A stretch of 64,000 nt of DNA. Origin: Nitrospirota bacterium (GTDB taxonomy: Bacteria; Nitrospirota; Thermodesulfovibrionia; Thermodesulfovibrionales; UBA9159). The stretch is from positions 96,001-160,000 of the forward strand of contig CAVOUE010000009.1 in assembly GCA_963699545.1 (NCBI GenBank), read 5' to 3'. Shown one piece after another: positions 1 through 64,000 of the stretch. Within the stretch, counting starts at the first letter, position 1, and each line of letters begins with the position of its first letter. The notes under the pieces are model-generated. The model was not told the DNA's origin and searched no databases. It worked only from the letters and a program-made list of their open reading frames with translations. The position numbers and the translations under genes were made by a program.

Positions 1-98
1 TTCTGATGTCCTATATGCATACCATCAAAATTGCCGATCGTGAGGACGACATTCCTGTATTTCCCTTTCAGATTTTCAAGTCCTCTCACGATCATCAT
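1..98 (-). CDS. ribF: Bifunctional riboflavin kinase/FAD synthetase, N-terminal part (runs off the window start)
   Basis: Manual translation of the reverse strand: MMIVRGLENLKGKYRNVVLTIGNFDGMHIGHQ; GNFDGxHxGHQ is the RibF signature. Not in the ORF track. Confidence 0.9.
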   Translation of the reverse strand, partial: MMIVRGLENLKGKYRNVVLTIGNFDGMHIGHQ

Positions 99-138
99 CT
101 GTCACCCCGGATCATTGCAGAAAGCGACCGCAGGTCGC

Positions 139-759
139 TTATGAATGAGCTGCTTGCCTGTTCAGTTCTCCAAGGAGCTTTTCGTAGAGCGCCTTCACCT
201 GCTCCTCCGTTTCCTCCCGAGCACCACTGTTATCGATCGTAAAATCAGCCATCCTCATTTTCTCGTGAATGGGCATCTGCGCATCCATGCGGGCCCGGGC
301 ATCTTCCCTGCTGATGCCCCTCTGCCCAAGACGTTCGAGGGCTGTCTCCTCGTTCGCATACACCGTTATCGTCCTGCGAAACCTGCCGGCATACCCTTTC
401 TCAAAAAGCAGAGGGATCTCAATGATTACGATCTTTCCCTTCGTCTCATTTCTGTCAAAGTCGTCCAATAATTCCTCGATCCTTTCAAAGACAAGAGGAT
501 GCAGGATCTCCTCTACCACATCCCTCCTGCCCTTATCCTTAAAAATAACGGACGCGACCTTTGCTCTGTCGAGACTGCCGTCTTCAGAGAAAACACTCGC
601 TCCGAGGGCTTTTCTCATCTTGTCGAGGACGGCTGCATCACTGAGAAGTTCGTCCACTATCCCGTCAGCCCCAACGGTAATCGCCCCGAGCTTCCCGAAC
701 GTCCCGAGGACCGTACTTTTGCCCATTCCGTAATTACCGGTAAGTCCCACCAATAGCAC
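139..759 (-). CDS. coaE: Dephospho-CoA kinase
   Basis: GLTGNYGMGKST P-loop, LDRAKVASVIF, ILHPLV, EIPLLFE, ADFTIDNSG motifs. Confidence 0.95.
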   Translation of the reverse strand: MLLVGLTGNYGMGKSTVLGTFGKLGAITVGADGIVDELLSDAAVLDKMRKALGASVFSEDGSLDRAKVASVIFKDKGRRDVVEEILHPLVFERIEELLDDFDRNETKGKIVIIEIPLLFEKGYAGRFRRTITVYANEETALERLGQRGISREDARARMDAQMPIHEKMRMADFTIDNSGAREETEEQVKALYEKLLGELNRQAAHS

Positions 760-850
760 ACGGTATTATACCTCATACTGTTTAAAAGACGAAGGATTCG
801 TACCCCCACCTTTGTACCCTCCACACCTGCCGTATTACTGCTTCAGGTGT

Positions 851-879
851 TTGACCGGATTCCGCCAATAGGTTATACT
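851..879 (+). promoter_or_regulatory. Putative sigma70 promoter for the FmdB-family gene
   Basis: TTGACC-17 nt-TATACT, followed by GAGGAGG RBS before ATG 908. Confidence 0.6.
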
Positions 880-907
880 ACATTGAGCTATTGAGGAGGA
901 GGTAGTA

Positions 908-1189
908 ATGCCCGTTTACGAATACGAGTGCCGGTCGTGCGGCAAGCTTCATGAGATAATGCAGCGATACACCGACGCACCTCTCGCCAAATGTCCGGAG
1001 TGCGGCGGAGAAATGAAGAAGCTCATTTCAAGCACATCCTTTATTCTTAAGGGCACAGGGTGGTATAAGACCGATTACCCTCCCCGCAACAGCAAGAAAG
1101 AGGGAGGCGAAAAAGACAACGGCGCAAAATCTGATAAGAAACCGGAAACAAAGTCCGAACCAAAGATAGAGACTGCGTCGAAGGCCTAG
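908..1189 (+). CDS. FmdB-family zinc-ribbon regulatory protein
   Basis: [12 protein letters not shown]...CPECGG...[13 protein letters not shown] with low-complexity tail. Confidence 0.9.
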
Positions 1190-1983
1190 TGAATACGGTC
1201 CACGTCCACGTACCCTACCCTCGTGTAGGGGATTATCTTGCCGCCATCAGGCAGAACAGACTGAACCTCGAAATCTATTTCCCCTCTTCTTCCCTGGATT
1301 CCCTCAAACCCGGAGACATTGAACTGCTGAAGAAAGAACTTGATTACGGCCCTTCCCTGTCCATTCACGCTCCGTTCATGGATTTGTCACCGGGTGCTGT
1401 CGATGACAGGGTGAGGGTCGTCACTCTTGAACGGTTCTTACACGTGATGGAGATTGCGGAGCTCCTCTTACCCAAAGTGATCGTGTTCCACTCGGGGTAT
1501 GAGAAGTGGAAATATGCCCATTGGATAGACCTGTGGCTTGAGGGAAGTCTGATGACATGGCGGCCCGTCATAGACAAAGCCGCCCGGCAAGGGATAAAGA
1601 TCGCGATCGAAAACATCTTTGAGGATGAGCCCTCCAACCTTCTGGCGCTCATGGAAAAGCTTCACTCGGAGAACTTCGGCATATGTTTTGATACGGGGCA
1701 CTGTAACCTCTTTTCGAAGGTTCCCGTGGTAGAGTGGATCGAGAAGCTTATGCCCTACATCTTTGAGCTTCATCTCCATGATAATGACAGGACTCTTGAC
1801 CAGCACCTTCCCATCGGCGACGGCACCTTTGACTTCAGAACACTGTTCTCGTCCCTCAACGGGAAAGACTGTGTCCGTACGATCGAGGCACACAGCCCGG
1901 AAGATGTCTTGAAAAGCATGGGGAGACTGAGGGAGCATATATCACAGCTTCCCGGCCTGGTTCCTGAGAGAAAATCCTCTTAA
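1189..1983 (+). CDS. Sugar phosphate isomerase/epimerase (AP endonuclease 2 TIM barrel) family protein
   Basis: SIHAPFMDL, IAIENIFE, CFDTGH, ELHLHDN, DQHLPIGDG metal-binding motifs. Confidence 0.85.
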   Translation: MNTVHVHVPYPRVGDYLAAIRQNRLNLEIYFPSSSLDSLKPGDIELLKKELDYGPSLSIHAPFMDLSPGAVDDRVRVVTLERFLHVMEIAELLLPKVIVFHSGYEKWKYAHWIDLWLEGSLMTWRPVIDKAARQGIKIAIENIFEDEPSNLLALMEKLHSENFGICFDTGHCNLFSKVPVVEWIEKLMPYIFELHLHDNDRTLDQHLPIGDGTFDFRTLFSSLNGKDCVRTIEAHSPEDVLKSMGRLREHISQLPGLVPERKSS

Positions 1984-3081
1984 TTTCGGCCCACCGGCGC
2001 CCTTATACTGGATCATCACCTTGTGGGACTCACCCATGCCCTGGGGGAGGATCAGGCTCTTGATCTTTGCAGCGCCAAAGAGATCAGGGGAATCGCCGTA
2101 AAGCCCCGTCATCACTTCATCGATGCCAAGAGAGACAAGGTAGGTCCCCTGGGGACAAAACCCCGCAGTTATAAGACCGAATTCCTGTCCCCATTTTTTT
2201 ACCGCCGAGAAATTCACATGGGCCGTCAGATCCTGTTCCCCGATATGCTGGTACGGGTCTTCGTTCACCTGATGCTGATAATAGCAGAGCAGCGTCCCCC
2301 TGTTCCGGTCGTCACCATAGTAGTCCCACGCAGGGTAGCCGTAATCAATGGTCAGGACAAAACCCTCTGAAAGTGTCTCACTGATATTCCTGAGCCAGCC
2401 CTTCAGCCGGAGATTTACCTCGGTTCTGTACCCTTCCGGAAGTTCAACATCAAACTCCCTGAAATACTCCCTGACATCGTCACCGCATGGTCTCTTCACT
2501 TCCACAACCTCATCCCCTTTTACCGTGACATAGACCTCCATCACCTCCCCGTCCATCTCAACCATTCTGACGGGAAAGGCATCGAGAAGCTCGTTGGAGA
2601 AGAGACATCCTACAACAGGCCCCAGCTCTTCCAGGCCGGAAAACCACGCGATCATGTCCGAATAGTCCTTGAGGAGCATCTGCTGCTGCGCCTTCACTGA
2701 AGGATTCAGCTCGATGATGGAATAGCTGATGTGCTCAAAAAAAGCGCCACTGTTCACCCCTTGCTGCCTGCCCCTCGTCTTAAGATACTCAAGCATGTCT
2801 GCGGCAAGATATCCCATGCCAGCACCCATCTCCACGATGCGGAACACCTCCGGCCTGCCCATAAGGTCCCACATCTCTTCCATCTGTCTCCCTATCATTG
2901 CGCCGAAAATCGGATGAAGATGGGAACTGGTGTAAAAATCCCCAGGCCGGCCGATCTTTGTGGCGTCCCTCGTGTAGTATCCGAGTCCCGGGGAATAGAG
3001 TGCCATGTCCATGAAGGTCTCAAACTTTATCGGACCTTCTTTCTTTATTCTTTCGATGATGTTTTCTTTGAGAGGGGTCAT
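1942..3081 (-). CDS. SAM-dependent methyltransferase, MidA/NDUFAF7 family
   Basis: FMDMALY..GYY, GDFYTS, VEMGAG.G, SNELLDAFP, IDYG, QDLTAHVNF. Confidence 0.9.
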   Translation of the reverse strand: MTPLKENIIERIKKEGPIKFETFMDMALYSPGLGYYTRDATKIGRPGDFYTSSHLHPIFGAMIGRQMEEMWDLMGRPEVFRIVEMGAGMGYLAADMLEYLKTRGRQQGVNSGAFFEHISYSIIELNPSVKAQQQMLLKDYSDMIAWFSGLEELGPVVGCLFSNELLDAFPVRMVEMDGEVMEVYVTVKGDEVVEVKRPCGDDVREYFREFDVELPEGYRTEVNLRLKGWLRNISETLSEGFVLTIDYGYPAWDYYGDDRNRGTLLCYYQHQVNEDPYQHIGEQDLTAHVNFSAVKKWGQEFGLITAGFCPQGTYLVSLGIDEVMTGLYGDSPDLFGAAKIKSLILPQGMGESHKVMIQYKGAGGPKLRGFSLRNQAGKL

Positions 3082-3114
3082 GATAGTACTGAATTACTTA
3101 CCGCACGAGTTTTA

Positions 3115-3285
3115 TGAGCAGGGCTGACTTGAGCGGCATCAGAGGTTTTTCGGTAACAGTCCTTCGCGAAATGAAGCGGTTACATCCTCGACTGTCTGCG
3201 CCCGCAGGGCGAGTTTCGAGGATGTAGTGGAATGAGCATAGAACTGTCGAAAAATCTCGTAGTGAGCGAAAGTCAGTTATGCTCA
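3115..3285. repeat. ~170-nt imperfect long palindrome (MITE/REP-like element or structured RNA)
   Basis: Nested inverted pairs TGAGCA/TGCTCA, CTGACTT/AAGTCAG, GAGGTTTTTCG/CGAAAAATCTC, ACAGT/ACTGT, TACATCCTCGA/TCGAGGATGTA, apical GCCC-GCA-GGGC. Confidence 0.7.
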
Positions 3286-3307
3286 AGGAACGCACATTTC
3301 TGCCTTT

Positions 3308-4291
3308 TCACGGTATCTCGAGCATCCTGTCCAGAGCCCTCCTGGCAGGAACCCGTATCTCTTCGGGAACCTTTATGACATGTCTCATTTCCCTCAGGGC
3401 CCTGAGGACACTGTCCAGTGTAGTCTTCTTCATGTTGGGACAGATCATGTCTTTCCTCAGGGGATGAAAAACCTTATCCGGATGCTCCTTTTTCAGTCGG
3501 TGCATGAGACCGACTTCGGTGCCGACGATGAACTCCTTCGCCTCCGAAGCTGCCGCAAACCTGAGCATCCCGGATGTACTCGTCACATGATCCGCAAGTT
3601 CCAGGACCTCGGGCCTGCACTCGGGATGCGCCATGAGCAGGGCCCCGGCATGTTCGGCCCTCGCCTTCAGGACATCCTCCTTAGTTACCCTGTCGTGGAC
3701 ATGGCAGAACCCGTCCCACGCGATGACCTGCTTTTTTGTGTTCTTCTGGGCCCACATGGAGAGATTCCGGTCAGGGACGCAGATCACTCTATCGCCGGGA
3801 AGGGACTCCACCACCCTGACCACGTTGGCGGACGTGCAACAGATATCGCTCTCGGCCTTCACGTCGGCAGTAGTGTTCACATAGGCGACCACAGGAACTC
3901 CGGGATATGTCGCTTTCATGTCCCTCAGTGTGAAATCATGGGGAAAGACAAAGGCTGGCTGGACATCATACCCGGGGAAATTCTTCCGGACATTTCGTAT
4001 GGAACTCACCCTGATCATGTCCGCCATGGGGCAGTTCGCATCCGGTTCCGGCAAAAGTACGGTCTTTTCAGGAGAAAGTATGGAGGCGCTCTCCGCCATA
4101 AAGTTCACGCCGCAGAAGACGATCACATCGCACTCGATGGTCGAGGCAATCCGGGAAAGCTCAAGGGAATCGCCCACAAAGTCAGCCAGGTCCTGCACCT
4201 CATCCCTCTGGTAGTTGTGGGAAAGGATTATGGCGCGTTTCTCACCCTTCACCTTCAGGATCTCTCTACGAAGATCTTCAGAAAGGGACAT
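3308..4291 (-). CDS. nadA: Quinolinate synthase A
   Basis: ILSHNYQ, DFVGDSL, FCGVNFMAE, CPMA, YVNT, CCTSAN, CHVH, AHPEC, CPNMK. Confidence 0.95.
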   Translation of the reverse strand: MSLSEDLRREILKVKGEKRAIILSHNYQRDEVQDLADFVGDSLELSRIASTIECDVIVFCGVNFMAESASILSPEKTVLLPEPDANCPMADMIRVSSIRNVRKNFPGYDVQPAFVFPHDFTLRDMKATYPGVPVVAYVNTTADVKAESDICCTSANVVRVVESLPGDRVICVPDRNLSMWAQKNTKKQVIAWDGFCHVHDRVTKEDVLKARAEHAGALLMAHPECRPEVLELADHVTSTSGMLRFAAASEAKEFIVGTEVGLMHRLKKEHPDKVFHPLRKDMICPNMKKTTLDSVLRALREMRHVIKVPEEIRVPARRALDRMLEIP

Positions 4292-5014
4292 CTAAAACCT
4301 TGGGGTCTTCTTTTGATTATAAAGGGGGGAATTGGTGAACAGGACAGTGCCATCTTCCGTCAGCACCTTAAAAATGGCCTCGGTCTTCGGTCCCGCATGG
4401 GGGACGAGCGAGACCGAGGATGATACGGGAAGGACGGTCCTTCCGTTATAGAGAGAGAGAACTCTCTTCACGTACTGCTTCGTTTCCGTGATCTGCGGAA
4501 CGGAACCGGTTCTCTCCACCGCCTTTGGTCCGGCGTTATAGGCTGCAAGGGCGAGGGTAAGATCACCATTAAACCTCTCAATGAGATACTTCAGATACCG
4601 TGTCCCCCCGTCTATATTCTCCTCGGGGTCAAAGGGGTTTCTCACCGCAAGGTCGTTGGCGGTCGTAGGCATCAGTTGCATAAGCCCCATGGCGCCTTTT
4701 CTCGATATTGCGCGCGGGTTACCGTTGGATTCCGTCTTGATCACGGCGTGCAGAAGGGATGGGTCCATCTCATACTTGCTCGCCTTGTCGGCCACAATGC
4801 TGTGAAAGTCCCTCTGTACGGCTGGACCGTGACTGTAACCATCCCCCTGCACCAACGAGGGTTCGGTCCTCAGCACTCTTTCAGCCTTCCTGTTTAAAGG
4901 AGCATCCGTGTAGCAAAGCACTCCGTTCTCGTCAACATACCGGTAGATGTCTGCCCACGAGCTTGTCGGAACTGAAAACAGCGAAAGCAAGGCGATGAGA
5001 ACTATCCGCATCAT
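4292..5014 (-). CDS. Lytic transglycosylase (SLT domain) with N-terminal DUF4124-like segment
   Basis: Signal peptide, DIYRYVDENG, AVIKTES, GAMGLMQLMP, LAAYNAG, ETKQYV. Confidence 0.9.
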   Translation of the reverse strand: MMRIVLIALLSLFSVPTSSWADIYRYVDENGVLCYTDAPLNRKAERVLRTEPSLVQGDGYSHGPAVQRDFHSIVADKASKYEMDPSLLHAVIKTESNGNPRAISRKGAMGLMQLMPTTANDLAVRNPFDPEENIDGGTRYLKYLIERFNGDLTLALAAYNAGPKAVERTGSVPQITETKQYVKRVLSLYNGRTVLPVSSSVSLVPHAGPKTEAIFKVLTEDGTVLFTNSPLYNQKKTPRF

Positions 5015-5086
5015 ACTTGAATGTTATCACGCAGAGACGCTTCTGTCAAGCACTGAAGCCATTCCGCATGCGTTTGACGTCTTCAC

Positions 5087-5290
5087 CTACAATTCCTTTA
5101 TTCCCCCATACGCAAAATAAAACGCCATGACGGAGAAAAAAGACGTAACAACTACAAGGAGCAGAAACAACAGCGCCCGCAGCGTATCTCCTCTCCGGAA
5201 GTAAAAGATCGCACGTGGCGCAAGAGTGACAACTCCGAAAAAAAGCATAAGACCGATGAGTATCTGGGTGATAATCCTGAGCACAGACAA
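5087..5290 (-). CDS. Small two-TM membrane protein
   Basis: 67 aa ORF with two hydrophobic helices filling an intergenic gap. Confidence 0.5.
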   Translation of the reverse strand: MSVLRIITQILIGLMLFFGVVTLAPRAIFYFRRGDTLRALLFLLLVVVTSFFSVMAFYFAYGGIKEL

Positions 5291-5406
5291 ATGTAGAACA
5301 AATACCGCCGTAAAAGCAAACCATTTGTCGACGTTGCGCGCTCCCTCACTTTATGATACCCTTAAGACAAGGGAACGGAGATGAATACCAAAGGAGGATA
5401 TGCAGG

Positions 5407-5733
5407 ATGAAAAAGACGTGCATGGTGTGCCTTATCGTGATGGCGGTCTTTGTGCTCGGCTCAATAGGGATCGCAAAGGAAGGCGGGAAAAAGTCCGGAG
5501 AAGCGTTATTCAAAGAGCACTGCTCGCCGTGTCACGCGGACGGGGGCAATATTATCAACCCCAAGAAGACACTGAAGAAGAAGGACCTCGACGCAAATAA
5601 CATCAAGAAGGCGGGGGATATCGTAAAGATAATGAGAACTCCGGGTCCCGGCATGACAAAGTTCGATGACAAGACCATCCCTGACAAGGACGCAAAAGAG
5701 ATTGCGGAATATATTCTGAAGACCTTCAAGTAG
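5407..5733 (+). CDS. Cytochrome c6-like monohaem cytochrome c
   Basis: Signal peptide, CSPCH haem motif, GGNIINPKKTL and PGMTKF (Met ligand) typical of cyt c6; start chosen at ATG 5407 after AGGAGG. Confidence 0.9.
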   Translation: MKKTCMVCLIVMAVFVLGSIGIAKEGGKKSGEALFKEHCSPCHADGGNIINPKKTLKKKDLDANNIKKAGDIVKIMRTPGPGMTKFDDKTIPDKDAKEIAEYILKTFK

Positions 5734-5743
5734 GGCATTTCAG

Positions 5744-5767
5744 CTGGCAGGGCGGTCGCCCTGCCAG
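5744..5767 (+). terminator. GC-rich hairpin after cytochrome c gene (possible terminator/stabiliser)
   Basis: CTGGCAGGGCG-GT-CGCCCTGCCAG perfect inverted repeat; no clear U-tract. Confidence 0.45.
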
Positions 5768-5835
5768 TCGCCCCTGCACGTTGACATCTTCCCCTTCCTC
5801 ATTGACATAAAAAACCATTTCGGCAATCATGTAGT

Positions 5836-6999
5836 ATGGTCGCAGCCTTTGACAAATCCTCCATAGAGAGCATTTCAGCCACTCAGTTTACCGAGGGCAA
5901 CAGGGTGAAACTCCTCTATAAGGGGAGAGACTCCTTTAAGGCAATTTTCGAATGCGCGAATGATGCAAAAAAGCTCATCTGCCTCCAGTTCTATATTTTC
6001 CGGAACGACGAAACAGGAACCGAGCTTGCCGGTCTTCTCAAGAAAAAGGCGAGGGAAGGCATACAGGTCTACGTCCTCTATGATCATTTCGGGTCCATCG
6101 GAACGCCGGGTCGTTTCTGGAATGAACTTTCAGATGCCGGGATTGCCCTGCGGGCATCAAGGCCTTTCAAGTGGTTTTCCCCTCTCCACTATGCCCGTCG
6201 GGACCACAGGAAACTACTGATCATCGACTGTGCAAGGGCATTCACCGGAGGTCTGAACATAGCCAACGAATACCGCGGTTTTCACCTCAGGAGGAAGAGG
6301 GGATGGAGGGATACCGGTATCATACTGGATGGCCCCATCGTCCCTGAACTCTTCGTCACTTTTCAAAAAGCCTGGCAGGCATGGGGAGGCCCGCCCATCC
6401 CTTCTTCCGAAATACCGGAATGTCAGCTTTCTGCCCCGGCTTCGGAAGTCACGTTGCCGGTCATTACGATCTTTGCCTCCTCTGCAAAGGGGAGGAGGAG
6501 GATGCGCAAGCTTCTCTATCACAGCATTACCCATGCGCAAAAGAGTATCCATTTGACTACTGCATATTTCACTCCCAGCAGGAGAATGCTGTATTCCCTC
6601 GAAGAAGCGGTGAGGAGAGGGGTAAAGGTAAAATTGCTTCTCCCCGGTCAGAGCGACGTGCCCGCTGCTTATTATGCAGGACGCGCTTCCTTTTCAAGAC
6701 TCCTGAAATCGGGGATAAGAATATTCGCATACCATGGAGAGATGTTGCACGCAAAAAGCTACGTCTTCGATGAATACTGGAGTATCGTTGGTTCTGCTAA
6801 TCTCGACTTTCAGTCCCTCCGCTGGAACGATGAGGGGAACGTGGGGATACTGGACGAGGGGTTCGGGCGGGAGATGACCGCTGTCTTTGAGGAAGACATC
6901 ACCCACGCCATGGAGATACAGCGCGACGAATGGACGGGAAGACCCTTTTCCGAAAAGATCAAGGAGAGATTCTTCGCGCTTTTCAGGAGGAGGCTTTGA
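5836..6999 (+). CDS. cls: Cardiolipin synthase-like phospholipase D (ClsB-type, no N-terminal TM)
   Basis: Two HKD motifs (HRKLLIID, HAKSYVFD), GGLNIA, GSANLD. Confidence 0.85.
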   Translation: MVAAFDKSSIESISATQFTEGNRVKLLYKGRDSFKAIFECANDAKKLICLQFYIFRNDETGTELAGLLKKKAREGIQVYVLYDHFGSIGTPGRFWNELSDAGIALRASRPFKWFSPLHYARRDHRKLLIIDCARAFTGGLNIANEYRGFHLRRKRGWRDTGIILDGPIVPELFVTFQKAWQAWGGPPIPSSEIPECQLSAPASEVTLPVITIFASSAKGRRRMRKLLYHSITHAQKSIHLTTAYFTPSRRMLYSLEEAVRRGVKVKLLLPGQSDVPAAYYAGRASFSRLLKSGIRIFAYHGEMLHAKSYVFDEYWSIVGSANLDFQSLRWNDEGNVGILDEGFGREMTAVFEEDITHAMEIQRDEWTGRPFSEKIKERFFALFRRRL

Positions 7000-8219
7000 T
7001 ATTCGGCTCTCCACCCTTCACGAACTGGATCATGATGAGGCCGGTCAGGAAAAAAAGCGCGATCGAGAGTATCGCAGGCCGCTGACTGCCAAAGGTCGAG
7101 GAGATATACCCAAAGATCAAAGGTCCTGCTACGGCAGAGGATTTTCCCACCATTGAGTATGCCCCGAAATATTCTGATTCGTGACCCGGGGGGATGAACT
7201 GCGTAAAGAACGCCCTGGTCGCTGCCTGGACAGTGCCGAGACCCAGGCCAGCGCTGCACGACAGGAGCCAGAAATGCGCTTTCGAAGAGATGAAGAAGGC
7301 GATAACGGAGAACAGAGGTCCACAAAAGAAGCGAAAGACTGACCACCTTCTTCGGTCCAAGAGAATCTATAGGCCTTGCCATGAGAAAGGCGCCGATGAG
7401 GGCAGTGATCTGGACAATGAGATAGAGGCCTATCAGTTCCTGCGGCTTAAATCCCAGAGTGCTTGCCGCAAAGATGCTCGAAAATACGATGACCGTGTTC
7501 ACCCCGTCTTCATAGACCAGGTACGCTATGAGGAATCGCCTGGACTCCCTGCCGGCCCATATCTCTCTGAATGTGCTCCACGTGCACCGGAAACCCTGTG
7601 AGGCAGCGCGGATGATCTTCAGCCCGGTTCTGTCCCTCGGAAGAGAGAGAAAAGCGGGCAGGGAAAAAAGAGCAAAGAAGGCGGCGACCATGAGCCATGT
7701 TTCTCCAAAGTGTCCCGTCTTCACCAGAGGGATCGCAACGATGAGGGAAAGAATGGAACCTGCATATCCGATGGCATAGCCCCACGCCGAAACCCTCCCC
7801 TGGTATTCCTTTTCCGCGATCTCGGGGAGAAACGAGTTGTAAAAAACCAGTCCCCCTTCCAGCCCCATGTTCGCCAGGACTATCAGGAGAAAACCCTCAA
7901 AGACCATTCCTTTTTGGAGAAAAGAGAGGCTCGTCACCGTGACTATGCAGACGGACGTGTACGCGAAAAGGAGCCTCTTCCTTATCCCGCCGTAATCGGC
8001 GATCCCGCCCATGAACGGCGAGGTCACCGCGACGACCGCCATGCTCAGCGACACCGCCCTCCCCCACCAGAGATCTCCAAGACCGTTCTGGTTGCCCACG
8101 ATCTGCGTCGCGTAATAGACAGGGAATACGACTGCAGCTATGACCGCGGAATAGCTTGAATTGGCGAAATCAAACATGCACCAGCTGATGATCTGCTTCC
8201 TGTTTCTTATGCCGGTCAT
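6983..8219 (-). CDS. MFS transporter (UMF1/BtlA-like), one +1 frameshift at ~7307-7313
   Basis: SWCMFDFANS, FYNSFLP, GRVSAWGY; removing one base at GGAGAAC joins ORFs 6810..8219 and 6983..7360 into one 12-TM-like protein. Confidence 0.85.
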
Positions 8220-8257
8220 CCCTCCTCCTGCCCTCTGATTATAGCACCAAATTTATT

Positions 8258-8286
8258 TTGACACGATGAAAGCTGATTGCTATAAT
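8258..8286 (+). promoter_or_regulatory. Perfect-consensus sigma70 promoter with extended -10
   Basis: TTGACA-17 nt-TATAAT with TG at the extended -10 position. Confidence 0.8.
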
Positions 8287-8357
8287 TACATTAACTGGAG
8301 CGGGAAAAGGGAGGAACGAACTGTCCGTCTCCGAACGAGGGAGAGGAGGTGACCCAC

Positions 8358-8672
8358 ATGAAGAGACTGCTGACCATGGTTCTCAGCATTTCGGTGCTGG
8401 CTGTCTTCATCGGCCTGGCCGCCGCGCAGCAGGCCGGAGAAAAGAAGACGGTCGACAAGGCATCGCCTAAACTGATTACCGGAAAAGTGATGAGCGTGGA
8501 CCTGAAAGCTAAAGCCTTTACCATCGTCTCAAAGGGCAAGGAGATCACGTTCAGGGCGTCGAAACTGAAGACCCTGCCGAAGACGGGTGACGTCATCGAC
8601 ATCACCTATACTGATACCGGCGGCCCGATGGAGGCGATTAACTTGAACTCGTCACGAAGTAACATCTATTAG
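8358..8672 (+). CDS. Small secreted protein, probable OB-fold-like beta domain
   Basis: GGAGG RBS, signal peptide ending AAA, ITGKVMSVD...GDVIDITY pattern, strong promoter. Confidence 0.75.
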   Translation: MKRLLTMVLSISVLAVFIGLAAAQQAGEKKTVDKASPKLITGKVMSVDLKAKAFTIVSKGKEITFRASKLKTLPKTGDVIDITYTDTGGPMEAINLNSSRSNIY

Positions 8673-8747
8673 GAAAGGGGCGGAGGGGAGTTCTGTTCCG
8701 GAAGGAGAAAAAGGGACGGCTGCGATATAAACTGCACGCTTGCGTCC

Positions 8748-10620
8748 TTACAATACCAGGGCCAGCTCATAAAGGGCCGGAAACTCTTCTTTCGCCATGG
8801 CGATATCTTCCCTGAAAAGTCTTATCCCTTCCACCGCATGTTTCAGGAAATATCTTTTCCCCTTCACTGACGAGAGGAACCCGTATGCTCCAAGGGCCTG
8901 CATATGCCTCTGGAGACGGCAGGGGAGAAGGGTATCCCTGAAATCCCTCTCATCGAAGTCCCTTCCGCTCCTTTCTTTCATCCGCTCAATATAGTAATTC
9001 AACAGCCTTTCCCTCAAGCCCTCCTCAATGCGGTAATAGGGGTCCCGGAGAAGGGAGGCCATGTCATAGGCAGGAGGGCCGATCCTTGCGCCCTGGTAGT
9101 CGATGAGCCGGGGGATACCGCCCCGTGTGACCATGACGTTCTGGGACTGGAGGTCCCGGTGGATCACGGTTTTCGGAAAGGACATCACCTTCATGGCAAG
9201 TCCGTGGAATTCTCTTGCAAGCCGCGAAGCATCTTCTGCCCGTATCCGTCTGATGCGCGAGACAAAGTTTTGCATAAAATGACTGGTTTCCCATCGCAAA
9301 TGGTCATAGTCGAATATCCGCTCCGCCATGAGGGGGCATTCCGCTGCGTGCAAGGTTGCAACTGTATGGATCATAACAGCGATATCGATGACCTTCCGGT
9401 ACATGGTTTCCACCTCTTCTTCCAGCCGGAGGCACTTCAACCAGCCGTACAGGGAGACGTTTCCCAGGTCTTCAAAGCGAGCTTCTCTTTTTTCGATATC
9501 CGCCTTCAACAATTCCGGGACAGGGATGCCATACTTCCGGAAGAAGTCTGTATATGCAAGGTGACGGCGGAAATCCTCATCTCCCATGCTGAACCTCACA
9601 AGCACGGACGAAGCATTCTCCTCCCTTATCCGGTAGTACTTTCTGTCGGACCCTCCGGTGCCGATAAGCAGGATATGATCATCCCCGGACGATCCGAGTA
9701 TCTCTCCCTCCCGTAGTGGCAGTGAGAAATCGGGACCGACGATACAGTTCTCGCGGGACACATCTTCCTCCAGCGTGCTTCCGGGAAGCAGGATGCAATT
9801 CCTGATCGCAACACCTCTTTGCAGCGTGGAATTCTCCTCCACAATCGCGTAACCGTCAATCTTTGAATGACGGCACCCCCTGGCAGACGGATGGATATAG
9901 ATGGTCTCGCCTTCCGCCCTCATCCTCTCGATGACAGCGGCAGCATATGCAGAGGGAGTGCCTATGTCACTCCAGGAGCAGCCGCTCACGTCATGGGTAG
10001 CGATCCTCTTGCCGGCGGCTGCAGCGGCCATCCATGCATCCACCACGCTGGAGGCGCCCTCAGGGAGGAACCTCAGGAAAGCGTGGCCATAGACCGCTAT
10101 GCCGGTAAATGCCATCCGCTTCTTCACGCCGAATGCATGGACAAGAGAGTCTCCGACACCGACCAACAGCCCCTCAGGGTCGATCGCAACGGTGTTGAAT
10201 TTCGGGAAATCGTGAACCGCAAGGGTGGCAAGATTTCCGGATGACCTGTGGAATTCAATGAGCCTCTCCAGGTCAATGTCGGAGAGTATGTCGGAGTTGT
10301 GCACAAGGAATATGTCTTCTGAAAGGAACTTCCATGCATTTTTCAGCGCACCGCCAGTCCCAAGAAGGGTTTCTTCCGGAAAGGAAATGATCTTTGCACG
10401 AAAGATCGAGCGGTCGATCCAGTCCTGGATAACATCCGCTTTGTAATGAAGGTTTATCCCGATACGCTTCACAGGAAGAAGGGAGAACTTTTTCGAGGAC
10501 GATCTCCAGCACGGGTTTTCCCGCAATAGGGAGGAGAGGCTTGGGAATACTCAAGGTAATGGGCTTCAGCCTTTCGCCCAGGCCCGCAGCAGGGATGAAG
10601 ACGTTCATGGGCTCAGCCAT
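8748..10620 (-). CDS. Fused sugar-phosphate nucleotidyltransferase (MurU-like) / anomeric kinase (AmgK-like, APH fold), one +1 frameshift at ~10482-10488
   Basis: IPAAGLGERLKPITLSIPKPLLP and WSDIGT (NTP transferase); GGSDRKYYR, EDLG, IHRDLQSQNVM, IDYQGARIGPPAYDMASLL, QRHMQALGAYGFL (AmgK-like). Confidence 0.85.
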
Positions 10621-11797
10621 ACATCAGGAAGCTCTTTCTCACTGCTTTATGAAAATGGGCGCACTCTTCCTGCCACTGTGCCTCCATATGCCTCAGGTTT
10701 CTGCCCTTTTCTATTCCCCTCATCAGCCAGTCGTCGCCCGCAAGTATATCGATGGGCATCTTCTCATTCTCATATTCATAGGGGGGGGTCTTCCATTGAA
10801 AGTGATCAGGATAGAGGTCGTGGACGGTCTTGAGCACAGCAACCCCGGTCTTGAAGGGCTTAAACCGTTCCCTGCTCGTAACATGGATCTGCGCTCCTCC
10901 GCAAAGCCTGCCCGAATGCTTCTGAAAGGTCGGCTGAAATGAGAGGGGCCTGAAAGCGACCCCCGGAAGTCTGCATTCCCGGAGTCGCTTCACAAGGGAA
11001 TCGGCATCTATGAAGGGGGCGCCGAATATCTCGAAGGGTCTTGTCGTGCCGCGTCCCTCGCTGAGGAGCGTCCCTTCAAGGAGGCACATACCGGGATAAA
11101 CAGTAGCGGTCTCTATCGTCGGCATGTTGGGAGATGGCATTATCCACGGGAGATCTGTTTCGCCGAACCACATCTTTCGGTTCCAGCGCTCCATGGGGAT
11201 AACGTGGAAATCAAGAGATGGATAGAACTCATCCCTCAAATACCAGGAAATCTCCCCAACGGTCATACCGTGACGTACAGGGAGCGGCCTGTTTCCGACA
11301 AAGGATGAATAGCGCGGATTCAGCACCGTTCCTTCGGTATGAACGCCTCCCAACGGGTTCGGCCGGTCAAGCACCACAATCGCCTTGGCCTCCTCAACGC
11401 ACGCACGCATGCAGAGTTCCATGGTCCAGATGAAGGTGTAATAGCGTGCACCCACATCCTGAAGGTCAATGACCACGACGTCCGCATTCTTCAGCATCTC
11501 AGGCCTTGGTTTGCGAGTATCCCCGTATAAGCTGAACACCGGAAGTCCCGTCTTCCCGTCTGTGAAGCCGCTCCACTCCACCATGTTGTCCTGGGTCTCT
11601 CCGCGTATCCCGTGCTGAGGGCCAAAGAGGGCGGTCAGTCTGCATTTCCTTGACTTGCGCAAAAGGTCAACAGCATGCTCAAACCTTTTGTTTACAGAGG
11701 CTGGATGGACCAGGAGCCCTACCCTTGAACCCTTGAACCGCGCAGGCCATTTCTTTTCAAACAGATCGAGTCCGGTCCTTACCGACACGTAAGACAT
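10613..11797 (-). CDS. namZ: Exo-beta-N-acetylmuramidase NamZ (DUF1343)
   Basis: LFGPQHGIRG, DLQDVGARYYTFIWTM, VLDRPNP, RHGMTVGE, PSPNMP, SEGRGTTRPFE. Confidence 0.9.
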   Translation of the reverse strand: MSYVSVRTGLDLFEKKWPARFKGSRVGLLVHPASVNKRFEHAVDLLRKSRKCRLTALFGPQHGIRGETQDNMVEWSGFTDGKTGLPVFSLYGDTRKPRPEMLKNADVVVIDLQDVGARYYTFIWTMELCMRACVEEAKAIVVLDRPNPLGGVHTEGTVLNPRYSSFVGNRPLPVRHGMTVGEISWYLRDEFYPSLDFHVIPMERWNRKMWFGETDLPWIMPSPNMPTIETATVYPGMCLLEGTLLSEGRGTTRPFEIFGAPFIDADSLVKRLRECRLPGVAFRPLSFQPTFQKHSGRLCGGAQIHVTSRERFKPFKTGVAVLKTVHDLYPDHFQWKTPPYEYENEKMPIDILAGDDWLMRGIEKGRNLRHMEAQWQEECAHFHKAVRKSFLMYG

Positions 11798-11974
11798 TCT
11801 CCCTGGAATTTTCGCTACTCTAACATTTTTTCGGCGGGACTGACAAATCGCGTGGGGGGCTTATGAAAAAGTTGTCCGCTCATTTCGGCCAGACATTGAA
11901 CGCCTTTCCTCCGTGACTGAGGGTGTTCTTATGAGTCGACTCCGGTATCTTGTGAGACAAAATAGAGATACAGC

Positions 11975-12325
11975 CTACATATCTGAGAGACTGCAAGCGG
12001 GGAGGATTTTGACTCTGCAATTACCGTTCGTGTCCACAGACCTGTATTCCTTGTACGTCGGGTTATCCTTGCAATAGAGCGCAGTACAGTCCATGCCCGA
12101 GAATATCTCCGCGCTGTCTTCCGGCTTTATGGTAACGAGATGTTCGTGTATCCAGATCGTACACTGTCCGCCATCTTTCTTATACCACAAGTTGAGCATT
12201 GTCGCATTCCTGACGATAATTCCTGTTTCCCTGCACGTGTCTTCATCCGCCGCAACAAAAGAAGGCGCAAAAGCTGCCGTCGTAACAAAAAGGGCAAACA
12301 AGAAAATACCGGTTCTCATTTTCAT
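11975..12325 (-). CDS. Secreted hypothetical protein with six Cys, last gene of the cus-like operon
   Basis: Signal peptide, AGGAGG RBS directly after the cusA stop. Confidence 0.7.
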   Translation of the reverse strand: MKMRTGIFLFALFVTTAAFAPSFVAADEDTCRETGIIVRNATMLNLWYKKDGGQCTIWIHEHLVTIKPEDSAEIFSGMDCTALYCKDNPTYKEYRSVDTNGNCRVKILPACSLSDM

Positions 12326-12334
12326 TGATCCTCC

Positions 12335-15300
12335 TTACAAAGAACTTTCCTGTTCTTTTCTCAACTCCCGCCCCTTCCAGATCATATAGATCGCCGGGTA
12401 GATGATAAGCTCCAGTATCGTGGAAGTGATGACGCCTCCTACCATGGGTGCTGCGATGCGCTTCATCACGTCGGCGCCGGCGCCGTGGCTGAACATGATG
12501 GGGATAAGACCGGCGAGAATGACGCTCACGGTCATGATCTTCGGCCTGATCCTCTTCACCGCTCCGTGCATGACCGCTTCCTTCAGATCGTCAACGCCTC
12601 TGAGCTTCCCCTCCTTTTTCCATTGTTCATAGGCAAGCTCAAGATAAAGGAGCATGACCACTCCTGTCTCTGCATCAAGTCCTGCAAGGGCTATGATGCC
12701 CACCCAGACAGCAATGCTCAGATTGTAGTTCAGGAGATAGAGGAGCCAAAACGATCCTACGAGGGAGAAGGGCACAGCAAGGAGAACGATGAGCGTCTTT
12801 ATGACGGATTTTGTATTGAAATAAAGAAGAACAAAGATGATGAGAGCCGTAAGAGGGATGACCAGTTTCAGCCGCTCACGGGTACTTACGAGATACTCAT
12901 ACTCACCGCTCCACTGGAGCCGGTAGCCTTCTGGAAGCTTCACCGCCGAAGCAACTTTTTTCTTCGCCTCTTCAACGTATCCGCCCACATCACGGCCCGA
13001 GAAATCGACATAGACATAATTCGCAAGGAGCCCTTCCTCACTCTTTATTGAAGTGGGGCCCTTTACGATCTCGACATCAGCGAGCAATCCGAGCGGAATG
13101 TGAGCAAGACTCACGGGTTTCTGGCCTCCCTGCATGCCGGACGCGTCCCCCGTCATGTTCACCGGAACGAAGATCCGCTTTATCCTCTCCACATCATTCC
13201 TCAACTCCCTCGCATACATGATATGGACCGAATAACGCTCTCGTCCTTCCACCGTAGTGGTGAGATTCATTCCTCCTATGGCGCCTGCCACCACCGCCTG
13301 GACATCGTCCATGGAAAGGCCATACCGCGCTATCTCAGCGCGCTTCGGTCTGATATCCAGGAAATACCCCGTAGTCACTCTCTCCGCATATGCGCTCCTC
13401 GTGCCTCTGACGTCCTTGATGACATTTTCGACATCCATCGAAATCTTCTCTATCATCTCCAGCTTGGGACCCAGCACCTTGACACCGACAGGCGTCCTGA
13501 TACCCGTGGCGAGCATATCGATCCGGTTTTTTATCGGCATCGTAAAAGAGTTCGCAACACCCGGGATCTGGAGGGCATCGTTCATCTCGTTCTTCAGTTT
13601 TTCCACATCCATGCCCGCCCGCCACTCTTTCTCCGGCTTGAGATTGATCACGGTCTCGAACATCTCCAGGGGCGCGGGGTCCGTGGCGGTCTCGGCGCGT
13701 CCTGCCTTCCCGAACACCTGGGCCACTTCAGGTATCTGTTTGAGAATTCTGTCCTGCATCTGGAGAAGCCTCGAGACTTCAGAGATCGAAGCGGCGGGAA
13801 CGGTCACCGGCATGTACAACAGTGACCCCTCATAGAGGGGCGGCATGAATTCAGAGCCCAGCTTCATGTAAGGGATAAGAGTCAACCCCATGATAATAAG
13901 CGCGACAAGGATCACTGTGGTCTTGAAGCGGAGGGCAAACCTCGCGACGGGTTCGTAGAGTCTATGGAGGATGCGGCTCACAGGGTTCTGCTCCTCGGTC
14001 CGGATATTCCCCCTGATAAAAAGGGTCATGAGCACAGGGGTAAGGGTGACGGCGAGGAAGGACGAAAAGAGCATCGCAAAGGTCTTTGTGTAGGCAAGGG
14101 GCTTAAAGAGCCTTCCCGCCTGTGCCTGGAGAGTGAAAACCGGGAAAAATCCTACGGTAATGACAAGGAGGGAGAAGAAAAGCGACGGCCCGACCTCTTT
14201 CGCCGCATCGATGAGCACATCGAACCTTGTGCACTCTTCTCTCTTCCTGCTGTCGCAATACCATTCCTCGAGCTTCTTATGCGCGTTCTCGACCATGATA
14301 ATGGATGCATCCACCATGGCTCCTATGGCGATGGCAATTCCCCCAAGGCTCATGATGTTCGAGGTAACCCCAAGGTAATACATACAGATGAACGAGATGA
14401 TGATCGCAACGGGCAGGGTCAATATCACCACAAGGGCGCTGGGGAGATGAAAGAGAAACACAATACAGACCACGCTCACCGCAATCGAAAGCTTTATGAT
14501 CTCTTCCTTGAGGGTCTGTATGGACCGGTGGATAAGGTCAGACCGGTCATAGGTCGTGACGATCTTTACGCCTTCGGGCAGCGAGGGCTGGATATCCTTC
14601 CTGATCTTTTCCTTCACCCGCTCGATGACGGTGAGGACATTTTCACCGAAGCGGACTACAACAATCCCGCCTGCCACCTCTCCCTTTCCGTCAAGGTCCG
14701 CAAGCCCCCTCCGTATCTCGGGGCCGAGTTGGACGCGGGCCACGTCACGGAGCAATATGGGGGTACCATAGCCGTTGGTGCCCACCGCAATATTCTCGAT
14801 GTCCTCAATGCTCCTGATATAGCCTCTTCCCCTCACCATATACTCAACGCCGGAGAGTTCAAGCACTCTCCCCTCCACGTCGTTATTGCTCTTACGGACC
14901 GCCTCCATCACCTTCATCAGCGAGACGTTGTAGGCGGAAAGACGGTTCGGGTCGATTGATATCTGATACTGCTTCACAAAGCCACCCACGCTGGCCACCT
15001 GGGCCACGCCTTGCACGCTTTCCAGTGCAAGTTTGATGTTCCAGTCCTGCAGGGAACGAAGCTGGGAAAGATCACGGCCGCTCTTCTCATCGACAACCGC
15101 ATAATTGAACCCCCACCCCACACTGGTGGCATCAGGGCCAAGCACGGGGTTCACATCGGCCGGAAGCTTACCCTTCACTGACTGCATGTACTCAAGGACA
15201 CGACTCCTCGCCCAGTAGATGTTCGTTCCTTCCTCGAAGATCACATAGATGAATGAACTCCCGAGGAAGGAAAAACCGCGCACCGCCTGCACCTTTGGAG

Positions 15301-15526
15301 CTGCAAGGAGGGTCGAGGTTATGGGATAGGTTACCTGGTCCTCCACAAGGTCGGGACTCCGGCCCGCCCAGTCCGTGTAGATGATCACCTGCGTATCGCT
15401 CAGGTCGGGAATGGCGTCAAGGGGCGTCTTTGTGAGGGCCCATACTCCCCATACACAGAGGAACGTCACCATTAGGAAGATGACGAACTTGTTCCGTGCA
15501 CTGTATTCGATAATTTTGGAAATCAT
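12335..15526 (-). CDS. cusA: CusA/CzcA-family heavy-metal RND efflux transporter (Cu/Ag type)
   Basis: DAIPDLSDTQVI, YWARSRVLEY, GAMVDASIIMVEN, EFMPPLYEG, TDPAPLEMFET, AVKRIRPKIMT. Confidence 0.95.
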   Translation of the reverse strand: MISKIIEYSARNKFVIFLMVTFLCVWGVWALTKTPLDAIPDLSDTQVIIYTDWAGRSPDLVEDQVTYPITSTLLAAPKVQAVRGFSFLGSSFIYVIFEEGTNIYWARSRVLEYMQSVKGKLPADVNPVLGPDATSVGWGFNYAVVDEKSGRDLSQLRSLQDWNIKLALESVQGVAQVASVGGFVKQYQISIDPNRLSAYNVSLMKVMEAVRKSNNDVEGRVLELSGVEYMVRGRGYIRSIEDIENIAVGTNGYGTPILLRDVARVQLGPEIRRGLADLDGKGEVAGGIVVVRFGENVLTVIERVKEKIRKDIQPSLPEGVKIVTTYDRSDLIHRSIQTLKEEIIKLSIAVSVVCIVFLFHLPSALVVILTLPVAIIISFICMYYLGVTSNIMSLGGIAIAIGAMVDASIIMVENAHKKLEEWYCDSRKREECTRFDVLIDAAKEVGPSLFFSLLVITVGFFPVFTLQAQAGRLFKPLAYTKTFAMLFSSFLAVTLTPVLMTLFIRGNIRTEEQNPVSRILHRLYEPVARFALRFKTTVILVALIIMGLTLIPYMKLGSEFMPPLYEGSLLYMPVTVPAASISEVSRLLQMQDRILKQIPEVAQVFGKAGRAETATDPAPLEMFETVINLKPEKEWRAGMDVEKLKNEMNDALQIPGVANSFTMPIKNRIDMLATGIRTPVGVKVLGPKLEMIEKISMDVENVIKDVRGTRSAYAERVTTGYFLDIRPKRAEIARYGLSMDDVQAVVAGAIGGMNLTTTVEGRERYSVHIMYARELRNDVERIKRIFVPVNMTGDASGMQGGQKPVSLAHIPLGLLADVEIVKGPTSIKSEEGLLANYVYVDFSGRDVGGYVEEAKKKVASAVKLPEGYRLQWSGEYEYLVSTRERLKLVIPLTALIIFVLLYFNTKSVIKTLIVLLAVPFSLVGSFWLLYLLNYNLSIAVWVGIIALAGLDAETGVVMLLYLELAYEQWKKEGKLRGVDDLKEAVMHGAVKRIRPKIMTVSVILAGLIPIMFSHGAGADVMKRIAAPMVGGVITSTILELIIYPAIYMIWKGRELRKEQESSL

Positions 15527-15568
15527 TTGTCAGTTGTCAGCTGCGAGCAAGGAGCTGTGAGCTTGCGC

Positions 15569-16804
15569 TCAATGTTTATGCCCGCCCAAAGGCTTAACCC
15601 CTTTCAACTGGGCCTCGGAATCAATGAGGAATGTGGCTGATGATGCGACTTTCTCCCCTGCCTTTAACCCCATGAGCACCTCCCTGAACCCTTCGGCCCT
15701 CACCCCGAGCATGACCTCTCTCGGTTCAAAATTCCCTTCTCCCTTGTCAACATAAACGATCTGTCGTGTCCCTGTGTCGATGACCGCGTCATCCGGAATC
15801 GCCAGTTTCTTGCCGAGATTGATCTTTACCTCCACATTGGTGAACATCTGGGGTTTAAGCTGCCCCCCAGGATTCGGGATAGAGAACCGCACTTTCGCGG
15901 TGCGTGTGTCGCCTGAAAGAGTAGGATAGACATAATCGACCCTTGCAGAGAACTCCTTGCCGGGGAAATAACTGAGGGCGATCGTCGCCGTCTCTCCCAC
16001 TCTGACCAAGGGCAATTCATATTCGTAAACATCGGAGATGATCCATACCGTCGAGAGGTCGGCGATATCAAAGAGCTTCTCTCCAGGCATGACCCGCATG
16101 CCCTGCAGAGCCATTTTCTGGACCACATACCCGGTCACCGGGCTATAGAGAGTGAGTGTTCTTATGGGTTTTCCCGATTCTTCAATCTTTCTGACCTGGT
16201 CGTCGGAGATGTCCCAGAGCCTTAACCGCTGTTTCGCTGCCTCCACTATTGAATCCGCGTCCTTTGTGAGCATCCCGCCGATATTTTCATTCTTGATATC
16301 CTTTCCCAGTTTTGCCCACCTGAGAACACTTATGAATTCCTGTTGCGTGGCCACAAGCTCGGGGCTGTAAACCTCTGCGAGGGGCTCGCCCTTCTTCACG
16401 TATTTCCCTGTATAGTCGACATGGAGCTTCTCGATCCAGCCTTCAAACTTGGTGTTTATGGTGGCAAGTCTTCTCTCATCATATTCGACGCGGCCCACGG
16501 TCCTGATCACCTTCTCCAGTGGTCTAACCGAAACCACTACGGTCTTCACACCGATGAGCTGCTGTTTCTCGAGCGGGATCTCGATGGTCGGAGCCTCTGC
16601 CGCTGGTTCTGGCTTTGCCGCCTCTTTGGGTTGTTCACTCCCTTTTGCATGACCCTGGTGCTCAGGAGAGGGTCCGGCCTTTTCTGAAACTGCAGGGACA
16701 GGTGTCTCAACCTTCTTCTGCCCGAAGCCTACCTTTGAAGCATAGACGGCCAGTCCTGCGATGACGATAAGCCCCAGAATGACGAACAGACGGTTCCTTT
16801 TCAT
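15569..16804 (-). CDS. cusB: RND periplasmic adaptor subunit
   Basis: GWIEKL, YSPELVATQQE, LKPQMF, FLIDSEAQL; position in operon. Confidence 0.9.
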   Translation of the reverse strand: MKRNRLFVILGLIVIAGLAVYASKVGFGQKKVETPVPAVSEKAGPSPEHQGHAKGSEQPKEAAKPEPAAEAPTIEIPLEKQQLIGVKTVVVSVRPLEKVIRTVGRVEYDERRLATINTKFEGWIEKLHVDYTGKYVKKGEPLAEVYSPELVATQQEFISVLRWAKLGKDIKNENIGGMLTKDADSIVEAAKQRLRLWDISDDQVRKIEESGKPIRTLTLYSPVTGYVVQKMALQGMRVMPGEKLFDIADLSTVWIISDVYEYELPLVRVGETATIALSYFPGKEFSARVDYVYPTLSGDTRTAKVRFSIPNPGGQLKPQMFTNVEVKINLGKKLAIPDDAVIDTGTRQIVYVDKGEGNFEPREVMLGVRAEGFREVLMGLKAGEKVASSATFLIDSEAQLKGVKPLGGHKH

Positions 16805-18090
16805 TTTTCTTTTTCCCCCGCACCAGTTATGGTCTCAAGTTTTGCGATCGCCTTTTCCCGCTCGGCGAACTGCCCCCAGTACAGGGTCTCGTAATCGAGG
16901 AGGACCTTGAGCCTGCTGATGACCGTCAACGCCTCGACCTTCCCTGTCCTGTAGCCTGCGAGCGCCGACTCAAAATCCTGGTAAGCCTTGGGCACAAGGC
17001 CGTCCCGGTAAAGTTCCATCAGTCTCTCTGTCGTCCTTGCCATCGCGTAATTGTCCCTGATCGTTGATGCGAGCATCGTCTTTGTCGCCAAGAGTTCATG
17101 TTCGGCCCCTCCAAGGTTCGCCTTTGCCTCGAGCACAGCCTGCCTCTGTTTTGTCCTGTAGAAGATAGGGACGTTGATCGCCGTAGTAAGGCTCCACATA
17201 TCCATGAACTCCCCTCCCCGTTTAAAATAGCCTGCATTGATCGTAAAGTCAGGATAGTATTCCCGCTCGGCCATCCTGACCTTCGCTTCTGCAGCTGCAA
17301 CCATTTTCTCCTTCTCTTTAACGAAGGGACTGTTGTCGACGTGCGCAGCAATCAGTTCCTGCACCTTTTCTGCGAGAACAGTCGCTGTTCGCTCCTCAGG
17401 TCTGCCGAGCGGCGCGTTAATATCCCTGCCGAGGGTTGCGTTGAGCATCGCCTCAGCGGACTGGATCTTCTGCTTCAGCATCTCCTCACGCTCAAGGAGC
17501 ATATATTTTTCGGTCTGGGCCATAAGCACTTCCTGCTGCACTCCCATTCCGGAAGAATACCGGGCCATCGCAGCGTCTTCTATGCGGGAGAAGAGGACTG
17601 CCCGGTCCTTTACGAGATCAATGCTTTTGTACGTGAAGAAGAGGTCATAGAAGATCTCCTTCACCCTTTCCACGGTCTTGAGCTGCGACCCCTTGAGGGA
17701 CGCCTTGAGGCTTTCCGATTCCCTTTCCGCCATCTCGCCCTTCAGTGCAAGCTTCCCGGGAAACGGAACCGTCTGGGAGGCCGAGAACATCCACTGGGCT
17801 CCCTGCTCCTTGCCGAGCGTGTACTGTTGAAATCCCTCATTCTGGTAGCCGAACATGAACATGGGGTCGGGAAGGCTCTTTGCCTGAGGGATCCGGTATC
17901 CTGCGGCTTCGAGGCGGTATCCGGCAATGTGGACTTCGTGGTTATTTCCGAGCGCCTCATCGATCAGGTCCTGAAGCTTCAGCTCTTCTGCAAAAACAGA
18001 GGAAGAAAAAAGCAAACAGTACGCGCCAAGCAGCAAAGTAACTCGTACTGCATAGCGCCTACTGCCTCCAGAACCGGCTAACTTGTTCAT
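16801..18090 (-). CDS. TolC-family outer membrane efflux protein
   Basis: SLPDPMF, SQTVPFPGKL, YYPDF, helical repeats; upstream of cusB. Confidence 0.9.
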   Translation of the reverse strand: MNKLAGSGGSRRYAVRVTLLLGAYCLLFSSSVFAEELKLQDLIDEALGNNHEVHIAGYRLEAAGYRIPQAKSLPDPMFMFGYQNEGFQQYTLGKEQGAQWMFSASQTVPFPGKLALKGEMAERESESLKASLKGSQLKTVERVKEIFYDLFFTYKSIDLVKDRAVLFSRIEDAAMARYSSGMGVQQEVLMAQTEKYMLLEREEMLKQKIQSAEAMLNATLGRDINAPLGRPEERTATVLAEKVQELIAAHVDNSPFVKEKEKMVAAAEAKVRMAEREYYPDFTINAGYFKRGGEFMDMWSLTTAINVPIFYRTKQRQAVLEAKANLGGAEHELLATKTMLASTIRDNYAMARTTERLMELYRDGLVPKAYQDFESALAGYRTGKVEALTVISRLKVLLDYETLYWGQFAEREKAIAKLETITGAGEKEK

Positions 18091-18480
18091 TTACTTGGCG
18101 TCTACGGTGAACTTCATCGTGGAAGTCTTGCCCGCCCTGGTTATCTTCACCGCTATATTCCACGATCCTGACATGGAGAGGTTCATTTTTGCCTTGTACT
18201 CATCGCCTTTCAACTCAGCATCAGTCTTATAGTTCATGGCTGGCATTCCGGGCATTGCGGGCATGGAATATTCAACGACCACCTTCGCATCTCTTGCGTG
18301 ATGACCTGACCCGTCGGTAATCTCGATACTGACATTGTTATCACCGACAACAGGCGGATTCTTGTCGATCTTTACCGCCACGTTGTATTCTCCCGCCTTT
18401 TTCGTTACCTCATAATCCTTCGCGTACGCGATGCCTGCCACAAAGAGCAGAACGAGAACAGCTACCATGATTTTTTTCAT
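18091..18480 (-). CDS. YtkA/FixH-like periplasmic Ig-fold protein with Met-rich motif
   Basis: Signal peptide, PPVVGDN, YSMPAMPGMPAM, LSMSGSW. Confidence 0.85.
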   Translation of the reverse strand: MKKIMVAVLVLLFVAGIAYAKDYEVTKKAGEYNVAVKIDKNPPVVGDNNVSIEITDGSGHHARDAKVVVEYSMPAMPGMPAMNYKTDAELKGDEYKAKMNLSMSGSWNIAVKITRAGKTSTMKFTVDAK

Positions 18481-18507
18481 TGTACATCCTCCTTATTATT
18501 ATATCCG

Positions 18508-18633
18508 TCAACGCTTATATTCTTTTTCGACCATCTCCCGGATTTTATTTACGGGATGGCCCTTTTGGTAAAGCTCGAAGGCCCGAACGGCCTCCCCCAG
18601 ACAAATATCCCACATCGCTCCACGCTTGTCAAT
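18508..18633 (-). pseudogene. Remnant (C-terminal half) of a PCYCGC-motif family protein
   Basis: Manual translation IDKRGAMWDICLGEAVRAFELYQKGHPVNKIREMVEKEYKR* resembles the PCYCGC-family C-terminus (D-x-H-G-x-x-C-x-x-C-L...GK-x-x-x-EIR-x-x-ID-x-x-Y); in-frame stop upstream. Confidence 0.55.
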
Positions 18634-18787
18634 CTGTCACCTCCTCGCTGTATACACCTCCCTTCAGGGACCGACCTGCATCTACCATATCAGAGGAGTT
18701 TGAATAAAATATGAAGATATCTTCTTTATCTCACTTTACGCTTTTCTGAAAATCTGCTAATATCTTCCATATTAGGAGGGAGGCATC

Positions 18788-19367
18788 ATGATACTGATCG
18801 CTGGCATGCTGGCAATACTGGCGGGGTTCATCATAGTGATGATCCTTTTCGTCATCGTCATTTACAACAGGCTCATCAGGCTCAGGAACACTGTCCGGTC
18901 CTCATGGTCGGACATTGATGTCCAGCTCAAGAAACGATATGACCTCGTGCCGAATCTTGTGGAGAACCGTAAAGGGATATGCCGCCCATGAACGGGCGGT
19001 GTTTGAAAAGGTGTCCGAAGCGCGCTCCATGGCCATGCAGGCATCGTCCCCTGCTGAAAAAGCCAAAGCCGAGAACATGTTCAGGGACACATTGAAAAGC
19101 CTCTTCGCTGTTGCAGAGGCATATCCCGAACTGAAGGCAAATGCCAATTTCATGCAGTTGCAGGCCCAGTTGAAGGAACTGGAGGACAACATCGGATACG
19201 CCAGGAGATATTACAATGCTGTCGTCCGGGACTTCAACATACTCATAGAGTCATTTCCTTCCAATATCATTGCATCGCAGTTCAGGTTCCAGAAGGAAGA
19301 GTTCTTCGAGCTGGAAGCGCCGGACGTTGAACGCAAACCTGTTAGGGTGAGCTTCTCGCAGCCCTGA
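18788..19367 (+). CDS. lemA: LemA family protein, one +1 frameshift at ~18961-18967
   Basis: YNRL, WSDIDVQLKKRYDLVPNLVE[T]VKGYAAHE, EAYPELKAN, ARRYYN, FPSN. Confidence 0.9.
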
Positions 19368-19417
19368 CCGGATGGTCCGGCACAGAGGCCGCACATGGGA
19401 GCGTATCACACAGCAAA

Positions 19418-21188
19418 ATGACCAGCAACAGAGCAAAGATCGTCGTATGCTTTCTCCTTCTCTTCCTTCTTGCGCTGTTGGCATCTCCTGCCCGCGGCCA
19501 GGACTTCACCATCAGCACGTTCCACGCCGATATCGTCATCAATGATGATTCCTCCTTCACGGTAAAAGAGACCCTGGAGGTCGAATTCCACCGGCCCAAG
19601 CACGGCATTTACAGGGAGATCCCCTTCAGCTACACCGATGACCTTGGCAGCAGCACCGTAACGCCTATGGAGATACTATCAGTAACCGACACCGGAGGCA
19701 GGAAGTGGAAAACCACGGTGGACAACCGCAATAATGTCGTCCACATAAGGATCGGCGACAAGGACAAATATGTGAGCGGGAGCCAGACCTATGTCATCGA
19801 ATATAAAGTCGAGAACGCCCTCCTCTTCTTCGACGACCACGACGAACTCTACTGGAACGTCACGGGGAATTACTGGAATGCCCCGATAAAGGACGCTTCG
19901 GCGAGCGTAATGCTTGCTTCAAAGAGCAGGAGCGCGAAGCTCTGGGCGTCATGCTACACCGGAGCCTACCGCTCAAGGGAATCCATGTGCCGTTATGAGA
20001 CCTTCGGAACCTCCGCTGAGTTCTTTCTGAAGAAAAGCCTCAATCCACGGGAAGGATTCACCGTAGCCTTTGGGTGGGACAAGGGCCTTGTAGCTCCCCC
20101 GTCCGAATGGAAAATGCTCCTCCGGAGAATAAAGGAGAACTGGTCGTTCGTCCTCCCTGTCCTTTCTCTCCTCTTCATGATGAACCTCTGGAGAAAAACA
20201 GGCAGAGACCCTAGGGTCAGGGAGTCGGTCACGGTGACGTATGAGCCCCCCAAAGTCGGCGACAGACCCCTTAGCCCTTCAGAGGTCGGCGCCATTGTGG
20301 ATGAAAAACTGGATCCCAGGGATATCACGTCTTCCATTGTGGGCCTGGCGGTGAAAGGATATATTAAAATAGAAGAGACAAAAAGGGAGGGGTTGATATT
20401 CGATTCCACGGACTACTACCTTACAAAGCTGAAAGAACCGGATGCAGAGCTTACTTCCTTTGAAAGGGAACTGATGGGGAGCACGTTCAAAGGGATCCCT
20501 TCACGGGACATCGGTCTCGGAGATGAAGAACAAGTTCTATACGAACATCGAATCACTTAAGACGACCCTCTATAGCGACCTGGTCGAAAAAAAGTATTTC
20601 TTGAGAAGCCCTGAAAAGGTGAGAACGTATTATATGGTTGCCGCTGCGGTGGTAGCAGCGGTTGCGATCCCCGCCGCAATATTTCTTACCCGGGCGTTGT
20701 TCGCTGCCGGGTCATTCACGTCAGTTACCTCTTTTAAGTGTGCTCTTGCCGGATTGCTCGCAGGGCTGCCTGTGTTCGCCTTTGCCCGGGTCATGCCGGC
20801 AAAGACAAGGGCAGGAGCTTCCGTGTATATGGACATTCTGGGTTTCCAGGAATTCATGAACCGGGCCGAGAAAGACAGACTCGAGAGAATGGGGGATAAG
20901 GATCTCTTCTCTAGATTCCTGCCCTATGCGATCGCCCTTAATGTGGCAGATAACTGGTCAAAGGCATTTGAAGGAATTTACCAGAACCCGCCTGACTGGT
21001 ATGTTTCTCCGGGAGGGTTCCGGACCTTCAGCCCTCACACATTCTCCCATTCCATGAATTCCATGACCTCGAGCCTCGGGAGCGCCATGTTCTCCAGCCC
21101 CAGGGGAAGCGGCATCAGTGGAGGCGGTTCGGGAGGGGGAGGATTTTCCGGCGGCGGCTTTGGCGGCGGTGGTGGAGGGAGCTGGTAG
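19418..21188 (+). CDS. DUF2207 family membrane protein, one +1 frameshift near 20490-20515
   Basis: HGIYREIP, DELYWNVTGNYW, LPYAIAL, Gly-rich GGGFGGGGGGSW end; typical lemA partner. Confidence 0.85.
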
Positions 21189-21372
21189 GGAAGCAAGCGA
21201 ACCCACTCTATGGAACATTGGTTGCCGGGAACAGTATCGGCTTCACCGACGACTCCACACTTTCGACGAACCGCAGCTGCCTGAAGAGTACAACCGGAAT
21301 ATAACACTCTTGGAAGAACTTGAGCGGCGGCAGCTTCGTCATGATCAGTGACTGTGGGTATCTTGTTGGCTC

Positions 21373-22266
21373 TTATTTCATGCTGTCGAAAAACGGCTGT
21401 ATATTATACGAGTTATTGATAAGTCTTCCTCTCTTCTGACACCTGGCTGCTCTTTCAGAATTAAATTCTACAAGTGAAATCTGCAACCTATCGGTCGGCC
21501 TGAATCTATAGCAGCATTCGTTGCCGCTTGCAGGCGGACAGTATGGCTCGTGCACACATTTTGGTTCGAATTCATCTTCACTGAAATGAGGCCTCACCAA
21601 TTCCGTGAGTTCGTTGACGGAATAAGGTTCAGTATCCAGCCAAATTCCGACTCTGCCCGCATTCCTAAAATGCAAGTACCTAACTATAGTATTCTGTTTA
21701 GCCAGTGCAATCAGTTGAGGAATGACATCTTCGTTCAATCCGCGGACAATAATTGCTGACAGGCCCACTCTTCCCAATTTATATGAAATCAGGGAATTAA
21801 ACGCTTCAAGTTTCTGCTCCAGGCAATCACACCCATTTATAACTTCATAGGCATGCTTGTTAGCGTAGCCGCCATCCAACGAAAGACCTAAGGCAAAAGC
21901 TGTCCCGCTTCTCTTTAGTTCCTTAAGCGATTTCATAAAAGTTTGATCGGTATATCTTGTCCCGTTGGAGACGATATGAACTCTATGTCTGTATTGATGC
22001 GCTATGCGTATAAAATCAAGAATGTTAGGGTGTAGGGTGGGTTCGCCGCCACAAAACTTCAAGAGCACAGGGAATGGCAAGTTAGCGCAAACATATTTAA
22101 AGTGGTCTAATGACATATCTTGGGTGGAGCGCACCGGGTTGTAGCAAAAATGACAGGTCATATTGCACCGGTTCGTAATGTCCACGACAAGTGATTCATA
22201 AGGGTTTTTGTCTATGGCATATTCTATCTTGCACTCAGGTTGCCGTTCACGATTTGCATTGCGCAT
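21373..22266 (-). CDS. Radical SAM protein
   Basis: CNMTCHFC (CxxxCxxC), GGEPTLHP, SNG, SLDG; extra C-terminal Cys (C..EPYC...ECC...C). Confidence 0.9.
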   Translation of the reverse strand: MRNANRERQPECKIEYAIDKNPYESLVVDITNRCNMTCHFCYNPVRSTQDMSLDHFKYVCANLPFPVLLKFCGGEPTLHPNILDFIRIAHQYRHRVHIVSNGTRYTDQTFMKSLKELKRSGTAFALGLSLDGGYANKHAYEVINGCDCLEQKLEAFNSLISYKLGRVGLSAIIVRGLNEDVIPQLIALAKQNTIVRYLHFRNAGRVGIWLDTEPYSVNELTELVRPHFSEDEFEPKCVHEPYCPPASGNECCYRFRPTDRLQISLVEFNSERAARCQKRGRLINNSYNIQPFFDSMK

Positions 22267-23365
22267 TTGACGAACCCCATCTTTTCAGTTTCTTCAAGCG
22301 TGCCTTCACACGCTGCAGAACAAGCGCCGCAGTTCTTCTCGTTCCGGGCACCGTCCATTGCCTTAGATAGTAATACTTGTCCAGAACAAACACAACGGTG
22401 AAAGTGAAAAACACCTTCAACCTGGGAGTGTTAGCCATCTGGGGTATTCTTGCCTTAACCGGCACCATTATCTTTCCGTTTCCTGAGTAATCAATCTCCT
22501 CAAGAGCTGCAATCATCCGTTGGACAAATCTGCTCCTCTCTCTGCTGCATTTTGCCGGGCCGGGAGCTATGTGCATCAAGGTAGGATTTGTATTAATTTC
22601 CCAGATCTGCGGTTTATTGTCCAGCATGCCGTAGTCAACGCGGCCGTAATTGATGCCTGCCAGTTGGAAGACTGCACCAAGTTGACTTTCGTGTGGATTA
22701 TTCTTTAAATAATGCTGTTCCTCATAAAGTTCCATCTTTTTCTTAGCAAGGCTATTAACGTTCTTCAGCATCCATCCCTGGCCAAACATCATATGTTGAG
22801 GAAAAATTCTCTCTCCAACAATGTACGCCGAATATTTCCTAAAGACGCCATCCGGGTCGGCGGTATTACAAAATTCTATCATGACTTTGTCTCTGAGTCC
22901 CTGTCCTTGCTGTGAAAGTACATTAATGGCCGCGTCTAACGCACCCTGAGTTTCAAGCAGCGGCGTAAGATTTCCATGGTGGTCGTTCTCCCCCCGAACG
23001 AAGACAGGAAACTGCCCTGGCAATCGGCATTCTGCAAGCCGATAGATGTTATACCTATTAACACCCTGTTCATAGAGCGTACGCAATAAGGTGTACCTTC
23101 GCATTGATCGCAAAGGATGATTAAGCAGTTGAAGCCTATTGTTCACACTCGCAAGTTCTTCCCATATTGCAGACAGGATCTTTGCCCGCTCTTGGGTCAA
23201 GCGCTCAATATCAGAAAAAATATATGTCCCCTGCTTCAGGGATCTGCGATGTGGCAAAGATTCATACGATAAAACCTTGATCCTGGGCAAGAGTTCTTTA
23301 GCCCATGTATTGATAAATGACCTTATGGTATAAGCGTGTTTCTGAGTGACAAGGTAATAAATCAT
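22247..23365 (-). CDS. Hypothetical protein with ATP-grasp-like motifs
   Basis: FPVFVR, MIEFC, RKYSAYIVG, YGRVDY, IWEINTNP resemble ATP-grasp ligase motifs. Confidence 0.65.
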   Translation of the reverse strand: MIYYLVTQKHAYTIRSFINTWAKELLPRIKVLSYESLPHRRSLKQGTYIFSDIERLTQERAKILSAIWEELASVNNRLQLLNHPLRSMRRYTLLRTLYEQGVNRYNIYRLAECRLPGQFPVFVRGENDHHGNLTPLLETQGALDAAINVLSQQGQGLRDKVMIEFCNTADPDGVFRKYSAYIVGERIFPQHMMFGQGWMLKNVNSLAKKKMELYEEQHYLKNNPHESQLGAVFQLAGINYGRVDYGMLDNKPQIWEINTNPTLMHIAPGPAKCSRERSRFVQRMIAALEEIDYSGNGKIMVPVKARIPQMANTPRLKVFFTFTVVFVLDKYYYLRQWTVPGTRRTAALVLQRVKARLKKLKRWGSSNAQCKS

Positions 23366-23709
23366 CAGTCTGTATGTCCTCGATCAATATTTCACGCGAG
23401 ATTGCTTTAAGACGTTCGACATTTCGAGATTACATATCCGTTTTCTGCTCGATGATAGCTGTTATTGTATTATTATATATCAGCGTATGACAAATTTCGA
23501 TATGAAAGATTCAAGCTATAAAAACAAGGGTCACGCGCGGCAAGCCGCTGGGCAGCAGGCGATCTGCCATGCTGTCCAATTTACTACAACAGTGAAGATT
23601 TTCGAGAGAAGTCTGCGGTAACGATCAAGCTCAGACGCGGGCAATGAGTCCGAAACTGAAATTTATGATTGTCCCGCAATACGTTTCCGAAAAAGATATA
23701 ACAGAGGAG

Positions 23710-25107
23710 CTAATGAATAAGACTCTGTATATCGAGTTTCTGCACTATCATGTTAACCTTGCCTGAAGAAGTCCTCTCTACATGATCAGCCATGACCACT
23801 TCTGCATGGATTGCATCTTTATTGGACCCTAAGGTTCCCTCGAGTTTTTTCCGTATATACGATAGGTCAATATTGGCAAAGCTCTTTGATGGCACTATTC
23901 TCAAAAGAACCTTCCCTGGTTCTTCCTGAAAGAATTGACATTGCAGAATATTCGGGAAACTCGCTATCCAGAGAGGGCGCACATCGATCAGTTCCCTGTT
24001 CTTCCCAATGAGGAAGTCGTGAGACCTTCCCTCGATTGTTTCAACACTTTTGTGGTGCCTGCCACATTCATGGCAGAAATCGGTGTATCCCGACACCAAA
24101 TCACCAGTTTTGTACCGTACCAGTGGCATTGCATAATTAGTGAATCCCGTCGCTACAATCTCTTTGTAGCCCTGAATGCTATCTATAAGTTCTGTGAAGC
24201 CGTAAAGCGGATGGAAGTGGATACTGGCTGATTTCTCACACTCACCTCCGATTGCCGCACATTCATTCATACCGAACATGGAAAAAACCCGACCGTTAAA
24301 AGTCTCTTCCAGCAGTTTTCTCTGCCACCTGTGTAAAGTCTCTGAATATACGATAACGGCTTTTATATTCCGGTAAGGCGACAGATGGTGGTCTCTGATG
24401 ACCGTAGAAAGGACTGTAAGCCACGAAGGATACCCTAGTATATACTCAGGGTCGAATTTTCTGATCATATCCAGGCATTTTAGCAGGCATTCCACAGTAA
24501 GATATTTCATAGAAAGAACTAACCTATTGCCGTATCTCGTAAAGGGCACACTCTTATTGCCCAATTGAATATAGTGCCAAAGCATAACCTCTCTCGCCTT
24601 CGGGGTGTAGCCTATCCTGCCCAGAATGTTCGTCCTGAACGCAAGGAATGCAGCACTGCTTTCCTTGGTTCTGTAAATGGACAGAGGGATACCCGAAGAA
24701 CCACCGGTGGGTTTCCTAATAAGAGACCTTAACGGAATGCTCTCGTCAACAAATTCTGTGGCACGATCTCTTAGTTCTTTTTTGTCAAGATAAGGAAGCA
24801 CTTTTAAGTCATCAGCGCTCTGCATTTTTTCGGGTCGGAACCCAATACTGCGAAAGAGCCTCCTGTAGTAGGGTACATGTTTCATTGAATGTATAAGTGA
24901 GTCTCTTGTCTGCTCAAGCTGATAGGCATGCAACCTGTCGTTATCCCAATTTTCCGATTCTTTCAATATGGTCAACCACCGCAGGAAAGTAGCGCCGTAA
25001 AATACCTTATACCTTAGGGAAAGAGGCAGCCGTTCATAGATGTCCAATGCTGCTCTTTCTGCTGCTGCTGACAACTTTACAAATTTCTTAGCGCTTTCAT
25101 AGACCAT
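23710..25107 (-). CDS. Phenylacetate-CoA ligase-like (CapK-type) adenylate-forming protein
   Basis: VPYYRRLF, LPYLDK, TGGSSGIP, GYPS, FGMNE, AMPLVRYKTGD, IEGR. Confidence 0.85.
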   Translation of the reverse strand: MVYESAKKFVKLSAAAERAALDIYERLPLSLRYKVFYGATFLRWLTILKESENWDNDRLHAYQLEQTRDSLIHSMKHVPYYRRLFRSIGFRPEKMQSADDLKVLPYLDKKELRDRATEFVDESIPLRSLIRKPTGGSSGIPLSIYRTKESSAAFLAFRTNILGRIGYTPKAREVMLWHYIQLGNKSVPFTRYGNRLVLSMKYLTVECLLKCLDMIRKFDPEYILGYPSWLTVLSTVIRDHHLSPYRNIKAVIVYSETLHRWQRKLLEETFNGRVFSMFGMNECAAIGGECEKSASIHFHPLYGFTELIDSIQGYKEIVATGFTNYAMPLVRYKTGDLVSGYTDFCHECGRHHKSVETIEGRSHDFLIGKNRELIDVRPLWIASFPNILQCQFFQEEPGKVLLRIVPSKSFANIDLSYIRKKLEGTLGSNKDAIHAEVVMADHVERTSSGKVNMIVQKLDIQSLIH

Positions 25108-25593
25108 CGTGGGAAACCCGTGTGCACACTAAATGTTTCTACCTCTTTGCATTCGTCGCTTATATGCGATGCGAAATTATTAGAAGCGCTCTGCTATTAA
25201 AGGAATCTTTTCCCCCTTTAATCCAATACCTTTCGCATGCGTTCATTATAACAGGAATGGGAACCCCTACTGCACCGTTGGGATCTAATGTTCTTTATCA
25301 TAAGCCAAGTAATTTTGGCACGGACAACACAACAGAGATATGTTCCATACCTACAATGTGGACCACAAATGCTCGGGACATACTGCATATTTCCAGAAAT
25401 AATCAGAACCGTTACAAGGGCACCTCATGATGTGGGATTCAGGAAGTAGTCAATTCAAGGCCCTGCAGTAACTTGGTGTTCTCTTTCTTGACTTTAGTCG
25501 CCATTATGCTATGCTTTGCAAAGATAGTGACGCTCCAGAGAGGAAGACAAACTCGACCTTGCCGGACCCAATTGAATAAAACAGAGAAGATCA

Positions 25594-25809
25594 TTGGAGA
25601 TTTTTAAAAGGCCGATTATAATTCTCATCTTTGCCTTGTTGATTGCTGGAGGGTTGTTTTTCTGGTATGAATATCGACCGAGCATGATCAGGGCGGGTTG
25701 TTCCATTGAGGCAGAGAAAAGGGCAGATAAGGATGAGTACCTGTATGAAATTGTCTATCGACATTGTTTAAGAGCGCATGGGATTGAGTACCTTGAACAG
25801 AAGGATTAG
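25594..25809 (+). CDS. Small single-TM hypothetical protein
   Basis: TM helix then FWYEYRPSMIRAGC...YRHCLRAHG (two Cys). Confidence 0.6.
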   Translation: MEIFKRPIIILIFALLIAGGLFFWYEYRPSMIRAGCSIEAEKRADKDEYLYEIVYRHCLRAHGIEYLEQKD

Positions 25810-26093
25810 CTCCCAGCTTATACAACAAAGCCATAGGGAAGAGCAGCACCAGATAGAAAAGATCATTGATTACTTACGATGGAAATCCTCACTCCGCCAA
25901 ACAAATCGGGACACCGTGTTTCAGGAAGTACCTGAACGAACGCCACTTACTTACTCGCGCCGTACACTTCTTCTTTAATCTTTCCGGACAGCCCTCCCTT
26001 TTCAGTTTATTGGAATGAGGAGATTCTCAGCTTGACTTTGGTTGCAGGCATTCTTTATTTTTAAGACAAAATTCGCGAGGAAAAGGAGAGCGC

Positions 26094-26861
26094 ATGGAGA
26101 GGATAAGGGTTGGTATTATCGGGGGATCGGGGATGGACGATCCGCGCCTTATGAAGGACATGAAAGAAAAGAAGGTGAAAACCCGCTACGGGTACCCTTC
26201 CTCCCCGCTTACCATCGGCAGGATCGACGGGGTCGATACCGTGGTCCTTGCCCGCCATGGCAGGGACCATTCCATTTATCCTACAGGCGTAAACTTCAAG
26301 GCAAACTTACTTGCGCTCAAGAAGGAAGGCTGCACACATATCCTCGCAACCACGGCAGTCGGCTCCCTGAGAGAAAAGATTAAACCCGGACACCTTGTAT
26401 TCGTTGACCAGTTCATCGACTTCACGAGGCACCGGGCGCTCACGTTCCATGATGAAAAGGTGATCCACACACCGATGAGCGAGCCCTTCTGCAGAAACCT
26501 GCGCTCACTCCTGACAGATTCTGCAAAGGCGCTGAAACTTACTCATCATAACAAGGGAACTGTGATAACGATCGAGGGTCCGAGGTTTTCGACGAAGGCA
26601 GAGTCTCATATGTTCAGGGCATGGGGCGCTGATGTCATCAATATGTCGACCGTCCCTGAGGTCATACTGGCAAGGGAATTGGGGATCTGCTATCAGACAA
26701 TAGCCATGTCGACGGATTATGATTGCTGGAAGGAAGGAGAAGAGCCCGTCACGTGGGAGATGATACTCTCCATAATGAAGAACAACGCCGAGAACGTGAG
26801 AAAACTGCTTTTAAAGACGATAACGAAGATCAAGAGTGCCGAGTGCAAATGTAAGAGATAA
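26094..26861 (+). CDS. mtnP: S-methyl-5'-thioadenosine phosphorylase
   Basis: GIIGGSG, LARHG, AVGSL, DQFID, IEGPRFSTKAES, NMSTVPE, TDYDCW. Confidence 0.92.
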   Translation: MERIRVGIIGGSGMDDPRLMKDMKEKKVKTRYGYPSSPLTIGRIDGVDTVVLARHGRDHSIYPTGVNFKANLLALKKEGCTHILATTAVGSLREKIKPGHLVFVDQFIDFTRHRALTFHDEKVIHTPMSEPFCRNLRSLLTDSAKALKLTHHNKGTVITIEGPRFSTKAESHMFRAWGADVINMSTVPEVILARELGICYQTIAMSTDYDCWKEGEEPVTWEMILSIMKNNAENVRKLLLKTITKIKSAECKCKR

Positions 26862-26872
26862 AGGAGGAGGCC

Positions 26873-27407
26873 ATGCCTATCAAGTCAAAGATCAGGACGA
26901 TCCCTGATTACCCCAAGAAGGGGATCATGTTCAGGGACATCACAACACTCATCAAGGACCCTGTCGGGTTCAGGCTCGTGATCGACAATTTCACGCAGAG
27001 ATACATCAAGGGGGATATTGAATTCGATGTGATCGTGGGAATAGAGTCAAGGGGGTTTATCATCGGCGGCGCGCTTTCTTATACGCTGGGCAAAGGATTT
27101 ATCCCTGTGAGAAAGGCCGGGAAACTCCCCGCGGAAAAGATAAGCCATGAATATGAACTGGAATATGGCACGGACAAGATTGAAATGCACAAAGACGCCA
27201 TCCAACAGGGAACAAAGGTGATCCTTATCGATGACCTTCTTGCCACGGGCGGCACAGCGCTTGCAGCCGCGGCGCTCGTGGAAAAAATGGGCGGTGTCGT
27301 CTCGGAAATGGCATTCATCGTAAGCCTCCCGGACGTCGGCGGCTATACGAAGCTCAGGCAAAAGGGATATAAGGTGTATTGCCAGACCGAGTTCGAAGGA
27401 GAACTGA
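26873..27407 (+). CDS. apt: Adenine phosphoribosyltransferase; one extra base at ~27398-27404 reads through the true stop
   Basis: IPDYPKKGIMFRDITT, GIESRGF, RKAGKLP, YELEYG, IDDLLATGGT; removing one A gives the usual ...EFEGD* end at 27407. Confidence 0.93.
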
Positions 27408-27476
27408 GTAATCGAGAGAACCGGGCGCCGAGAGCGGACATGCCGAATGACGGACAGAGTTCCTGAATAATGCGGG

Positions 27477-28406
27477 TTAAAGCGTTATGTGCAACAGCGT
27501 CGCTTCCAGGCTCTTCATATCTTCCACATTGAAGACCTTTGCCTCGGGCTCTATCCTCTTGATCAGCCCGGAAAGCACCTTGCCGGGACCGACCTCAACA
27601 AATGTCCCTGCTCCGGAATCTGCGATCACCCTGATGGAGTCTTCCCATAAAAGAGGACTATTAAGCTGTCTGACAAGCGATGCCTTAATACTCTCGACGT
27701 TATTAAGGAACACGGCATCGGCGTTATTCACGACAGGAGTTGCGGGGTTCCTGAAGGCGATGGCCTCAAGCAGTTCACCGAGCCTTCGTGACGCATCGGC
27801 CATCAGTGCACAATGCGACGGAACGCTCACCGCGAGAGGCACCGCCCTTTTTGCTCCCGCTTCCTTCGCTCGTTTCATTGCCTCTTCCACGGCCTCTTTC
27901 TCTCCTGCAATGACGATCTGGCCGGGACAATTGTAATTTGCAGGCGCCGCGTATCCTGATCGCAGTGACAGGCAGATCTCGTCAACCTTGTCCCTCTTCA
28001 GCCCAAGGATGGCAGCCATGAGCCCCCTGCCCACGGGAACCGCCTCCTGCATGAACTGTCCCCTTTTCCCGGTAAGTTTCACCGCATCCGCAAACGATAT
28101 CGCTCCCGCCGCCACGAGGGCCGAATATTCCCCGAGACTGTGCCCGGCCACAACAGAGGGAACGACACCTTTGGATAATAACACCCTCTGAATTGCGATG
28201 CTTGCGGTCAGGATAGCGGGCTGCGTCCTGAAGGTCTTGTTGAGCTCTGTCTCAGGACCTTCGAAGCACAACCCCGGCACATCGTATCCGAGGGCCTCTG
28301 ATGCCTCTCTGAATATTTCGTTAGCCTCACGGAAGTTCTCGTATATCTCTTTTCCCATGCCGACATACTGGGAACCCTGCCCCGGGAAGACAAAACAAAG
28401 TTTCAT
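27477..28406 (-). CDS. fabD: Malonyl CoA-ACP transacylase
   Basis: FPGQGSQ, TQPAI, GHSLGEYSAL, ANYNCPGQ, VSVPSH, EVGPGKVL. Confidence 0.95.
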   Translation of the reverse strand: MKLCFVFPGQGSQYVGMGKEIYENFREANEIFREASEALGYDVPGLCFEGPETELNKTFRTQPAILTASIAIQRVLLSKGVVPSVVAGHSLGEYSALVAAGAISFADAVKLTGKRGQFMQEAVPVGRGLMAAILGLKRDKVDEICLSLRSGYAAPANYNCPGQIVIAGEKEAVEEAMKRAKEAGAKRAVPLAVSVPSHCALMADASRRLGELLEAIAFRNPATPVVNNADAVFLNNVESIKASLVRQLNSPLLWEDSIRVIADSGAGTFVEVGPGKVLSGLIKRIEPEAKVFNVEDMKSLEATLLHITL

Positions 28407-28595
28407 GGGTAGCGTCTCCTGCAGTACTTAACAGGCGCAGGACGAATAGTCTCAGAATTCTTGTAATCGACAAGATAATTATATGGCATATCGTCTCTTG
28501 TCCAATTGTAAGCTTTTTTCCGGCTCTTCCATTACGTCTCTTTTATAAGGTGTCGTACAAGAACTCTTCGCCCACCCGTCCTGCGCCTTATTCTC

Positions 28596-29795
28596 TCAGC
28601 CTTTCATCTCTTTTATTTTCTTTATCAGCATCGGCACAACCTCGTACACATCACCAACGATCCCATAGTTCGCAACCGAGAATATGGGCGCCTCGGGATT
28701 CTTGTTTATGGCGATGATGACATCCGATGACTGCATGCCCACAAGGTGCTGCACAGCGCCGGAAATCCCGCAGGCGATGTAGATCTTCGGACAAACCGTC
28801 TTGCCTGTCTGTCCGACCTGATGCCGGTACGAAATCCAGCCCTCATCAACCGCAGCCCTGGAAGCGCCGAGCGCCCCTCCCAAAAGCTCTGCCAGTTCCT
28901 CAAGGAGCTTGAAGCCCTTTGGGTCTCCGAGGCCTCTTCCCCCGGACACAATAACATCCGTCTCGTGGAGATTCACGGTGATCTCCGAAACCTCTTTTAT
29001 CGTTTCGAGTACCCTTGTGCGGGAAGTCAGCCCATCAGCCTCCACATGGACTATCTCACCTTCTTTCCCTCCGTCATACGAGCCCCGTTTCATCACTCTC
29101 GGTCTCACCGTAGCCATCTGCGGCCGGTTATTGGGACAGAGGATGGTGGCCATGATATTCCCCCCGAAAGCGGGCCGGACCTGGAGAAGGTTCCCGGTCT
29201 CTCCGTCAATTTCGAGGGACGTGCAATCCGCGGTAAGACCGGTCCTCAACCTGGCCGCCACCCTGGGGAAAAAAGATCGTCCGATAGGTGTCGCCCCCGC
29301 AAGAACGATCTCGGGACGGTGTTCCTGAATCAATAATGAAATCAGTTCCGCATACGGCTCATCATTGAACCTCTCAAAAATGGGATTGTTCGACAGATAC
29401 ACTCTGTCGGCGCCCCATTTGATGAGTTCCCGGGCTTCGGATTCCGCAGCGCCGAAAAGCATCGCCGAGAGCCCTGTGTCCCGCTCATCCGCAAGCCGCC
29501 TGCCCACACCCAAAAGTTCATACGCAACAGACGCCACCTTGCCATCTCTCTGTTCCGCAAATACCCAGACCCCCGCATAATCGCTGATGGGCCTTTCCTG
29601 AAAAGCCGGTGCATCACCTTCCTCAAGCAGTTCCTTGATGACGCCCTCAGGGCACACGCCCAGACATGCGCGGCACAGCTGGCAGTATTCGGTGATGAAC
29701 GCCTTGCCTTCCTTCATCACGATAGCGGTGAAGGGGCATGAATCCAGACACGTCTCGCAGCCCGTGCATTTTTCGTCCCTCACCACTATACGCAT
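28596..29795 (-). CDS. etfA: Electron transfer flavoprotein alpha subunit with N-terminal 2x[4Fe-4S] ferredoxin domain
   Basis: CTGCETCLDSCP and CQLCRACLGVCP; GLTADCT, RPAFGGN, QVGQTGKTV, GISGAVQH. Confidence 0.92.
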   Translation of the reverse strand: MRIVVRDEKCTGCETCLDSCPFTAIVMKEGKAFITEYCQLCRACLGVCPEGVIKELLEEGDAPAFQERPISDYAGVWVFAEQRDGKVASVAYELLGVGRRLADERDTGLSAMLFGAAESEARELIKWGADRVYLSNNPIFERFNDEPYAELISLLIQEHRPEIVLAGATPIGRSFFPRVAARLRTGLTADCTSLEIDGETGNLLQVRPAFGGNIMATILCPNNRPQMATVRPRVMKRGSYDGGKEGEIVHVEADGLTSRTRVLETIKEVSEITVNLHETDVIVSGGRGLGDPKGFKLLEELAELLGGALGASRAAVDEGWISYRHQVGQTGKTVCPKIYIACGISGAVQHLVGMQSSDVIIAINKNPEAPIFSVANYGIVGDVYEVVPMLIKKIKEMKG

Positions 29796-30568
29796 TTCAG
29801 ACCCCTGAGTTCCTGCAGCAAGGCATCCACCTGCGCCTCCATGCTTCCTTCCAGCAACTTTCTGTCCTTTTTTACCTCGGGTGCAAAGATATTCCTCACC
29901 TGCGTGGGCGAGCCCTTCAATCCTATCTTATCCGCCTCGGCTTCTATGTCCGCTGATACCCACTTCTTTATTTCTGCTTTTTTCGCAGCCATCTTTCCCT
30001 TGAGAGAAGGCAGCCGTGGTTCATTGAGTTCCTTAACGACGGTAATGAGAACAGGGACGGAAGATTCCACCACATCGGAGCCGTCGTCCATCAGCCTCTG
30101 TACCCGCACCGAATCCGGCTGAACGTCCTCTATCCTCCTGACATAAGAAATATGAGGGATATCCAGGAACTCTGCCATTTCAGGGCCGACCTGGGCAGTA
30201 TCACCGTCTATGGCCTGTTTGCCGCAGATCACCATATCCGCACCCAACTTTTTCACCGCTCTTGACAGAGTATAGGAGGTCGCCCAGGTGTCAGACCCGG
30301 CAAATGCCCTGTCGGTGAGAAGAACGGCCTCATCGGCACCCATGGCTATGGCGTCTCTCAGGGCGGCTTCTGCCTGGGGCGGCCCCATGGTGATCACAAT
30401 GACCTTGCCTCCTGCCTTCTCCCTGACCTGCAGTGCAGCTTCGATGGCATGAACGTCAAAGGGATTGATGATGCTCGCAACGCCGTCCCGAATGAGGGTA
30501 TTGGTCTCGGGATTGATCCTCACCTCAGCGGTATCAGGAACCTGTTTGATACAAACGACTATGTTCAC
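29786..30568 (-). CDS. etfB: Electron transfer flavoprotein beta subunit
   Basis: CIKQVPD, NPFD, MGPPQA, GSDTWAT, GKQAIDGDTAQVGP, GSPT. Confidence 0.95.
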   Translation of the reverse strand: MNIVVCIKQVPDTAEVRINPETNTLIRDGVASIINPFDVHAIEAALQVREKAGGKVIVITMGPPQAEAALRDAIAMGADEAVLLTDRAFAGSDTWATSYTLSRAVKKLGADMVICGKQAIDGDTAQVGPEMAEFLDIPHISYVRRIEDVQPDSVRVQRLMDDGSDVVESSVPVLITVVKELNEPRLPSLKGKMAAKKAEIKKWVSADIEAEADKIGLKGSPTQVRNIFAPEVKKDRKLLEGSMEAQVDALLQELRGLKCV

Positions 30569-30753
30569 GGTCTCTTGTCCTCCGGGGTCATACGAACGAC
30601 TACGGCAGTTTTTTCGTGTTTTGTGAGGAAATAGTATACGACTTTACGCTCGCTGAAGTAAAGACGGTGCGCACGTGATAAAGGGCCAGACGTGGCGGTA
30701 AGAAAGGTTTTGTGATATTTTATGTATGATCATCACATCTCAGGGAGGTGAAC

Positions 30754-31608
30754 ATGAAGGCAGGATTCATCGGTCTCGGGCATCTGGGCAAGGCCATGGC
30801 AAAGAGATTGCTTGCGGAAGGCGTCGAACTAGTCGTCTGGAACAGAACAAGGGAGAAGGCCTTGGACCTCGGCGTCCAAATAGCGGATACCCCTGCTTCC
30901 CTCGTATCGGAGGTCGAGATTCTGTTCCTGAATCTTTTCGACAGTGCCGCGGTGGAGGCGGTGATAGCAGGGAAAGAGGGGATCATCAAAGGGCAATGCA
31001 AGGGAAAGATCATCGTCGACACCACCACCAACCATTTTGAACTGGTAATGCTCTTTCATGAAATCCTGAAGAAACACGAGGCCTCTTATCTTGAAGCCCC
31101 TGTCCTCGGCAGCGTCGTGCCCGCTTCTCAGGGTGCGCTCACGGTCCTGGTAAGCGGAGAAAAGGCCGCCTTTGACAAAGCCCTGCCCCACATCGAAAAG
31201 ATCGGGAAATCCATCTTTTACCTTGGAGCACCAACCCTCGCAGCAAAGATGAAGCTCATCAACAATCTCGCGCTTGGCTCCTTCATGGCGACCCTGGCAG
31301 AGGCCCTTGTCTTCGGCGAGAAGGCAGGAATAGATAGAACAAAGGTCATGGACATTCTCTCCGCGGGTGCGGGAAACTCCATGGTCCTCAATGCAAAGAG
31401 GGAAAAACTCCTGAAAGAAGATTTCTCGACCCATTTCTCATCCGCGCTGATTTACAAGGACCTCCACTACCTTCAGGATCTTGCCAGGTCCCTCAGGAGA
31501 CCCCTTTTCACCGGGAGCACCGCAAAAGAACTCTTCGGGATGACGTTCAGCAAAAATCTGGATTCCCAGGATTTTTCCGGGATATACAGGATTTTGAAGG
31601 AGATGTAA
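30754..31608 (+). CDS. NAD(P)-dependent oxidoreductase, 3-hydroxyisobutyrate dehydrogenase family
   Basis: GFIGLGHLG, VWNRT, EAPVLGS, MKLINN, KDL. Confidence 0.88.
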   Translation: MKAGFIGLGHLGKAMAKRLLAEGVELVVWNRTREKALDLGVQIADTPASLVSEVEILFLNLFDSAAVEAVIAGKEGIIKGQCKGKIIVDTTTNHFELVMLFHEILKKHEASYLEAPVLGSVVPASQGALTVLVSGEKAAFDKALPHIEKIGKSIFYLGAPTLAAKMKLINNLALGSFMATLAEALVFGEKAGIDRTKVMDILSAGAGNSMVLNAKREKLLKEDFSTHFSSALIYKDLHYLQDLARSLRRPLFTGSTAKELFGMTFSKNLDSQDFSGIYRILKEM

Positions 31609-31615
31609 AAAATCA

Positions 31616-32305
31616 ATGCCCGCCCTTGAACAGTTATCCCTGCCTTTGACGCGGGATACCGCCCACCTCAGTGACTATTTCCGGGGAGTGGCAGGCAGGC
31701 CTCTTTCCCTCTTCATTACCGACAATGCCACGAGCATGGTATCCATACGGGACAAGGGAAAGACCGTGATCATGAGGCTCCACAGGATGTTCCTTGATGC
31801 AGGAGACGATGTGATCACCGAGATCGCACAATTCCTTAAGCACAGGAAGGGGGCAACACCTCTCTTAAGGAAGTTCCTAAGGCAGAACCGCCACAGGATA
31901 AGGAGACCATCCCCAAGAAAGACGACTATGAGAACAGAGGGGAAATACCACAACCTTGACACGATCTTTCATTCTTTGAACAGCGAGTATTTTGACGGCA
32001 GGGTTTCCTCCTCAATCACCTGGGGCGCAGGGAACACGAGGTATGTTGCGAGAAAAAGGACCCTCGGCAGCTACAGCAGACATGTCAACACTATCAGGAT
32101 ACATCCGGTCCTAGACCGGAAGGGCGTACCCCGGTATTTTATGGAATTCGTCGTTTACCATGAGATGCTCCATGCCGACATGGATGCGAATGAGAAGGAC
32201 GGAAAGAGATCCGTTCATCCCAGGGAATTCAGGGAACGAGAAAAACTGTTCCGGCAATTCACGAAGGCAATGGCCTGGGAAAGGGGAAAAGGCTTTCGAT
32301 GCTGA
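31616..32305 (+). CDS. SprT-like zinc metallopeptidase domain protein
   Basis: LNSEYF, TLGSY, IRIHPVLD, VVYHEMLH (HExxH), H...F. Confidence 0.8.
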   Translation: MPALEQLSLPLTRDTAHLSDYFRGVAGRPLSLFITDNATSMVSIRDKGKTVIMRLHRMFLDAGDDVITEIAQFLKHRKGATPLLRKFLRQNRHRIRRPSPRKTTMRTEGKYHNLDTIFHSLNSEYFDGRVSSSITWGAGNTRYVARKRTLGSYSRHVNTIRIHPVLDRKGVPRYFMEFVVYHEMLHADMDANEKDGKRSVHPREFREREKLFRQFTKAMAWERGKGFRC

Positions 32306-32371
32306 TTTTCCATGGTGACTTTCAGGTTGTCTTTCCGGGGGAAATGGTATACCATTTCAGGAGGAAAAATT

Positions 32372-33064
32372 ATGTCCAGAGAACGAAGACATCCGCGGCA
32401 TATCGTTGCAGGCATGGATATTTATGCAAAGACGCTCTTTAATACGGAAGTGGAGATCCTTGATATAAGCACGAGTGGCGCTTCAATCAGAGGACCGAGG
32501 AGATTTCATATGGGCTCCGAGTACACGTTCAAGGTGCGACATGAAGGCAAGTTTATCTCCGTAAAGGGCGTTATAGTATGGACAACGTTGACCGGCAGTA
32601 AAAGGACTTCTGAAGGGGAAACAATGCCGATTTACACCGCGGGCGTTGCTTTTAGTGAAGGGTTGACGGACAAGGCGGAACAGATCAAGGAGTTCATAAC
32701 GTGCACGATCAGGGAACTCAGAGAGCGCAGGCTCTGCGGTGTGAGGATCAGGGTCCATGCGCCTGATACGGCGGTTCTCAGCCATCTGGAAACGTGCGTG
32801 GTCAAGGACATAAGCCTTGGGGGCATACGCATAGAGACGAGCGAGGGACCCTCTCCGAAGAGCATATTTCCGCTGGAACTCATACTTTCGGAAGATGAGG
32901 TCTCTCTGCATTCCACCGGCAGGGTCGCCTTCTGCACCGAGATGCCGGAGAAGACACGCAACCGGTTTACTGTGGGGGTGGAGTTCACCGACATGTCCGA
33001 TGAGGATGTCTTAAGACTTGAGCAGTTCATAAGAACCCTGCCGGGAAATATTCCGGAAGCATAA
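32372..33064 (+). CDS. Tandem PilZ-domain protein
   Basis: ERRHPR...DISTSG and ERRLCGVR...DISLGG, GVEF. Confidence 0.8.
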   Translation: MSRERRHPRHIVAGMDIYAKTLFNTEVEILDISTSGASIRGPRRFHMGSEYTFKVRHEGKFISVKGVIVWTTLTGSKRTSEGETMPIYTAGVAFSEGLTDKAEQIKEFITCTIRELRERRLCGVRIRVHAPDTAVLSHLETCVVKDISLGGIRIETSEGPSPKSIFPLELILSEDEVSLHSTGRVAFCTEMPEKTRNRFTVGVEFTDMSDEDVLRLEQFIRTLPGNIPEA

Positions 33065-33250
33065 GACCGCCTTCCAGACCCTTCTCGTTCCCAAAATATG
33101 ATTGACAGATTTCTATGGAAAGGGATACATTAAGATTGAGTGTTTCTCGTTACCGATAAAAGGGGAACGGGCGCGTTTCTTCTCCGGTAGTCGGAAGCGC
33201 CCGAACATCGCTTGGCGCAGCCTTCCGGGGAAACGAAAGGAGGGTCTCAA

Positions 33251-34009
33251 ATGAAGAAATTAATTCCCTTGCCTCTGCTTCTTATCTTGACGGTTTCCCT
33301 GCTTGTCCTTCAGGGATGCGCAGGGAACACACGGCTTACGAAGAAAGATATGCAATCATCCGAACCCGTGAAAGTGGTCCGGTATGAAACTCCCGGGATC
33401 ATGAAAAGCACCGGGACGGAGACCGCACTTCTTGCACTTGTTACGCTGGCTGCCCCAGGTGGAACTGCCCTTATGGTGGTGGGCGATGAATACGCCAGGG
33501 CAAGGGGTTCGGACACCCAGACCAGGATCCCTGATTTCGGCTCTCTCGTCATGAATAAGTTCGTGGAGCGCATGCCGATCGAACGGCCTGATTGGCCTGG
33601 GCTTGCTCCTCTTCCGGACCCCCTCAAGGAGGAATTTTCCGAAAAAACCACGGTCATAGAGTTCAGGGTCAACAGAGTTGCCTATGGTTCCCTTGATCTT
33701 ACGAGGGGCGGTATCGTTCTTGAAAGAGGCGTTGATAAAGGACTGGTGAGTGACGGCTTTCTGAGCAAGACCGTGGTGACGATGAAAGACCCCCAGGGCG
33801 ATGTCCTCTGGCAAAAGAGCTTCCTCTATCTTTCGGACAACTTTGAGAGGGCAAAAAACGTGGACGAACTGGAAGCAGATGGCTTCAAGCTCCTGAAGGA
33901 GGAGATGGAGTTCGCCGCGAATAAGACCGTGGAAGACTTCATCGAACACCTCAACGGCGAAAAAACCGGAGAGAACGACAAGCAGAACTTCGGGAAAAAG
34001 GCGGACTGA
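33251..34009 (+). CDS. Hypothetical lipoprotein
   Basis: AGGAGG RBS, lipobox LQGC. Confidence 0.75.
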   Translation: MKKLIPLPLLLILTVSLLVLQGCAGNTRLTKKDMQSSEPVKVVRYETPGIMKSTGTETALLALVTLAAPGGTALMVVGDEYARARGSDTQTRIPDFGSLVMNKFVERMPIERPDWPGLAPLPDPLKEEFSEKTTVIEFRVNRVAYGSLDLTRGGIVLERGVDKGLVSDGFLSKTVVTMKDPQGDVLWQKSFLYLSDNFERAKNVDELEADGFKLLKEEMEFAANKTVEDFIEHLNGEKTGENDKQNFGKKAD

Positions 34010-34015
34010 AGGCGG

Positions 34016-35173
34016 CTATTTCTTTTTTGCCGCCTCCTTTATCAATGCCTGGCCTATGACATTCCTCTGTATCTGATTCGTTCCTTCATAGATCTGAAGG
34101 ATCTTGGCATCCCGCATCATTTTTTCCACAGGGTATTCCCTCATGTATCCGGAACCGCCCATCACCTGCACCGCGTTCATGGTCACACGCATCCCCACAT
34201 CAGTGGCAAACACCTTTGCCATGGCTGATTCCTTCGATACTTCCTTTGCGCCGCTGTCGGCATACCGCGCAACGGAATAGACAAGGGACCTTGCGGCCTC
34301 TATGTCTGTCGCCATATCCGCAAGCATGTGCTGGACCGCCTGAAAGCTGATGATGGGGTGACCGAACTGTACCCGCTGGCGCGCGAAATTCACCGCTTCG
34401 TCAAAGGCCCCCTGAGCGACACCTACTCCCTGCGATCCTACCCCTGTTCGAGAACTGTCCAGGGTCTTCATGGCTATAACGAACCCGATCCCTTCTTTCC
34501 CTATGATATTCTCCTTCGGGATCCTGCAGTTGTCGAAAATGAGCTCCCGGGTCACCGATGCCCTTATGCCCATCTTCTTCTCTTTCTTGCCAAAGGTGAA
34601 ACCCGGTGTTCCTTTTTCGACTACAAAGGCAGACGCCCCGCGAGGTCCCTTTGCCCTGTCGGTAATGGCAATGATGGTATTGATCTCGGCCTCGCCGCCG
34701 TTGGTTATCCACTGTTTCGTGCCATTCAGCACGTATGCGTTCCCTTCCAGCCTAGCCGTCGTCTGTATCCCAGCAGCATCACTCCCTGCATTCGCCTCAG
34801 TCAGGCCGAAGGCCACGAGTCTCTTTCCCGCGGCGATATCCGGAAGATACTTCTTTTTTTGCTCCTCTGTCCCGAAGAGAAGGAGGGGAAAGCTCCCCAG
34901 GGCATTTGCCGCATAGGTCGTTGACACGCCGAGGCATGCCCGCGAGAGTTCCTCCACCGCAATGCAGAGTTCAAGGCTTCCCTTTCCGAGCCCCCCGTAT
35001 TCCTCGGGGATGAAGAGCCCGAACAGGTCCGACTGCGCAATGACCTTCAGGATATCCCGGGGGAATTCTTCCTTCTCGTCCAGTTCCTCCCTCACCGGCA
35101 CAATCTTCTCTTCCGCGATCTGCCGTGCAAGGTCCCGTATCATCATCTGCTCTTCAGTCAAGAAATAATCCAT
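34016..35173 (-). CDS. Acyl-CoA dehydrogenase (butyryl-CoA dehydrogenase-like)
   Basis: FGLTEANAGSD, LNGTKQWITNG, KMGIRAS, RVQFG, GGSGYM, IYEGTNQIQR. Confidence 0.92.
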   Translation of the reverse strand: MDYFLTEEQMMIRDLARQIAEEKIVPVREELDEKEEFPRDILKVIAQSDLFGLFIPEEYGGLGKGSLELCIAVEELSRACLGVSTTYAANALGSFPLLLFGTEEQKKKYLPDIAAGKRLVAFGLTEANAGSDAAGIQTTARLEGNAYVLNGTKQWITNGGEAEINTIIAITDRAKGPRGASAFVVEKGTPGFTFGKKEKKMGIRASVTRELIFDNCRIPKENIIGKEGIGFVIAMKTLDSSRTGVGSQGVGVAQGAFDEAVNFARQRVQFGHPIISFQAVQHMLADMATDIEAARSLVYSVARYADSGAKEVSKESAMAKVFATDVGMRVTMNAVQVMGGSGYMREYPVEKMMRDAKILQIYEGTNQIQRNVIGQALIKEAAKKK

Positions 35174-35278
35174 TATCAGACCCCCAATCTCGTAATCACA
35201 AGTTGTTCATTCTTTTTTGCGATGCAGTTCGTTTTGAGTGTTCATTCTAACAGAAAAGAGACGGGTTTTGAAAGACGC

Positions 35279-36613
35279 TTATGCGCTGATGTCCGTAGGC
35301 CCGATGAGGAGGCTCGGCGCGCCCACATTCCCGTAAAACCTGAAATCATCCCCTGCGGCTTCAACCCTCCTGAAAAAATCCAGGATATTCCCCGATATGA
35401 CGGCCTCCTTCACCGGCTGTTTCACCCGGCCGCCCTCTATCCACAATCCGGAGACCCCGATCGAAAACTCCCCGGAAACGGGATTTGCAGTATGTATCCC
35501 CATGGCATCCGTCACGTAAAGACCCCTGTCCACTGCTGCACACAGGTCACCTGAGCAGACACACGCCGGAGAAACGGTCATAAAGAGGTTGAGAGGACCA
35601 ACCGTGGGCACTGCCGAAATCCCCCCCTTCACCGCATTCCCCGTGGATGCCACCCCGTCCTTCTTCGCGGTGTATGCGTTGTGCAGGTAGCCCAGAAGTA
35701 CGCCATCCTTTATCAGGTATTTCCTTGACGCGGGAAATCCCTCGTCGTCAAAGGGTCTGCTGCCGAGTTCACCCTCGATGCAACCGTCATCCACAACGCT
35801 CACCAAGTGACTTACCACCTCCTGGTTCACTTTTCCTCCCAGAAGAGATCTCCCCTTCTGGACAGCCTCTGAAGAGAGGAGGGAACCAAAGATGCCGAGA
35901 AATTCCGTGGCGATAGAATTCTCCAGTATGACCCGGGCCCGCGTCCTCTCCATCTTTCTTGCCCCGAGAAGCTGCAATGCCCGTCGGGCCGCGTTCCTGC
36001 CGACATCGGCAAATGAGACCCCCGCCAGAAAGCTGCTCCCCTCAAAATCCCATCCCATCTGGCTGTCACCGTGCTCTTCAGCCACTAAAGTAATCTGCCC
36101 CGCGCAGGAGGTCGAGGAGTAGGTTTTTTCCATACCTTTGGAACTCATGACCAGGACTTCCCTGCTGGAAAAAGAAGCGGAGGCCTTTCTCACTTTCCGG
36201 ATGCGTCTGTCCGCATCCAGCGCCGTCCTTTCTACGGCAAGGGCGCTGGAGAGAGCATCGTCCCGGCTCATGGTCGCAACGGAGCCATCAAAGATACGAA
36301 CGGCGGGATGGTCATGGGGCGACGGCAGGTCGAGGTATTCATCCTGCTCCACCCACCGCGATGCCTCTATGGCGTTCTCTATCACCGCATCCGCGTCTCC
36401 CTTCTCACGGGAGTAAGAAAATCCCAGTCTCCTGTCCTTTATGATGCGGAGGGCGTACCCGAAATCCACGGAAGATTCCAGAGCCTCGAGCGCCTGCTCC
36501 CTGACATCCACGGACAGCTTCTTCGAGGACTTCAGGTAGACCTCTGCAAGGTCTGCCCCTCTCTTCTGCGCGCCCTCCAGGAGTCTGGCGGCGAACCCTG
36601 CGTCAATCCTCAT
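35279..36613 (-). CDS. pmbA: TldD/PmbA family protein (PmbA/TldE-like)
   Basis: RPFDDEG, STGNA, HTANPVSGEFS, AVISGN; no HExxxH. Confidence 0.8.
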   Translation of the reverse strand: MRIDAGFAARLLEGAQKRGADLAEVYLKSSKKLSVDVREQALEALESSVDFGYALRIIKDRRLGFSYSREKGDADAVIENAIEASRWVEQDEYLDLPSPHDHPAVRIFDGSVATMSRDDALSSALAVERTALDADRRIRKVRKASASFSSREVLVMSSKGMEKTYSSTSCAGQITLVAEEHGDSQMGWDFEGSSFLAGVSFADVGRNAARRALQLLGARKMERTRARVILENSIATEFLGIFGSLLSSEAVQKGRSLLGGKVNQEVVSHLVSVVDDGCIEGELGSRPFDDEGFPASRKYLIKDGVLLGYLHNAYTAKKDGVASTGNAVKGGISAVPTVGPLNLFMTVSPACVCSGDLCAAVDRGLYVTDAMGIHTANPVSGEFSIGVSGLWIEGGRVKQPVKEAVISGNILDFFRRVEAAGDDFRFYGNVGAPSLLIGPTDISA

Positions 36614-36974
36614 AGTACGTTGCGGACGCGGTATCGGATTCCCAGACCGTAACCGCTGTTACCTGGATGTTGTCATTGTTGATCTTCTTCTTAAGAGAGT
36701 CGAAAATCCATTTCGCGATATTCTCCGACGAAGGGTTCTTCTCCGTAAACGGAAACACATCATTGAGAAAGGAATGGTCGAGGGGCGCTGTCACCTCGTT
36801 CGCCAAACGCTTCAGTTCATGGAAATCCAGGGCGATATCGATCTCATTCAGTCTTTCCGCCGAGACATGTACGTGGACCTTCCAGTTGTGTCCGTGGAGG
36901 TGCTCACATTTTCCCTTATAGCCTCTCAGCTGATGCGCGGCCGAGAATGTGGTTTCGATCATCAGTTCGAACAT
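36603..36974 (-). CDS. queD: 6-carboxy-5,6,7,8-tetrahydropterin synthase
   Basis: FSAAH, CEHLHGHNW, LDHSFLN, NPSSENIA, VWES. Confidence 0.93.
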   Translation of the reverse strand: MFELMIETTFSAAHQLRGYKGKCEHLHGHNWKVHVHVSAERLNEIDIALDFHELKRLANEVTAPLDHSFLNDVFPFTEKNPSSENIAKWIFDSLKKKINNDNIQVTAVTVWESDTASATYYED

Positions 36975-37083
36975 AATTCTCCTTCTTGCTTCCTGAAAAC
37001 TCTTTTTCCTGCAGCCGCAGGCTTTGCGAAGGACACAGCAGATATCCTGTCAGCATGCTGAGCAGGATCTCGGTCTCTTTTCC

Positions 37084-37605
37084 CTAAACGGACTTCCTGA
37101 ACACAGCGATATACGGGAGGTTCCTGAACCGGTTTTCGTAATCAAGACCGTAGCCCACCACAAACTCGTTGGGGATCACGAAGCCCGTATAGTCAAGGGG
37201 AACATCGACCACCCTTCTCTCTTTTTTGTCCAGGAAGGCGCATATCCTGACGCTCCTTGGACGTTTCAGAAGCATGCGCTCCCTTATGTGGTTAAGGGTG
37301 ATTCCGGTGTCGACGATGTCCTCGATCAGCAGGACGTCCTTATCACTCACATCCTCCCGGATATCGTAGTGAACCTTCACTTCACCGGTGCTCGCCTCCT
37401 TCATATAACTCGAAGCGATCACAAAGTCCACGGTCATGGGGACCTTTATCGCCCTCACAAGGTCGGAGAAAAACATGAATGCTCCCCTGAGGAGGCCGAC
37501 AGCCAGGAGGTTCCTGCCCTCGTAATCCTTTGATACCATCTCGGCCAGTTCCCTTACCCTCTGCTGAATCTGTTCCACAGTGAAGATTGGTTTACCGACA
37601 ACCAT
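37084..37605 (-). CDS. hpt: Hypoxanthine phosphoribosyltransferase
   Basis: LRGAFMFFSDL, SSY, IEDIVDTG, FVVGYGLDY...RNLP. Confidence 0.93.
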   Translation of the reverse strand: MVVGKPIFTVEQIQQRVRELAEMVSKDYEGRNLLAVGLLRGAFMFFSDLVRAIKVPMTVDFVIASSYMKEASTGEVKVHYDIREDVSDKDVLLIEDIVDTGITLNHIRERMLLKRPRSVRICAFLDKKERRVVDVPLDYTGFVIPNEFVVGYGLDYENRFRNLPYIAVFRKSV

Positions 37606-37660
37606 GGATCCCTCCTTCCAAGTCTTGATGACTCAATTATAGCCTTAATGTGCCGTTAAC

Positions 37661-39145
37661 TCAACTTCCCAGGGCCTTCAGAAGGGCTTCCGCTTTCTTG
37701 AGGGTCTCATAGTACTCCCTCTCCGGGTCAGAATCAGCGACAATGCCTGCCCCTGCCTGGACATAGGCATATCCGTTCCTCACCACAAAGGTCCTGATGA
37801 TGATGTTCATATCCATGCTCCCTGAAAAACCGATATACCCCATGGAGCCGGTATACGGCCCACGCCTCACCGGTTCCAGCTCGTCGATTATTTCCATGCA
37901 TCTGACCTTCGGGACCCCGGTTATGGTGCCTCCGGGGAAAGTCGCCCTCAGCGCGTCCAGACAGGTCTTCTTCCCGGCAAGCACACCCCTCACATTCGAT
38001 ACGATGTGAATGACGTGGGAATAGTCCTCAGTGATCATGAGCTCATCTGCCTCCACACTCCCGTACTCCGAGACCTTCCCAAGGTCATTCCGTTCAAGGT
38101 CGATGAGCATGATATGTTCAGCTCTCTCCTTCTCGTTCAAAAGCAGCTCGTTCCTCATTTTTTCATCTTCCCTCACATCTCTCCCTCTCGGTCTGGTACC
38201 GGCAATGGGCCGTGTCTCTATTACCCGCCCCCCCACCTTTACGAGCCTCTCCGGAGATGAGCTGGCTATGAAGTACTCACCAAAGTCCATAAACCCGCTG
38301 AAGGGGGAAGGATTGATGGACCTCAGAATCCTGTAAAGATGCCACGGACTCAATTCCCCGATATACGCGGAGATCCTCTGGGAGAGGTTGGCCTGAAATA
38401 TGTCCCCGGCAGCGATATACTCCTTTGCCCTCTTCACCATCTCTATGTAATCCTCTTTTCTCATGTCGTGTATGATCTCAATCCCTTTCCGGACAGGCAA
38501 AGCAGCCTGAAGGGACCCCGCCCCGTTCAGCGGGCCGATCCTCCGGCAGATCTCTGCGAGGTGATATTCCGCCTCTTCATACCATGATTCGGGATCATAC
38601 CTCATCGTTCGCCTCAGTCCCGGACATATGACCGCCCACGCCCTCTTTTCCCTGTGATCAAAGGAGATCAGTCTGTCAACAATAGAGAAATGGGCATCCG
38701 GGATATGGAGATCATCACGAGTGGTCTTCGGAAGCTTTTCGAGATAATGCACGAAATCATAGCTCAGCAGACCTGCTGCGCCGCCCTGAAAGGGGGGCAG
38801 ATCAGGAAGAGGCGCCTGCTGATACCCCCGGAGTATCTCACCAAGGCCCTTCAGAGGTTTCTTATAGGAGAGCCTTCCCGCATCAGCCGTCCGTGTCTCG
38901 ACGACACCATCCTTTACCTGAAAAATCATGTATGGCTCGAACCCGATGAAAGAGTAACGCGCGATCTTTTCCGGCCCTTTGACGCTTTCGAAGAGAAAGG
39001 AGTGGCTTCCCGCAAAAAAAGGATATAACTCCTCGGGGGAAACGTAGGGTATTTCGGTGTAAAGAGGAGGGATGCCGGTTCCTGTCCTGCAGGATGCCGC
39101 AAACGCCTCTTTGGTCATGGATGTGGTCCATGTGCAGTGTATCAC
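37661..39145 (-). CDS. Anthranilate synthase component I / aminodeoxychorismate synthase component I family
   Basis: GDIFQANLS, SSPERL, RPIAGT, KERAEHIMLIDLERNDLG, FPGGTITGVPK; PabB vs TrpE not resolved. Confidence 0.88.
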   Translation of the reverse strand: MIHCTWTTSMTKEAFAASCRTGTGIPPLYTEIPYVSPEELYPFFAGSHSFLFESVKGPEKIARYSFIGFEPYMIFQVKDGVVETRTADAGRLSYKKPLKGLGEILRGYQQAPLPDLPPFQGGAAGLLSYDFVHYLEKLPKTTRDDLHIPDAHFSIVDRLISFDHREKRAWAVICPGLRRTMRYDPESWYEEAEYHLAEICRRIGPLNGAGSLQAALPVRKGIEIIHDMRKEDYIEMVKRAKEYIAAGDIFQANLSQRISAYIGELSPWHLYRILRSINPSPFSGFMDFGEYFIASSSPERLVKVGGRVIETRPIAGTRPRGRDVREDEKMRNELLLNEKERAEHIMLIDLERNDLGKVSEYGSVEADELMITEDYSHVIHIVSNVRGVLAGKKTCLDALRATFPGGTITGVPKVRCMEIIDELEPVRRGPYTGSMGYIGFSGSMDMNIIIRTFVVRNGYAYVQAGAGIVADSDPEREYYETLKKAEALLKALGS

Positions 39146-39155
39146 GCGAGCTCTC

Positions 39156-39875
39156 TTAGGAAGTGAGTATCTCGGCGGTGATCAGCTCAAGGGCCTTGAA
39201 GGGATCAGGCTGGTTCATGACAGCCCTGCCGAGGACGATATAATCCGCCCCTTCCCTGATGGCCTGGCGCGGTGTCATGGTCCTTTTCTGGTCATCAGGC
39301 GGGCTCCACGAGGTCCTTATGCCAGGGGTGACGATCAGGAAATTCTTACCGAAATGATTCCGGAGCATCGCCACCTCATGCCCTGACGCAACAACGCCGT
39401 CGAGGCCTGCATCCACGGAGAGTTTTGAAAGCTGCTTCACATGGGTTCTGAGGCTGTGCTGTATGCCAAGTTCATTTCTCAGGATCTCCTGTGAAAGACC
39501 TGTGAGAACTGTCACACCCAGCAGCTTCGGCCTCCGGAGATTTTCCTTAAGACACAGATCCACCACGGATTCCTTGCTCCTGCGCATCATATCGAGACCA
39601 CCTGAAGCGTGGAGATTGAACATATACGCCCCAAGTCTTGTGGCATTCAACGCCGCTTTGACGACCGTATTTGAGATATCATGGAACTTGAGATCCAGAA
39701 AGACCTTCTTATCCTTCCGAATAATCTCTTCCACCACTCGCGGTCCGGAGGCCGCAAAGAGCTCAAGTCCTACTTTAAATATACCAACGTAATCCTTGAA
39801 TTTATCGACTATTTCAAGCGCATAGTTTACATTGGAAACATCCAGGGCAAGGATGATCTTCTCTCTTGCCGGCAT
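39156..39875 (-). CDS. pyrF: Orotidine-5'-phosphate decarboxylase
   Basis: ILALD, FKVG, FLDLKFHDI, VTPGIR, DDQKR, VLGR; start at MPAREK immediately after the dcd stop. Confidence 0.95.
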   Translation of the reverse strand: MPAREKIILALDVSNVNYALEIVDKFKDYVGIFKVGLELFAASGPRVVEEIIRKDKKVFLDLKFHDISNTVVKAALNATRLGAYMFNLHASGGLDMMRRSKESVVDLCLKENLRRPKLLGVTVLTGLSQEILRNELGIQHSLRTHVKQLSKLSVDAGLDGVVASGHEVAMLRNHFGKNFLIVTPGIRTSWSPPDDQKRTMTPRQAIREGADYIVLGRAVMNQPDPFKALELITAEILTS

Positions 39876-39876
39876 G

Positions 39877-40425
39877 TTACATCCTCGGAAGGGTGATGCC
39901 CCGTTGCGCCTGATATTTACCGGATTTGTCCGCATAGGACACCTCGCAAAGCTCGGAACCACCAAGGAAGATGAGCTGTGCGATCCCCTCATTGGCATAG
40001 ATCTTTGCTGGCAGCGGCGTCGTGTTGGATATCTCGATGGTGACATGCCCTTCCCACTCCGGCTCGAGGGGCGTCACATTCACGACGATGCCGCAGCGGG
40101 CATAGGTGGATTTCCCGAGGCATATGACGAGCACGTCCCTGGGGATCCTGAAATATTCCACGGAGCGTCCCAGGGCGAAGGAATTGGGCGGCACGATGCA
40201 GACATCGCCACGAAAATCCACAAAGCTCCTGGGGTCAAAGCTCTTGGGATCGATCACTGTGCTGTTTATGTTTGTGAAGATCTTGAACTCGTCGAAAATC
40301 CTCATGTCATAGCCGTAAGAACTCACCCCGGAGGATATAACGCCTTCCCTCACCTGGCTTTGGCTGAAGGGTTCTATCATCCCCCTGGCGCCCATATCCT
40401 TTATCCAGCGGTCGCTCTTAACCAT
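39877..40425 (-). CDS. dcd: dCTP deaminase
   Basis: [38 protein letters not shown]. Confidence 0.95.
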
Positions 40426-40597
40426 ACAGTTCCTCCATTGTGAAAAAGATTACCATAAAAACTCCTCTTAAAACAAGGAAGTGAATCGTGGGACAAATCA
40501 GAGTTCAGCTGTCATGGTCCACATGGCGCGAACCGGATTACCCGCTCCCGGTTTCTTCCTGAACTTACCCCGGCGGTCACCTGGAATTGTTAATATG

Positions 40598-40626
40598 TTG
40601 CAAATGGCACCGGGATTTAATATAAT
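40598..40626 (+). promoter_or_regulatory. Putative sigma70 promoter of the metallothionein-YtkA / peroxidase pair
   Basis: TTGCAA-17 nt-TATAAT, then AGGAGG RBS before ATG 40659. Confidence 0.65.
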
Positions 40627-40658
40627 AACTTTTATATAAAGATCAGGAGGAGGTCAGC

Positions 40659-41456
40659 ATGTTAAGAAGGATCGGGATCATTATCCTCGCAGTTGTGTTT
40701 ATAGGTTCCATGTCGTTGGCTCCTGTTATTGATACTGTTCACGCGGATGCCAAGTGCGAGTGCGGTAAGGACTGCAAGTGTGAGCACTGCAAGACCGGCA
40801 AGGGAGAATGCCAGTGCAAGGGTGACGGCAAGGGCGGATGTCAGTGCGGGAAGGACTGCAAGTGTGAGCACTGCAAAACTGGCAAAGGTGAATGCGCCTG
40901 CGGCAAGGGTGACGGCAAGGGCGGATGCAACTGTAAGAGCGACGGCAAGGGCGGATGCCAGTGCGGCAAGGACTGCAAGTGTGAGCACTGCAAGACCGGC
41001 AAGGGAGAATGCCAGTGCAAGGGTGACGGCAAGGGCGGATGCCAGTGCGGCAAGGACTGCAAGTGTGAACATTGTGCACGCGGTGCTGCTGCTGCAAAGA
41101 CAAAGCCGGCATCAGATGCAGACTATGCAAAGACCATGAAATCAAAGGCCGGGACGTTCAAGGCGACCTACACGAGCGACCCTGAGGCCATCCCTGTGGG
41201 CACGATCATCAGCTGGAAGCTGAAGGTCGAAACAGCCGACGGCAAAGCGGTGACCAACGCAAAGATAACCGTTGACGGAGCGATGCCTGAGCACGGCCAC
41301 GGTCTGCCCACACAGCCGAAGGTGAAGAGCCTTGGTGACGGCAGCTATCTCGTTGAAGGGATCAAGTTCAGCATGCCGGGATGGTGGACCATGAAATTTT
41401 CGATCAAGGCAGGAGGAAAGACCGACAGCGTAACATTTAATCTCCAGCTCAAATAG
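40659..41456 (+). CDS. Secreted protein: metallothionein-like Cys-rich repeats fused to a YtkA/FixH-like domain
   Basis: Signal peptide; 28 Cys in 107 aa of repeats; C-terminal DGAMPEHGHGLPTQP...FSMPGWW YtkA-like motif. Confidence 0.85.
   Translation: MLRRIGIIILAVVFIGSMSLAPVIDTVHADAKCECGKDCKCEHCKTGKGECQCKGDGKGGCQCGKDCKCEHCKTGKGECACGKGDGKGGCNCKSDGKGGCQCGKDCKCEHCKTGKGECQCKGDGKGGCQCGKDCKCEHCARGAAAAKTKPASDADYAKTMKSKAGTFKATYTSDPEAIPVGTIISWKLKVETADGKAVTNAKITVDGAMPEHGHGLPTQPKVKSLGDGSYLVEGIKFSMPGWWTMKFSIKAGGKTDSVTFNLQLK
40755..41075 (+). repeat. Intragenic ~84-bp tandem repeats (three full units, one partial unit, one short spacer unit)
   Basis: Unit encodes CxCGKDCKCEHCKTGKGECxCKGDGKGG; units 1 and 3 nearly identical at DNA level. 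Confidence 0.9.
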
Positions 41457-41462
41457 AGGTCA

Positions 41463-42713
41463 GTGAAAAGATTGCTAAGATCCTTGAGAAGGGTTCCTGT
41501 TCTGCTGATCGCCTTCACTCTGCCGGTCCTCCTCATAGCGAGGAAGGCACCAGCAGAAACAGAGACCTTCAAGGAAATGCACCTGTGGAGCGAAGGAGAT
41601 ATCCAGGTCCTTCGCTCCTTTTCTCTCTCCTCCCTTCCGCCTCTGCCAAAGGACCCTTCCAATGCCTATGCTGACGATCCCCGGGCAATAGAGCTCGGCA
41701 AGAAGCTCTTCTTCGATAAGAGGCTCAGCGCCAACGGCAAGGTCTCCTGCGGAACATGCCATAACCCGGACATGAGCTTCACGGACAGTCTTCCCCTTGC
41801 AAAGGGCATGGGTACGACAACGAGGCGGACAATGCCTCTCATCGGCTCTGCATACAACGCATGGTTCTTCTGGGACGGCAGAAAGGACAGCCTCTGGTCA
41901 CAGGCGATCGGACCCATCGAAAGCGCCGTGGAGCACGGTTTCACCAGGGCGATGTGCGCACACCTCATTACCGACAGATACAAGAGCGAATATGAGCAGA
42001 TCTTCGGGACACTGCCGAAAATAGACCATAAGAACTGCCCTCCCCTTGCAAGCCCCGGAACAGGCAACCCTGCTGCACTGAAGGCGTGGAAAGCAATGAA
42101 GCCCGCGGACAGGGATGTGGTGAACAGGATCTATGCCAACATCGGAAAGGCGATCGCTGCCTATGTAAGACGGATACTGCCGCAGCCGGCACCCTTTGAC
42201 CGGTACGTTGAAGCAGTGGCCAAGAACGACCCTGAAGGGGCGGACAGGCTCATCAGCCATGATGCGGTTGAGGGGTTGCGGCTCTTCACCGGCAAGGCGA
42301 AATGTACGAATTGCCACTTGGGACCGCTCTTCACAAACAGCAGCTTCCACAACGTTGGACTGAGCAACCCCAAGGACAAGGGAAGAGCAGAGGGCATCGG
42401 AAAGGTCCTTTCCGATGAGTTCAACTGCTTCGGCAAGTACAGCGATGCGAAGCCTGAAGAATGCCCGGAGCTGAGGTTCATTGACACGAACAGGTCAAAG
42501 TATGCCGGAGCGTTCAAAACGCCCACCTTGCGGAATGTTGCCGCAAGGCCGCCCTACATGCATGACGGGCAGCTGAAGACCCTTGCCGAGGTCATGAACT
42601 TTTACCGGCGGAGCGGAAGCCATGAGCTTGGGCATCAGGACCTCACCAATGAAGAGCTTTCGAAGATAGAAGCGTTCCTGAAGACCCTGAGCTCGCCTCT
42701 GAGCTATCCGTAG
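41463..42713 (+). CDS. Di-haem cytochrome c peroxidase, MauG/MbnH/BthA-like
   Basis: LFFDKRLS..G.VSCGTCH, FWDGR, CTNCH, FKTPTLRNV, PYMHDG. Confidence 0.88.
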   Translation: MKRLLRSLRRVPVLLIAFTLPVLLIARKAPAETETFKEMHLWSEGDIQVLRSFSLSSLPPLPKDPSNAYADDPRAIELGKKLFFDKRLSANGKVSCGTCHNPDMSFTDSLPLAKGMGTTTRRTMPLIGSAYNAWFFWDGRKDSLWSQAIGPIESAVEHGFTRAMCAHLITDRYKSEYEQIFGTLPKIDHKNCPPLASPGTGNPAALKAWKAMKPADRDVVNRIYANIGKAIAAYVRRILPQPAPFDRYVEAVAKNDPEGADRLISHDAVEGLRLFTGKAKCTNCHLGPLFTNSSFHNVGLSNPKDKGRAEGIGKVLSDEFNCFGKYSDAKPEECPELRFIDTNRSKYAGAFKTPTLRNVAARPPYMHDGQLKTLAEVMNFYRRSGSHELGHQDLTNEELSKIEAFLKTLSSPLSYP

Positions 42714-42873
42714 CAGCTCTGTCCACATTGTCCTTTGTCCGCCTGACCCGCGTGAGCCGGAGGATCCCGAGCTTTTCTTGCGGCTGGGGCATTCTTTGTT
42801 GACTTGAATATTGAAAAGATGTTAATAGAATAGTGTTTGCATGGAATTATGAATAAGGAGGAAACGAAGGAAC

Positions 42874-43461
42874 ATGGCGGAAGTCGAACTCCCGAATACC
42901 GAAGAACTGGAAGAGATCAGGTCCAAGACCTTTACAAAACGGGTGGCGCTTGTCACCGCCATCTTTGCGGTCATGCTCGCCGTTTCCTCCCTCGGCGGGA
43001 ACAATGCGATGAAAGAGATGCTTCTCGCTCAGCAGCAGTCCTCTGACCAGTGGGCGTTCTACCAGGCAAAGGTGGTCCGCGAGCATCTCTACCGGAGCCA
43101 GAAGATGCGTATAGAAGCCGACCTCATGGAACGGGGCACGACCATGAAGCCGGAGATGCGGAAGCACTATGAATCCATGCTCAGGAAGATGAATGAGGAA
43201 GAGGCCCGGTATAGCAAAGAGAAGAAAGAGATCGAGCAGGAGGCGAAGAAGCTTGAACACGAGCGGGACATCAACAGGAGCAAAGACCCCTATTTCGACT
43301 ACGCAGAAGTGCTCCTCCAGATCTCCATTGTGATGGCCTCCATCTCCATACTGGCGGTCTCCCGTCATGTGTTCTATTTTGCCATCGTGCTCGCCTCTCT
43401 TGGAGCACTCATGGGCCTCAACGGATTCCTGCTCATTTTCAAGATCCCTTTCTTGCATTAA
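42874..43461 (+). CDS. DUF4337-like membrane protein
   Basis: VALVTAIFAV, SDQWAFYQAK, coiled coil, AEVLLQISIV. Confidence 0.75.
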   Translation: MAEVELPNTEELEEIRSKTFTKRVALVTAIFAVMLAVSSLGGNNAMKEMLLAQQQSSDQWAFYQAKVVREHLYRSQKMRIEADLMERGTTMKPEMRKHYESMLRKMNEEEARYSKEKKEIEQEAKKLEHERDINRSKDPYFDYAEVLLQISIVMASISILAVSRHVFYFAIVLASLGALMGLNGFLLIFKIPFLH

Positions 43462-43474
43462 GAGTGTTGGGATA

Positions 43475-45025
43475 ATGAAAAATAAAAGAGTTCCCGGCAG
43501 AGCCGCAGTAACCTTATTGTGCATTTTCCTCCTCTCCTTCTCCTCCGCCTATGCCGAAGAGACGGTCATACGCATTCTTCATATCAATGATTTCCACGGC
43601 TTCGCGGAGCCATACATGCCGCTTGGGTCAGAGGAGATGCGGGGCGGTATCGCATATCTCGCGGCAAAGGTGGATGCCCTCCGCAAAGAGAAGCCGACCC
43701 TCCTGCTCTCGGCCGGGGACATGATCCAGGGCGACAACTGGGCAAACCTCTTCCAGGGTGAATCCGTGATTGAACTCATGAACGCCATGAACTTTGACGC
43801 CATGGTCCTGGGGAATCATGAATTCGATTTCGGGCAGGAGGTGCTCGGGAAGCGAATTTCAGAGGCCCGTTTCCCTGTCCTCGGGGCGAATGTCCGGGGG
43901 CTCGACATGCTGAAACCGTTCGCTGTAAAGGAGATCAGCGGGGTCAGGATCGCGATTATCGGAGTCGTGACAGACGACACCCCGGCGACGACACATCCGC
44001 GGAACGTGACCGGCCTGAAATTCGAACTGCCTGCAGATGCCGTTGAGAGATACGTGAGGGAACTGAGGCAAACGGCAGATATTGTCATTGTCCTTTCTCA
44101 CATTGGGTATTCCGCTGACAGGATACTGGCGGAAAAGGTGGATGGGATAGATGTCATCGTCGGCGGGCATTCCCATACAAAGATAGAAAAGCCGGTCATG
44201 CTCGGCAAAACAGTGATCGTTCAGGCGTGGGAGCACGGAAAGGCCCTCGGCGTGTTAGACCTCACCGTGCGGGACCGAAAGATATCAGGCTTCGAAGGTC
44301 ATCTTGAAGAGATCGGACCGGTTCCGGGCGAGGGAGACAGGGGCGTTCTGGCGATCGTTGAGAAGTATGAACGAAAGAGCGATACGGCGTTGAATGAAAA
44401 AGCAGGTGAGACCGAAGTCGACCTCGATGGAGAGAATGCGAGGAGGAAAGAGACCAATCTCGGCGATCTCGTTGCGGATGTGATGAGGCTGGTATCCGGT
44501 GCAGATGCAGCTATTGGCAATGGCGGGGCCATCAGGACGAACATAAAGAAAGGCGAGATACGGGTGAAGGACATCTATGCTGTCCTGCCGTTTGACAGTT
44601 ACGTCGTTGCCATCAGGCTCACGGGAAAGCAGATAAGGGAAGCGCTGGAACATGGGGTATCGGCCATAGAGGAAGGAAGCGGAAGGTTTCCCCAGGTATC
44701 AGGCATTTCCTTCACCTATGCCCCCTCTGAAAAGGAGGGTGCGCGGGTGAAGGATATCTTCATTGCGGGGAAGCCCCTGGAACCCGACAGGGAATACACC
44801 GTTGCCACCAACGACTTTCTGGCTGCCGGAGGCGACGGGTACAAGGTCTTTGGAGATGCCATAAGGTCTTCAGTGGATTTCTCCAATATCGGCGGGACAC
44901 TGAAAGGTGAAAAGCTCGTGTACAGCGATTCCGGCAGGTGGCTGAAGGATATAGTCGGTGACTATATAAGAGAGAAAAAGAAAATAGCGCCCGGGGTCGA
45001 GGGCAGGATAAGGGAGATACGTTGA
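43475..45025 (+). CDS. Bifunctional UDP-sugar hydrolase / 5'-nucleotidase
   Basis: ILHINDFHG, AGD, GNHEFD, GGHSH, NGGAIR, LPF, FPQVSG, GGDGY. Confidence 0.9.
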   Translation: MKNKRVPGRAAVTLLCIFLLSFSSAYAEETVIRILHINDFHGFAEPYMPLGSEEMRGGIAYLAAKVDALRKEKPTLLLSAGDMIQGDNWANLFQGESVIELMNAMNFDAMVLGNHEFDFGQEVLGKRISEARFPVLGANVRGLDMLKPFAVKEISGVRIAIIGVVTDDTPATTHPRNVTGLKFELPADAVERYVRELRQTADIVIVLSHIGYSADRILAEKVDGIDVIVGGHSHTKIEKPVMLGKTVIVQAWEHGKALGVLDLTVRDRKISGFEGHLEEIGPVPGEGDRGVLAIVEKYERKSDTALNEKAGETEVDLDGENARRKETNLGDLVADVMRLVSGADAAIGNGGAIRTNIKKGEIRVKDIYAVLPFDSYVVAIRLTGKQIREALEHGVSAIEEGSGRFPQVSGISFTYAPSEKEGARVKDIFIAGKPLEPDREYTVATNDFLAAGGDGYKVFGDAIRSSVDFSNIGGTLKGEKLVYSDSGRWLKDIVGDYIREKKKIAPGVEGRIREIR

Positions 45026-45031
45026 GGCACC

Positions 45032-45214
45032 ATGAGAGTTTATGTGAATGATGAACCCGTTGATATCCTTCCCGGAATGACGGTAAGGCATGCTCTCATC
45101 GGCGCCGGACTTTTGGGAGGGATCGAAATATCCGGGAAGACATACGATGAGTGGGGAAATGAGATTGGGCTGGACGGAGCCCTGACCGAGGGGATGAAGC
45201 TATATCTGAAATAA
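45032..45214 (+). CDS. Small beta-grasp (ThiS/MoaD-like) protein lacking C-terminal GG
   Basis: MRVYVNDEPV...MTVRHAL...LTEGMKLYLK; follows the nucleotidase after 6 nt. Confidence 0.6.
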   Translation: MRVYVNDEPVDILPGMTVRHALIGAGLLGGIEISGKTYDEWGNEIGLDGALTEGMKLYLK

Positions 45215-45273
45215 AGAAGGGTGCGTCCCCGCGAGAATGTGCTTGCCTTTCTCTTTTCCTGTTCCCCGAAGAG

Positions 45274-45302
45274 TTGACAGAGCGCCTCCGGCCGTATACA
45301 AT
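45274..45302 (+). promoter_or_regulatory. sigma70 promoter for a near-leaderless transcript
   Basis: TTGACA-17 nt-TACAAT, ATG 8 nt downstream, no SD. Confidence 0.65.
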
Positions 45303-45310
45303 CACCACAC

Positions 45311-45988
45311 ATGGCTGACGGACATCGCGCAGATAATCAGTCACTCGATAGTTTCGAGCGGGAATTGACGAGGGCCGAAGACCGCCTTCTCGCGCGTCTC
45401 GACAGTCCCGCCAAGATCCAGCTTCTCCTTGACGGCCTTGCCTATGCCGCCAAAACCGTGTACCGTGCTCCGCTTCGGGTACTGCGGGAGCGGACCTGCC
45501 AGTGCTTCGACGGCGCCGTCTTCGGCGCCGCCATGCTGCGCCGTCTCGGGTATCCTGCGCTGGTCCTGAACCTTTTACCCAACAACCGTGACGACGACCA
45601 CGTGCTCGCGTTGTTCCGTCGGGACGGGCACTGGGGAGCGGTCGCGAAATCGAACTTTGTGAACCTGCGGTTCCGGGAGGCAGTGTACGGCACCGTGCGG
45701 GAACTGGTCATGTCGTACTTCGAGCACTACTACAACATACAGCGCGAGAAGACCCTTCGCGGCTATACCCGTCCCCTCGACCTGAAGACCTTTGACCGCC
45801 GCCGGTGGATGACGCTGGACGAGACGATGGAGCTGATCTCACAGCGGCTGGACGAGATCCGCAGGGTGCATCTCCTCACAAAGCCCATGATCGCACGGCT
45901 CTCGCCGCTGGATGTCCTCTCCTGCCGGGCAGGCCTCCTCGGCGCGAGCAAGGCGGGTCTGTACAGGCCGCCGCGCAGGAAACGCTGA
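45311..45988 (+). CDS. Conserved hypothetical protein, possible transglutaminase-like Cys protease fold
   Basis: CFDGA, DDDHVLALF, WGAVAKSN, ELVMSYF. Confidence 0.7.
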   Translation: MADGHRADNQSLDSFERELTRAEDRLLARLDSPAKIQLLLDGLAYAAKTVYRAPLRVLRERTCQCFDGAVFGAAMLRRLGYPALVLNLLPNNRDDDHVLALFRRDGHWGAVAKSNFVNLRFREAVYGTVRELVMSYFEHYYNIQREKTLRGYTRPLDLKTFDRRRWMTLDETMELISQRLDEIRRVHLLTKPMIARLSPLDVLSCRAGLLGASKAGLYRPPRRKR

Positions 45989-46053
45989 TACCGGAGATAG
46001 GGATGTTCTCCGTAATCTCTTCGTTCGATGTGAAACAAGGCTGTTCCATCCGG

Positions 46054-46812
46054 CTACCTTTTGTGACAATATACGCAGAGATCAAAGGCTGTCTTTGCCT
46101 TGAATCGGTAAAGCGCGGGGCTGTCTGCGCTGTGTGGATCATGGCAGCTTCCGCAGTAAAAAGGCATCCCGGGCCGTGCAGGGTCCTCGATCCACTTCTC
46201 TGACCCATTTTTTTCGGTTAAGCCAATGGGGTGTGCCGAAGAGCCTGCCGCTGCTATTACATGGGGACGTTTCGCGACAGCAGGATGACACTGCAGACAC
46301 AGATCGACCGGGCTGCTCACGAGCAGAGCCACAGTATTGGCGGCATGAGGAGTATGACAGCTCAGGCACGTCCCCTTTGCCACCGGAGGGTGGATATGCT
46401 TTTTCTTGAAGTCCGCCTTTGGATGGCACGCAAAACAGAGAGCCGGAACTTGCTTGACAAGCAGTTTTTTGTACGGTGAAGAATGGGGGTCGTGGCAGTT
46501 CGTGCACCCTGTTCCAAGGGGCGGATGTACGGTCTTTCCGGCAAATGGTGCCCTGTCGTGACATCCATAGCACAGGTCGGGCTGATCTGTTGAGAGACCG
46601 AAGCGGTTCGCGGCTGTCTTCGCATGCGGCACTTTCGGGGATCCTATAGCCGAGTGGCAAGACGGGCATCCCAGGCCGACGGCTGGATGAACTATTTTCC
46701 GGCTTACGAGTTTTGTGTGACATCCGCGGCAATCCTTCGAAACGGGTGCAGCGCTGGTCTCCGACGCGAGCAAGACCACGATCAATAGAGCAAACACGTC
46801 GACGATCGACAT
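46054..46812 (-). CDS. Periplasmic multihaem cytochrome c (9 CxxCH, paired-CxxCH type)
   Basis: CRGCH, CPSCH, CYGCH, CTNCH, CFACH, CLSCH, CLQCH, CGSCH, CVYCH; HxP and CH.PH repeats; signal peptide. Confidence 0.9.
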   Translation of the reverse strand: MSIVDVFALLIVVLLASETSAAPVSKDCRGCHTKLVSRKIVHPAVGLGCPSCHSAIGSPKVPHAKTAANRFGLSTDQPDLCYGCHDRAPFAGKTVHPPLGTGCTNCHDPHSSPYKKLLVKQVPALCFACHPKADFKKKHIHPPVAKGTCLSCHTPHAANTVALLVSSPVDLCLQCHPAVAKRPHVIAAAGSSAHPIGLTEKNGSEKWIEDPARPGMPFYCGSCHDPHSADSPALYRFKAKTAFDLCVYCHKR

Positions 46813-47109
46813 AGGCGATATGCCCCCAACAAATTGCTGAGACGTGCAGGTCTTCCAACGCATGTCTTCTGCTCATTGTAGCACACAACACGGTCGACAT
46901 CGCTCCGGGGTGAACCAATATGGTTGACAGAGTACACGCCTGACATCCCAAACATTTTTTTCTGTGTTTACGGTTGTGGTGACGTGCAGGGGAAATGCAT
47001 ACTTCCATCATCCTGGTCAGCGTGCTAAACTGATTGTAGAGGAATTATCCGGACCGGGCAGCCGTCCGGGATTAAGATGGCACGAGAAAAAGGGTTGTAA
47101 GGAGGGGGT

Positions 47110-47406
47110 ATGAAAAAATGTATCTGTTTCAGTATCTGCTCTTTGTTCCTGCTGGCGGGAGCACCCGCTTACGCTTTGACCAGCGCATGGGAAAGGCACT
47201 GTGAGGCTTGCCATGACGGGCAAACCATACTCAACGGCAGAGTTGTAATTGATAGAGAACAGATGAGAGCAAAATACACGAACCTTCAGGAATTCGTGAA
47301 TACCTGCGGAGGTTCTTCATCATGCATGAATATATTGAAGCACGACAAGAAATTACTAAGGGAGGTGGGTAAGGAGATTGGTCTGAAAGACACTCCCAGG
47401 AAATAA
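47110..47406 (+). CDS. Small monohaem c-type cytochrome
   Basis: Signal peptide, CEACH, GGAGG RBS. Confidence 0.75.
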   Translation: MKKCICFSICSLFLLAGAPAYALTSAWERHCEACHDGQTILNGRVVIDREQMRAKYTNLQEFVNTCGGSSSCMNILKHDKKLLREVGKEIGLKDTPRK

Positions 47407-47433
47407 GGACTCGCAGCACACCTCAGCCCGCTT

Positions 47434-48063
47434 TCATATCTTCAGGGCCTTTACCTCCAGGTCTTTCATCCTGCCTCGAATCCATTTGAGGATATCGTCA
47501 TAGGATGGGGGCGTCACAAGGAAGATTTCGATGTCGGGAGGAAGCTGCAGCCGCATCCGGTCCTCGTCCCTCATGATGAGCATGCCCGCTTCACCCTCCA
47601 GGAGGTTAGCCTCTATCACCTCTTTTGCATGCTGAAGCCTTTGATCGACAAGTTCCGAGTAGAACCCCATGATCTTCCCAAAGACTTCCTTTGTCCTCAC
47701 GATAGTAAGACAGTTCGCCCAATCAAGAAAAGGGCCGAGTATCTCTTCCTTCTCGAGGGGCAACAGAATAGCCCCCTCCCCCATCTTTTTCTGTATAACC
47801 TGCAGCGCCCGTTCATTGGCCTTTGCCAGGACGTCGAAGGCCTCATCTCCCGGGGAGGTGATATGTTCACAGAAGACCTTTGTGACCTTCCCCACCACCT
47901 CGAGTCTCTCCAGGTGCTTTACCACCTCATCCCAGTATTTCTCGAAGAGCCCCCGGTAGTCCTCCGGCGCATCCTCCATTGAATAAATGCTGGGTACACA
48001 GTAGAGCTTTCTCTTTGCGATAAATCCCTCGGCAGCAGGCCTCTCTATCCGTCCCAGTTCCAT
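47434..48063 (-). CDS. Conserved hypothetical protein
   Basis: 209 aa ORF with AGGAGG RBS, host-like codon use. Confidence 0.75.
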   Translation of the reverse strand: MELGRIERPAAEGFIAKRKLYCVPSIYSMEDAPEDYRGLFEKYWDEVVKHLERLEVVGKVTKVFCEHITSPGDEAFDVLAKANERALQVIQKKMGEGAILLPLEKEEILGPFLDWANCLTIVRTKEVFGKIMGFYSELVDQRLQHAKEVIEANLLEGEAGMLIMRDEDRMRLQLPPDIEIFLVTPPSYDDILKWIRGRMKDLEVKALKI

Positions 48064-48120
48064 CGTACTGACTCCTCCTTCACACTTGTATTCCTGTGAT
48101 CTCCCTGCAGGTCAGGCTTC

Positions 48121-48547
48121 CTATCGTATGTAATACCCTGACACCCTCCACTTCCCATCCTTGTCCAGCATGGGAGTAACGGTTCTCCACTGCGGATTTC
48201 TTATTCTCAAAGGAAGTATCGTACTGAATGACCACATATTCTCCATCAGGAGCGCCGGGCAGCGATCTTGTATATTGCTTCGCTTTGACACTCCTTGAGA
48301 CCAGTTTCCCCAGGGGCTTCCTCACCGCCGTCAGCGATTCCTGCCACTTCTCCTTTGTCACGGCAGCCCTGAACATCTGCGCAGACTCGCCCCAGCTCTC
48401 AGCGTACTTCCCTCCATCCACTAATGCGAGCCACTGGGATGCGGCCTTTACCGCCGTGTCCTCGGCATTTTGACCTGCCCCCGCAGGGGCGACCGCCAAG
48501 ATGAGCAAGGAAACTAATAAAAGGAAAACGCCTGTTGCTGCTTTCAT
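48121..48547 (-). CDS. DUF4019-like secreted protein, one +1 frameshift at ~48182-48188
   Basis: WLALVDGGKY..SW, RKPLG, LPGAPDGEYVVIQY; corrected end [22 protein letters not shown]. Confidence 0.85.
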
Positions 48548-48848
48548 GTTTATGTCCTTTCTGGCCCCGGACGTATTTTTGCCGCCGACCGGTGCAGCCA
48601 TCAAGATTATACCCTTTTTCGGTCTGAAAATCCTGTCAGGAACTCCGCGGCAAGGCCGCAGGGTCCTCTACGCAACGACTGCTTCCTTGTTCTAATGAAA
48701 ATTACCCTCCCTTTTGTATAAAATAGGAGCGCTGATTCCCGAGACTATAACGGATACGATACCACGTGTCTGAGGAGGAACGACGGGCGAGGTGAGATTC
48801 AGTGACAATTACCTTGATCGCCGGACTTACTCAAAGGAGGATTGACGT

Positions 48849-49673
48849 ATGGATTTTGGCATGAAGAACAGGCTCTCGCGGATATTTGGTCCCAAGACCG
48901 GAAGGACCGTCATGCTCGCGGTGGACCACGGCTACTTTCAGGGCCCGACCACAGGGCTGAAGGACATGAAAAACATTACCCCCCTCATTCCCCATGCAGA
49001 CTGTCTCTTTGTAACCAGGGGGATATTACGGAACTCCATTGACCCCAGGATTGGAACGTCCGTCTGCCTCAGGGTGTCGGGCGGTCCCAGTATCCTGAGG
49101 GAATTATCCCATGAAGATATCACCACGTCCATGGAAGAAGCCCTGAGGCTGAACGCCTCCGGCGTCGGCATGTCGATCTTTGTAGGCGCAGAGAATGAAG
49201 ACAGGACCATCGCTAACCTCGGCAGGCTGGTGAATGAGGCAGAGAGATACGGCATGCCGGTCCTCGCCATAACCGCAGTGGGCAAGGAAATGGTGAGGGA
49301 CGCGCGTTACCTCTCCCTTGCCTGCAGGATAGCGGCGGAGGTGGGAGCGCATTTCGTAAAAACCTACTATTGCGATGATTTCCACAAGGTGGTGGAGGGG
49401 TGTCCGGTTCCCATTGTCATTGCAGGGGGCAAGAAGATCCCTGAAATGGATGCCCTGCTGATGACCGAGAACGCCATCAAAGCGGGAGCGAAAGGCGTGG
49501 ACATGGGAAGGAATATATTTCAGAGCGACAACCCGGTGGGAATGATCAGGGCGGCGAGAGCCATCGTGCACAGGGGAGCTTCCGCAAAGGAAGCCTTCGA
49601 ACTTTATAAAGCGCGCAGGAAGTCAGGGACAGCGGAGATCGGGAGGATCGATGAAGACAGGGAAAAGATATAG
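48849..49673 (+). CDS. lsrF: LsrF-like class I aldolase/thiolase (DhnA family)
   Basis: MDFGMKNRLSRIF, LAVDHGYFQGP, RDARYLSLACRIAAE, VKTYY, AGGKK, GVDMGRNIFQ. Confidence 0.85.
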   Translation: MDFGMKNRLSRIFGPKTGRTVMLAVDHGYFQGPTTGLKDMKNITPLIPHADCLFVTRGILRNSIDPRIGTSVCLRVSGGPSILRELSHEDITTSMEEALRLNASGVGMSIFVGAENEDRTIANLGRLVNEAERYGMPVLAITAVGKEMVRDARYLSLACRIAAEVGAHFVKTYYCDDFHKVVEGCPVPIVIAGGKKIPEMDALLMTENAIKAGAKGVDMGRNIFQSDNPVGMIRAARAIVHRGASAKEAFELYKARRKSGTAEIGRIDEDREKI

Positions 49674-49676
49674 TCG

Positions 49677-50700
49677 ATGAAAGTCGCGGTCTATTACAGC
49701 AATGACGATGTGCGAATAGAAGAACGTCCCGTTCCCCGCATAAATGACGCTGAGATCCTGGTGAAGATGATGGCATCCGGGATCTGCGGCACCGACGTCA
49801 TGCAGTGGTACAGGAGGGAAAAAGCGCCCCGAGTCCTGGGCCATGAAATGGCAGGTGAGGTCGTCGGGACCGGCAGCGCGGTGGAGGGATTCGGAAAAGG
49901 TGACCGCGTGTTCGTCTCCCATCATGTCCCCTGCTACCGGTGCCGTTACTGCAATGCGGGCAATTACACCGCCTGCAAATCCCTGCACACCGGGAACTAC
50001 GATCCCGGAGGGTTTTCAGAGTATATACGGGTCCCTGAAGAAAATGTGAGGTTCGGGACATTCCTCCTGCCCGGAGAAATGGCCTATGAGGACGCCGCGA
50101 TGATCGAGCCCCTGGGCTGCGTGGTTTCCGGACAGAAGGACCTCGGTCTGAAGAAGGGGCAGACCGTCGTGATCATAGGCTCCGGCATTTCCGGCCTGTT
50201 GCATCTCCAGGTGGCGAAACTGAAAGGTGCAACGGTTGTTGCGACAGATATCAGCAAGTACCGGCTTGACAGGGCCTCGGAATTCGGCGCCGACCATGTA
50301 TTCAACGCAGCGGACTATTCTGCAGACGCCTTGAAGGCCATCAATGACGGAATGCTGGCCGACCGTGTCATACTCTGTGCGGGAGCAAAACAGGCGATAG
50401 AGCATGCCGTCTCTTCCATAGACAGAAAGGGGAAGATCCTCTTTTTCGCCGTGTCCGAAGGAGAACATAACGATACCCTCCCTCAGGTTCTGGCGGGAGG
50501 AGATAGCGCTGAGCTTTTCCTACGGCGCCTCCCCTGATGATCTCCGTGAGGCAATGCATTTGATTGGGCAGGGCATGGTGGACGTACGGAAGATGGTCAC
50601 ACACAGGATCCCCCTCTCCCGGATCCAGACGGGGTTTACCTTGGTTTCAGAGGGAGGAGAATCTTTGAAGGTGGTGGTTGTTCCCGACGGTTTTGCCTGA
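49677..50700 (+). CDS. Zinc-dependent alcohol/sugar dehydrogenase, one +1 frameshift at ~50460-50466
   Basis: GICGTD, GHE, CYRCRYC...C, EPLGC, GSGISG; corrected frame ends THRIPL...SLKVVVVP. Confidence 0.88.
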
Positions 50701-50750
50701 CCCTGTCTTTCATTCTGTCGCCCTCAGGTAACCTCCTGTTATAATACCTC

Positions 50751-52139
50751 ATGTCTCTCAAACCACTAAGGATATTTTTCTCGGGCATCGGCGGGAGTGG
50801 CATGTCTGCGATCGCCTGCTTCATGCACGACAGGGGTCATACCATTGTCGGCTCTGACAGGGCCTTTGATCAAAACCCTTCTCATACCCTTTACAGGGGT
50901 CTGACGTCAAAGGGCATCACCATTGTGCACCAGGACGGCGAAGGCATAGACCCGTCCTTTGATCTTGCGGTATTCAGCACTGCGGTGGAGTCCGACCGGC
51001 CGGAGTTCATGAAGGCAAAGTCCCTGGGAATCTCTGTGAAGACGAGACCCGTGTACCTGACGGAGATCGTAAGACAATTCAGGACCATCGCCGTTGCAGG
51101 AACAAGCGGGAAATCGACCACCTCCGGCATGCTTGCATTTTTCATGGACAGATTGGGACTGGACCCGAATTTTATCGGCGGCGGCAGAGTCAAACAATTC
51201 AGGACCGGCACAAACCCCGGCAATTCCCTTTCGGGCCGTTCAGACCTGCTTGTCGTTGAGGCATGCGAGTCAGACGGCACTATTGTGAATTACAGGCCCC
51301 TCCATTCCGTGCTCCTTAACCTGGCCCTTGATCACCATTCAGTGGCTGAGACAGCCGGCATGTTCAAAGCCCTGATAGGGAACACGGCCGGGAAAGTGGT
51401 CATGAACGCGGATGACCTGCATCTTAATGAGATCAATGCGGCAGGCCCGGTCACTTTTTCTTTGGTCGAACCGTCGGACTACAGGGCGACCGATGTCTTA
51501 TGCAGGCCCCTTGAAAGCGCGTTCTCTGTGCGGGGGACGCGATTCAGTCTTTCCCTTCCCGGCAGATGCAACATCTATAACGCCCTTTCGTGCATCGCCG
51601 TTCTCTCTGAAATGGGAGTCCCCCTTGAAGAGATCGCGGCTGTCTCGGGCGAATTCAAGGGCATCGAGCGCCGTTTTGACATCCTTCTGGATGACGGGAG
51701 ATACCTGGTCATTGACGATTATGCCCACAATCCCCACAAGATATCCGCTCTCATGGAGGCAATGGAAAGCATCAGGGAGCGCATCTGCTATGTCTTCCAG
51801 CCCCATGGTTACGGGCCGACTAAAACGATGAAGGATGGCTATATAGAGGCATTCACCCGGTATCTCCGGGATGCCGATCACCTCATACTCCTTCCGATCT
51901 TTTATGCGGGTGGCACTGCGGCCAGGGACATCTCGAGCCATGACCTTGCTGACGCCATCAGCGCACGCGGCAAATCCGTGGAAGTGATCGAACGGAGGGA
52001 GACTCTGTTAAAGCGTGTCAGGGAGTGGGAGGCGTATGTGGTCCTTGGCGCGCGGGACGAAACACTCTCGGACCTTGCACGGGAGATCGCGAAAGCGTTA
52101 ATAATGACAGATACGGGAAAAGGCAGGGGGAAAGAGTAG
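50751..52139 (+). CDS. UDP-MurNAc-L-Ala ligase / Mpl-like Mur ligase
   Basis: GIGGSGMS, AGTSGKSTT, EACESDG, GIERRF, DDYAHNP, FQPHG. Confidence 0.85.
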   Translation: MSLKPLRIFFSGIGGSGMSAIACFMHDRGHTIVGSDRAFDQNPSHTLYRGLTSKGITIVHQDGEGIDPSFDLAVFSTAVESDRPEFMKAKSLGISVKTRPVYLTEIVRQFRTIAVAGTSGKSTTSGMLAFFMDRLGLDPNFIGGGRVKQFRTGTNPGNSLSGRSDLLVVEACESDGTIVNYRPLHSVLLNLALDHHSVAETAGMFKALIGNTAGKVVMNADDLHLNEINAAGPVTFSLVEPSDYRATDVLCRPLESAFSVRGTRFSLSLPGRCNIYNALSCIAVLSEMGVPLEEIAAVSGEFKGIERRFDILLDDGRYLVIDDYAHNPHKISALMEAMESIRERICYVFQPHGYGPTKTMKDGYIEAFTRYLRDADHLILLPIFYAGGTAARDISSHDLADAISARGKSVEVIERRETLLKRVREWEAYVVLGARDETLSDLAREIAKALIMTDTGKGRGKE

Positions 52140-52233
52140 GTCTCCTTTACACAGCGGGGCCTATTTCTTCTTCACGCCGGCCCTGTTACGCGTGTCCGCG
52201 AAGGTACCGGCCAGTGGGCACAGGAGGTGAAGC

Positions 52234-53061
52234 ATGTGTGCGCGTGATCCCTATCGTTTTGTCAATGAACTTGATGATGCCGCGGTCGAAAACCTCATCA
52301 ACCGACTTGAGAGCCGTGCCAAAGACAGAGTCTTCACGAGGCTTTTTGACAAATATGCCGCGCAGCTGAACCTGCCCCACGCTTCTCAAATCCTGGTAGT
52401 CGGGTGTGGAACAGGCGTGATCGTCCGTCTTCTCGCACACCGAAGTGACTTTCCCGGCATCGTTCTCGGGGTCGATCATAGTCGGGTCTTCATTGAGGCT
52501 GCGCGTCGTTTCGCGCACGAGGAAGGCATCGATGACCGCGTCGAGTTTCGCATCGGCGATGCTCACAGGCTGGACTTCCCGGAGGGTGCATTCGATGTGG
52601 CAATCGCCCACACCGTCATCAGTCATGTCACTGAGCCCGCAACAATTCTCAGGGAAATGGCCCGCGTCGTCCGCCCCGGGGGCACCGTCGCTGTCTTTGA
52701 TGGCGATTATGCCTCTCTGACCTTTGCCTGCCCTGATCCTGCATTCGGTCGTCAAATGGATGCAGCGCTTGCAACGGCCACTTTTAATAATCCTCTCGTC
52801 ATGCGTGACATGCCACGCATGCTGGCAGAGGTTGGACTGGAGGGCATCTCCGCGATGCCCGACGTGGTTGCCGAAATCGGGAAATGGAGCTACTTCAAGT
52901 CTTTCGCAGAGACGAATGCCCCGCTTGTTGCGGCCGGCGGCCTGCTGTCAGCGGAAGCGGTTGCGGAATGGCTGACTGCGCAGCGGCAATCGGTAGATCA
53001 TGGAACTTTTTTCGCATCTTGCAATTACTACACCTATCTGGCCCGGCGACCGGCAAAATGA
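52234..53061 (+). CDS. Class I SAM-dependent methyltransferase
   Basis: VGCGTG, GDA, FD, EMARVVRPGG. Confidence 0.85.
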   Translation: MCARDPYRFVNELDDAAVENLINRLESRAKDRVFTRLFDKYAAQLNLPHASQILVVGCGTGVIVRLLAHRSDFPGIVLGVDHSRVFIEAARRFAHEEGIDDRVEFRIGDAHRLDFPEGAFDVAIAHTVISHVTEPATILREMARVVRPGGTVAVFDGDYASLTFACPDPAFGRQMDAALATATFNNPLVMRDMPRMLAEVGLEGISAMPDVVAEIGKWSYFKSFAETNAPLVAAGGLLSAEAVAEWLTAQRQSVDHGTFFASCNYYTYLARRPAK

Positions 53062-53257
53062 AAAGCGGGGAAAATTACGTTTCAAACCCCGACAATTTCT
53101 CCGAGTGATGTCGGCTTCTGTGAGAACCCTTTCCTGTTGCTCTGTAGCTTTAAATCGGGCGACTGCTTCAATTGATCATACCCCTTCAGTACCTCTCCTG
53201 ATAAAACCATATGCTTCAGAATATCGGTCAGTGATTCTGATACAATAAAGCAACCCA

Positions 53258-53917
53258 ATGAACAGGACAATCATCAGATCATTAAACATCGGCCTGCCGA
53301 AGAAAGAAGTATTCCACGGCAGGGAGATAGTCACCGGGATTTGCAAGACTCCCGTATCAGAACGGTTACGCCTCAGGAAGTCTGGATTTGAAGGTGACGG
53401 GGTCGGGGACCTGAAGCACCATGGAGGGCACGACAAAGCTGTGTGTGTCTATAGTGCAGAACATTATCCATACTGGGAAACTCTTCTCGGAATTACGCTG
53501 CCCTTTGCCGCATTTGGTGAGAACCTCTCTGTCGCCAATCTCTATGAGGACGATGTCTGTGTTGGAGATGTTTTCGTGTTGGGAACAGCAACGGTACAGG
53601 TCAGCCAGCCACGGCAGCCCTGCAAGACACTCGCAGCCCGATATGGGAGGGCCGACATGATAAAGCTCGTCATAGACTCGGGCCACACCGGCTTCTATCT
53701 CAGGGTACTCGAAGAGGGCATTGTGGAGAAGGGCAGCCCCTTTGTTCTGCGAGACAGAGAACCGCATGGGATATCGATCACTTTTGCCAACCATATGCTC
53801 CATCACGACAGGACGAATCGGGAGGGGATCAGAAAAGTCCTTGAGGTGCCCGCCCTTTCTGAATCTTGGCGGAAATCTTTCCTGGAATTAAGCGAGAAGT
53901 GTAAGCAAAATCGATGA
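53258..53917 (+). CDS. MOSC domain protein (YiiM-like) with 3-alpha domain
   Basis: HGGHDKAV, FGENL, VSQPRQPC, TGFYLRVLEEG, LSESW. Confidence 0.9.
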   Translation: MNRTIIRSLNIGLPKKEVFHGREIVTGICKTPVSERLRLRKSGFEGDGVGDLKHHGGHDKAVCVYSAEHYPYWETLLGITLPFAAFGENLSVANLYEDDVCVGDVFVLGTATVQVSQPRQPCKTLAARYGRADMIKLVIDSGHTGFYLRVLEEGIVEKGSPFVLRDREPHGISITFANHMLHHDRTNREGIRKVLEVPALSESWRKSFLELSEKCKQNR

Positions 53918-53979
53918 AAGAGAGGGATAAAAAAGGGGGGACCCATCCCACCGATCTTTTTGCAGTGATATAATAGGCA

Positions 53980-54600
53980 ATGGACGAGCTTGCCAGGCAA
54001 TACGTGCTCTCCTTTTACGACAAAACGCTCCGGATGTTCGGCGACCGGCCTGAGGCGCTCAGATGGACTTCAAGGGGGCAGGTGCTGCACTATGAAGCCC
54101 TGCTCGACATTGCGGACAGCATCCATGGGAAAAAGGTCCTCGATTTCGGATGCGGGAAGGGGGACTTTTGCTGCTTCCTGAAACAGAGAGATATCCAGGT
54201 CGATTACACGGGGCTCGATATCAACGAAAAACTCATCGGTAGGGCACGCGAGAATAACCCCGGGACAGTCTTCAGGGTCTTTGACATCGAACAAGACACG
54301 CTCGATGAGGACTTTGACTACATCTTCCTTTGCGGTGTGTTCAACCTGAATGTCCAGGGTATCGAAGAGATGATCAGGAGCGCGCTGAAGAAGCTCTTCG
54401 GTCGCTGCAGGATCGGACTGGCCTTCAATGCCCCCTCTGCTCACAACCCGAAAAAGGATTTTGAACTGCACTACGTCTCTCCGGAAGACATCTTCAGCTT
54501 TGCGATGAGGAACCTCTCACCCTTTGTCTCGATACGGCATGACAGGATGCCGTATGACTTTACCATGTTCGTCTACAGGGAGATCAGGTCCTTTTACTGA
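53980..54600 (+). CDS. Class I SAM-dependent methyltransferase
   Basis: VLDFGCGKG, YTGLDIN, FDY..LCGVFN, AFN. Confidence 0.85.
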   Translation: MDELARQYVLSFYDKTLRMFGDRPEALRWTSRGQVLHYEALLDIADSIHGKKVLDFGCGKGDFCCFLKQRDIQVDYTGLDINEKLIGRARENNPGTVFRVFDIEQDTLDEDFDYIFLCGVFNLNVQGIEEMIRSALKKLFGRCRIGLAFNAPSAHNPKKDFELHYVSPEDIFSFAMRNLSPFVSIRHDRMPYDFTMFVYREIRSFY

Positions 54601-54677
54601 CGGGCGAGGGACCCGGCCACCGGGACACGTAACCCTGAGCAATGAGACACGTGAGAGGAACGTTACTTACGGAAGCA

Positions 54678-54998
54678 TCACTCTTTTCCTTTGATGGTCC
54701 CCGCTGCAGGGTCATAGTCGTATTTGCTGTTGTCAAGCGGGGTTCCGGTAAAATACGCCAGTTCCTCGATGTCTTTTGGGTACCTGTCGTTCATGACATG
54801 AAATGATCTGATCGCGTCCTGAAGGCTCTTGACGTCCATCTGTTTGGCGAACTGCTGTGTGCCGGTGTATGCCCGCGTGACATCGTCTCCGTACTGTTCT
54901 ACAGGATTTCTGCTCTTATTCTCTCCGGTGATCTTGCTTTCGCACGACACAAGCGAAATAAGGATTGACAAAAGGAAGAATACAAGAAGTCTTCTCAT
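54678..54998 (-). CDS. Hypothetical lipoprotein
   Basis: Lipobox LVSC; AIRSF...RYPKDIEEL motif reminiscent of pilin-like domains. Confidence 0.7.
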   Translation of the reverse strand: MRRLLVFFLLSILISLVSCESKITGENKSRNPVEQYGDDVTRAYTGTQQFAKQMDVKSLQDAIRSFHVMNDRYPKDIEELAYFTGTPLDNSKYDYDPAAGTIKGKE

Positions 54999-55029
54999 AT
55001 ATAGAGAAAGTATACACTATTTCCGCTGT

Positions 55030-56334
55030 CTATGATGTATACCCGCTCTCGCCGTGTTGGCTGAGATCGAGACCGTCCACCTCATCTTCCAGACTCACCC
55101 GCAGCCCCATGGTCCAGTCAATGACCTTGAGCATCACAGCGGTCACCACAAATGAGTAAAGCGTCACCGCCAGGATGCCGACCACCTGGGTGACCAGGAC
55201 CTTGTAGTTGCCGAAAAGAAGACCGTCCGCTCCGGAGGGATTAATGAGCTTCTGCGCGAACACGCCGGTGGCAAGGGTTCCGAGGATCCCGCCCACGCCG
55301 TGAACTCCGAAGGCGTCCAGCGAATCGTCATACCCGAGTTTCCCTTTCATATTCAACGCCACATAGCATAACGATCCCGCTGCCGCCCCGATGAGAAGTG
55401 CAGGCATCGGCCCTACAAATCCCGACGCCGGGGTTATCGTGGCAAGCCCCGCGATGGAGCCGGTAGCAGCTCCGAACATGGTGGGCTTGCCCCTGTGCAG
55501 CCACTCGATAATTACCCAGGTCAGGGTGGCGGAAACAGCGGATATATGGGTGACCGCAAAGGTCATGGCGCTCAGGCCACCGGATGAAAGAGCGCTTCCC
55601 GCATTGAAACCGAACCATCCGAACCAGAGAAGGCCTGCCCCGATCACCGTCATGGGAAGATCGTGCGGCATAATGGTCTCACGCAGGTATCCTTTCCTCT
55701 TCCCTATAATAAGTGCCGCAGCAAGGGCAGAAATGCCCGAGGTGATGTGCACCACTATGCCGCCGGCAAAATCCAGTACCCCGAGGTCCTTGAGCCATCC
55801 TCCTGTTCCCCAGACCCAATGGGCAACAGGGTCATAGACAATTGTCGACCAGAGGACGGTGAAAACGAGAAACGCCGAAAACTTCATCCTTTCCGCAAAG
55901 GCCCCCGAGATCAGCGCGGGAGTGATCACCGCAAACATTGCCTGATAGATCATGAACGCGATATGAGGCACCGTGGCGGCATAATCAGCATTCGGCTCCA
56001 CTCCCACACCGTTCAACCCGACCCAGTCAAGGCCTCCAATGATCCCGTGAACATCAGGGCCGAAGGAGAGGCTGTAGCCGAAAAGGATCCACTGGACGCT
56101 CACCACAGCTATGGCCACAAAGCTCTGCATGATGGTTGCGAGAACATTTTTCCTCCGCACCATCCCTCCGTAGAACATTGCAAGCCCGGGGGTCATGAGC
56201 ATTACAAAAGCGGCTGAGAGCAGGACGAAGGCGGTATCGCCCGCATCCACCTTGCCTGGTGTTTGAGCGTATGCGCTCAGGGGAAGTGAGAGAACAAACA
56301 CAGCTGAAAGCAGCCTGATGATCCATTTTTTCAT
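55030..56334 (-). CDS. amtB: Ammonium transporter (copy 2)
   Basis: MTPGLAMFYGG, FAVIT, AER, HWVWG, DFAGGIVVH, LWFGWFGFNAGS, DDSLDAFGVHG, GLDLSQHGE. Confidence 0.95.
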   Translation of the reverse strand: MKKWIIRLLSAVFVLSLPLSAYAQTPGKVDAGDTAFVLLSAAFVMLMTPGLAMFYGGMVRRKNVLATIMQSFVAIAVVSVQWILFGYSLSFGPDVHGIIGGLDWVGLNGVGVEPNADYAATVPHIAFMIYQAMFAVITPALISGAFAERMKFSAFLVFTVLWSTIVYDPVAHWVWGTGGWLKDLGVLDFAGGIVVHITSGISALAAALIIGKRKGYLRETIMPHDLPMTVIGAGLLWFGWFGFNAGSALSSGGLSAMTFAVTHISAVSATLTWVIIEWLHRGKPTMFGAATGSIAGLATITPASGFVGPMPALLIGAAAGSLCYVALNMKGKLGYDDSLDAFGVHGVGGILGTLATGVFAQKLINPSGADGLLFGNYKVLVTQVVGILAVTLYSFVVTAVMLKVIDWTMGLRVSLEDEVDGLDLSQHGESGYTS

Positions 56335-56490
56335 GGCACACTCCTTCCGGGGGATTACTGAAGAACCCTGCCCCGCTATCTTCCGGGATGAGGTATCTTA
56401 ACGAAACGAACGATTCCTTTTTCCATCCGCTCGCTCACCCCACAGCCCGCCGAGGCGGTCGGGGTGGAGCTCGCTATTCGTCCCCAGGAG

Positions 56491-56510
56491 TATAGCGAAA
56501 GGCGTGCCAG
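56491..56510 (-). promoter_or_regulatory. sigma54 (-24/-12) promoter of amtB copy 2
   Basis: Minus strand CTGGCACGCCTTTCGCTATA = TGGCAC-N5-TCGC, GG-N10-GC spacing. Confidence 0.8.
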
Positions 56511-56513
56511 AGG

Positions 56514-56526
56514 TAACATATTGATT
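56514..56526 (-). promoter_or_regulatory. IHF-binding site next to the sigma54 promoter
   Basis: Minus strand AATCAATATGTTA matches WATCAA-N4-TTR. Confidence 0.55.
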
Positions 56527-56563
56527 ATACTGGACAAAAAGAAACCTGCCTTTTCCGTGAAGA

Positions 56564-56666
56564 CTACAAAAATGTAGCTGGAGGGATTCCTGATGGTAAT
56601 TTATTCTGTAAAAATAAGGGGATAGTGCATTATCCTACATTTTTGCAGCACCTACAAAAATGTAGG
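56564..56666. promoter_or_regulatory. Three palindromic candidate enhancer (UAS) sites, TACA-N4-TGYA
   Basis: CTACAAAAATGTAG (56564-56577), CCTACATTTTTGCAG (56634-56648), CCTACAAAAATGTAGG (56651-56666). Confidence 0.65.
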
Positions 56667-56708
56667 CGCAAAGACCGGACGCTGCGTTCCCTGCTCCTGA
56701 ACTTGTTG

Positions 56709-56746
56709 TTGCTGCAGGGCCGGCTCAGAGGCCGGCCCTGCAGCAA
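56709..56746 (-). terminator. 16-bp perfect stem-loop downstream of the PII gene
   Basis: TTGCTGCAGGGCCGGC-TCAGAG-GCCGGCCCTGCAGCAA. Confidence 0.6.
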
Positions 56747-56771
56747 ACGTCTCAGACTTCCCTTGGTGACC

Positions 56772-57128
<357 letters not shown>

Positions 57129-57186
57129 TCAGAGGTCGTGGCTCGTTGCTCACGCAAGAACCATAACCTCTGAACCATGAGCTTCT

Positions 57187-58563
57187 TTATAAGTTATATG
57201 CCTTTTCGCCGTGCTGGCTCTCGTCAAGACCGGTGACTTCATCTTCAGGGTCTACCCTGAGCCCAACGAACACCTTTATGACCATGAAGATCACGAAGGT
57301 CATAAGCCCACTATACACCATGGTCACCCCTACCGCGATGATCTGGGTCATGAGCTGTCCGGGATTTCCGAAGAGAAGACCCTTGCCTGCATCATTTATC
57401 GACGGGTCCGCAAAGACACCGGTCAGAATAGCCCCGATGGTTCCGCCTACGCCGTGGATGCCAAAGGCATCAAGGGTGTCGTCATATCCCAGTTTAGGTT
57501 TCAGGACCGCAACTGCAAAGAACGGTATAACGCCGGCCGCGATTCCGATGATGATGGCGCCGCTGATGTTCACGAAGCCCGCAGCCGGGGTGATCGCGAC
57601 CAGGCCGGCCACCGCACCCGATGCGAGACCCAGGACCGTCGGTTTCTTGGAATGCAGCCATTCTGTGAACATCCATGAGAGCGCTGCCACTGCCGTAGCC
57701 GTATTCGTGTTAAGAAACGCAGCTCCGGCAAGTCCGTTCGCCGCAACCGCAGAGCCTGCATTAAAACCGAACCATCCGAACCAGAGAAGGCCTGCGCCGG
57801 TGACCACCAGGGTCAGGTTGCCCGGAAGGAGGGCCTTCTCGCGTCTCTTGCCCAGGACCAATGCACCAACAAGGGCTGCGATACCGGCGTTGATATGGAC
57901 AACAGTACCGCCGGCAAAGTCCAGCGCCCCGAGTTTCTGGAGGAAACCGCCGCCCCATACCCAATGGGCAACCGGCACATACACCAGGGTCATCCAGAGT
58001 ATCGAAAAGAGGACCCAGGCCGAGAACTTCATCCGTTCGATGTATGCGCCGCTCGCAAGGGCAACAGTGATCGCCGCAAAGGTGAGCTGGTAGACAATGT
58101 AAATATACTCGGGTATCGTCTTTGCCAGATCAGAAATGCTGTTCGGGCCGATACCCTTAAGAAAGAACTTCTCGGCGCTTCCCAGTATCCCTCCTATGTC
58201 AGTCCCAAAGGAAAACGTGTACCCGTAGATGACCCAGAGGACACTCACGATACAGAACGTTACAAAGGTCATGGCCATCGTATTGAGAGAGTCCTTCCGC
58301 TTTGCGAGCCCTCCATAGAAAAGCGCCAGTCCGGGTATCGACATGAGCATGACCAGAGCAGTAGCAACGATCATCCATGCCGTATCGCCCGTGTCGATCT
58401 TCAATGGAACCGGCGTGGGCTGGGAAGATGCCGGCTGAGCAGGCGGCGCAGCCTGCTCAGCGCTTGTGGTCGGAGGGTTAGGAAGCACCTTTTCCTCGGC
58501 AAGCACAAGACCTGCCAATCCCAGAAAGCTTAATAGTATTACTATACTGACCAATCGTTTCAT
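57187..58563 (-). CDS. amtB: Ammonium transporter (copy 1)
   Basis: PGLALFYGG, HWVWGGG, DFAGGTVVH, WFGWFGFNAGS, DDTLDAFGIHG, GLDESQHGEKAY. Confidence 0.95.
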   Translation of the reverse strand: MKRLVSIVILLSFLGLAGLVLAEEKVLPNPPTTSAEQAAPPAQPASSQPTPVPLKIDTGDTAWMIVATALVMLMSIPGLALFYGGLAKRKDSLNTMAMTFVTFCIVSVLWVIYGYTFSFGTDIGGILGSAEKFFLKGIGPNSISDLAKTIPEYIYIVYQLTFAAITVALASGAYIERMKFSAWVLFSILWMTLVYVPVAHWVWGGGFLQKLGALDFAGGTVVHINAGIAALVGALVLGKRREKALLPGNLTLVVTGAGLLWFGWFGFNAGSAVAANGLAGAAFLNTNTATAVAALSWMFTEWLHSKKPTVLGLASGAVAGLVAITPAAGFVNISGAIIIGIAAGVIPFFAVAVLKPKLGYDDTLDAFGIHGVGGTIGAILTGVFADPSINDAGKGLLFGNPGQLMTQIIAVGVTMVYSGLMTFVIFMVIKVFVGLRVDPEDEVTGLDESQHGEKAYNL

Positions 58564-58592
58564 TTCAAACCTCCTCATACCTTTATGCGTTC

Positions 58593-59708
58593 TTACCATG
58601 TGTACATAACACCGAGTGCGATAGTATCCTGGCTCTTCCTCTTGCTGCCGCTGCTGCTGCCGGGGAACGACTCCTCGTCTGACCAGTCATGCCGATACTC
58701 AGGCCTCAACAGCAGGTTTTTGGCCACCGTGAACTGAGGGGTAAGGGTCACCTCCTGCAATTTCTGGGCGGTACCGGTCCTCGCGCCGTCTGTGTCCTTG
58801 AAATACTCATATCTGAGCGCGATGCTGAACAGGTCATTGACGTCATACTTCGCAATGCCCGCGCCGCCCCACCACGTGGCAGTGCCACCGTCTGCAGCCG
58901 AGTGCTGCTCAGACCCGTAATCAAAATTGAGAATGAAAGAAAGGTTCTTCGTTGCTTTAACGGTCCCGACCCAGTCAAAGAGGAATCTTTCATCGTGGTT
59001 ATTGTCCGGCTTCTCAGGACCATACATCACATTGAACAACATGGAAAGCTGTTCCATTGGCGTAGCGCCCAAAGACAATCCGACGCTCTTGCCCTTGTTG
59101 TTGTCGTTGGTGTCATCCCAGCCATTCACAAGAAATAAGGCCCCATTGAACGCATCACTGAACGGGTAACTGACCTTGAAGCCCGTATGGGTGAACGGGA
59201 TAGCATAGTTGAACAGAAATGAACGCGAATAATTAGGATTGTCCCGGGCCTCAATGACCTCAGCCCCAAAGTAGGTGACAAACTTCCCGAAATCAAACCT
59301 CAGTCCCTTACCTACAGGTGCCGTGTAGCTTACATACGCCTCAGTAAGGTCAAACACGTCGTCACTGCTGCCAAGACCATTTGAATGGATAAACTTTGCT
59401 GTTTCACCCACAGACAGCTTCAGTTTGTACCCCAGGCCGCCAACAGCGGGTTCTTTCAGGAACTGCAGCTGGGCAAGGTCCACAAGAAAGCTGTTTGCCT
59501 GCTGGTCAAAGACCCTCAGCCCGTTCTCCTTGTTTGCGGGGTTCTCAAAGTTGTAGGTATACCCCCCCTGCAGATAGATGCTCATGCCAAGGGCGTTCTT
59601 GATGTCCTCTGCGGACATGACAGGTTTCTTCTCCTCTGAAAAAGCGCTCATCGAAAACACAAAGACCACCATTATCAATACGCTGATGCTCACAAACCTT
59701 TTCATCAC
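58593..59708 (-). CDS. Outer membrane beta-barrel porin (DUF1597/BBP2-like)
   Basis: Signal peptide, EAYV, GKFVT..GAEVIE...NPNYSRSFLF...PFTHTG, C-terminal aromatic YTW. Confidence 0.8.
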   Translation of the reverse strand: MMKRFVSISVLIMVVFVFSMSAFSEEKKPVMSAEDIKNALGMSIYLQGGYTYNFENPANKENGLRVFDQQANSFLVDLAQLQFLKEPAVGGLGYKLKLSVGETAKFIHSNGLGSSDDVFDLTEAYVSYTAPVGKGLRFDFGKFVTYFGAEVIEARDNPNYSRSFLFNYAIPFTHTGFKVSYPFSDAFNGALFLVNGWDDTNDNNKGKSVGLSLGATPMEQLSMLFNVMYGPEKPDNNHDERFLFDWVGTVKATKNLSFILNFDYGSEQHSAADGGTATWWGGAGIAKYDVNDLFSIALRYEYFKDTDGARTGTAQKLQEVTLTPQFTVAKNLLLRPEYRHDWSDEESFPGSSSGSKRKSQDTIALGVMYTW

Positions 59709-59744
59709 TTCTCCCTCCTTTGCCGTCTTTTTTTTTGCGTTCTC

Positions 59745-59972
59745 TCACTTAAATTGATCATTTCGTTCTTTAGTCCCTTCCGTTTCTTTTCGATACTCCC
59801 CGATACCCTCCACCTCCTTCTGTATGCCGTATTTCTTGACCTTGTATCCGATCATTCTCTCGGTGATCCCCAGCTTTCTCGCTGCCCTTGCCATTATCCA
59901 GTTGCATTCACTGAGGGCATGCAGGATCTCTTCCCTCTCCAGTTCCTTTACTTTGTCTTTTAAGGTTGCCAT
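59745..59972 (-). CDS. Stand-alone Fis-family (NifA/NtrC C-terminal-type) helix-turn-helix protein
   Basis: LEREEILHAL..CNWIMARAARKLGITERMIGYKVKKYGI; no AAA+ or receiver domain; own ATG just downstream of a sigma54 promoter. Confidence 0.8.
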   Translation of the reverse strand: MATLKDKVKELEREEILHALSECNWIMARAARKLGITERMIGYKVKKYGIQKEVEGIGEYRKETEGTKERNDQFK

Positions 59973-59994
59973 TGTTCTGAAACCTGCACCTCTC

Positions 59995-60014
59995 TATAGC
60001 CAGAACCGTGCCAG
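59995..60014 (-). promoter_or_regulatory. sigma54 promoter of the HTH-porin-amtB-glnK operon
   Basis: Minus strand CTGGCACGGTTCTGGCTATA, GG-N10-GC; shares CTGGCACG...GCTATA with the 56491 promoter. Confidence 0.8.
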
Positions 60015-60060
60015 CCCATAACTCTGCAGTTTATAAAAGGATTTCCTTTCCAACATATAC

Positions 60061-60092
60061 AACATATTTGTATGTCATTACATTATTGTAGG
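60061..60092. promoter_or_regulatory. Two candidate UAS sites, WACA-N4-TGTA
   Basis: AACATATTTGTA (60061-60072) and TACATTATTGTA (60079-60090). Confidence 0.55.
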
Positions 60093-60267
60093 TCGGGCTG
60101 CTTCAATGGCAGCAACCCTGTTCATCTGCTCCTCCTCGTACTACCGCCTGATAAATGGTGAAACCTTTTCAATTTGTGTATATAATCAAATGGGTGCACC
60201 CTGTTGCCTTGATGCTGACTGCTGCGCATCGGGGTGTACATCGTGACTTGAAAGGAAGGGAGGAACT

Positions 60268-60834
60268 ATGGACATCTTTGAAGCCATCAGAACGAGGCGG
60301 AGCGTCAGGAGGTTCGCAGACAAACCAGTGGAGGATGAGAAGCTCCAGGCCATGCTCGAAGCGGCACGCCAGGCTCCCTCCTGGGCAAATCTCCAGTGCT
60401 GGCGATTCATCGTGGTGAAGGACCCCTCGGTGAAGGATGCGATCAGCGAAATGTCCTATGTGGAGTCCTTTTTCGTTCCGCGGGGATACAAGGCGAACCC
60501 TGCCAAGAAAGGGCTGGCAGAGGCCCCGGCTGTCATCGTTGCCTGTGCCGACCCATCGCAATCGGGGACCCTCTGGGGGCAGCCATATTATATGACCGAT
60601 ATCGGCATCTCAGCGCAGAATCTCATGCTCGCGGCACGGGCCCTCGGACTCGGGACCGTCTTCGTGGGAGTGTTTGATGAGGAACAGATCCGCTCGATGC
60701 TCGCCATCCCTCCACACATCAGGGTGGTTGGCCTCTTCCCTGTGGGCTATCCCCTTGAAGAGAAAGCCTCGGGCCCCGCGCGGAAACCCCTTAGTGAGAT
60801 CGCCTTTAAAGGGACATGGGGAAAGACGTTATAG
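60268..60834 (+). CDS. Nitroreductase family protein
   Basis: [45 protein letters not shown]. Confidence 0.9.
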
Positions 60835-60881
60835 TTTCAGCATAAGAAACTTTTTTTCGTGTAGCTTTACGGAGGAGGTCA

Positions 60882-62096
60882 ATGAAGAGATACGACATCG
60901 TTATCGCAGGCGCAGGCATCAGCGGGCTGAGTCTCGCTCACTATTGCGCCAGGCGAGGGCTCGACACTCTGGTAATAGAAAAGAACGAACGGGTCGGCGG
61001 CACCTTCCACACCCATCGTTTCGCCGGTGGGGCCTCTGATTTCTGGATCGAACTCGGCGCACACACCTGCTACAATTCCTATGGCAATCTCCTCCGCGTC
61101 ATGGAGGACTGCGGGATACTGGGTCAGGCGCTCAAACGGGAGAAAGTCGGTTACAAAATGCTCGTCGACGGTGAGATAAAGTCGATCCCCTCCCAGATAC
61201 ATTTCGGAGAACTTCTTTTCTCGGTGCCCCGTCTCTTCACCGCGAAAAAGGCCGGTCAGAGCATCGAGTCCTACTATTCAAGGATCGTTGGAGCGGCGAA
61301 CTTCAGAAGGGTCTTCGGGCCCTTGTTCAACGCGGTGATCTGCCAGGAGGCACATGATTTTCCCGCGGATCTGCTTTTTAAGAAACGGCCCCGCCGCAAG
61401 GATGTCATGAAAAGCTTCACGCTCCGTGAGGGGCTCCAGTCGATCACAGAGGCTATCGCTGCCCAGCCGGGAATTCAGATCGTGAAAGGCAAAACGATCG
61501 AAACCCTCTCCTTTTCAGACGGGGTGTTCGGCATCACTACCGCGGACGGGCACGTCTACGAATCAGGCAGCCTTGCGGTGGCCACGTCACCGGTGGTTGC
61601 TGCGAGACTTCTCGAGGCCCCGTTCCCCCAGTTGGCAGTGCTCCTGTCGCGGATAAGGGTCGAGACCGTTGAAACGGTCGGGTTCATGGTGAGAAAGGAC
61701 GCAAGTCCGCTCCCCCCTCTTGCCGGAATTGTCGCCGTGAACGAACCCTTCTATTCGGCGGTTTCCCGCGACACGGTACGGCACGAGAAATACAGGGGTT
61801 TCGTCTTCCACTTCAAAGCGGGTGCCGCGGACCACGACACGAAGCTTGGGCGCATCTCTGAGGTGCTGGGGGTGAAACGTGATCAGCTGGAGAATGTGGT
61901 GAGCACCGAGAACCTCGTCCCTTCCCTCCTCGTCGGACATGACTCGCTCCTCGCCGAGATCGACCGGCTTATTGCCGGTGAGAGGCTTCTGCTGACCGGG
62001 AACTATTTCTCAGGAGTGGCCATTGAAGATTGCGTTTCAAGGTCGCTCAGTGAGTTCACCCGCCTCGGCGCGTTAATGGGGCGGAAGGACCGCTGA
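60882..62096 (+). CDS. FAD-dependent oxidoreductase (HemY/protoporphyrinogen oxidase-like)
   Basis: GAGISGL, E...RVGG, ELGAH, TGNYFSGVAIEDCV. Confidence 0.75.
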   Translation: MKRYDIVIAGAGISGLSLAHYCARRGLDTLVIEKNERVGGTFHTHRFAGGASDFWIELGAHTCYNSYGNLLRVMEDCGILGQALKREKVGYKMLVDGEIKSIPSQIHFGELLFSVPRLFTAKKAGQSIESYYSRIVGAANFRRVFGPLFNAVICQEAHDFPADLLFKKRPRRKDVMKSFTLREGLQSITEAIAAQPGIQIVKGKTIETLSFSDGVFGITTADGHVYESGSLAVATSPVVAARLLEAPFPQLAVLLSRIRVETVETVGFMVRKDASPLPPLAGIVAVNEPFYSAVSRDTVRHEKYRGFVFHFKAGAADHDTKLGRISEVLGVKRDQLENVVSTENLVPSLLVGHDSLLAEIDRLIAGERLLLTGNYFSGVAIEDCVSRSLSEFTRLGALMGRKDR

Positions 62097-62102
62097 AGAG
62101 AG

Positions 62103-63287
62103 GTGAAAAGACGAGTGTACGCAGAAAGAGTCGGCGGACTGAAAAGCTCTGCGATCCGTGAGATCCTGAAGATCACCTCGAAGCCCGAGGTGATCTCCTT
62201 TGCCGGAGGACTTCCTGCACCCGAACTCTTTCCGCTGAAGGAACTGGAAGCTGCGGCCCGGAAAGTTTTCTCGAAGCACGGGCACCTTGCACTCCAGTAT
62301 TCCATCACCGAGGGGTTTTTGCCCCTGAGGGAAAAGATCGTAAAGACCCTGGCTGCGGCGACAGAGCGCCCGGGAACCGGGAATGTCCTCATTACTCAGG
62401 GATCCCAGCAGGGGCTCGACCTCCTTTCGAAGCTCTATATCGACAGAGGCACCGTGATTTTCACGGAGAACCCGAGTTATCTTGGGGCCCTCCAGTCATT
62501 CTGCATCTTCGAGGCCGACGTGGTCCCCATCGCTTCCGACCAGGGCGGAATGAGGATGGACGCTCTCCTCGAAGGATTAAAGCGCCGTCGCCCTTCACTC
62601 ATTTATCTCATGCCCAGTTTCCAGAATCCCACAGGGGCCTCCCTCTCCATGGAGCGCCGGAGGAAGCTGATCGAGATCGTGAAAGAGCATGACCTGCTTG
62701 TCATTGAAGACGATCCTTACGGAGAGCTGGTCTTCGAAGGTGAACGGCCACCTTCCCTGTTTGAACTGGGGGGGATGAGCAACTTTATCCACCTTAGTTC
62801 CTTCTCAAAAACTATCGCACCCGGGTTGCGTGTGGCCTATCTCGCGGCGGATGAAGAGATTATAAAAAAACTCACCCTGATAAAACAGGGCACTGACCTC
62901 CAGACGAACACCCTTGGACAATTCCTGGTGGACGAGTACCTCGAAAGCAGTGATTTTCGCGAACACATCAGGACCCTGAGACGGACGTACAGGGAGAGGA
63001 GGGATCTCATGCTTTCCGCAATAGAGGTGCACTTCCCGAGGTCTCTCAAGTGGAACCGTCCCGCAGGGGGTATGTTTTTGTGGGTGGAGCTCCCCGAGGG
63101 ATGGGATACAAGAGAGATACTTCGCCGCTGTCTCGAGCATAATGTTGCCTTTGTGCCGGGGCAGGAGTTCTTCCCTGATGGTTCCGGGAAGAATACCATG
63201 CGACTAAATTTCTCCAATGCCTCTCCTGAAAATATTGAGGAAGGTATTAAGAGAATGGGAGAAGTGCTGACAGAGATGGGACTTTAG
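62103..63287 (+). CDS. PLP-dependent aminotransferase class I/II (LysN/ARO8-like)
   Basis: ISFAGGLP, GSQQGLDL, FQNPTG, EDDPY, SFSKTIAPGLR, GGMFLW, RLNFS. Confidence 0.9.
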   Translation: MKRRVYAERVGGLKSSAIREILKITSKPEVISFAGGLPAPELFPLKELEAAARKVFSKHGHLALQYSITEGFLPLREKIVKTLAAATERPGTGNVLITQGSQQGLDLLSKLYIDRGTVIFTENPSYLGALQSFCIFEADVVPIASDQGGMRMDALLEGLKRRRPSLIYLMPSFQNPTGASLSMERRRKLIEIVKEHDLLVIEDDPYGELVFEGERPPSLFELGGMSNFIHLSSFSKTIAPGLRVAYLAADEEIIKKLTLIKQGTDLQTNTLGQFLVDEYLESSDFREHIRTLRRTYRERRDLMLSAIEVHFPRSLKWNRPAGGMFLWVELPEGWDTREILRRCLEHNVAFVPGQEFFPDGSGKNTMRLNFSNASPENIEEGIKRMGEVLTEMGL

Positions 63288-63303
63288 TGTACCGGGAGAG
63301 ACC

Positions 63304-63816
63304 GTGATCCGCCAGTGTCGTGACAGCGACTTCGAGACCATCCATTTCATCATTAATGAGGCTGCGCAGGTTTACAGGGGGGCTGTCCCTCCTGACCGCT
63401 GGAAGGACCCGTATATGTCCACGAGCGAACTGCGTCATGAGATGGACGCCGGCGTTGTATTCTGGGGCTTTGAGGAACAGGGTGAGCTCATTGGGGTAAT
63501 GGGTATCCAGGGCGTTCAGGATGTTACCCTTATCAGACACGCCTATGTTCGCAGGCATAAGCAAAACCGCGGCGTCGGGGGAGAGTTGCTGAAATTCTTG
63601 GTTACCCGGTCTGGCACCCCCGTCCTGATCGGCACATGGGCTGCCGCTTCATGGGCGGTCCGCTTCTATGAAAAGCACGGCTTCAGGAAGGTTTCGCAGG
63701 AAGAGAAGAATCGCTTGCTGAAGAAGTACTGGTCGATCCCCGAACGCCAGATCGAGACGTCCGTTGTCCTGGCGGACCAGAAATGGTCTGATCGGACTGA
63801 GGGGAAGACCGAATGA
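63304..63816 (+). CDS. GNAT family N-acetyltransferase
   Basis: IRHAYV...QNRGVGGELL, AVRFYEKHGF. Confidence 0.88.
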   Translation: MIRQCRDSDFETIHFIINEAAQVYRGAVPPDRWKDPYMSTSELRHEMDAGVVFWGFEEQGELIGVMGIQGVQDVTLIRHAYVRRHKQNRGVGGELLKFLVTRSGTPVLIGTWAAASWAVRFYEKHGFRKVSQEEKNRLLKKYWSIPERQIETSVVLADQKWSDRTEGKTE

Positions 63817-63884
63817 AGCTGTCCGTTATCCTTGCGCATCCTGACAAGCGGAGTTTCCAGGAACAGAGCTTGCGCCCATCGTGA
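63813..63884 (+). pseudogene. Truncated N-terminus of a flavodoxin-fold NAD(P)H dehydrogenase (quinone)
   Basis: ATGA overlap with the GNAT stop; MKLSVILAHPDKRSF matches the family start, then the sequence diverges and stops after 23 codons. Confidence 0.6.
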
Positions 63885-63908
63885 ATGTCCTCTTCATAGC
63901 ATGCATGG

Positions 63909-64000
63909 TTATTTCATCTGGTTAAGGATTCTGCCGAGTTCCTCAAGGGCCTTTCCTGCTTCTTCGTACTTCCCTTTGCCCATGAGGTTACGGTAGTTCT
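63909..64000 (-). CDS. C-terminal end of a gene entering from beyond the window (UPF0182-like tail, tentative)
   Basis: ...NYRNLMGKGKYEEAGKALEELGRILNQMK*. Confidence 0.5.
   Translation of the reverse strand, partial: NYRNLMGKGKYEEAGKALEELGRILNQMK

Follow-up and report, generated by a model that had tools for sequence, protein, structure and literature searches.

What brings together, in one Nitrospirota genome, an exported cysteine-rich protein with a YtkA domain and a di-haem enzyme of the peroxidase type, and do the two proteins act on each other? The genes for both lie side by side in the window analyzed here (64,000 nucleotides of contig CAVOUE010000009.1). The question was approached through the conservation of the pair, the identity of each domain, a prediction of the complex between the two proteins and a comparison with known copper proteins and di-haem enzymes.

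Organization of the gene pair

The features of the two genes are given in Table 1. The locus had been read from the sequence as a two-gene unit with a gap of 6 nt and a promoter of its own. The adjacency stands, while the length of the gap depends on the start codon of gene 2, being 6 nt with GTG at 41463 and 15 nt with TTG at 41472. The database copy of the gene 2 protein has 413 aa, which implies the TTG start and the longer gap, and GAGG at 41458-41461 also suits TTG better than GTG. The promoter is retained as a candidate: promoter-type sites in the region numbered 2 versus 1.7 expected from shuffles, so the match to TTGCAA-17-TATAAT alone is not significant.

Table 1. Features of the gene pair, with positions in the window.
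Feature	Position	Strand	Details and basis
Promoter candidate, sigma-70-like, TTGCAA-17-TATAAT	40598..40626	+	10/12 consensus matches
Shine-Dalgarno-like AGGAGGAGG	40645..40653	+	5 nt upstream of gene 1 ATG; read from sequence
Gene 1	40659..41456	+	265 aa; exported Cys-array/YtkA fusion protein (ORF call, Pfam)
Predicted signal peptide of gene 1, Sec type	40659..40745	+	Residues 1-29; sequence features
Metallothionein-like Cys array	40746..41075	+	Residues 30-139; three full modules, one truncated, one CxC
YtkA/CrdA-fold domain of gene 1	41154..41453	+	Pfam, AF2 model, CrdA structural match
Gene 2	41463..42713	+	416 aa (413 aa if TTG 41472); exported di-haem enzyme, CCP_MauG superfamily
CGTCH, P (peroxide-side) haem motif	41748..41762	+	Residues 96-100; invariant 68/68
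CTNCH, E-haem motif	42303..42317	+	Residues 281-285; 282-284 and 286 in predicted interface
Insertion with invariant pair C322/C334	42420..42491	+	Residues 320-343; absent from canonical bCcP L005 of the same genome
Tyr381 codon, predicted axial E-haem ligand	42603..42605	+	Alignment; invariant 68/68

The N-terminus of the gene 1 protein has the features of a Sec signal peptide, with a positive charge, a hydrophobic core and the sequence VHA-DA. A Tat signal was rejected as unlikely because the RR of this protein is not kept among its homologues, which have KK or RK there. These homologues share 50–91% identity with it over the full length. The reverse-strand ORFs over the Cys repeat (40662-41145) were taken as shadows of the repeat, since it is the forward frame that is conserved among the homologues.

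Conservation of the pair and its neighborhoods

The expectation that YtkA and peroxidase genes are conserved neighbors was borne out in 80 loci gathered by YtkA peptide patterns only. In 74 of them an orthologous di-haem gene (46–78% identity) lies directly downstream of the YtkA gene, at a median projected distance of 18 nt, and at one further locus it is adjacent in the reverse order. Three genomes whose YtkA locus is without the di-haem gene encode the orthologue elsewhere. Among the Cys-rich loci, two of ten have no adjacent di-haem gene; one such genome encodes an orthologous enzyme with no YtkA gene within 1.5 kb upstream. The pair spans at least eight phyla and was found in Nitrospirota, Chloroflexota, Aminicenantes, Gemmatimonadaceae, Deinococcus and Devosia/Phyllobacteriaceae, as well as in Desulfobacterota, Rokuibacteriota, Actinomycetes, Chromatiales and Fraserbacteria.

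Beyond the pair, the neighborhoods are diverse. A multicopper oxidase gene directly follows it at 6/80 loci and CopC/CopD genes are found nearby at 4/80; at 71/80 the fetched flanks hold neither, and the other neighbors differ from locus to locus. Four of the multicopper oxidase loci (L023, L029, L032, and L084) have a YtkA match in the same stretch, and for L023 a YtkA-oxidase fusion was confirmed by Pfam. No multicopper oxidase was found in the genome of the window, which is 87% complete; homologues of haem-copper oxidase subunit I are present in it. Methylamine dehydrogenase (mau) genes were found neither among the neighbors in the window nor at 14 annotated loci, and no genes for a TonB transporter or methanobactin occur in the 14 annotated neighborhoods. 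The window contains a second, CrdA-type copy beside CusC/B/A-like genes (12338-18480).

The sequence-only reading had suspected that an exported metallothionein-YtkA fusion was undescribed, and the literature searched held no description of such a Cys-array fusion or of the YtkA/di-haem pair. Publications on YtkA and copper all dealt with Bacillus or unrelated topics, and those on YtkA and peroxidase comprised nothing relevant by title or the start of the abstract. For exported or Cys-rich bacterial metallothioneins, only publications on PmtA and reviews came up; none treated a periplasmic metallothionein, and those that mention metallothionein together with Thermodesulfovibrio were irrelevant.

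The carrier domain

The assignment of a YtkA-like domain to gene 1 was confirmed: residues 166-246 match PF13115 with 52.5 bits, above the curated cut-off of 25.9, with MPEHGH at residue 209 and MPGWW at residue 239. Thirteen positions are invariant in 68 sequences (M209, P210, H212, G213, H214, G215, P217, T218, P220, F237, M239, G241, and W243), which gives the signature MPxHGHGxPT...MxGxW.

The AF2 model of the domain (pLDDT 91.2) has as its top structural match CrdA, the copper resistance determinant of Helicobacter pylori (PDB 9LL2 and 9LL4, solved with silver), with a Foldseek E-value of 3e-6 and a VIA Z-score of 13.5 (next match 8.9). By model and profile the domain is an Ig-like beta-sandwich that superposes on CrdA with an rmsd of 2.0 A over 100 residues (TM 0.68–0.80) and aligned metal motifs. 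CrdA is also the sole match of the family profile in the PDB (E 1.9e-4), with MPeHGHGlPt falling on MPEM-PGMPAM and sMpGwW on SMNGTW. The motif of CrdA is Met-only, in contrast to the MPEHGHGLPT of the carrier family, and CrdA-type copies stand beside efflux pumps rather than a di-haem enzyme. PF13115 is shared as well by CtaK (YtkA) of Bacillus subtilis and the YtkA domain of YcnJ, which lie outside the cytoplasm and have been implicated in supplying the CuA site with copper (PMC13344008; PMC12362106). PMC12362106 presents these two as the only YtkA domains studied experimentally, and no di-haem partner is reported for either. The His/Met motif, the silver named in the titles of the CrdA entries and the copper genes in 9/80 neighborhoods suggest that the carrier may bind Cu(I).

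Within this domain, the WW of MPGWW had been put forward as a candidate target of the enzyme. This proposal is weak, since W243 is generic, being present in YtkA/CrdA proteins without a haem partner, W242 is replaced by M, F, A, or Y in 7/68 carriers, and neither residue is among the predicted contacts with the enzyme. No candidate oxidation target in the carrier combines subfamily specificity with invariance.

The di-haem enzyme

The motifs previously read in gene 2 were all found, with CxxCH at residues 96 and 281, TPTLRN at 353 and PYMHDG at 364. The protein matches CCP_MauG (PF03150) with 139 bits and belongs to this superfamily by its two CxxCH motifs and inter-haem Trp. W137 (in FWDGR) and the distal residues Q147, P151, and E157 are invariant (68/68).

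Its further description as MauG/MbnH-like holds for the predicted E-haem ligand and less so for the protein as a whole. Residues 347-385 align with MauG chain positions 260-298 at equal lengths, which places Y381 at MauG chain position 294, the axial Tyr. MbnH aligns here too (EVIDIY), whereas canonical enzymes have Met. The alignment thus predicts a six-coordinate Tyr-His haem as in MauG in place of the Met-His E haem of canonical bacterial cytochrome c peroxidases (bCcPs), a difference that separates MauG-type from canonical enzymes (PMC6405878). The Tyr is invariant, and the canonical enzyme L005, encoded elsewhere in the same genome, keeps the Met. The NCBIfam scores stay below the cut-offs for both MauG (TIGR03791, 169.4 bits versus an equivalog cut-off of 443.85) and MbnH (TIGR04039, 147.2 versus 362.85). 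In 301 Nitrospirota genomes, the MbnH model gave sub-threshold matches in 173 and none above the cut-off. Whole-sequence E-values put the enzyme closer to canonical peroxidases (4e-31) than to MbnH (1e-20) or MauG (3e-16). Its fold is about equidistant from all three. The public annotation is “cytochrome-c peroxidase.”

Both by whole-sequence search of the PDB (E 4e-31 to 2e-29) and by Foldseek, the enzyme is matched best by the canonical bCcPs of Shewanella (BccP, 3O5C), Nitrosomonas (1IQC), and Geobacter (MacA, 4AAL), with which it shares the two CxxCH motifs, the Trp between the haems and the distal pocket; they differ in the E-haem Met (AVxxM) and in that the gene studied here is consistently accompanied by a carrier gene. 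Compared with the canonical enzyme L005 of its own genome, the enzyme has two insertions, one of which bears the conserved Cys pair and forms the predicted docking loop. With MauG of Paracoccus denitrificans (PDB 3L4M), which serves tryptophan tryptophylquinone (TTQ) biosynthesis, it shares the di-haem fold (Foldseek E ~1e-13), by alignment the axial Tyr, the inter-haem Trp, the distal Gln/Pro/Glu and, as predicted, a protein partner on the side of the six-coordinate haem, but no methylamine dehydrogenase genes are near it. The methanobactin operons of Methylosinus trichosporium OB3b show the same gene order, an exported copper-binding protein (MbnP) followed by a di-haem CCP_MauG enzyme (MbnH), and a comparison of the 32 residues surrounding the predicted Tyr ligand (PYMHDG...EV.D/NxY) with the PDB matched MbnH (6E1C) alone. 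The partner is different, however: the neighbor of the enzyme matches only YtkA in Pfam, has the YtkA/CrdA fold and lacks the WxW motif. MbnP, MopE, and CorA are absent from the top 50 matches that Foldseek or VIA listed for the carrier model, which leaves room for a distant kinship. By analogy with MauG, the enzyme may form a bis-Fe(IV) state and oxidize its partner.

The predicted complex

The partnership of the peroxidase with the YtkA protein, proposed earlier, is supported by a complex prediction that passed its controls, with a score of 0.78 (0.78, 0.74, and 0.78 in three runs) versus 0.20 for the best control. This mark was reached by 116/157 solved complexes and 2/215 mismatched pairs; the score is the model's own confidence and was obtained with custom alignments and haems included, unlike the calibration set-up. 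At least 81% of the contacts were common to the runs, and the pLDDT of the partner was at least 86. The carrier is predicted to contact the enzyme through H212-H214, L216-K221, and S238-P240, and the enzyme the carrier through residues 282-286 at the E-haem CxxCH, 292-296, 335-343, and 387-390, all highly conserved; residues 335-343 of the insertion are the core of the docking surface. In the model, the His/Met site of the carrier thus comes to lie against the face of the enzyme that holds the E haem.

The cysteine array

The N-terminal part of gene 1 had been described as a signal peptide followed by 107 aa with 28 Cys and 4 His and without aromatic residues. The counts were correct and the length is to be amended to 110 aa (residues 30-139), with 26 Gly, 23 Lys, and no F, W, or Y. 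The array consists of full 21-aa modules with seven Cys and one His at residues 33-53, 61-81, and 100-120, a truncated module with five Cys at 128-139 and a lone CxC at 91-93. Its DNA is a tandem repeat with periods of 84 and 117 nt and 86–90% matches. The module consensus, CxCGK[DG]CxCEHCxTGKGxCxC, was found in 123 copies in 54 of 57 Cys-rich homologues, and the His is retained in 120 of these copies. Across the family, Cys makes up 27.5% of the residues, Gly 20.6%, and Lys 17.6%, whereas F, W, Y, L, and I are absent, and the array changes rapidly in size between close relatives (7 to 44 Cys). The module hardly occurs outside the YtkA proteins of Nitrospirota, and all 39 array-bearing relatives of at least 194 aa carry PF13115. 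The Cys array is therefore a Nitrospirota add-on to the much wider YtkA/di-haem pair and not its defining part. In sister lineages, His-rich N-termini and a second YtkA domain stand in its place, from which it follows that this position collects metal-binding sequence.

The label of metallothionein can be kept for composition and modularity. Like metallothioneins and copper storage proteins, the array is modular, rich in Gly and Lys and free of aromatics, with ~25–28% Cys in CxC/CxxC spacing, and it may bind metal ions in thiolate clusters. By homology it is related to no described metallothionein family: the gene 1 protein matched only YtkA, and no Pfam metallothionein family, at E ≤ 0.01, and an exhaustive search of 1.84 billion representatives retrieved only nine related clusters, with no eukaryotic or bacterial metallothionein among them. 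Two of the nine are YtkA fusions and seven are new, consisting of Cys modules only, except for one with a YtkA domain followed by Cys modules. Metallothioneins are small, free-standing and cytosolic, whereas the array follows a predicted Sec-type signal peptide and is joined to a carrier domain, which sets it apart from SmtA/PmtA-type metallothioneins, fungal copper metallothioneins and Csp1/Csp3 alike. Fungal copper metallothioneins with seven Cys and the Tat-exported Csp1 offer parallels nevertheless. The Csps are four-helix bundles (PMC9484137), in contrast to the Gly/Lys-rich repeats found here.

Proposed mechanism and alternative explanations

The reading that we prefer, although tentatively and as somewhat less than probable, is a periplasmic module of a copper protein and an oxidizing enzyme resembling MbnP/MbnH, with a different carrier fold and a lineage-specific, exported, metallothionein-like extension. 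The gene 1 product would be a copper carrier of the YtkA/CrdA fold, with a putative metal site of M209, H212, H214, and M239, capped by W243, at one edge of the beta-sandwich. The gene 2 product would be a peroxide-activating di-haem enzyme with a His/Tyr-ligated E haem as in MauG, rather than a His/Met-ligated one. The loops that bear the metal site of the carrier would dock against the E-haem face, and the enzyme, brought by H2O2 to a high-valent state, would oxidize the metal site. By analogy with the action of MbnH on MbnP, the likeliest event would be that a side chain of the copper site is oxidatively matured once and for all, by which copper binding would be created or tuned. MbnP, whose copper site consists of His, Met, and an oxidized Trp, requires MbnH for the formation of kynurenine from this Trp, and kynurenine-copper sites are also present in MopE* and CorA, whose folds are different (PMC11951088). 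The array of modules would be a gain of the carrier in this Nitrospirota lineage; once exported by the Sec route into what would be a reducing and sulfidic periplasm, its thiolates may buffer large amounts of Cu(I) or another soft metal beside the carrier site.

A chance adjacency of an ordinary periplasmic peroxidase and a copper chaperone, to which the public annotation and the canonical best sequence matches in the PDB might point, is disfavored and appears very improbable given that the pair is kept in 74/80 independently retrieved loci of many phyla, that the Tyr replacement is invariant, that the genome already has a canonical Met-ligated enzyme and that the complex prediction passes its controls. 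A functional link may also take the form of redox cycling, in which the copper of the carrier is the reductant and the H2O2-activated enzyme repeatedly oxidizes Cu(I) to Cu(II) with no side chain modified. As a “cuprous peroxidase,” it would remove peroxide and toxic Cu(I) together or set copper free from stored Cu(I), for instance in the Cys array. Some multicopper oxidases are cuprous oxidases, and the multicopper oxidase genes directly downstream at six loci are in line with such a role, as are the intact peroxide-handling residues Q147, P151, and E157 and a carrier in which no subfamily-specific invariant Trp or Tyr is evident. The predicted docking geometry fits simple electron transfer equally well: it sets the His/Met metal loops on the CxxCH edge of the E haem, where electron donors of bacterial peroxidases are generally held to dock (PMC11892367). 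Tyr-His ligation, on the other hand, is so far that of oxidizers of proteins or of unknown substrates that are poor general peroxidases, according to PMC6405878 and PMC11892367. To be paired so strictly, gene for gene, is typical of an enzyme and the substrate that it matures, yet it is compatible with redox cycling, too. We know of no copper-oxidizing di-haem peroxidase and consider this explanation rather unlikely, though the most serious competitor of side-chain maturation.

Both proteins might instead assemble a third one, with the carrier delivering copper and the MauG-type enzyme installing a protein-derived cofactor in another cuproenzyme. There are precedents in the mtoX-SCO1/senC-mauG clusters beside methanethiol oxidase and the fusion of SCO1 and MauG in some organisms (PMC5739008), and in the action of YtkA/CtaK in CuA assembly (PMC13344008). 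The multicopper oxidase genes, in four cases accompanied by a YtkA match, and the haem-copper oxidase homologues in the genome would fit such a role. But no third gene is conserved, copper genes of these kinds are missing from most flanks, no multicopper oxidase was found in the genome of the window, and the complex prediction puts the carrier itself on the enzyme; we regard such a role as distinctly improbable. The array, for its part, might not be a metal store but a disulfide-knotted spacer or stalk, or might bind Zn, Cd, Hg, an iron-sulfur cluster or polysulfide instead of copper. Exported Cys-rich repeats are often disulfide-bonded, and seven Cys per module would also allow a disulfide-rich structure; the invariant His and rigid TGKG spacing suggest a folded mini-domain, and the lack of any metallothionein among the Pfam matches or the nine relatives points the same way. 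Conversely, an array that is 25–28% Cys, rich in Gly and Lys and without aromatic or aliphatic residues for a core, with an odd number of Cys per module and a copy number quick to change, argues for metal storage, as do its consistent fusion to a copper-carrier domain and the His-rich stretch or second YtkA domain at the same position in sister lineages. A non-storage role is therefore judged unlikely.

Implications

To our knowledge, only a few systems with protein-oxidizing di-haem enzymes have been described (MauG, MbnH, and BthA), and kynurenine-copper sites occur on three unrelated folds. In its widest form, which is possible but doubtful, our reading would be that a copper site on a CrdA/YtkA carrier is built or driven by a MauG-type enzyme in at least eight phyla, as a further and very widespread class of systems made up of a copper protein and a protein-oxidizing haem enzyme, and that anaerobic Nitrospirota have added a metallothionein-like store of Cu(I) that would be the first in bacteria to be exported, by way of Sec, the whole forming a peroxide-gated periplasmic device for copper capture, storage and release in sulfidic habitats.

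If the preferred reading of a copper-protein/oxidizing-enzyme module is true, protein-oxidation chemistry would be extended to the common and experimentally tractable YtkA/CrdA family, in organisms as far apart as Deinococcus, Devosia, Chloroflexota and anaerobic Nitrospirota. YtkA domains would gain a testable role, and a large clade of enzymes now annotated merely as “cytochrome-c peroxidase” a concrete substrate. The exported Cys array would challenge the cytosolic view of bacterial metallothionein-like proteins and would bear on the copper supply and tolerance of sulfate-reducing and sulfur-cycling bacteria, in whose habitats sulfide makes copper scarce.

Gene Pair and Its Conservation

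The two-gene unit described in the sequence-only reading was borne out, with small corrections, by its ORFs, motifs and Pfam domains. The protein of gene 1, hereafter the carrier, begins with an apparent Sec-type signal peptide and continues with a cysteine-rich region (residues 30–139: 28 Cys, 4 His, 26 Gly, 23 Lys and no aromatics), which in the DNA forms a tandem repeat (periods 84 and 117 nt, 86–90% matches). Its sole Pfam match is the YtkA-like domain PF13115 (residues 166–246; 52.5 bits against a cut-off of 25.9), and the motifs MPEHGH and MPGWW start at residues 209 and 239. The protein of gene 2, hereafter the enzyme, matches CCP_MauG in Pfam with 139 bits and carries CxxCH at 96 and 281, TPTLRN at 353 and PYMHDG at 364. 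The 6-nt gap reported earlier holds for a start at GTG 41463; a start at TTG 41472, which matches the 413-aa database copy of the enzyme, would give 15 nt. The promoter assigned to the unit fared less well, as such sites are no commoner here than in shuffled sequence.

Features of the window and related proteins
Feature	Position	Strand	Remarks
Cus-like copper/silver efflux operon	12338–18480	-	
RND pump	12338–15526	-	Cus-like operon
CusB-like adaptor	15572–16804	-	Cus-like operon
Outer-membrane efflux protein	16804–18090	-	Cus-like operon
YtkA/CrdA-type protein	18094–18480	-	Cus-like operon; 129 aa, MPAMPGMPAM
Promoter-like site	40598–40626	+	TTGCAA-17-TATAAT; as frequent in shuffled sequence
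Strong AGGAGGAGG sequence	upstream of gene 1 ATG	+	
Gene 1 ORF (carrier)	40659–41456	+	265 aa
Gene 2 ORF (enzyme)	41463–42713	+	416 aa
DUF4337 protein	42874–43461	+	downstream; own promoter-like site 42804–42831
5'-nucleotidase/metallophosphoesterase	43367–45025	+	downstream neighbor
Multihaem cytochrome	46054–46863	-	downstream neighbor; four paired-CXXCH repeats
Alternative 7-Cys-module architectures	proteins P0242, P0243, P0245, P0246		

One genome per species was searched with two carrier-only peptide patterns, which gave 286 confirmed stretches; the best 80 loci were kept, and the enzyme gene was then sought in them by tblastn with the window's di-haem protein. This neighborhood survey of YtkA and CCP pairs, proposed in the earlier reading as a check, upheld the pairing: an enzyme orthologue (46–78% identity) lies directly downstream of the carrier gene in 74 of the 80 loci, with a projected gap of median 18 nt (range −34 to 601). 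In other loci the orthologue is adjacent in reverse order (L048) or 2.7 kb off (L060), or the contig ends about 250 nt past the carrier gene (L046). No orthologue was detected by tblastn within loci L016, L020 and L041; all three genomes encode one elsewhere. In two of them it sits beside another YtkA gene; in the third, the 1.5 kb upstream of it contains no YtkA gene.

The pair is conserved far outside the window's lineage, and the labels on the 80 loci include Nitrospirota, Chloroflexota, Aminicenantes, Gemmatimonadaceae, Deinococcus, Devosia/Phyllobacteriaceae, Desulfobacterota, Rokuibacteriota, Actinomycetes, Chromatiales and Fraserbacteria. The carrier occurs in three forms. A single YtkA domain with a membrane anchor or lipobox is found in most phyla; a second form has two YtkA domains and a His-rich N-terminus (tandem YtkA matches in 27/80 loci). 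The form with the Cys array was found in 10/80 loci, nine of them labelled as Nitrospirota-type taxa and one (L013) as Desulfobulbaceae, and eight of these ten have the enzyme downstream.

Type of Di-haem Enzyme

The fold of the enzyme is about equidistant from canonical peroxidases, MbnH, MauG and BthA, while its whole-sequence PDB matches were strongest for canonical peroxidases (4e-31), followed by MbnH (1e-20), MauG (3e-16) and BthA (2e-11). The curated models for MauG and MbnH both rejected the enzyme, with 169 bits (cut-off 443.85) and 147 bits (cut-off 362.85), respectively. The public label on its orthologues is simply "cytochrome-c peroxidase."

In HMMER alignments, Y381 of the motif EVMNFY falls on the canonical Met of AVNTM, AVETM and AVKIM, a Met retained in the genome's own canonical peroxidase. 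Residues 347–385 align with MauG chain residues 260–298 at equal length, which places Y381 at MauG position 294. For the 32 residues around Y381, MbnH was the sole match in the whole PDB, at PYMHDG...EVIDIY. Y381 is invariant in 68/68 orthologues, as are the inter-haem W137, the distal Q147, P151 and E157, and the pair C322/C334, which sits inside an insertion absent from the same genome's canonical peroxidase. Published work distinguishes canonical enzymes, with Met-His ligation of the E haem, from the bis-Fe(IV)-forming MauG and BthA, in which the ligation is Tyr-His (PMC6405878, PMC11892367). On the strength of these alignments, the enzyme appears to form a clade of its own, with a predicted mode of action like that of MauG. 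The earlier designation as a MauG/MbnH-like peroxidase stands as regards this Tyr; it does not agree with the scores below both curated cut-offs or with a whole sequence nearer to canonical peroxidases.

Two further variants were observed. The window's own genome has a third di-haem CCP-like gene (L006, G000:C3:428202-429044), an odd variant in which Phe (EVIEFF) aligns with the E-haem Met/Tyr ligand and the inter-haem Trp is replaced by His (FHDGR). The orthologues at L049, L050, L057 and L066 (Chloroflexales/Roseiflexaceae-labelled) have a third CxxCH in a C-terminal extension of about 25–40 residues and may be tri-haem proteins.

Carrier Domain and Predicted Complex

Thirteen carrier residues are invariant in the 68-domain alignment: M209, P210, H212, G213, H214, G215, P217, T218, P220, F237, M239, G241 and W243. 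The AlphaFold model of the domain is a confident beta-sandwich (pLDDT 91.2), and the structure that it resembles most closely, well ahead of all others, is that of CrdA, a copper resistance determinant of Helicobacter pylori, solved with silver (Foldseek, E 3e-6, TM 0.68–0.80; VIA, Z 13.5, rmsd 2.0 Å over 100 residues). The next match was generic Ig-like (Z 8.9), and the copper proteins P19/FtrA, PmoD and CopC matched at the background level of Z 7–8. CrdA was also the only PDB match of the carrier family profile (E 1.9e-4), with MPEM-PGMPAM aligned to MPeHGHGlPt and SMNGTW to sMpGwW. Since CrdA aligns there, M-x-G-x-W, including W243, is generic to the fold. The same motif occurs in the genome's three other YtkA paralogues, none of which adjoins a di-haem gene; one of them lies within the window beside CusC/B/A-like genes. 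In the literature, YtkA (CtaK) and the YtkA domain of YcnJ are tied to copper delivery.

For the complex prediction, enzyme residues 36–416 were combined with a pair of haems and the carrier domain (126 residues), using a 68-row alignment per protein. Three runs scored 0.78, 0.74 and 0.78, against 0.20 for the best control. The score mark was reached by 116/157 solved complexes and 2/215 mismatched pairs, counts that are only a rough guide for a run with custom alignments and ligand, the score being the model's own confidence. At least 81% of contacts were common to the runs, with a partner pLDDT of at least 86. The predicted interface comprises H212-G213-H214, L216–K221 and S238-M239-P240 of the carrier, and T282–C284 and L286 (E-haem CxxCH), N292–H296, P335–N343 (the family-specific insertion) and H387–G390 of the enzyme. 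Conservation is high on both sides: H212, G213, H214, P217, T218, P220 and M239 of the carrier are each retained in 68/68, as are F295 and an F or Y at position 339 of the enzyme, with H296 in 65 and E336 in 63. These contacts would make the putative metal site of the carrier face the Tyr-ligated haem. The "WW" pair, previously put forward as the oxidation target, is poorly supported, as W243 is generic to the fold, W242 is Trp in 61/68 domains, and neither is among the predicted contacts.

Cysteine Array

A whole-carrier search gave 329 relatives at E ≤ 0.001. PF13115 was present in all of the best 120 of these, which were examined, and with the window protein included, 57/121 proteins had at least six Cys. 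The names on these relatives were Nitrospirota, Thermodesulfovibrio and Dissulfurispiraceae, with the NCBI label "FixH family protein." A regular expression identified one module, C-x-C-G-K-[DG]-C-x-C-E-H-C-x-T-G-K-G-x-C-x-C, in 126 copies (123 of exactly 21 residues) in 54 of the 57 Cys-rich proteins. Its seven Cys are set by the search pattern itself; the His is retained in 120/123 copies. Pooled modules contain 27.5% Cys, 20.6% Gly and 17.6% Lys, and F, W, Y, L and I are absent. The Cys-rich proteins hold 7 to 44 Cys each, most commonly 14, 21 or 28; in the window carrier the module is present three times in full and once in truncated form, beside a single extra CxC.

When only the array was used as query, PF13115 was found in 39/39 longer relatives, and phmmer, run exhaustively against 1.84 billion representatives, returned just nine clusters at E ≤ 0.001. 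Among these were one protein with modules C-terminal to the YtkA domain and three short proteins (86–113 aa) consisting of nothing but modules behind a signal peptide; the latter may be exported metallothionein-like proteins in their own right, or fragments from contig ends. The array is metallothionein-like by composition, and no homology to a described metallothionein family was found in Pfam. Because carrier forms differ among lineages, we regard the array as a lineage-specific addition at a site that holds other metal-binding sequence in other lineages. That it is something other than a metal store seems unlikely, a question separate from the function of the pair.

Neighboring Genes

The neighborhoods of the pair show a specific copper flavor. 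A multicopper oxidase directly follows the pair in 6/80 loci, four of which (L023, L029, L032 and L084) also match YtkA by tblastn within the oxidase stretch; at L023 (7030–8508), the oxidase is, according to Pfam, a fusion with a YtkA domain at its N-terminus. CopC/CopD lie near the pair in 4/80 loci. Pfam annotation of 14 neighborhoods and a tblastn count over the 80 loci revealed no third conserved gene, and none of the window's three downstream neighbors is kept beside the pair in other genomes. Elsewhere in the window, positions 22001–26000 have a G+C of 0.44–0.45 against about 0.53 in the rest, and may be foreign DNA.

Discussion

In the literature searched, which comprised main texts with thin coverage of subscription journals, no description was found of a YtkA gene paired with a di-haem enzyme, or of an exported fusion of YtkA with a metallothionein-like region.

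Given the survey counts, we consider coincidental adjacency of the two genes highly improbable. A close parallel is provided by MbnP/MbnH, in which formation of a Trp-derived kynurenine at a His/Met copper site depends on the di-haem enzyme; sites of the same kind occur on other folds in MopE* and CorA (PMC11951088). By analogy, the enzyme might oxidatively mature the carrier, a proposal that we advance tentatively and place somewhat below an even chance. The predicted docking geometry fits catalytic redox cycling of carrier-bound copper equally well, and we regard this as possible but rather unlikely. It is more doubtful still that carrier and enzyme jointly serve a third cuproenzyme, for which the mtoX-SCO1-mauG clusters offer a precedent (PMC5739008).

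We infer copper as the metal of the carrier from its family, motifs and neighbors. Overall, the best-supported reading is that the pair would constitute a module of a copper carrier and a MauG-type enzyme, analogous to MbnP/MbnH.
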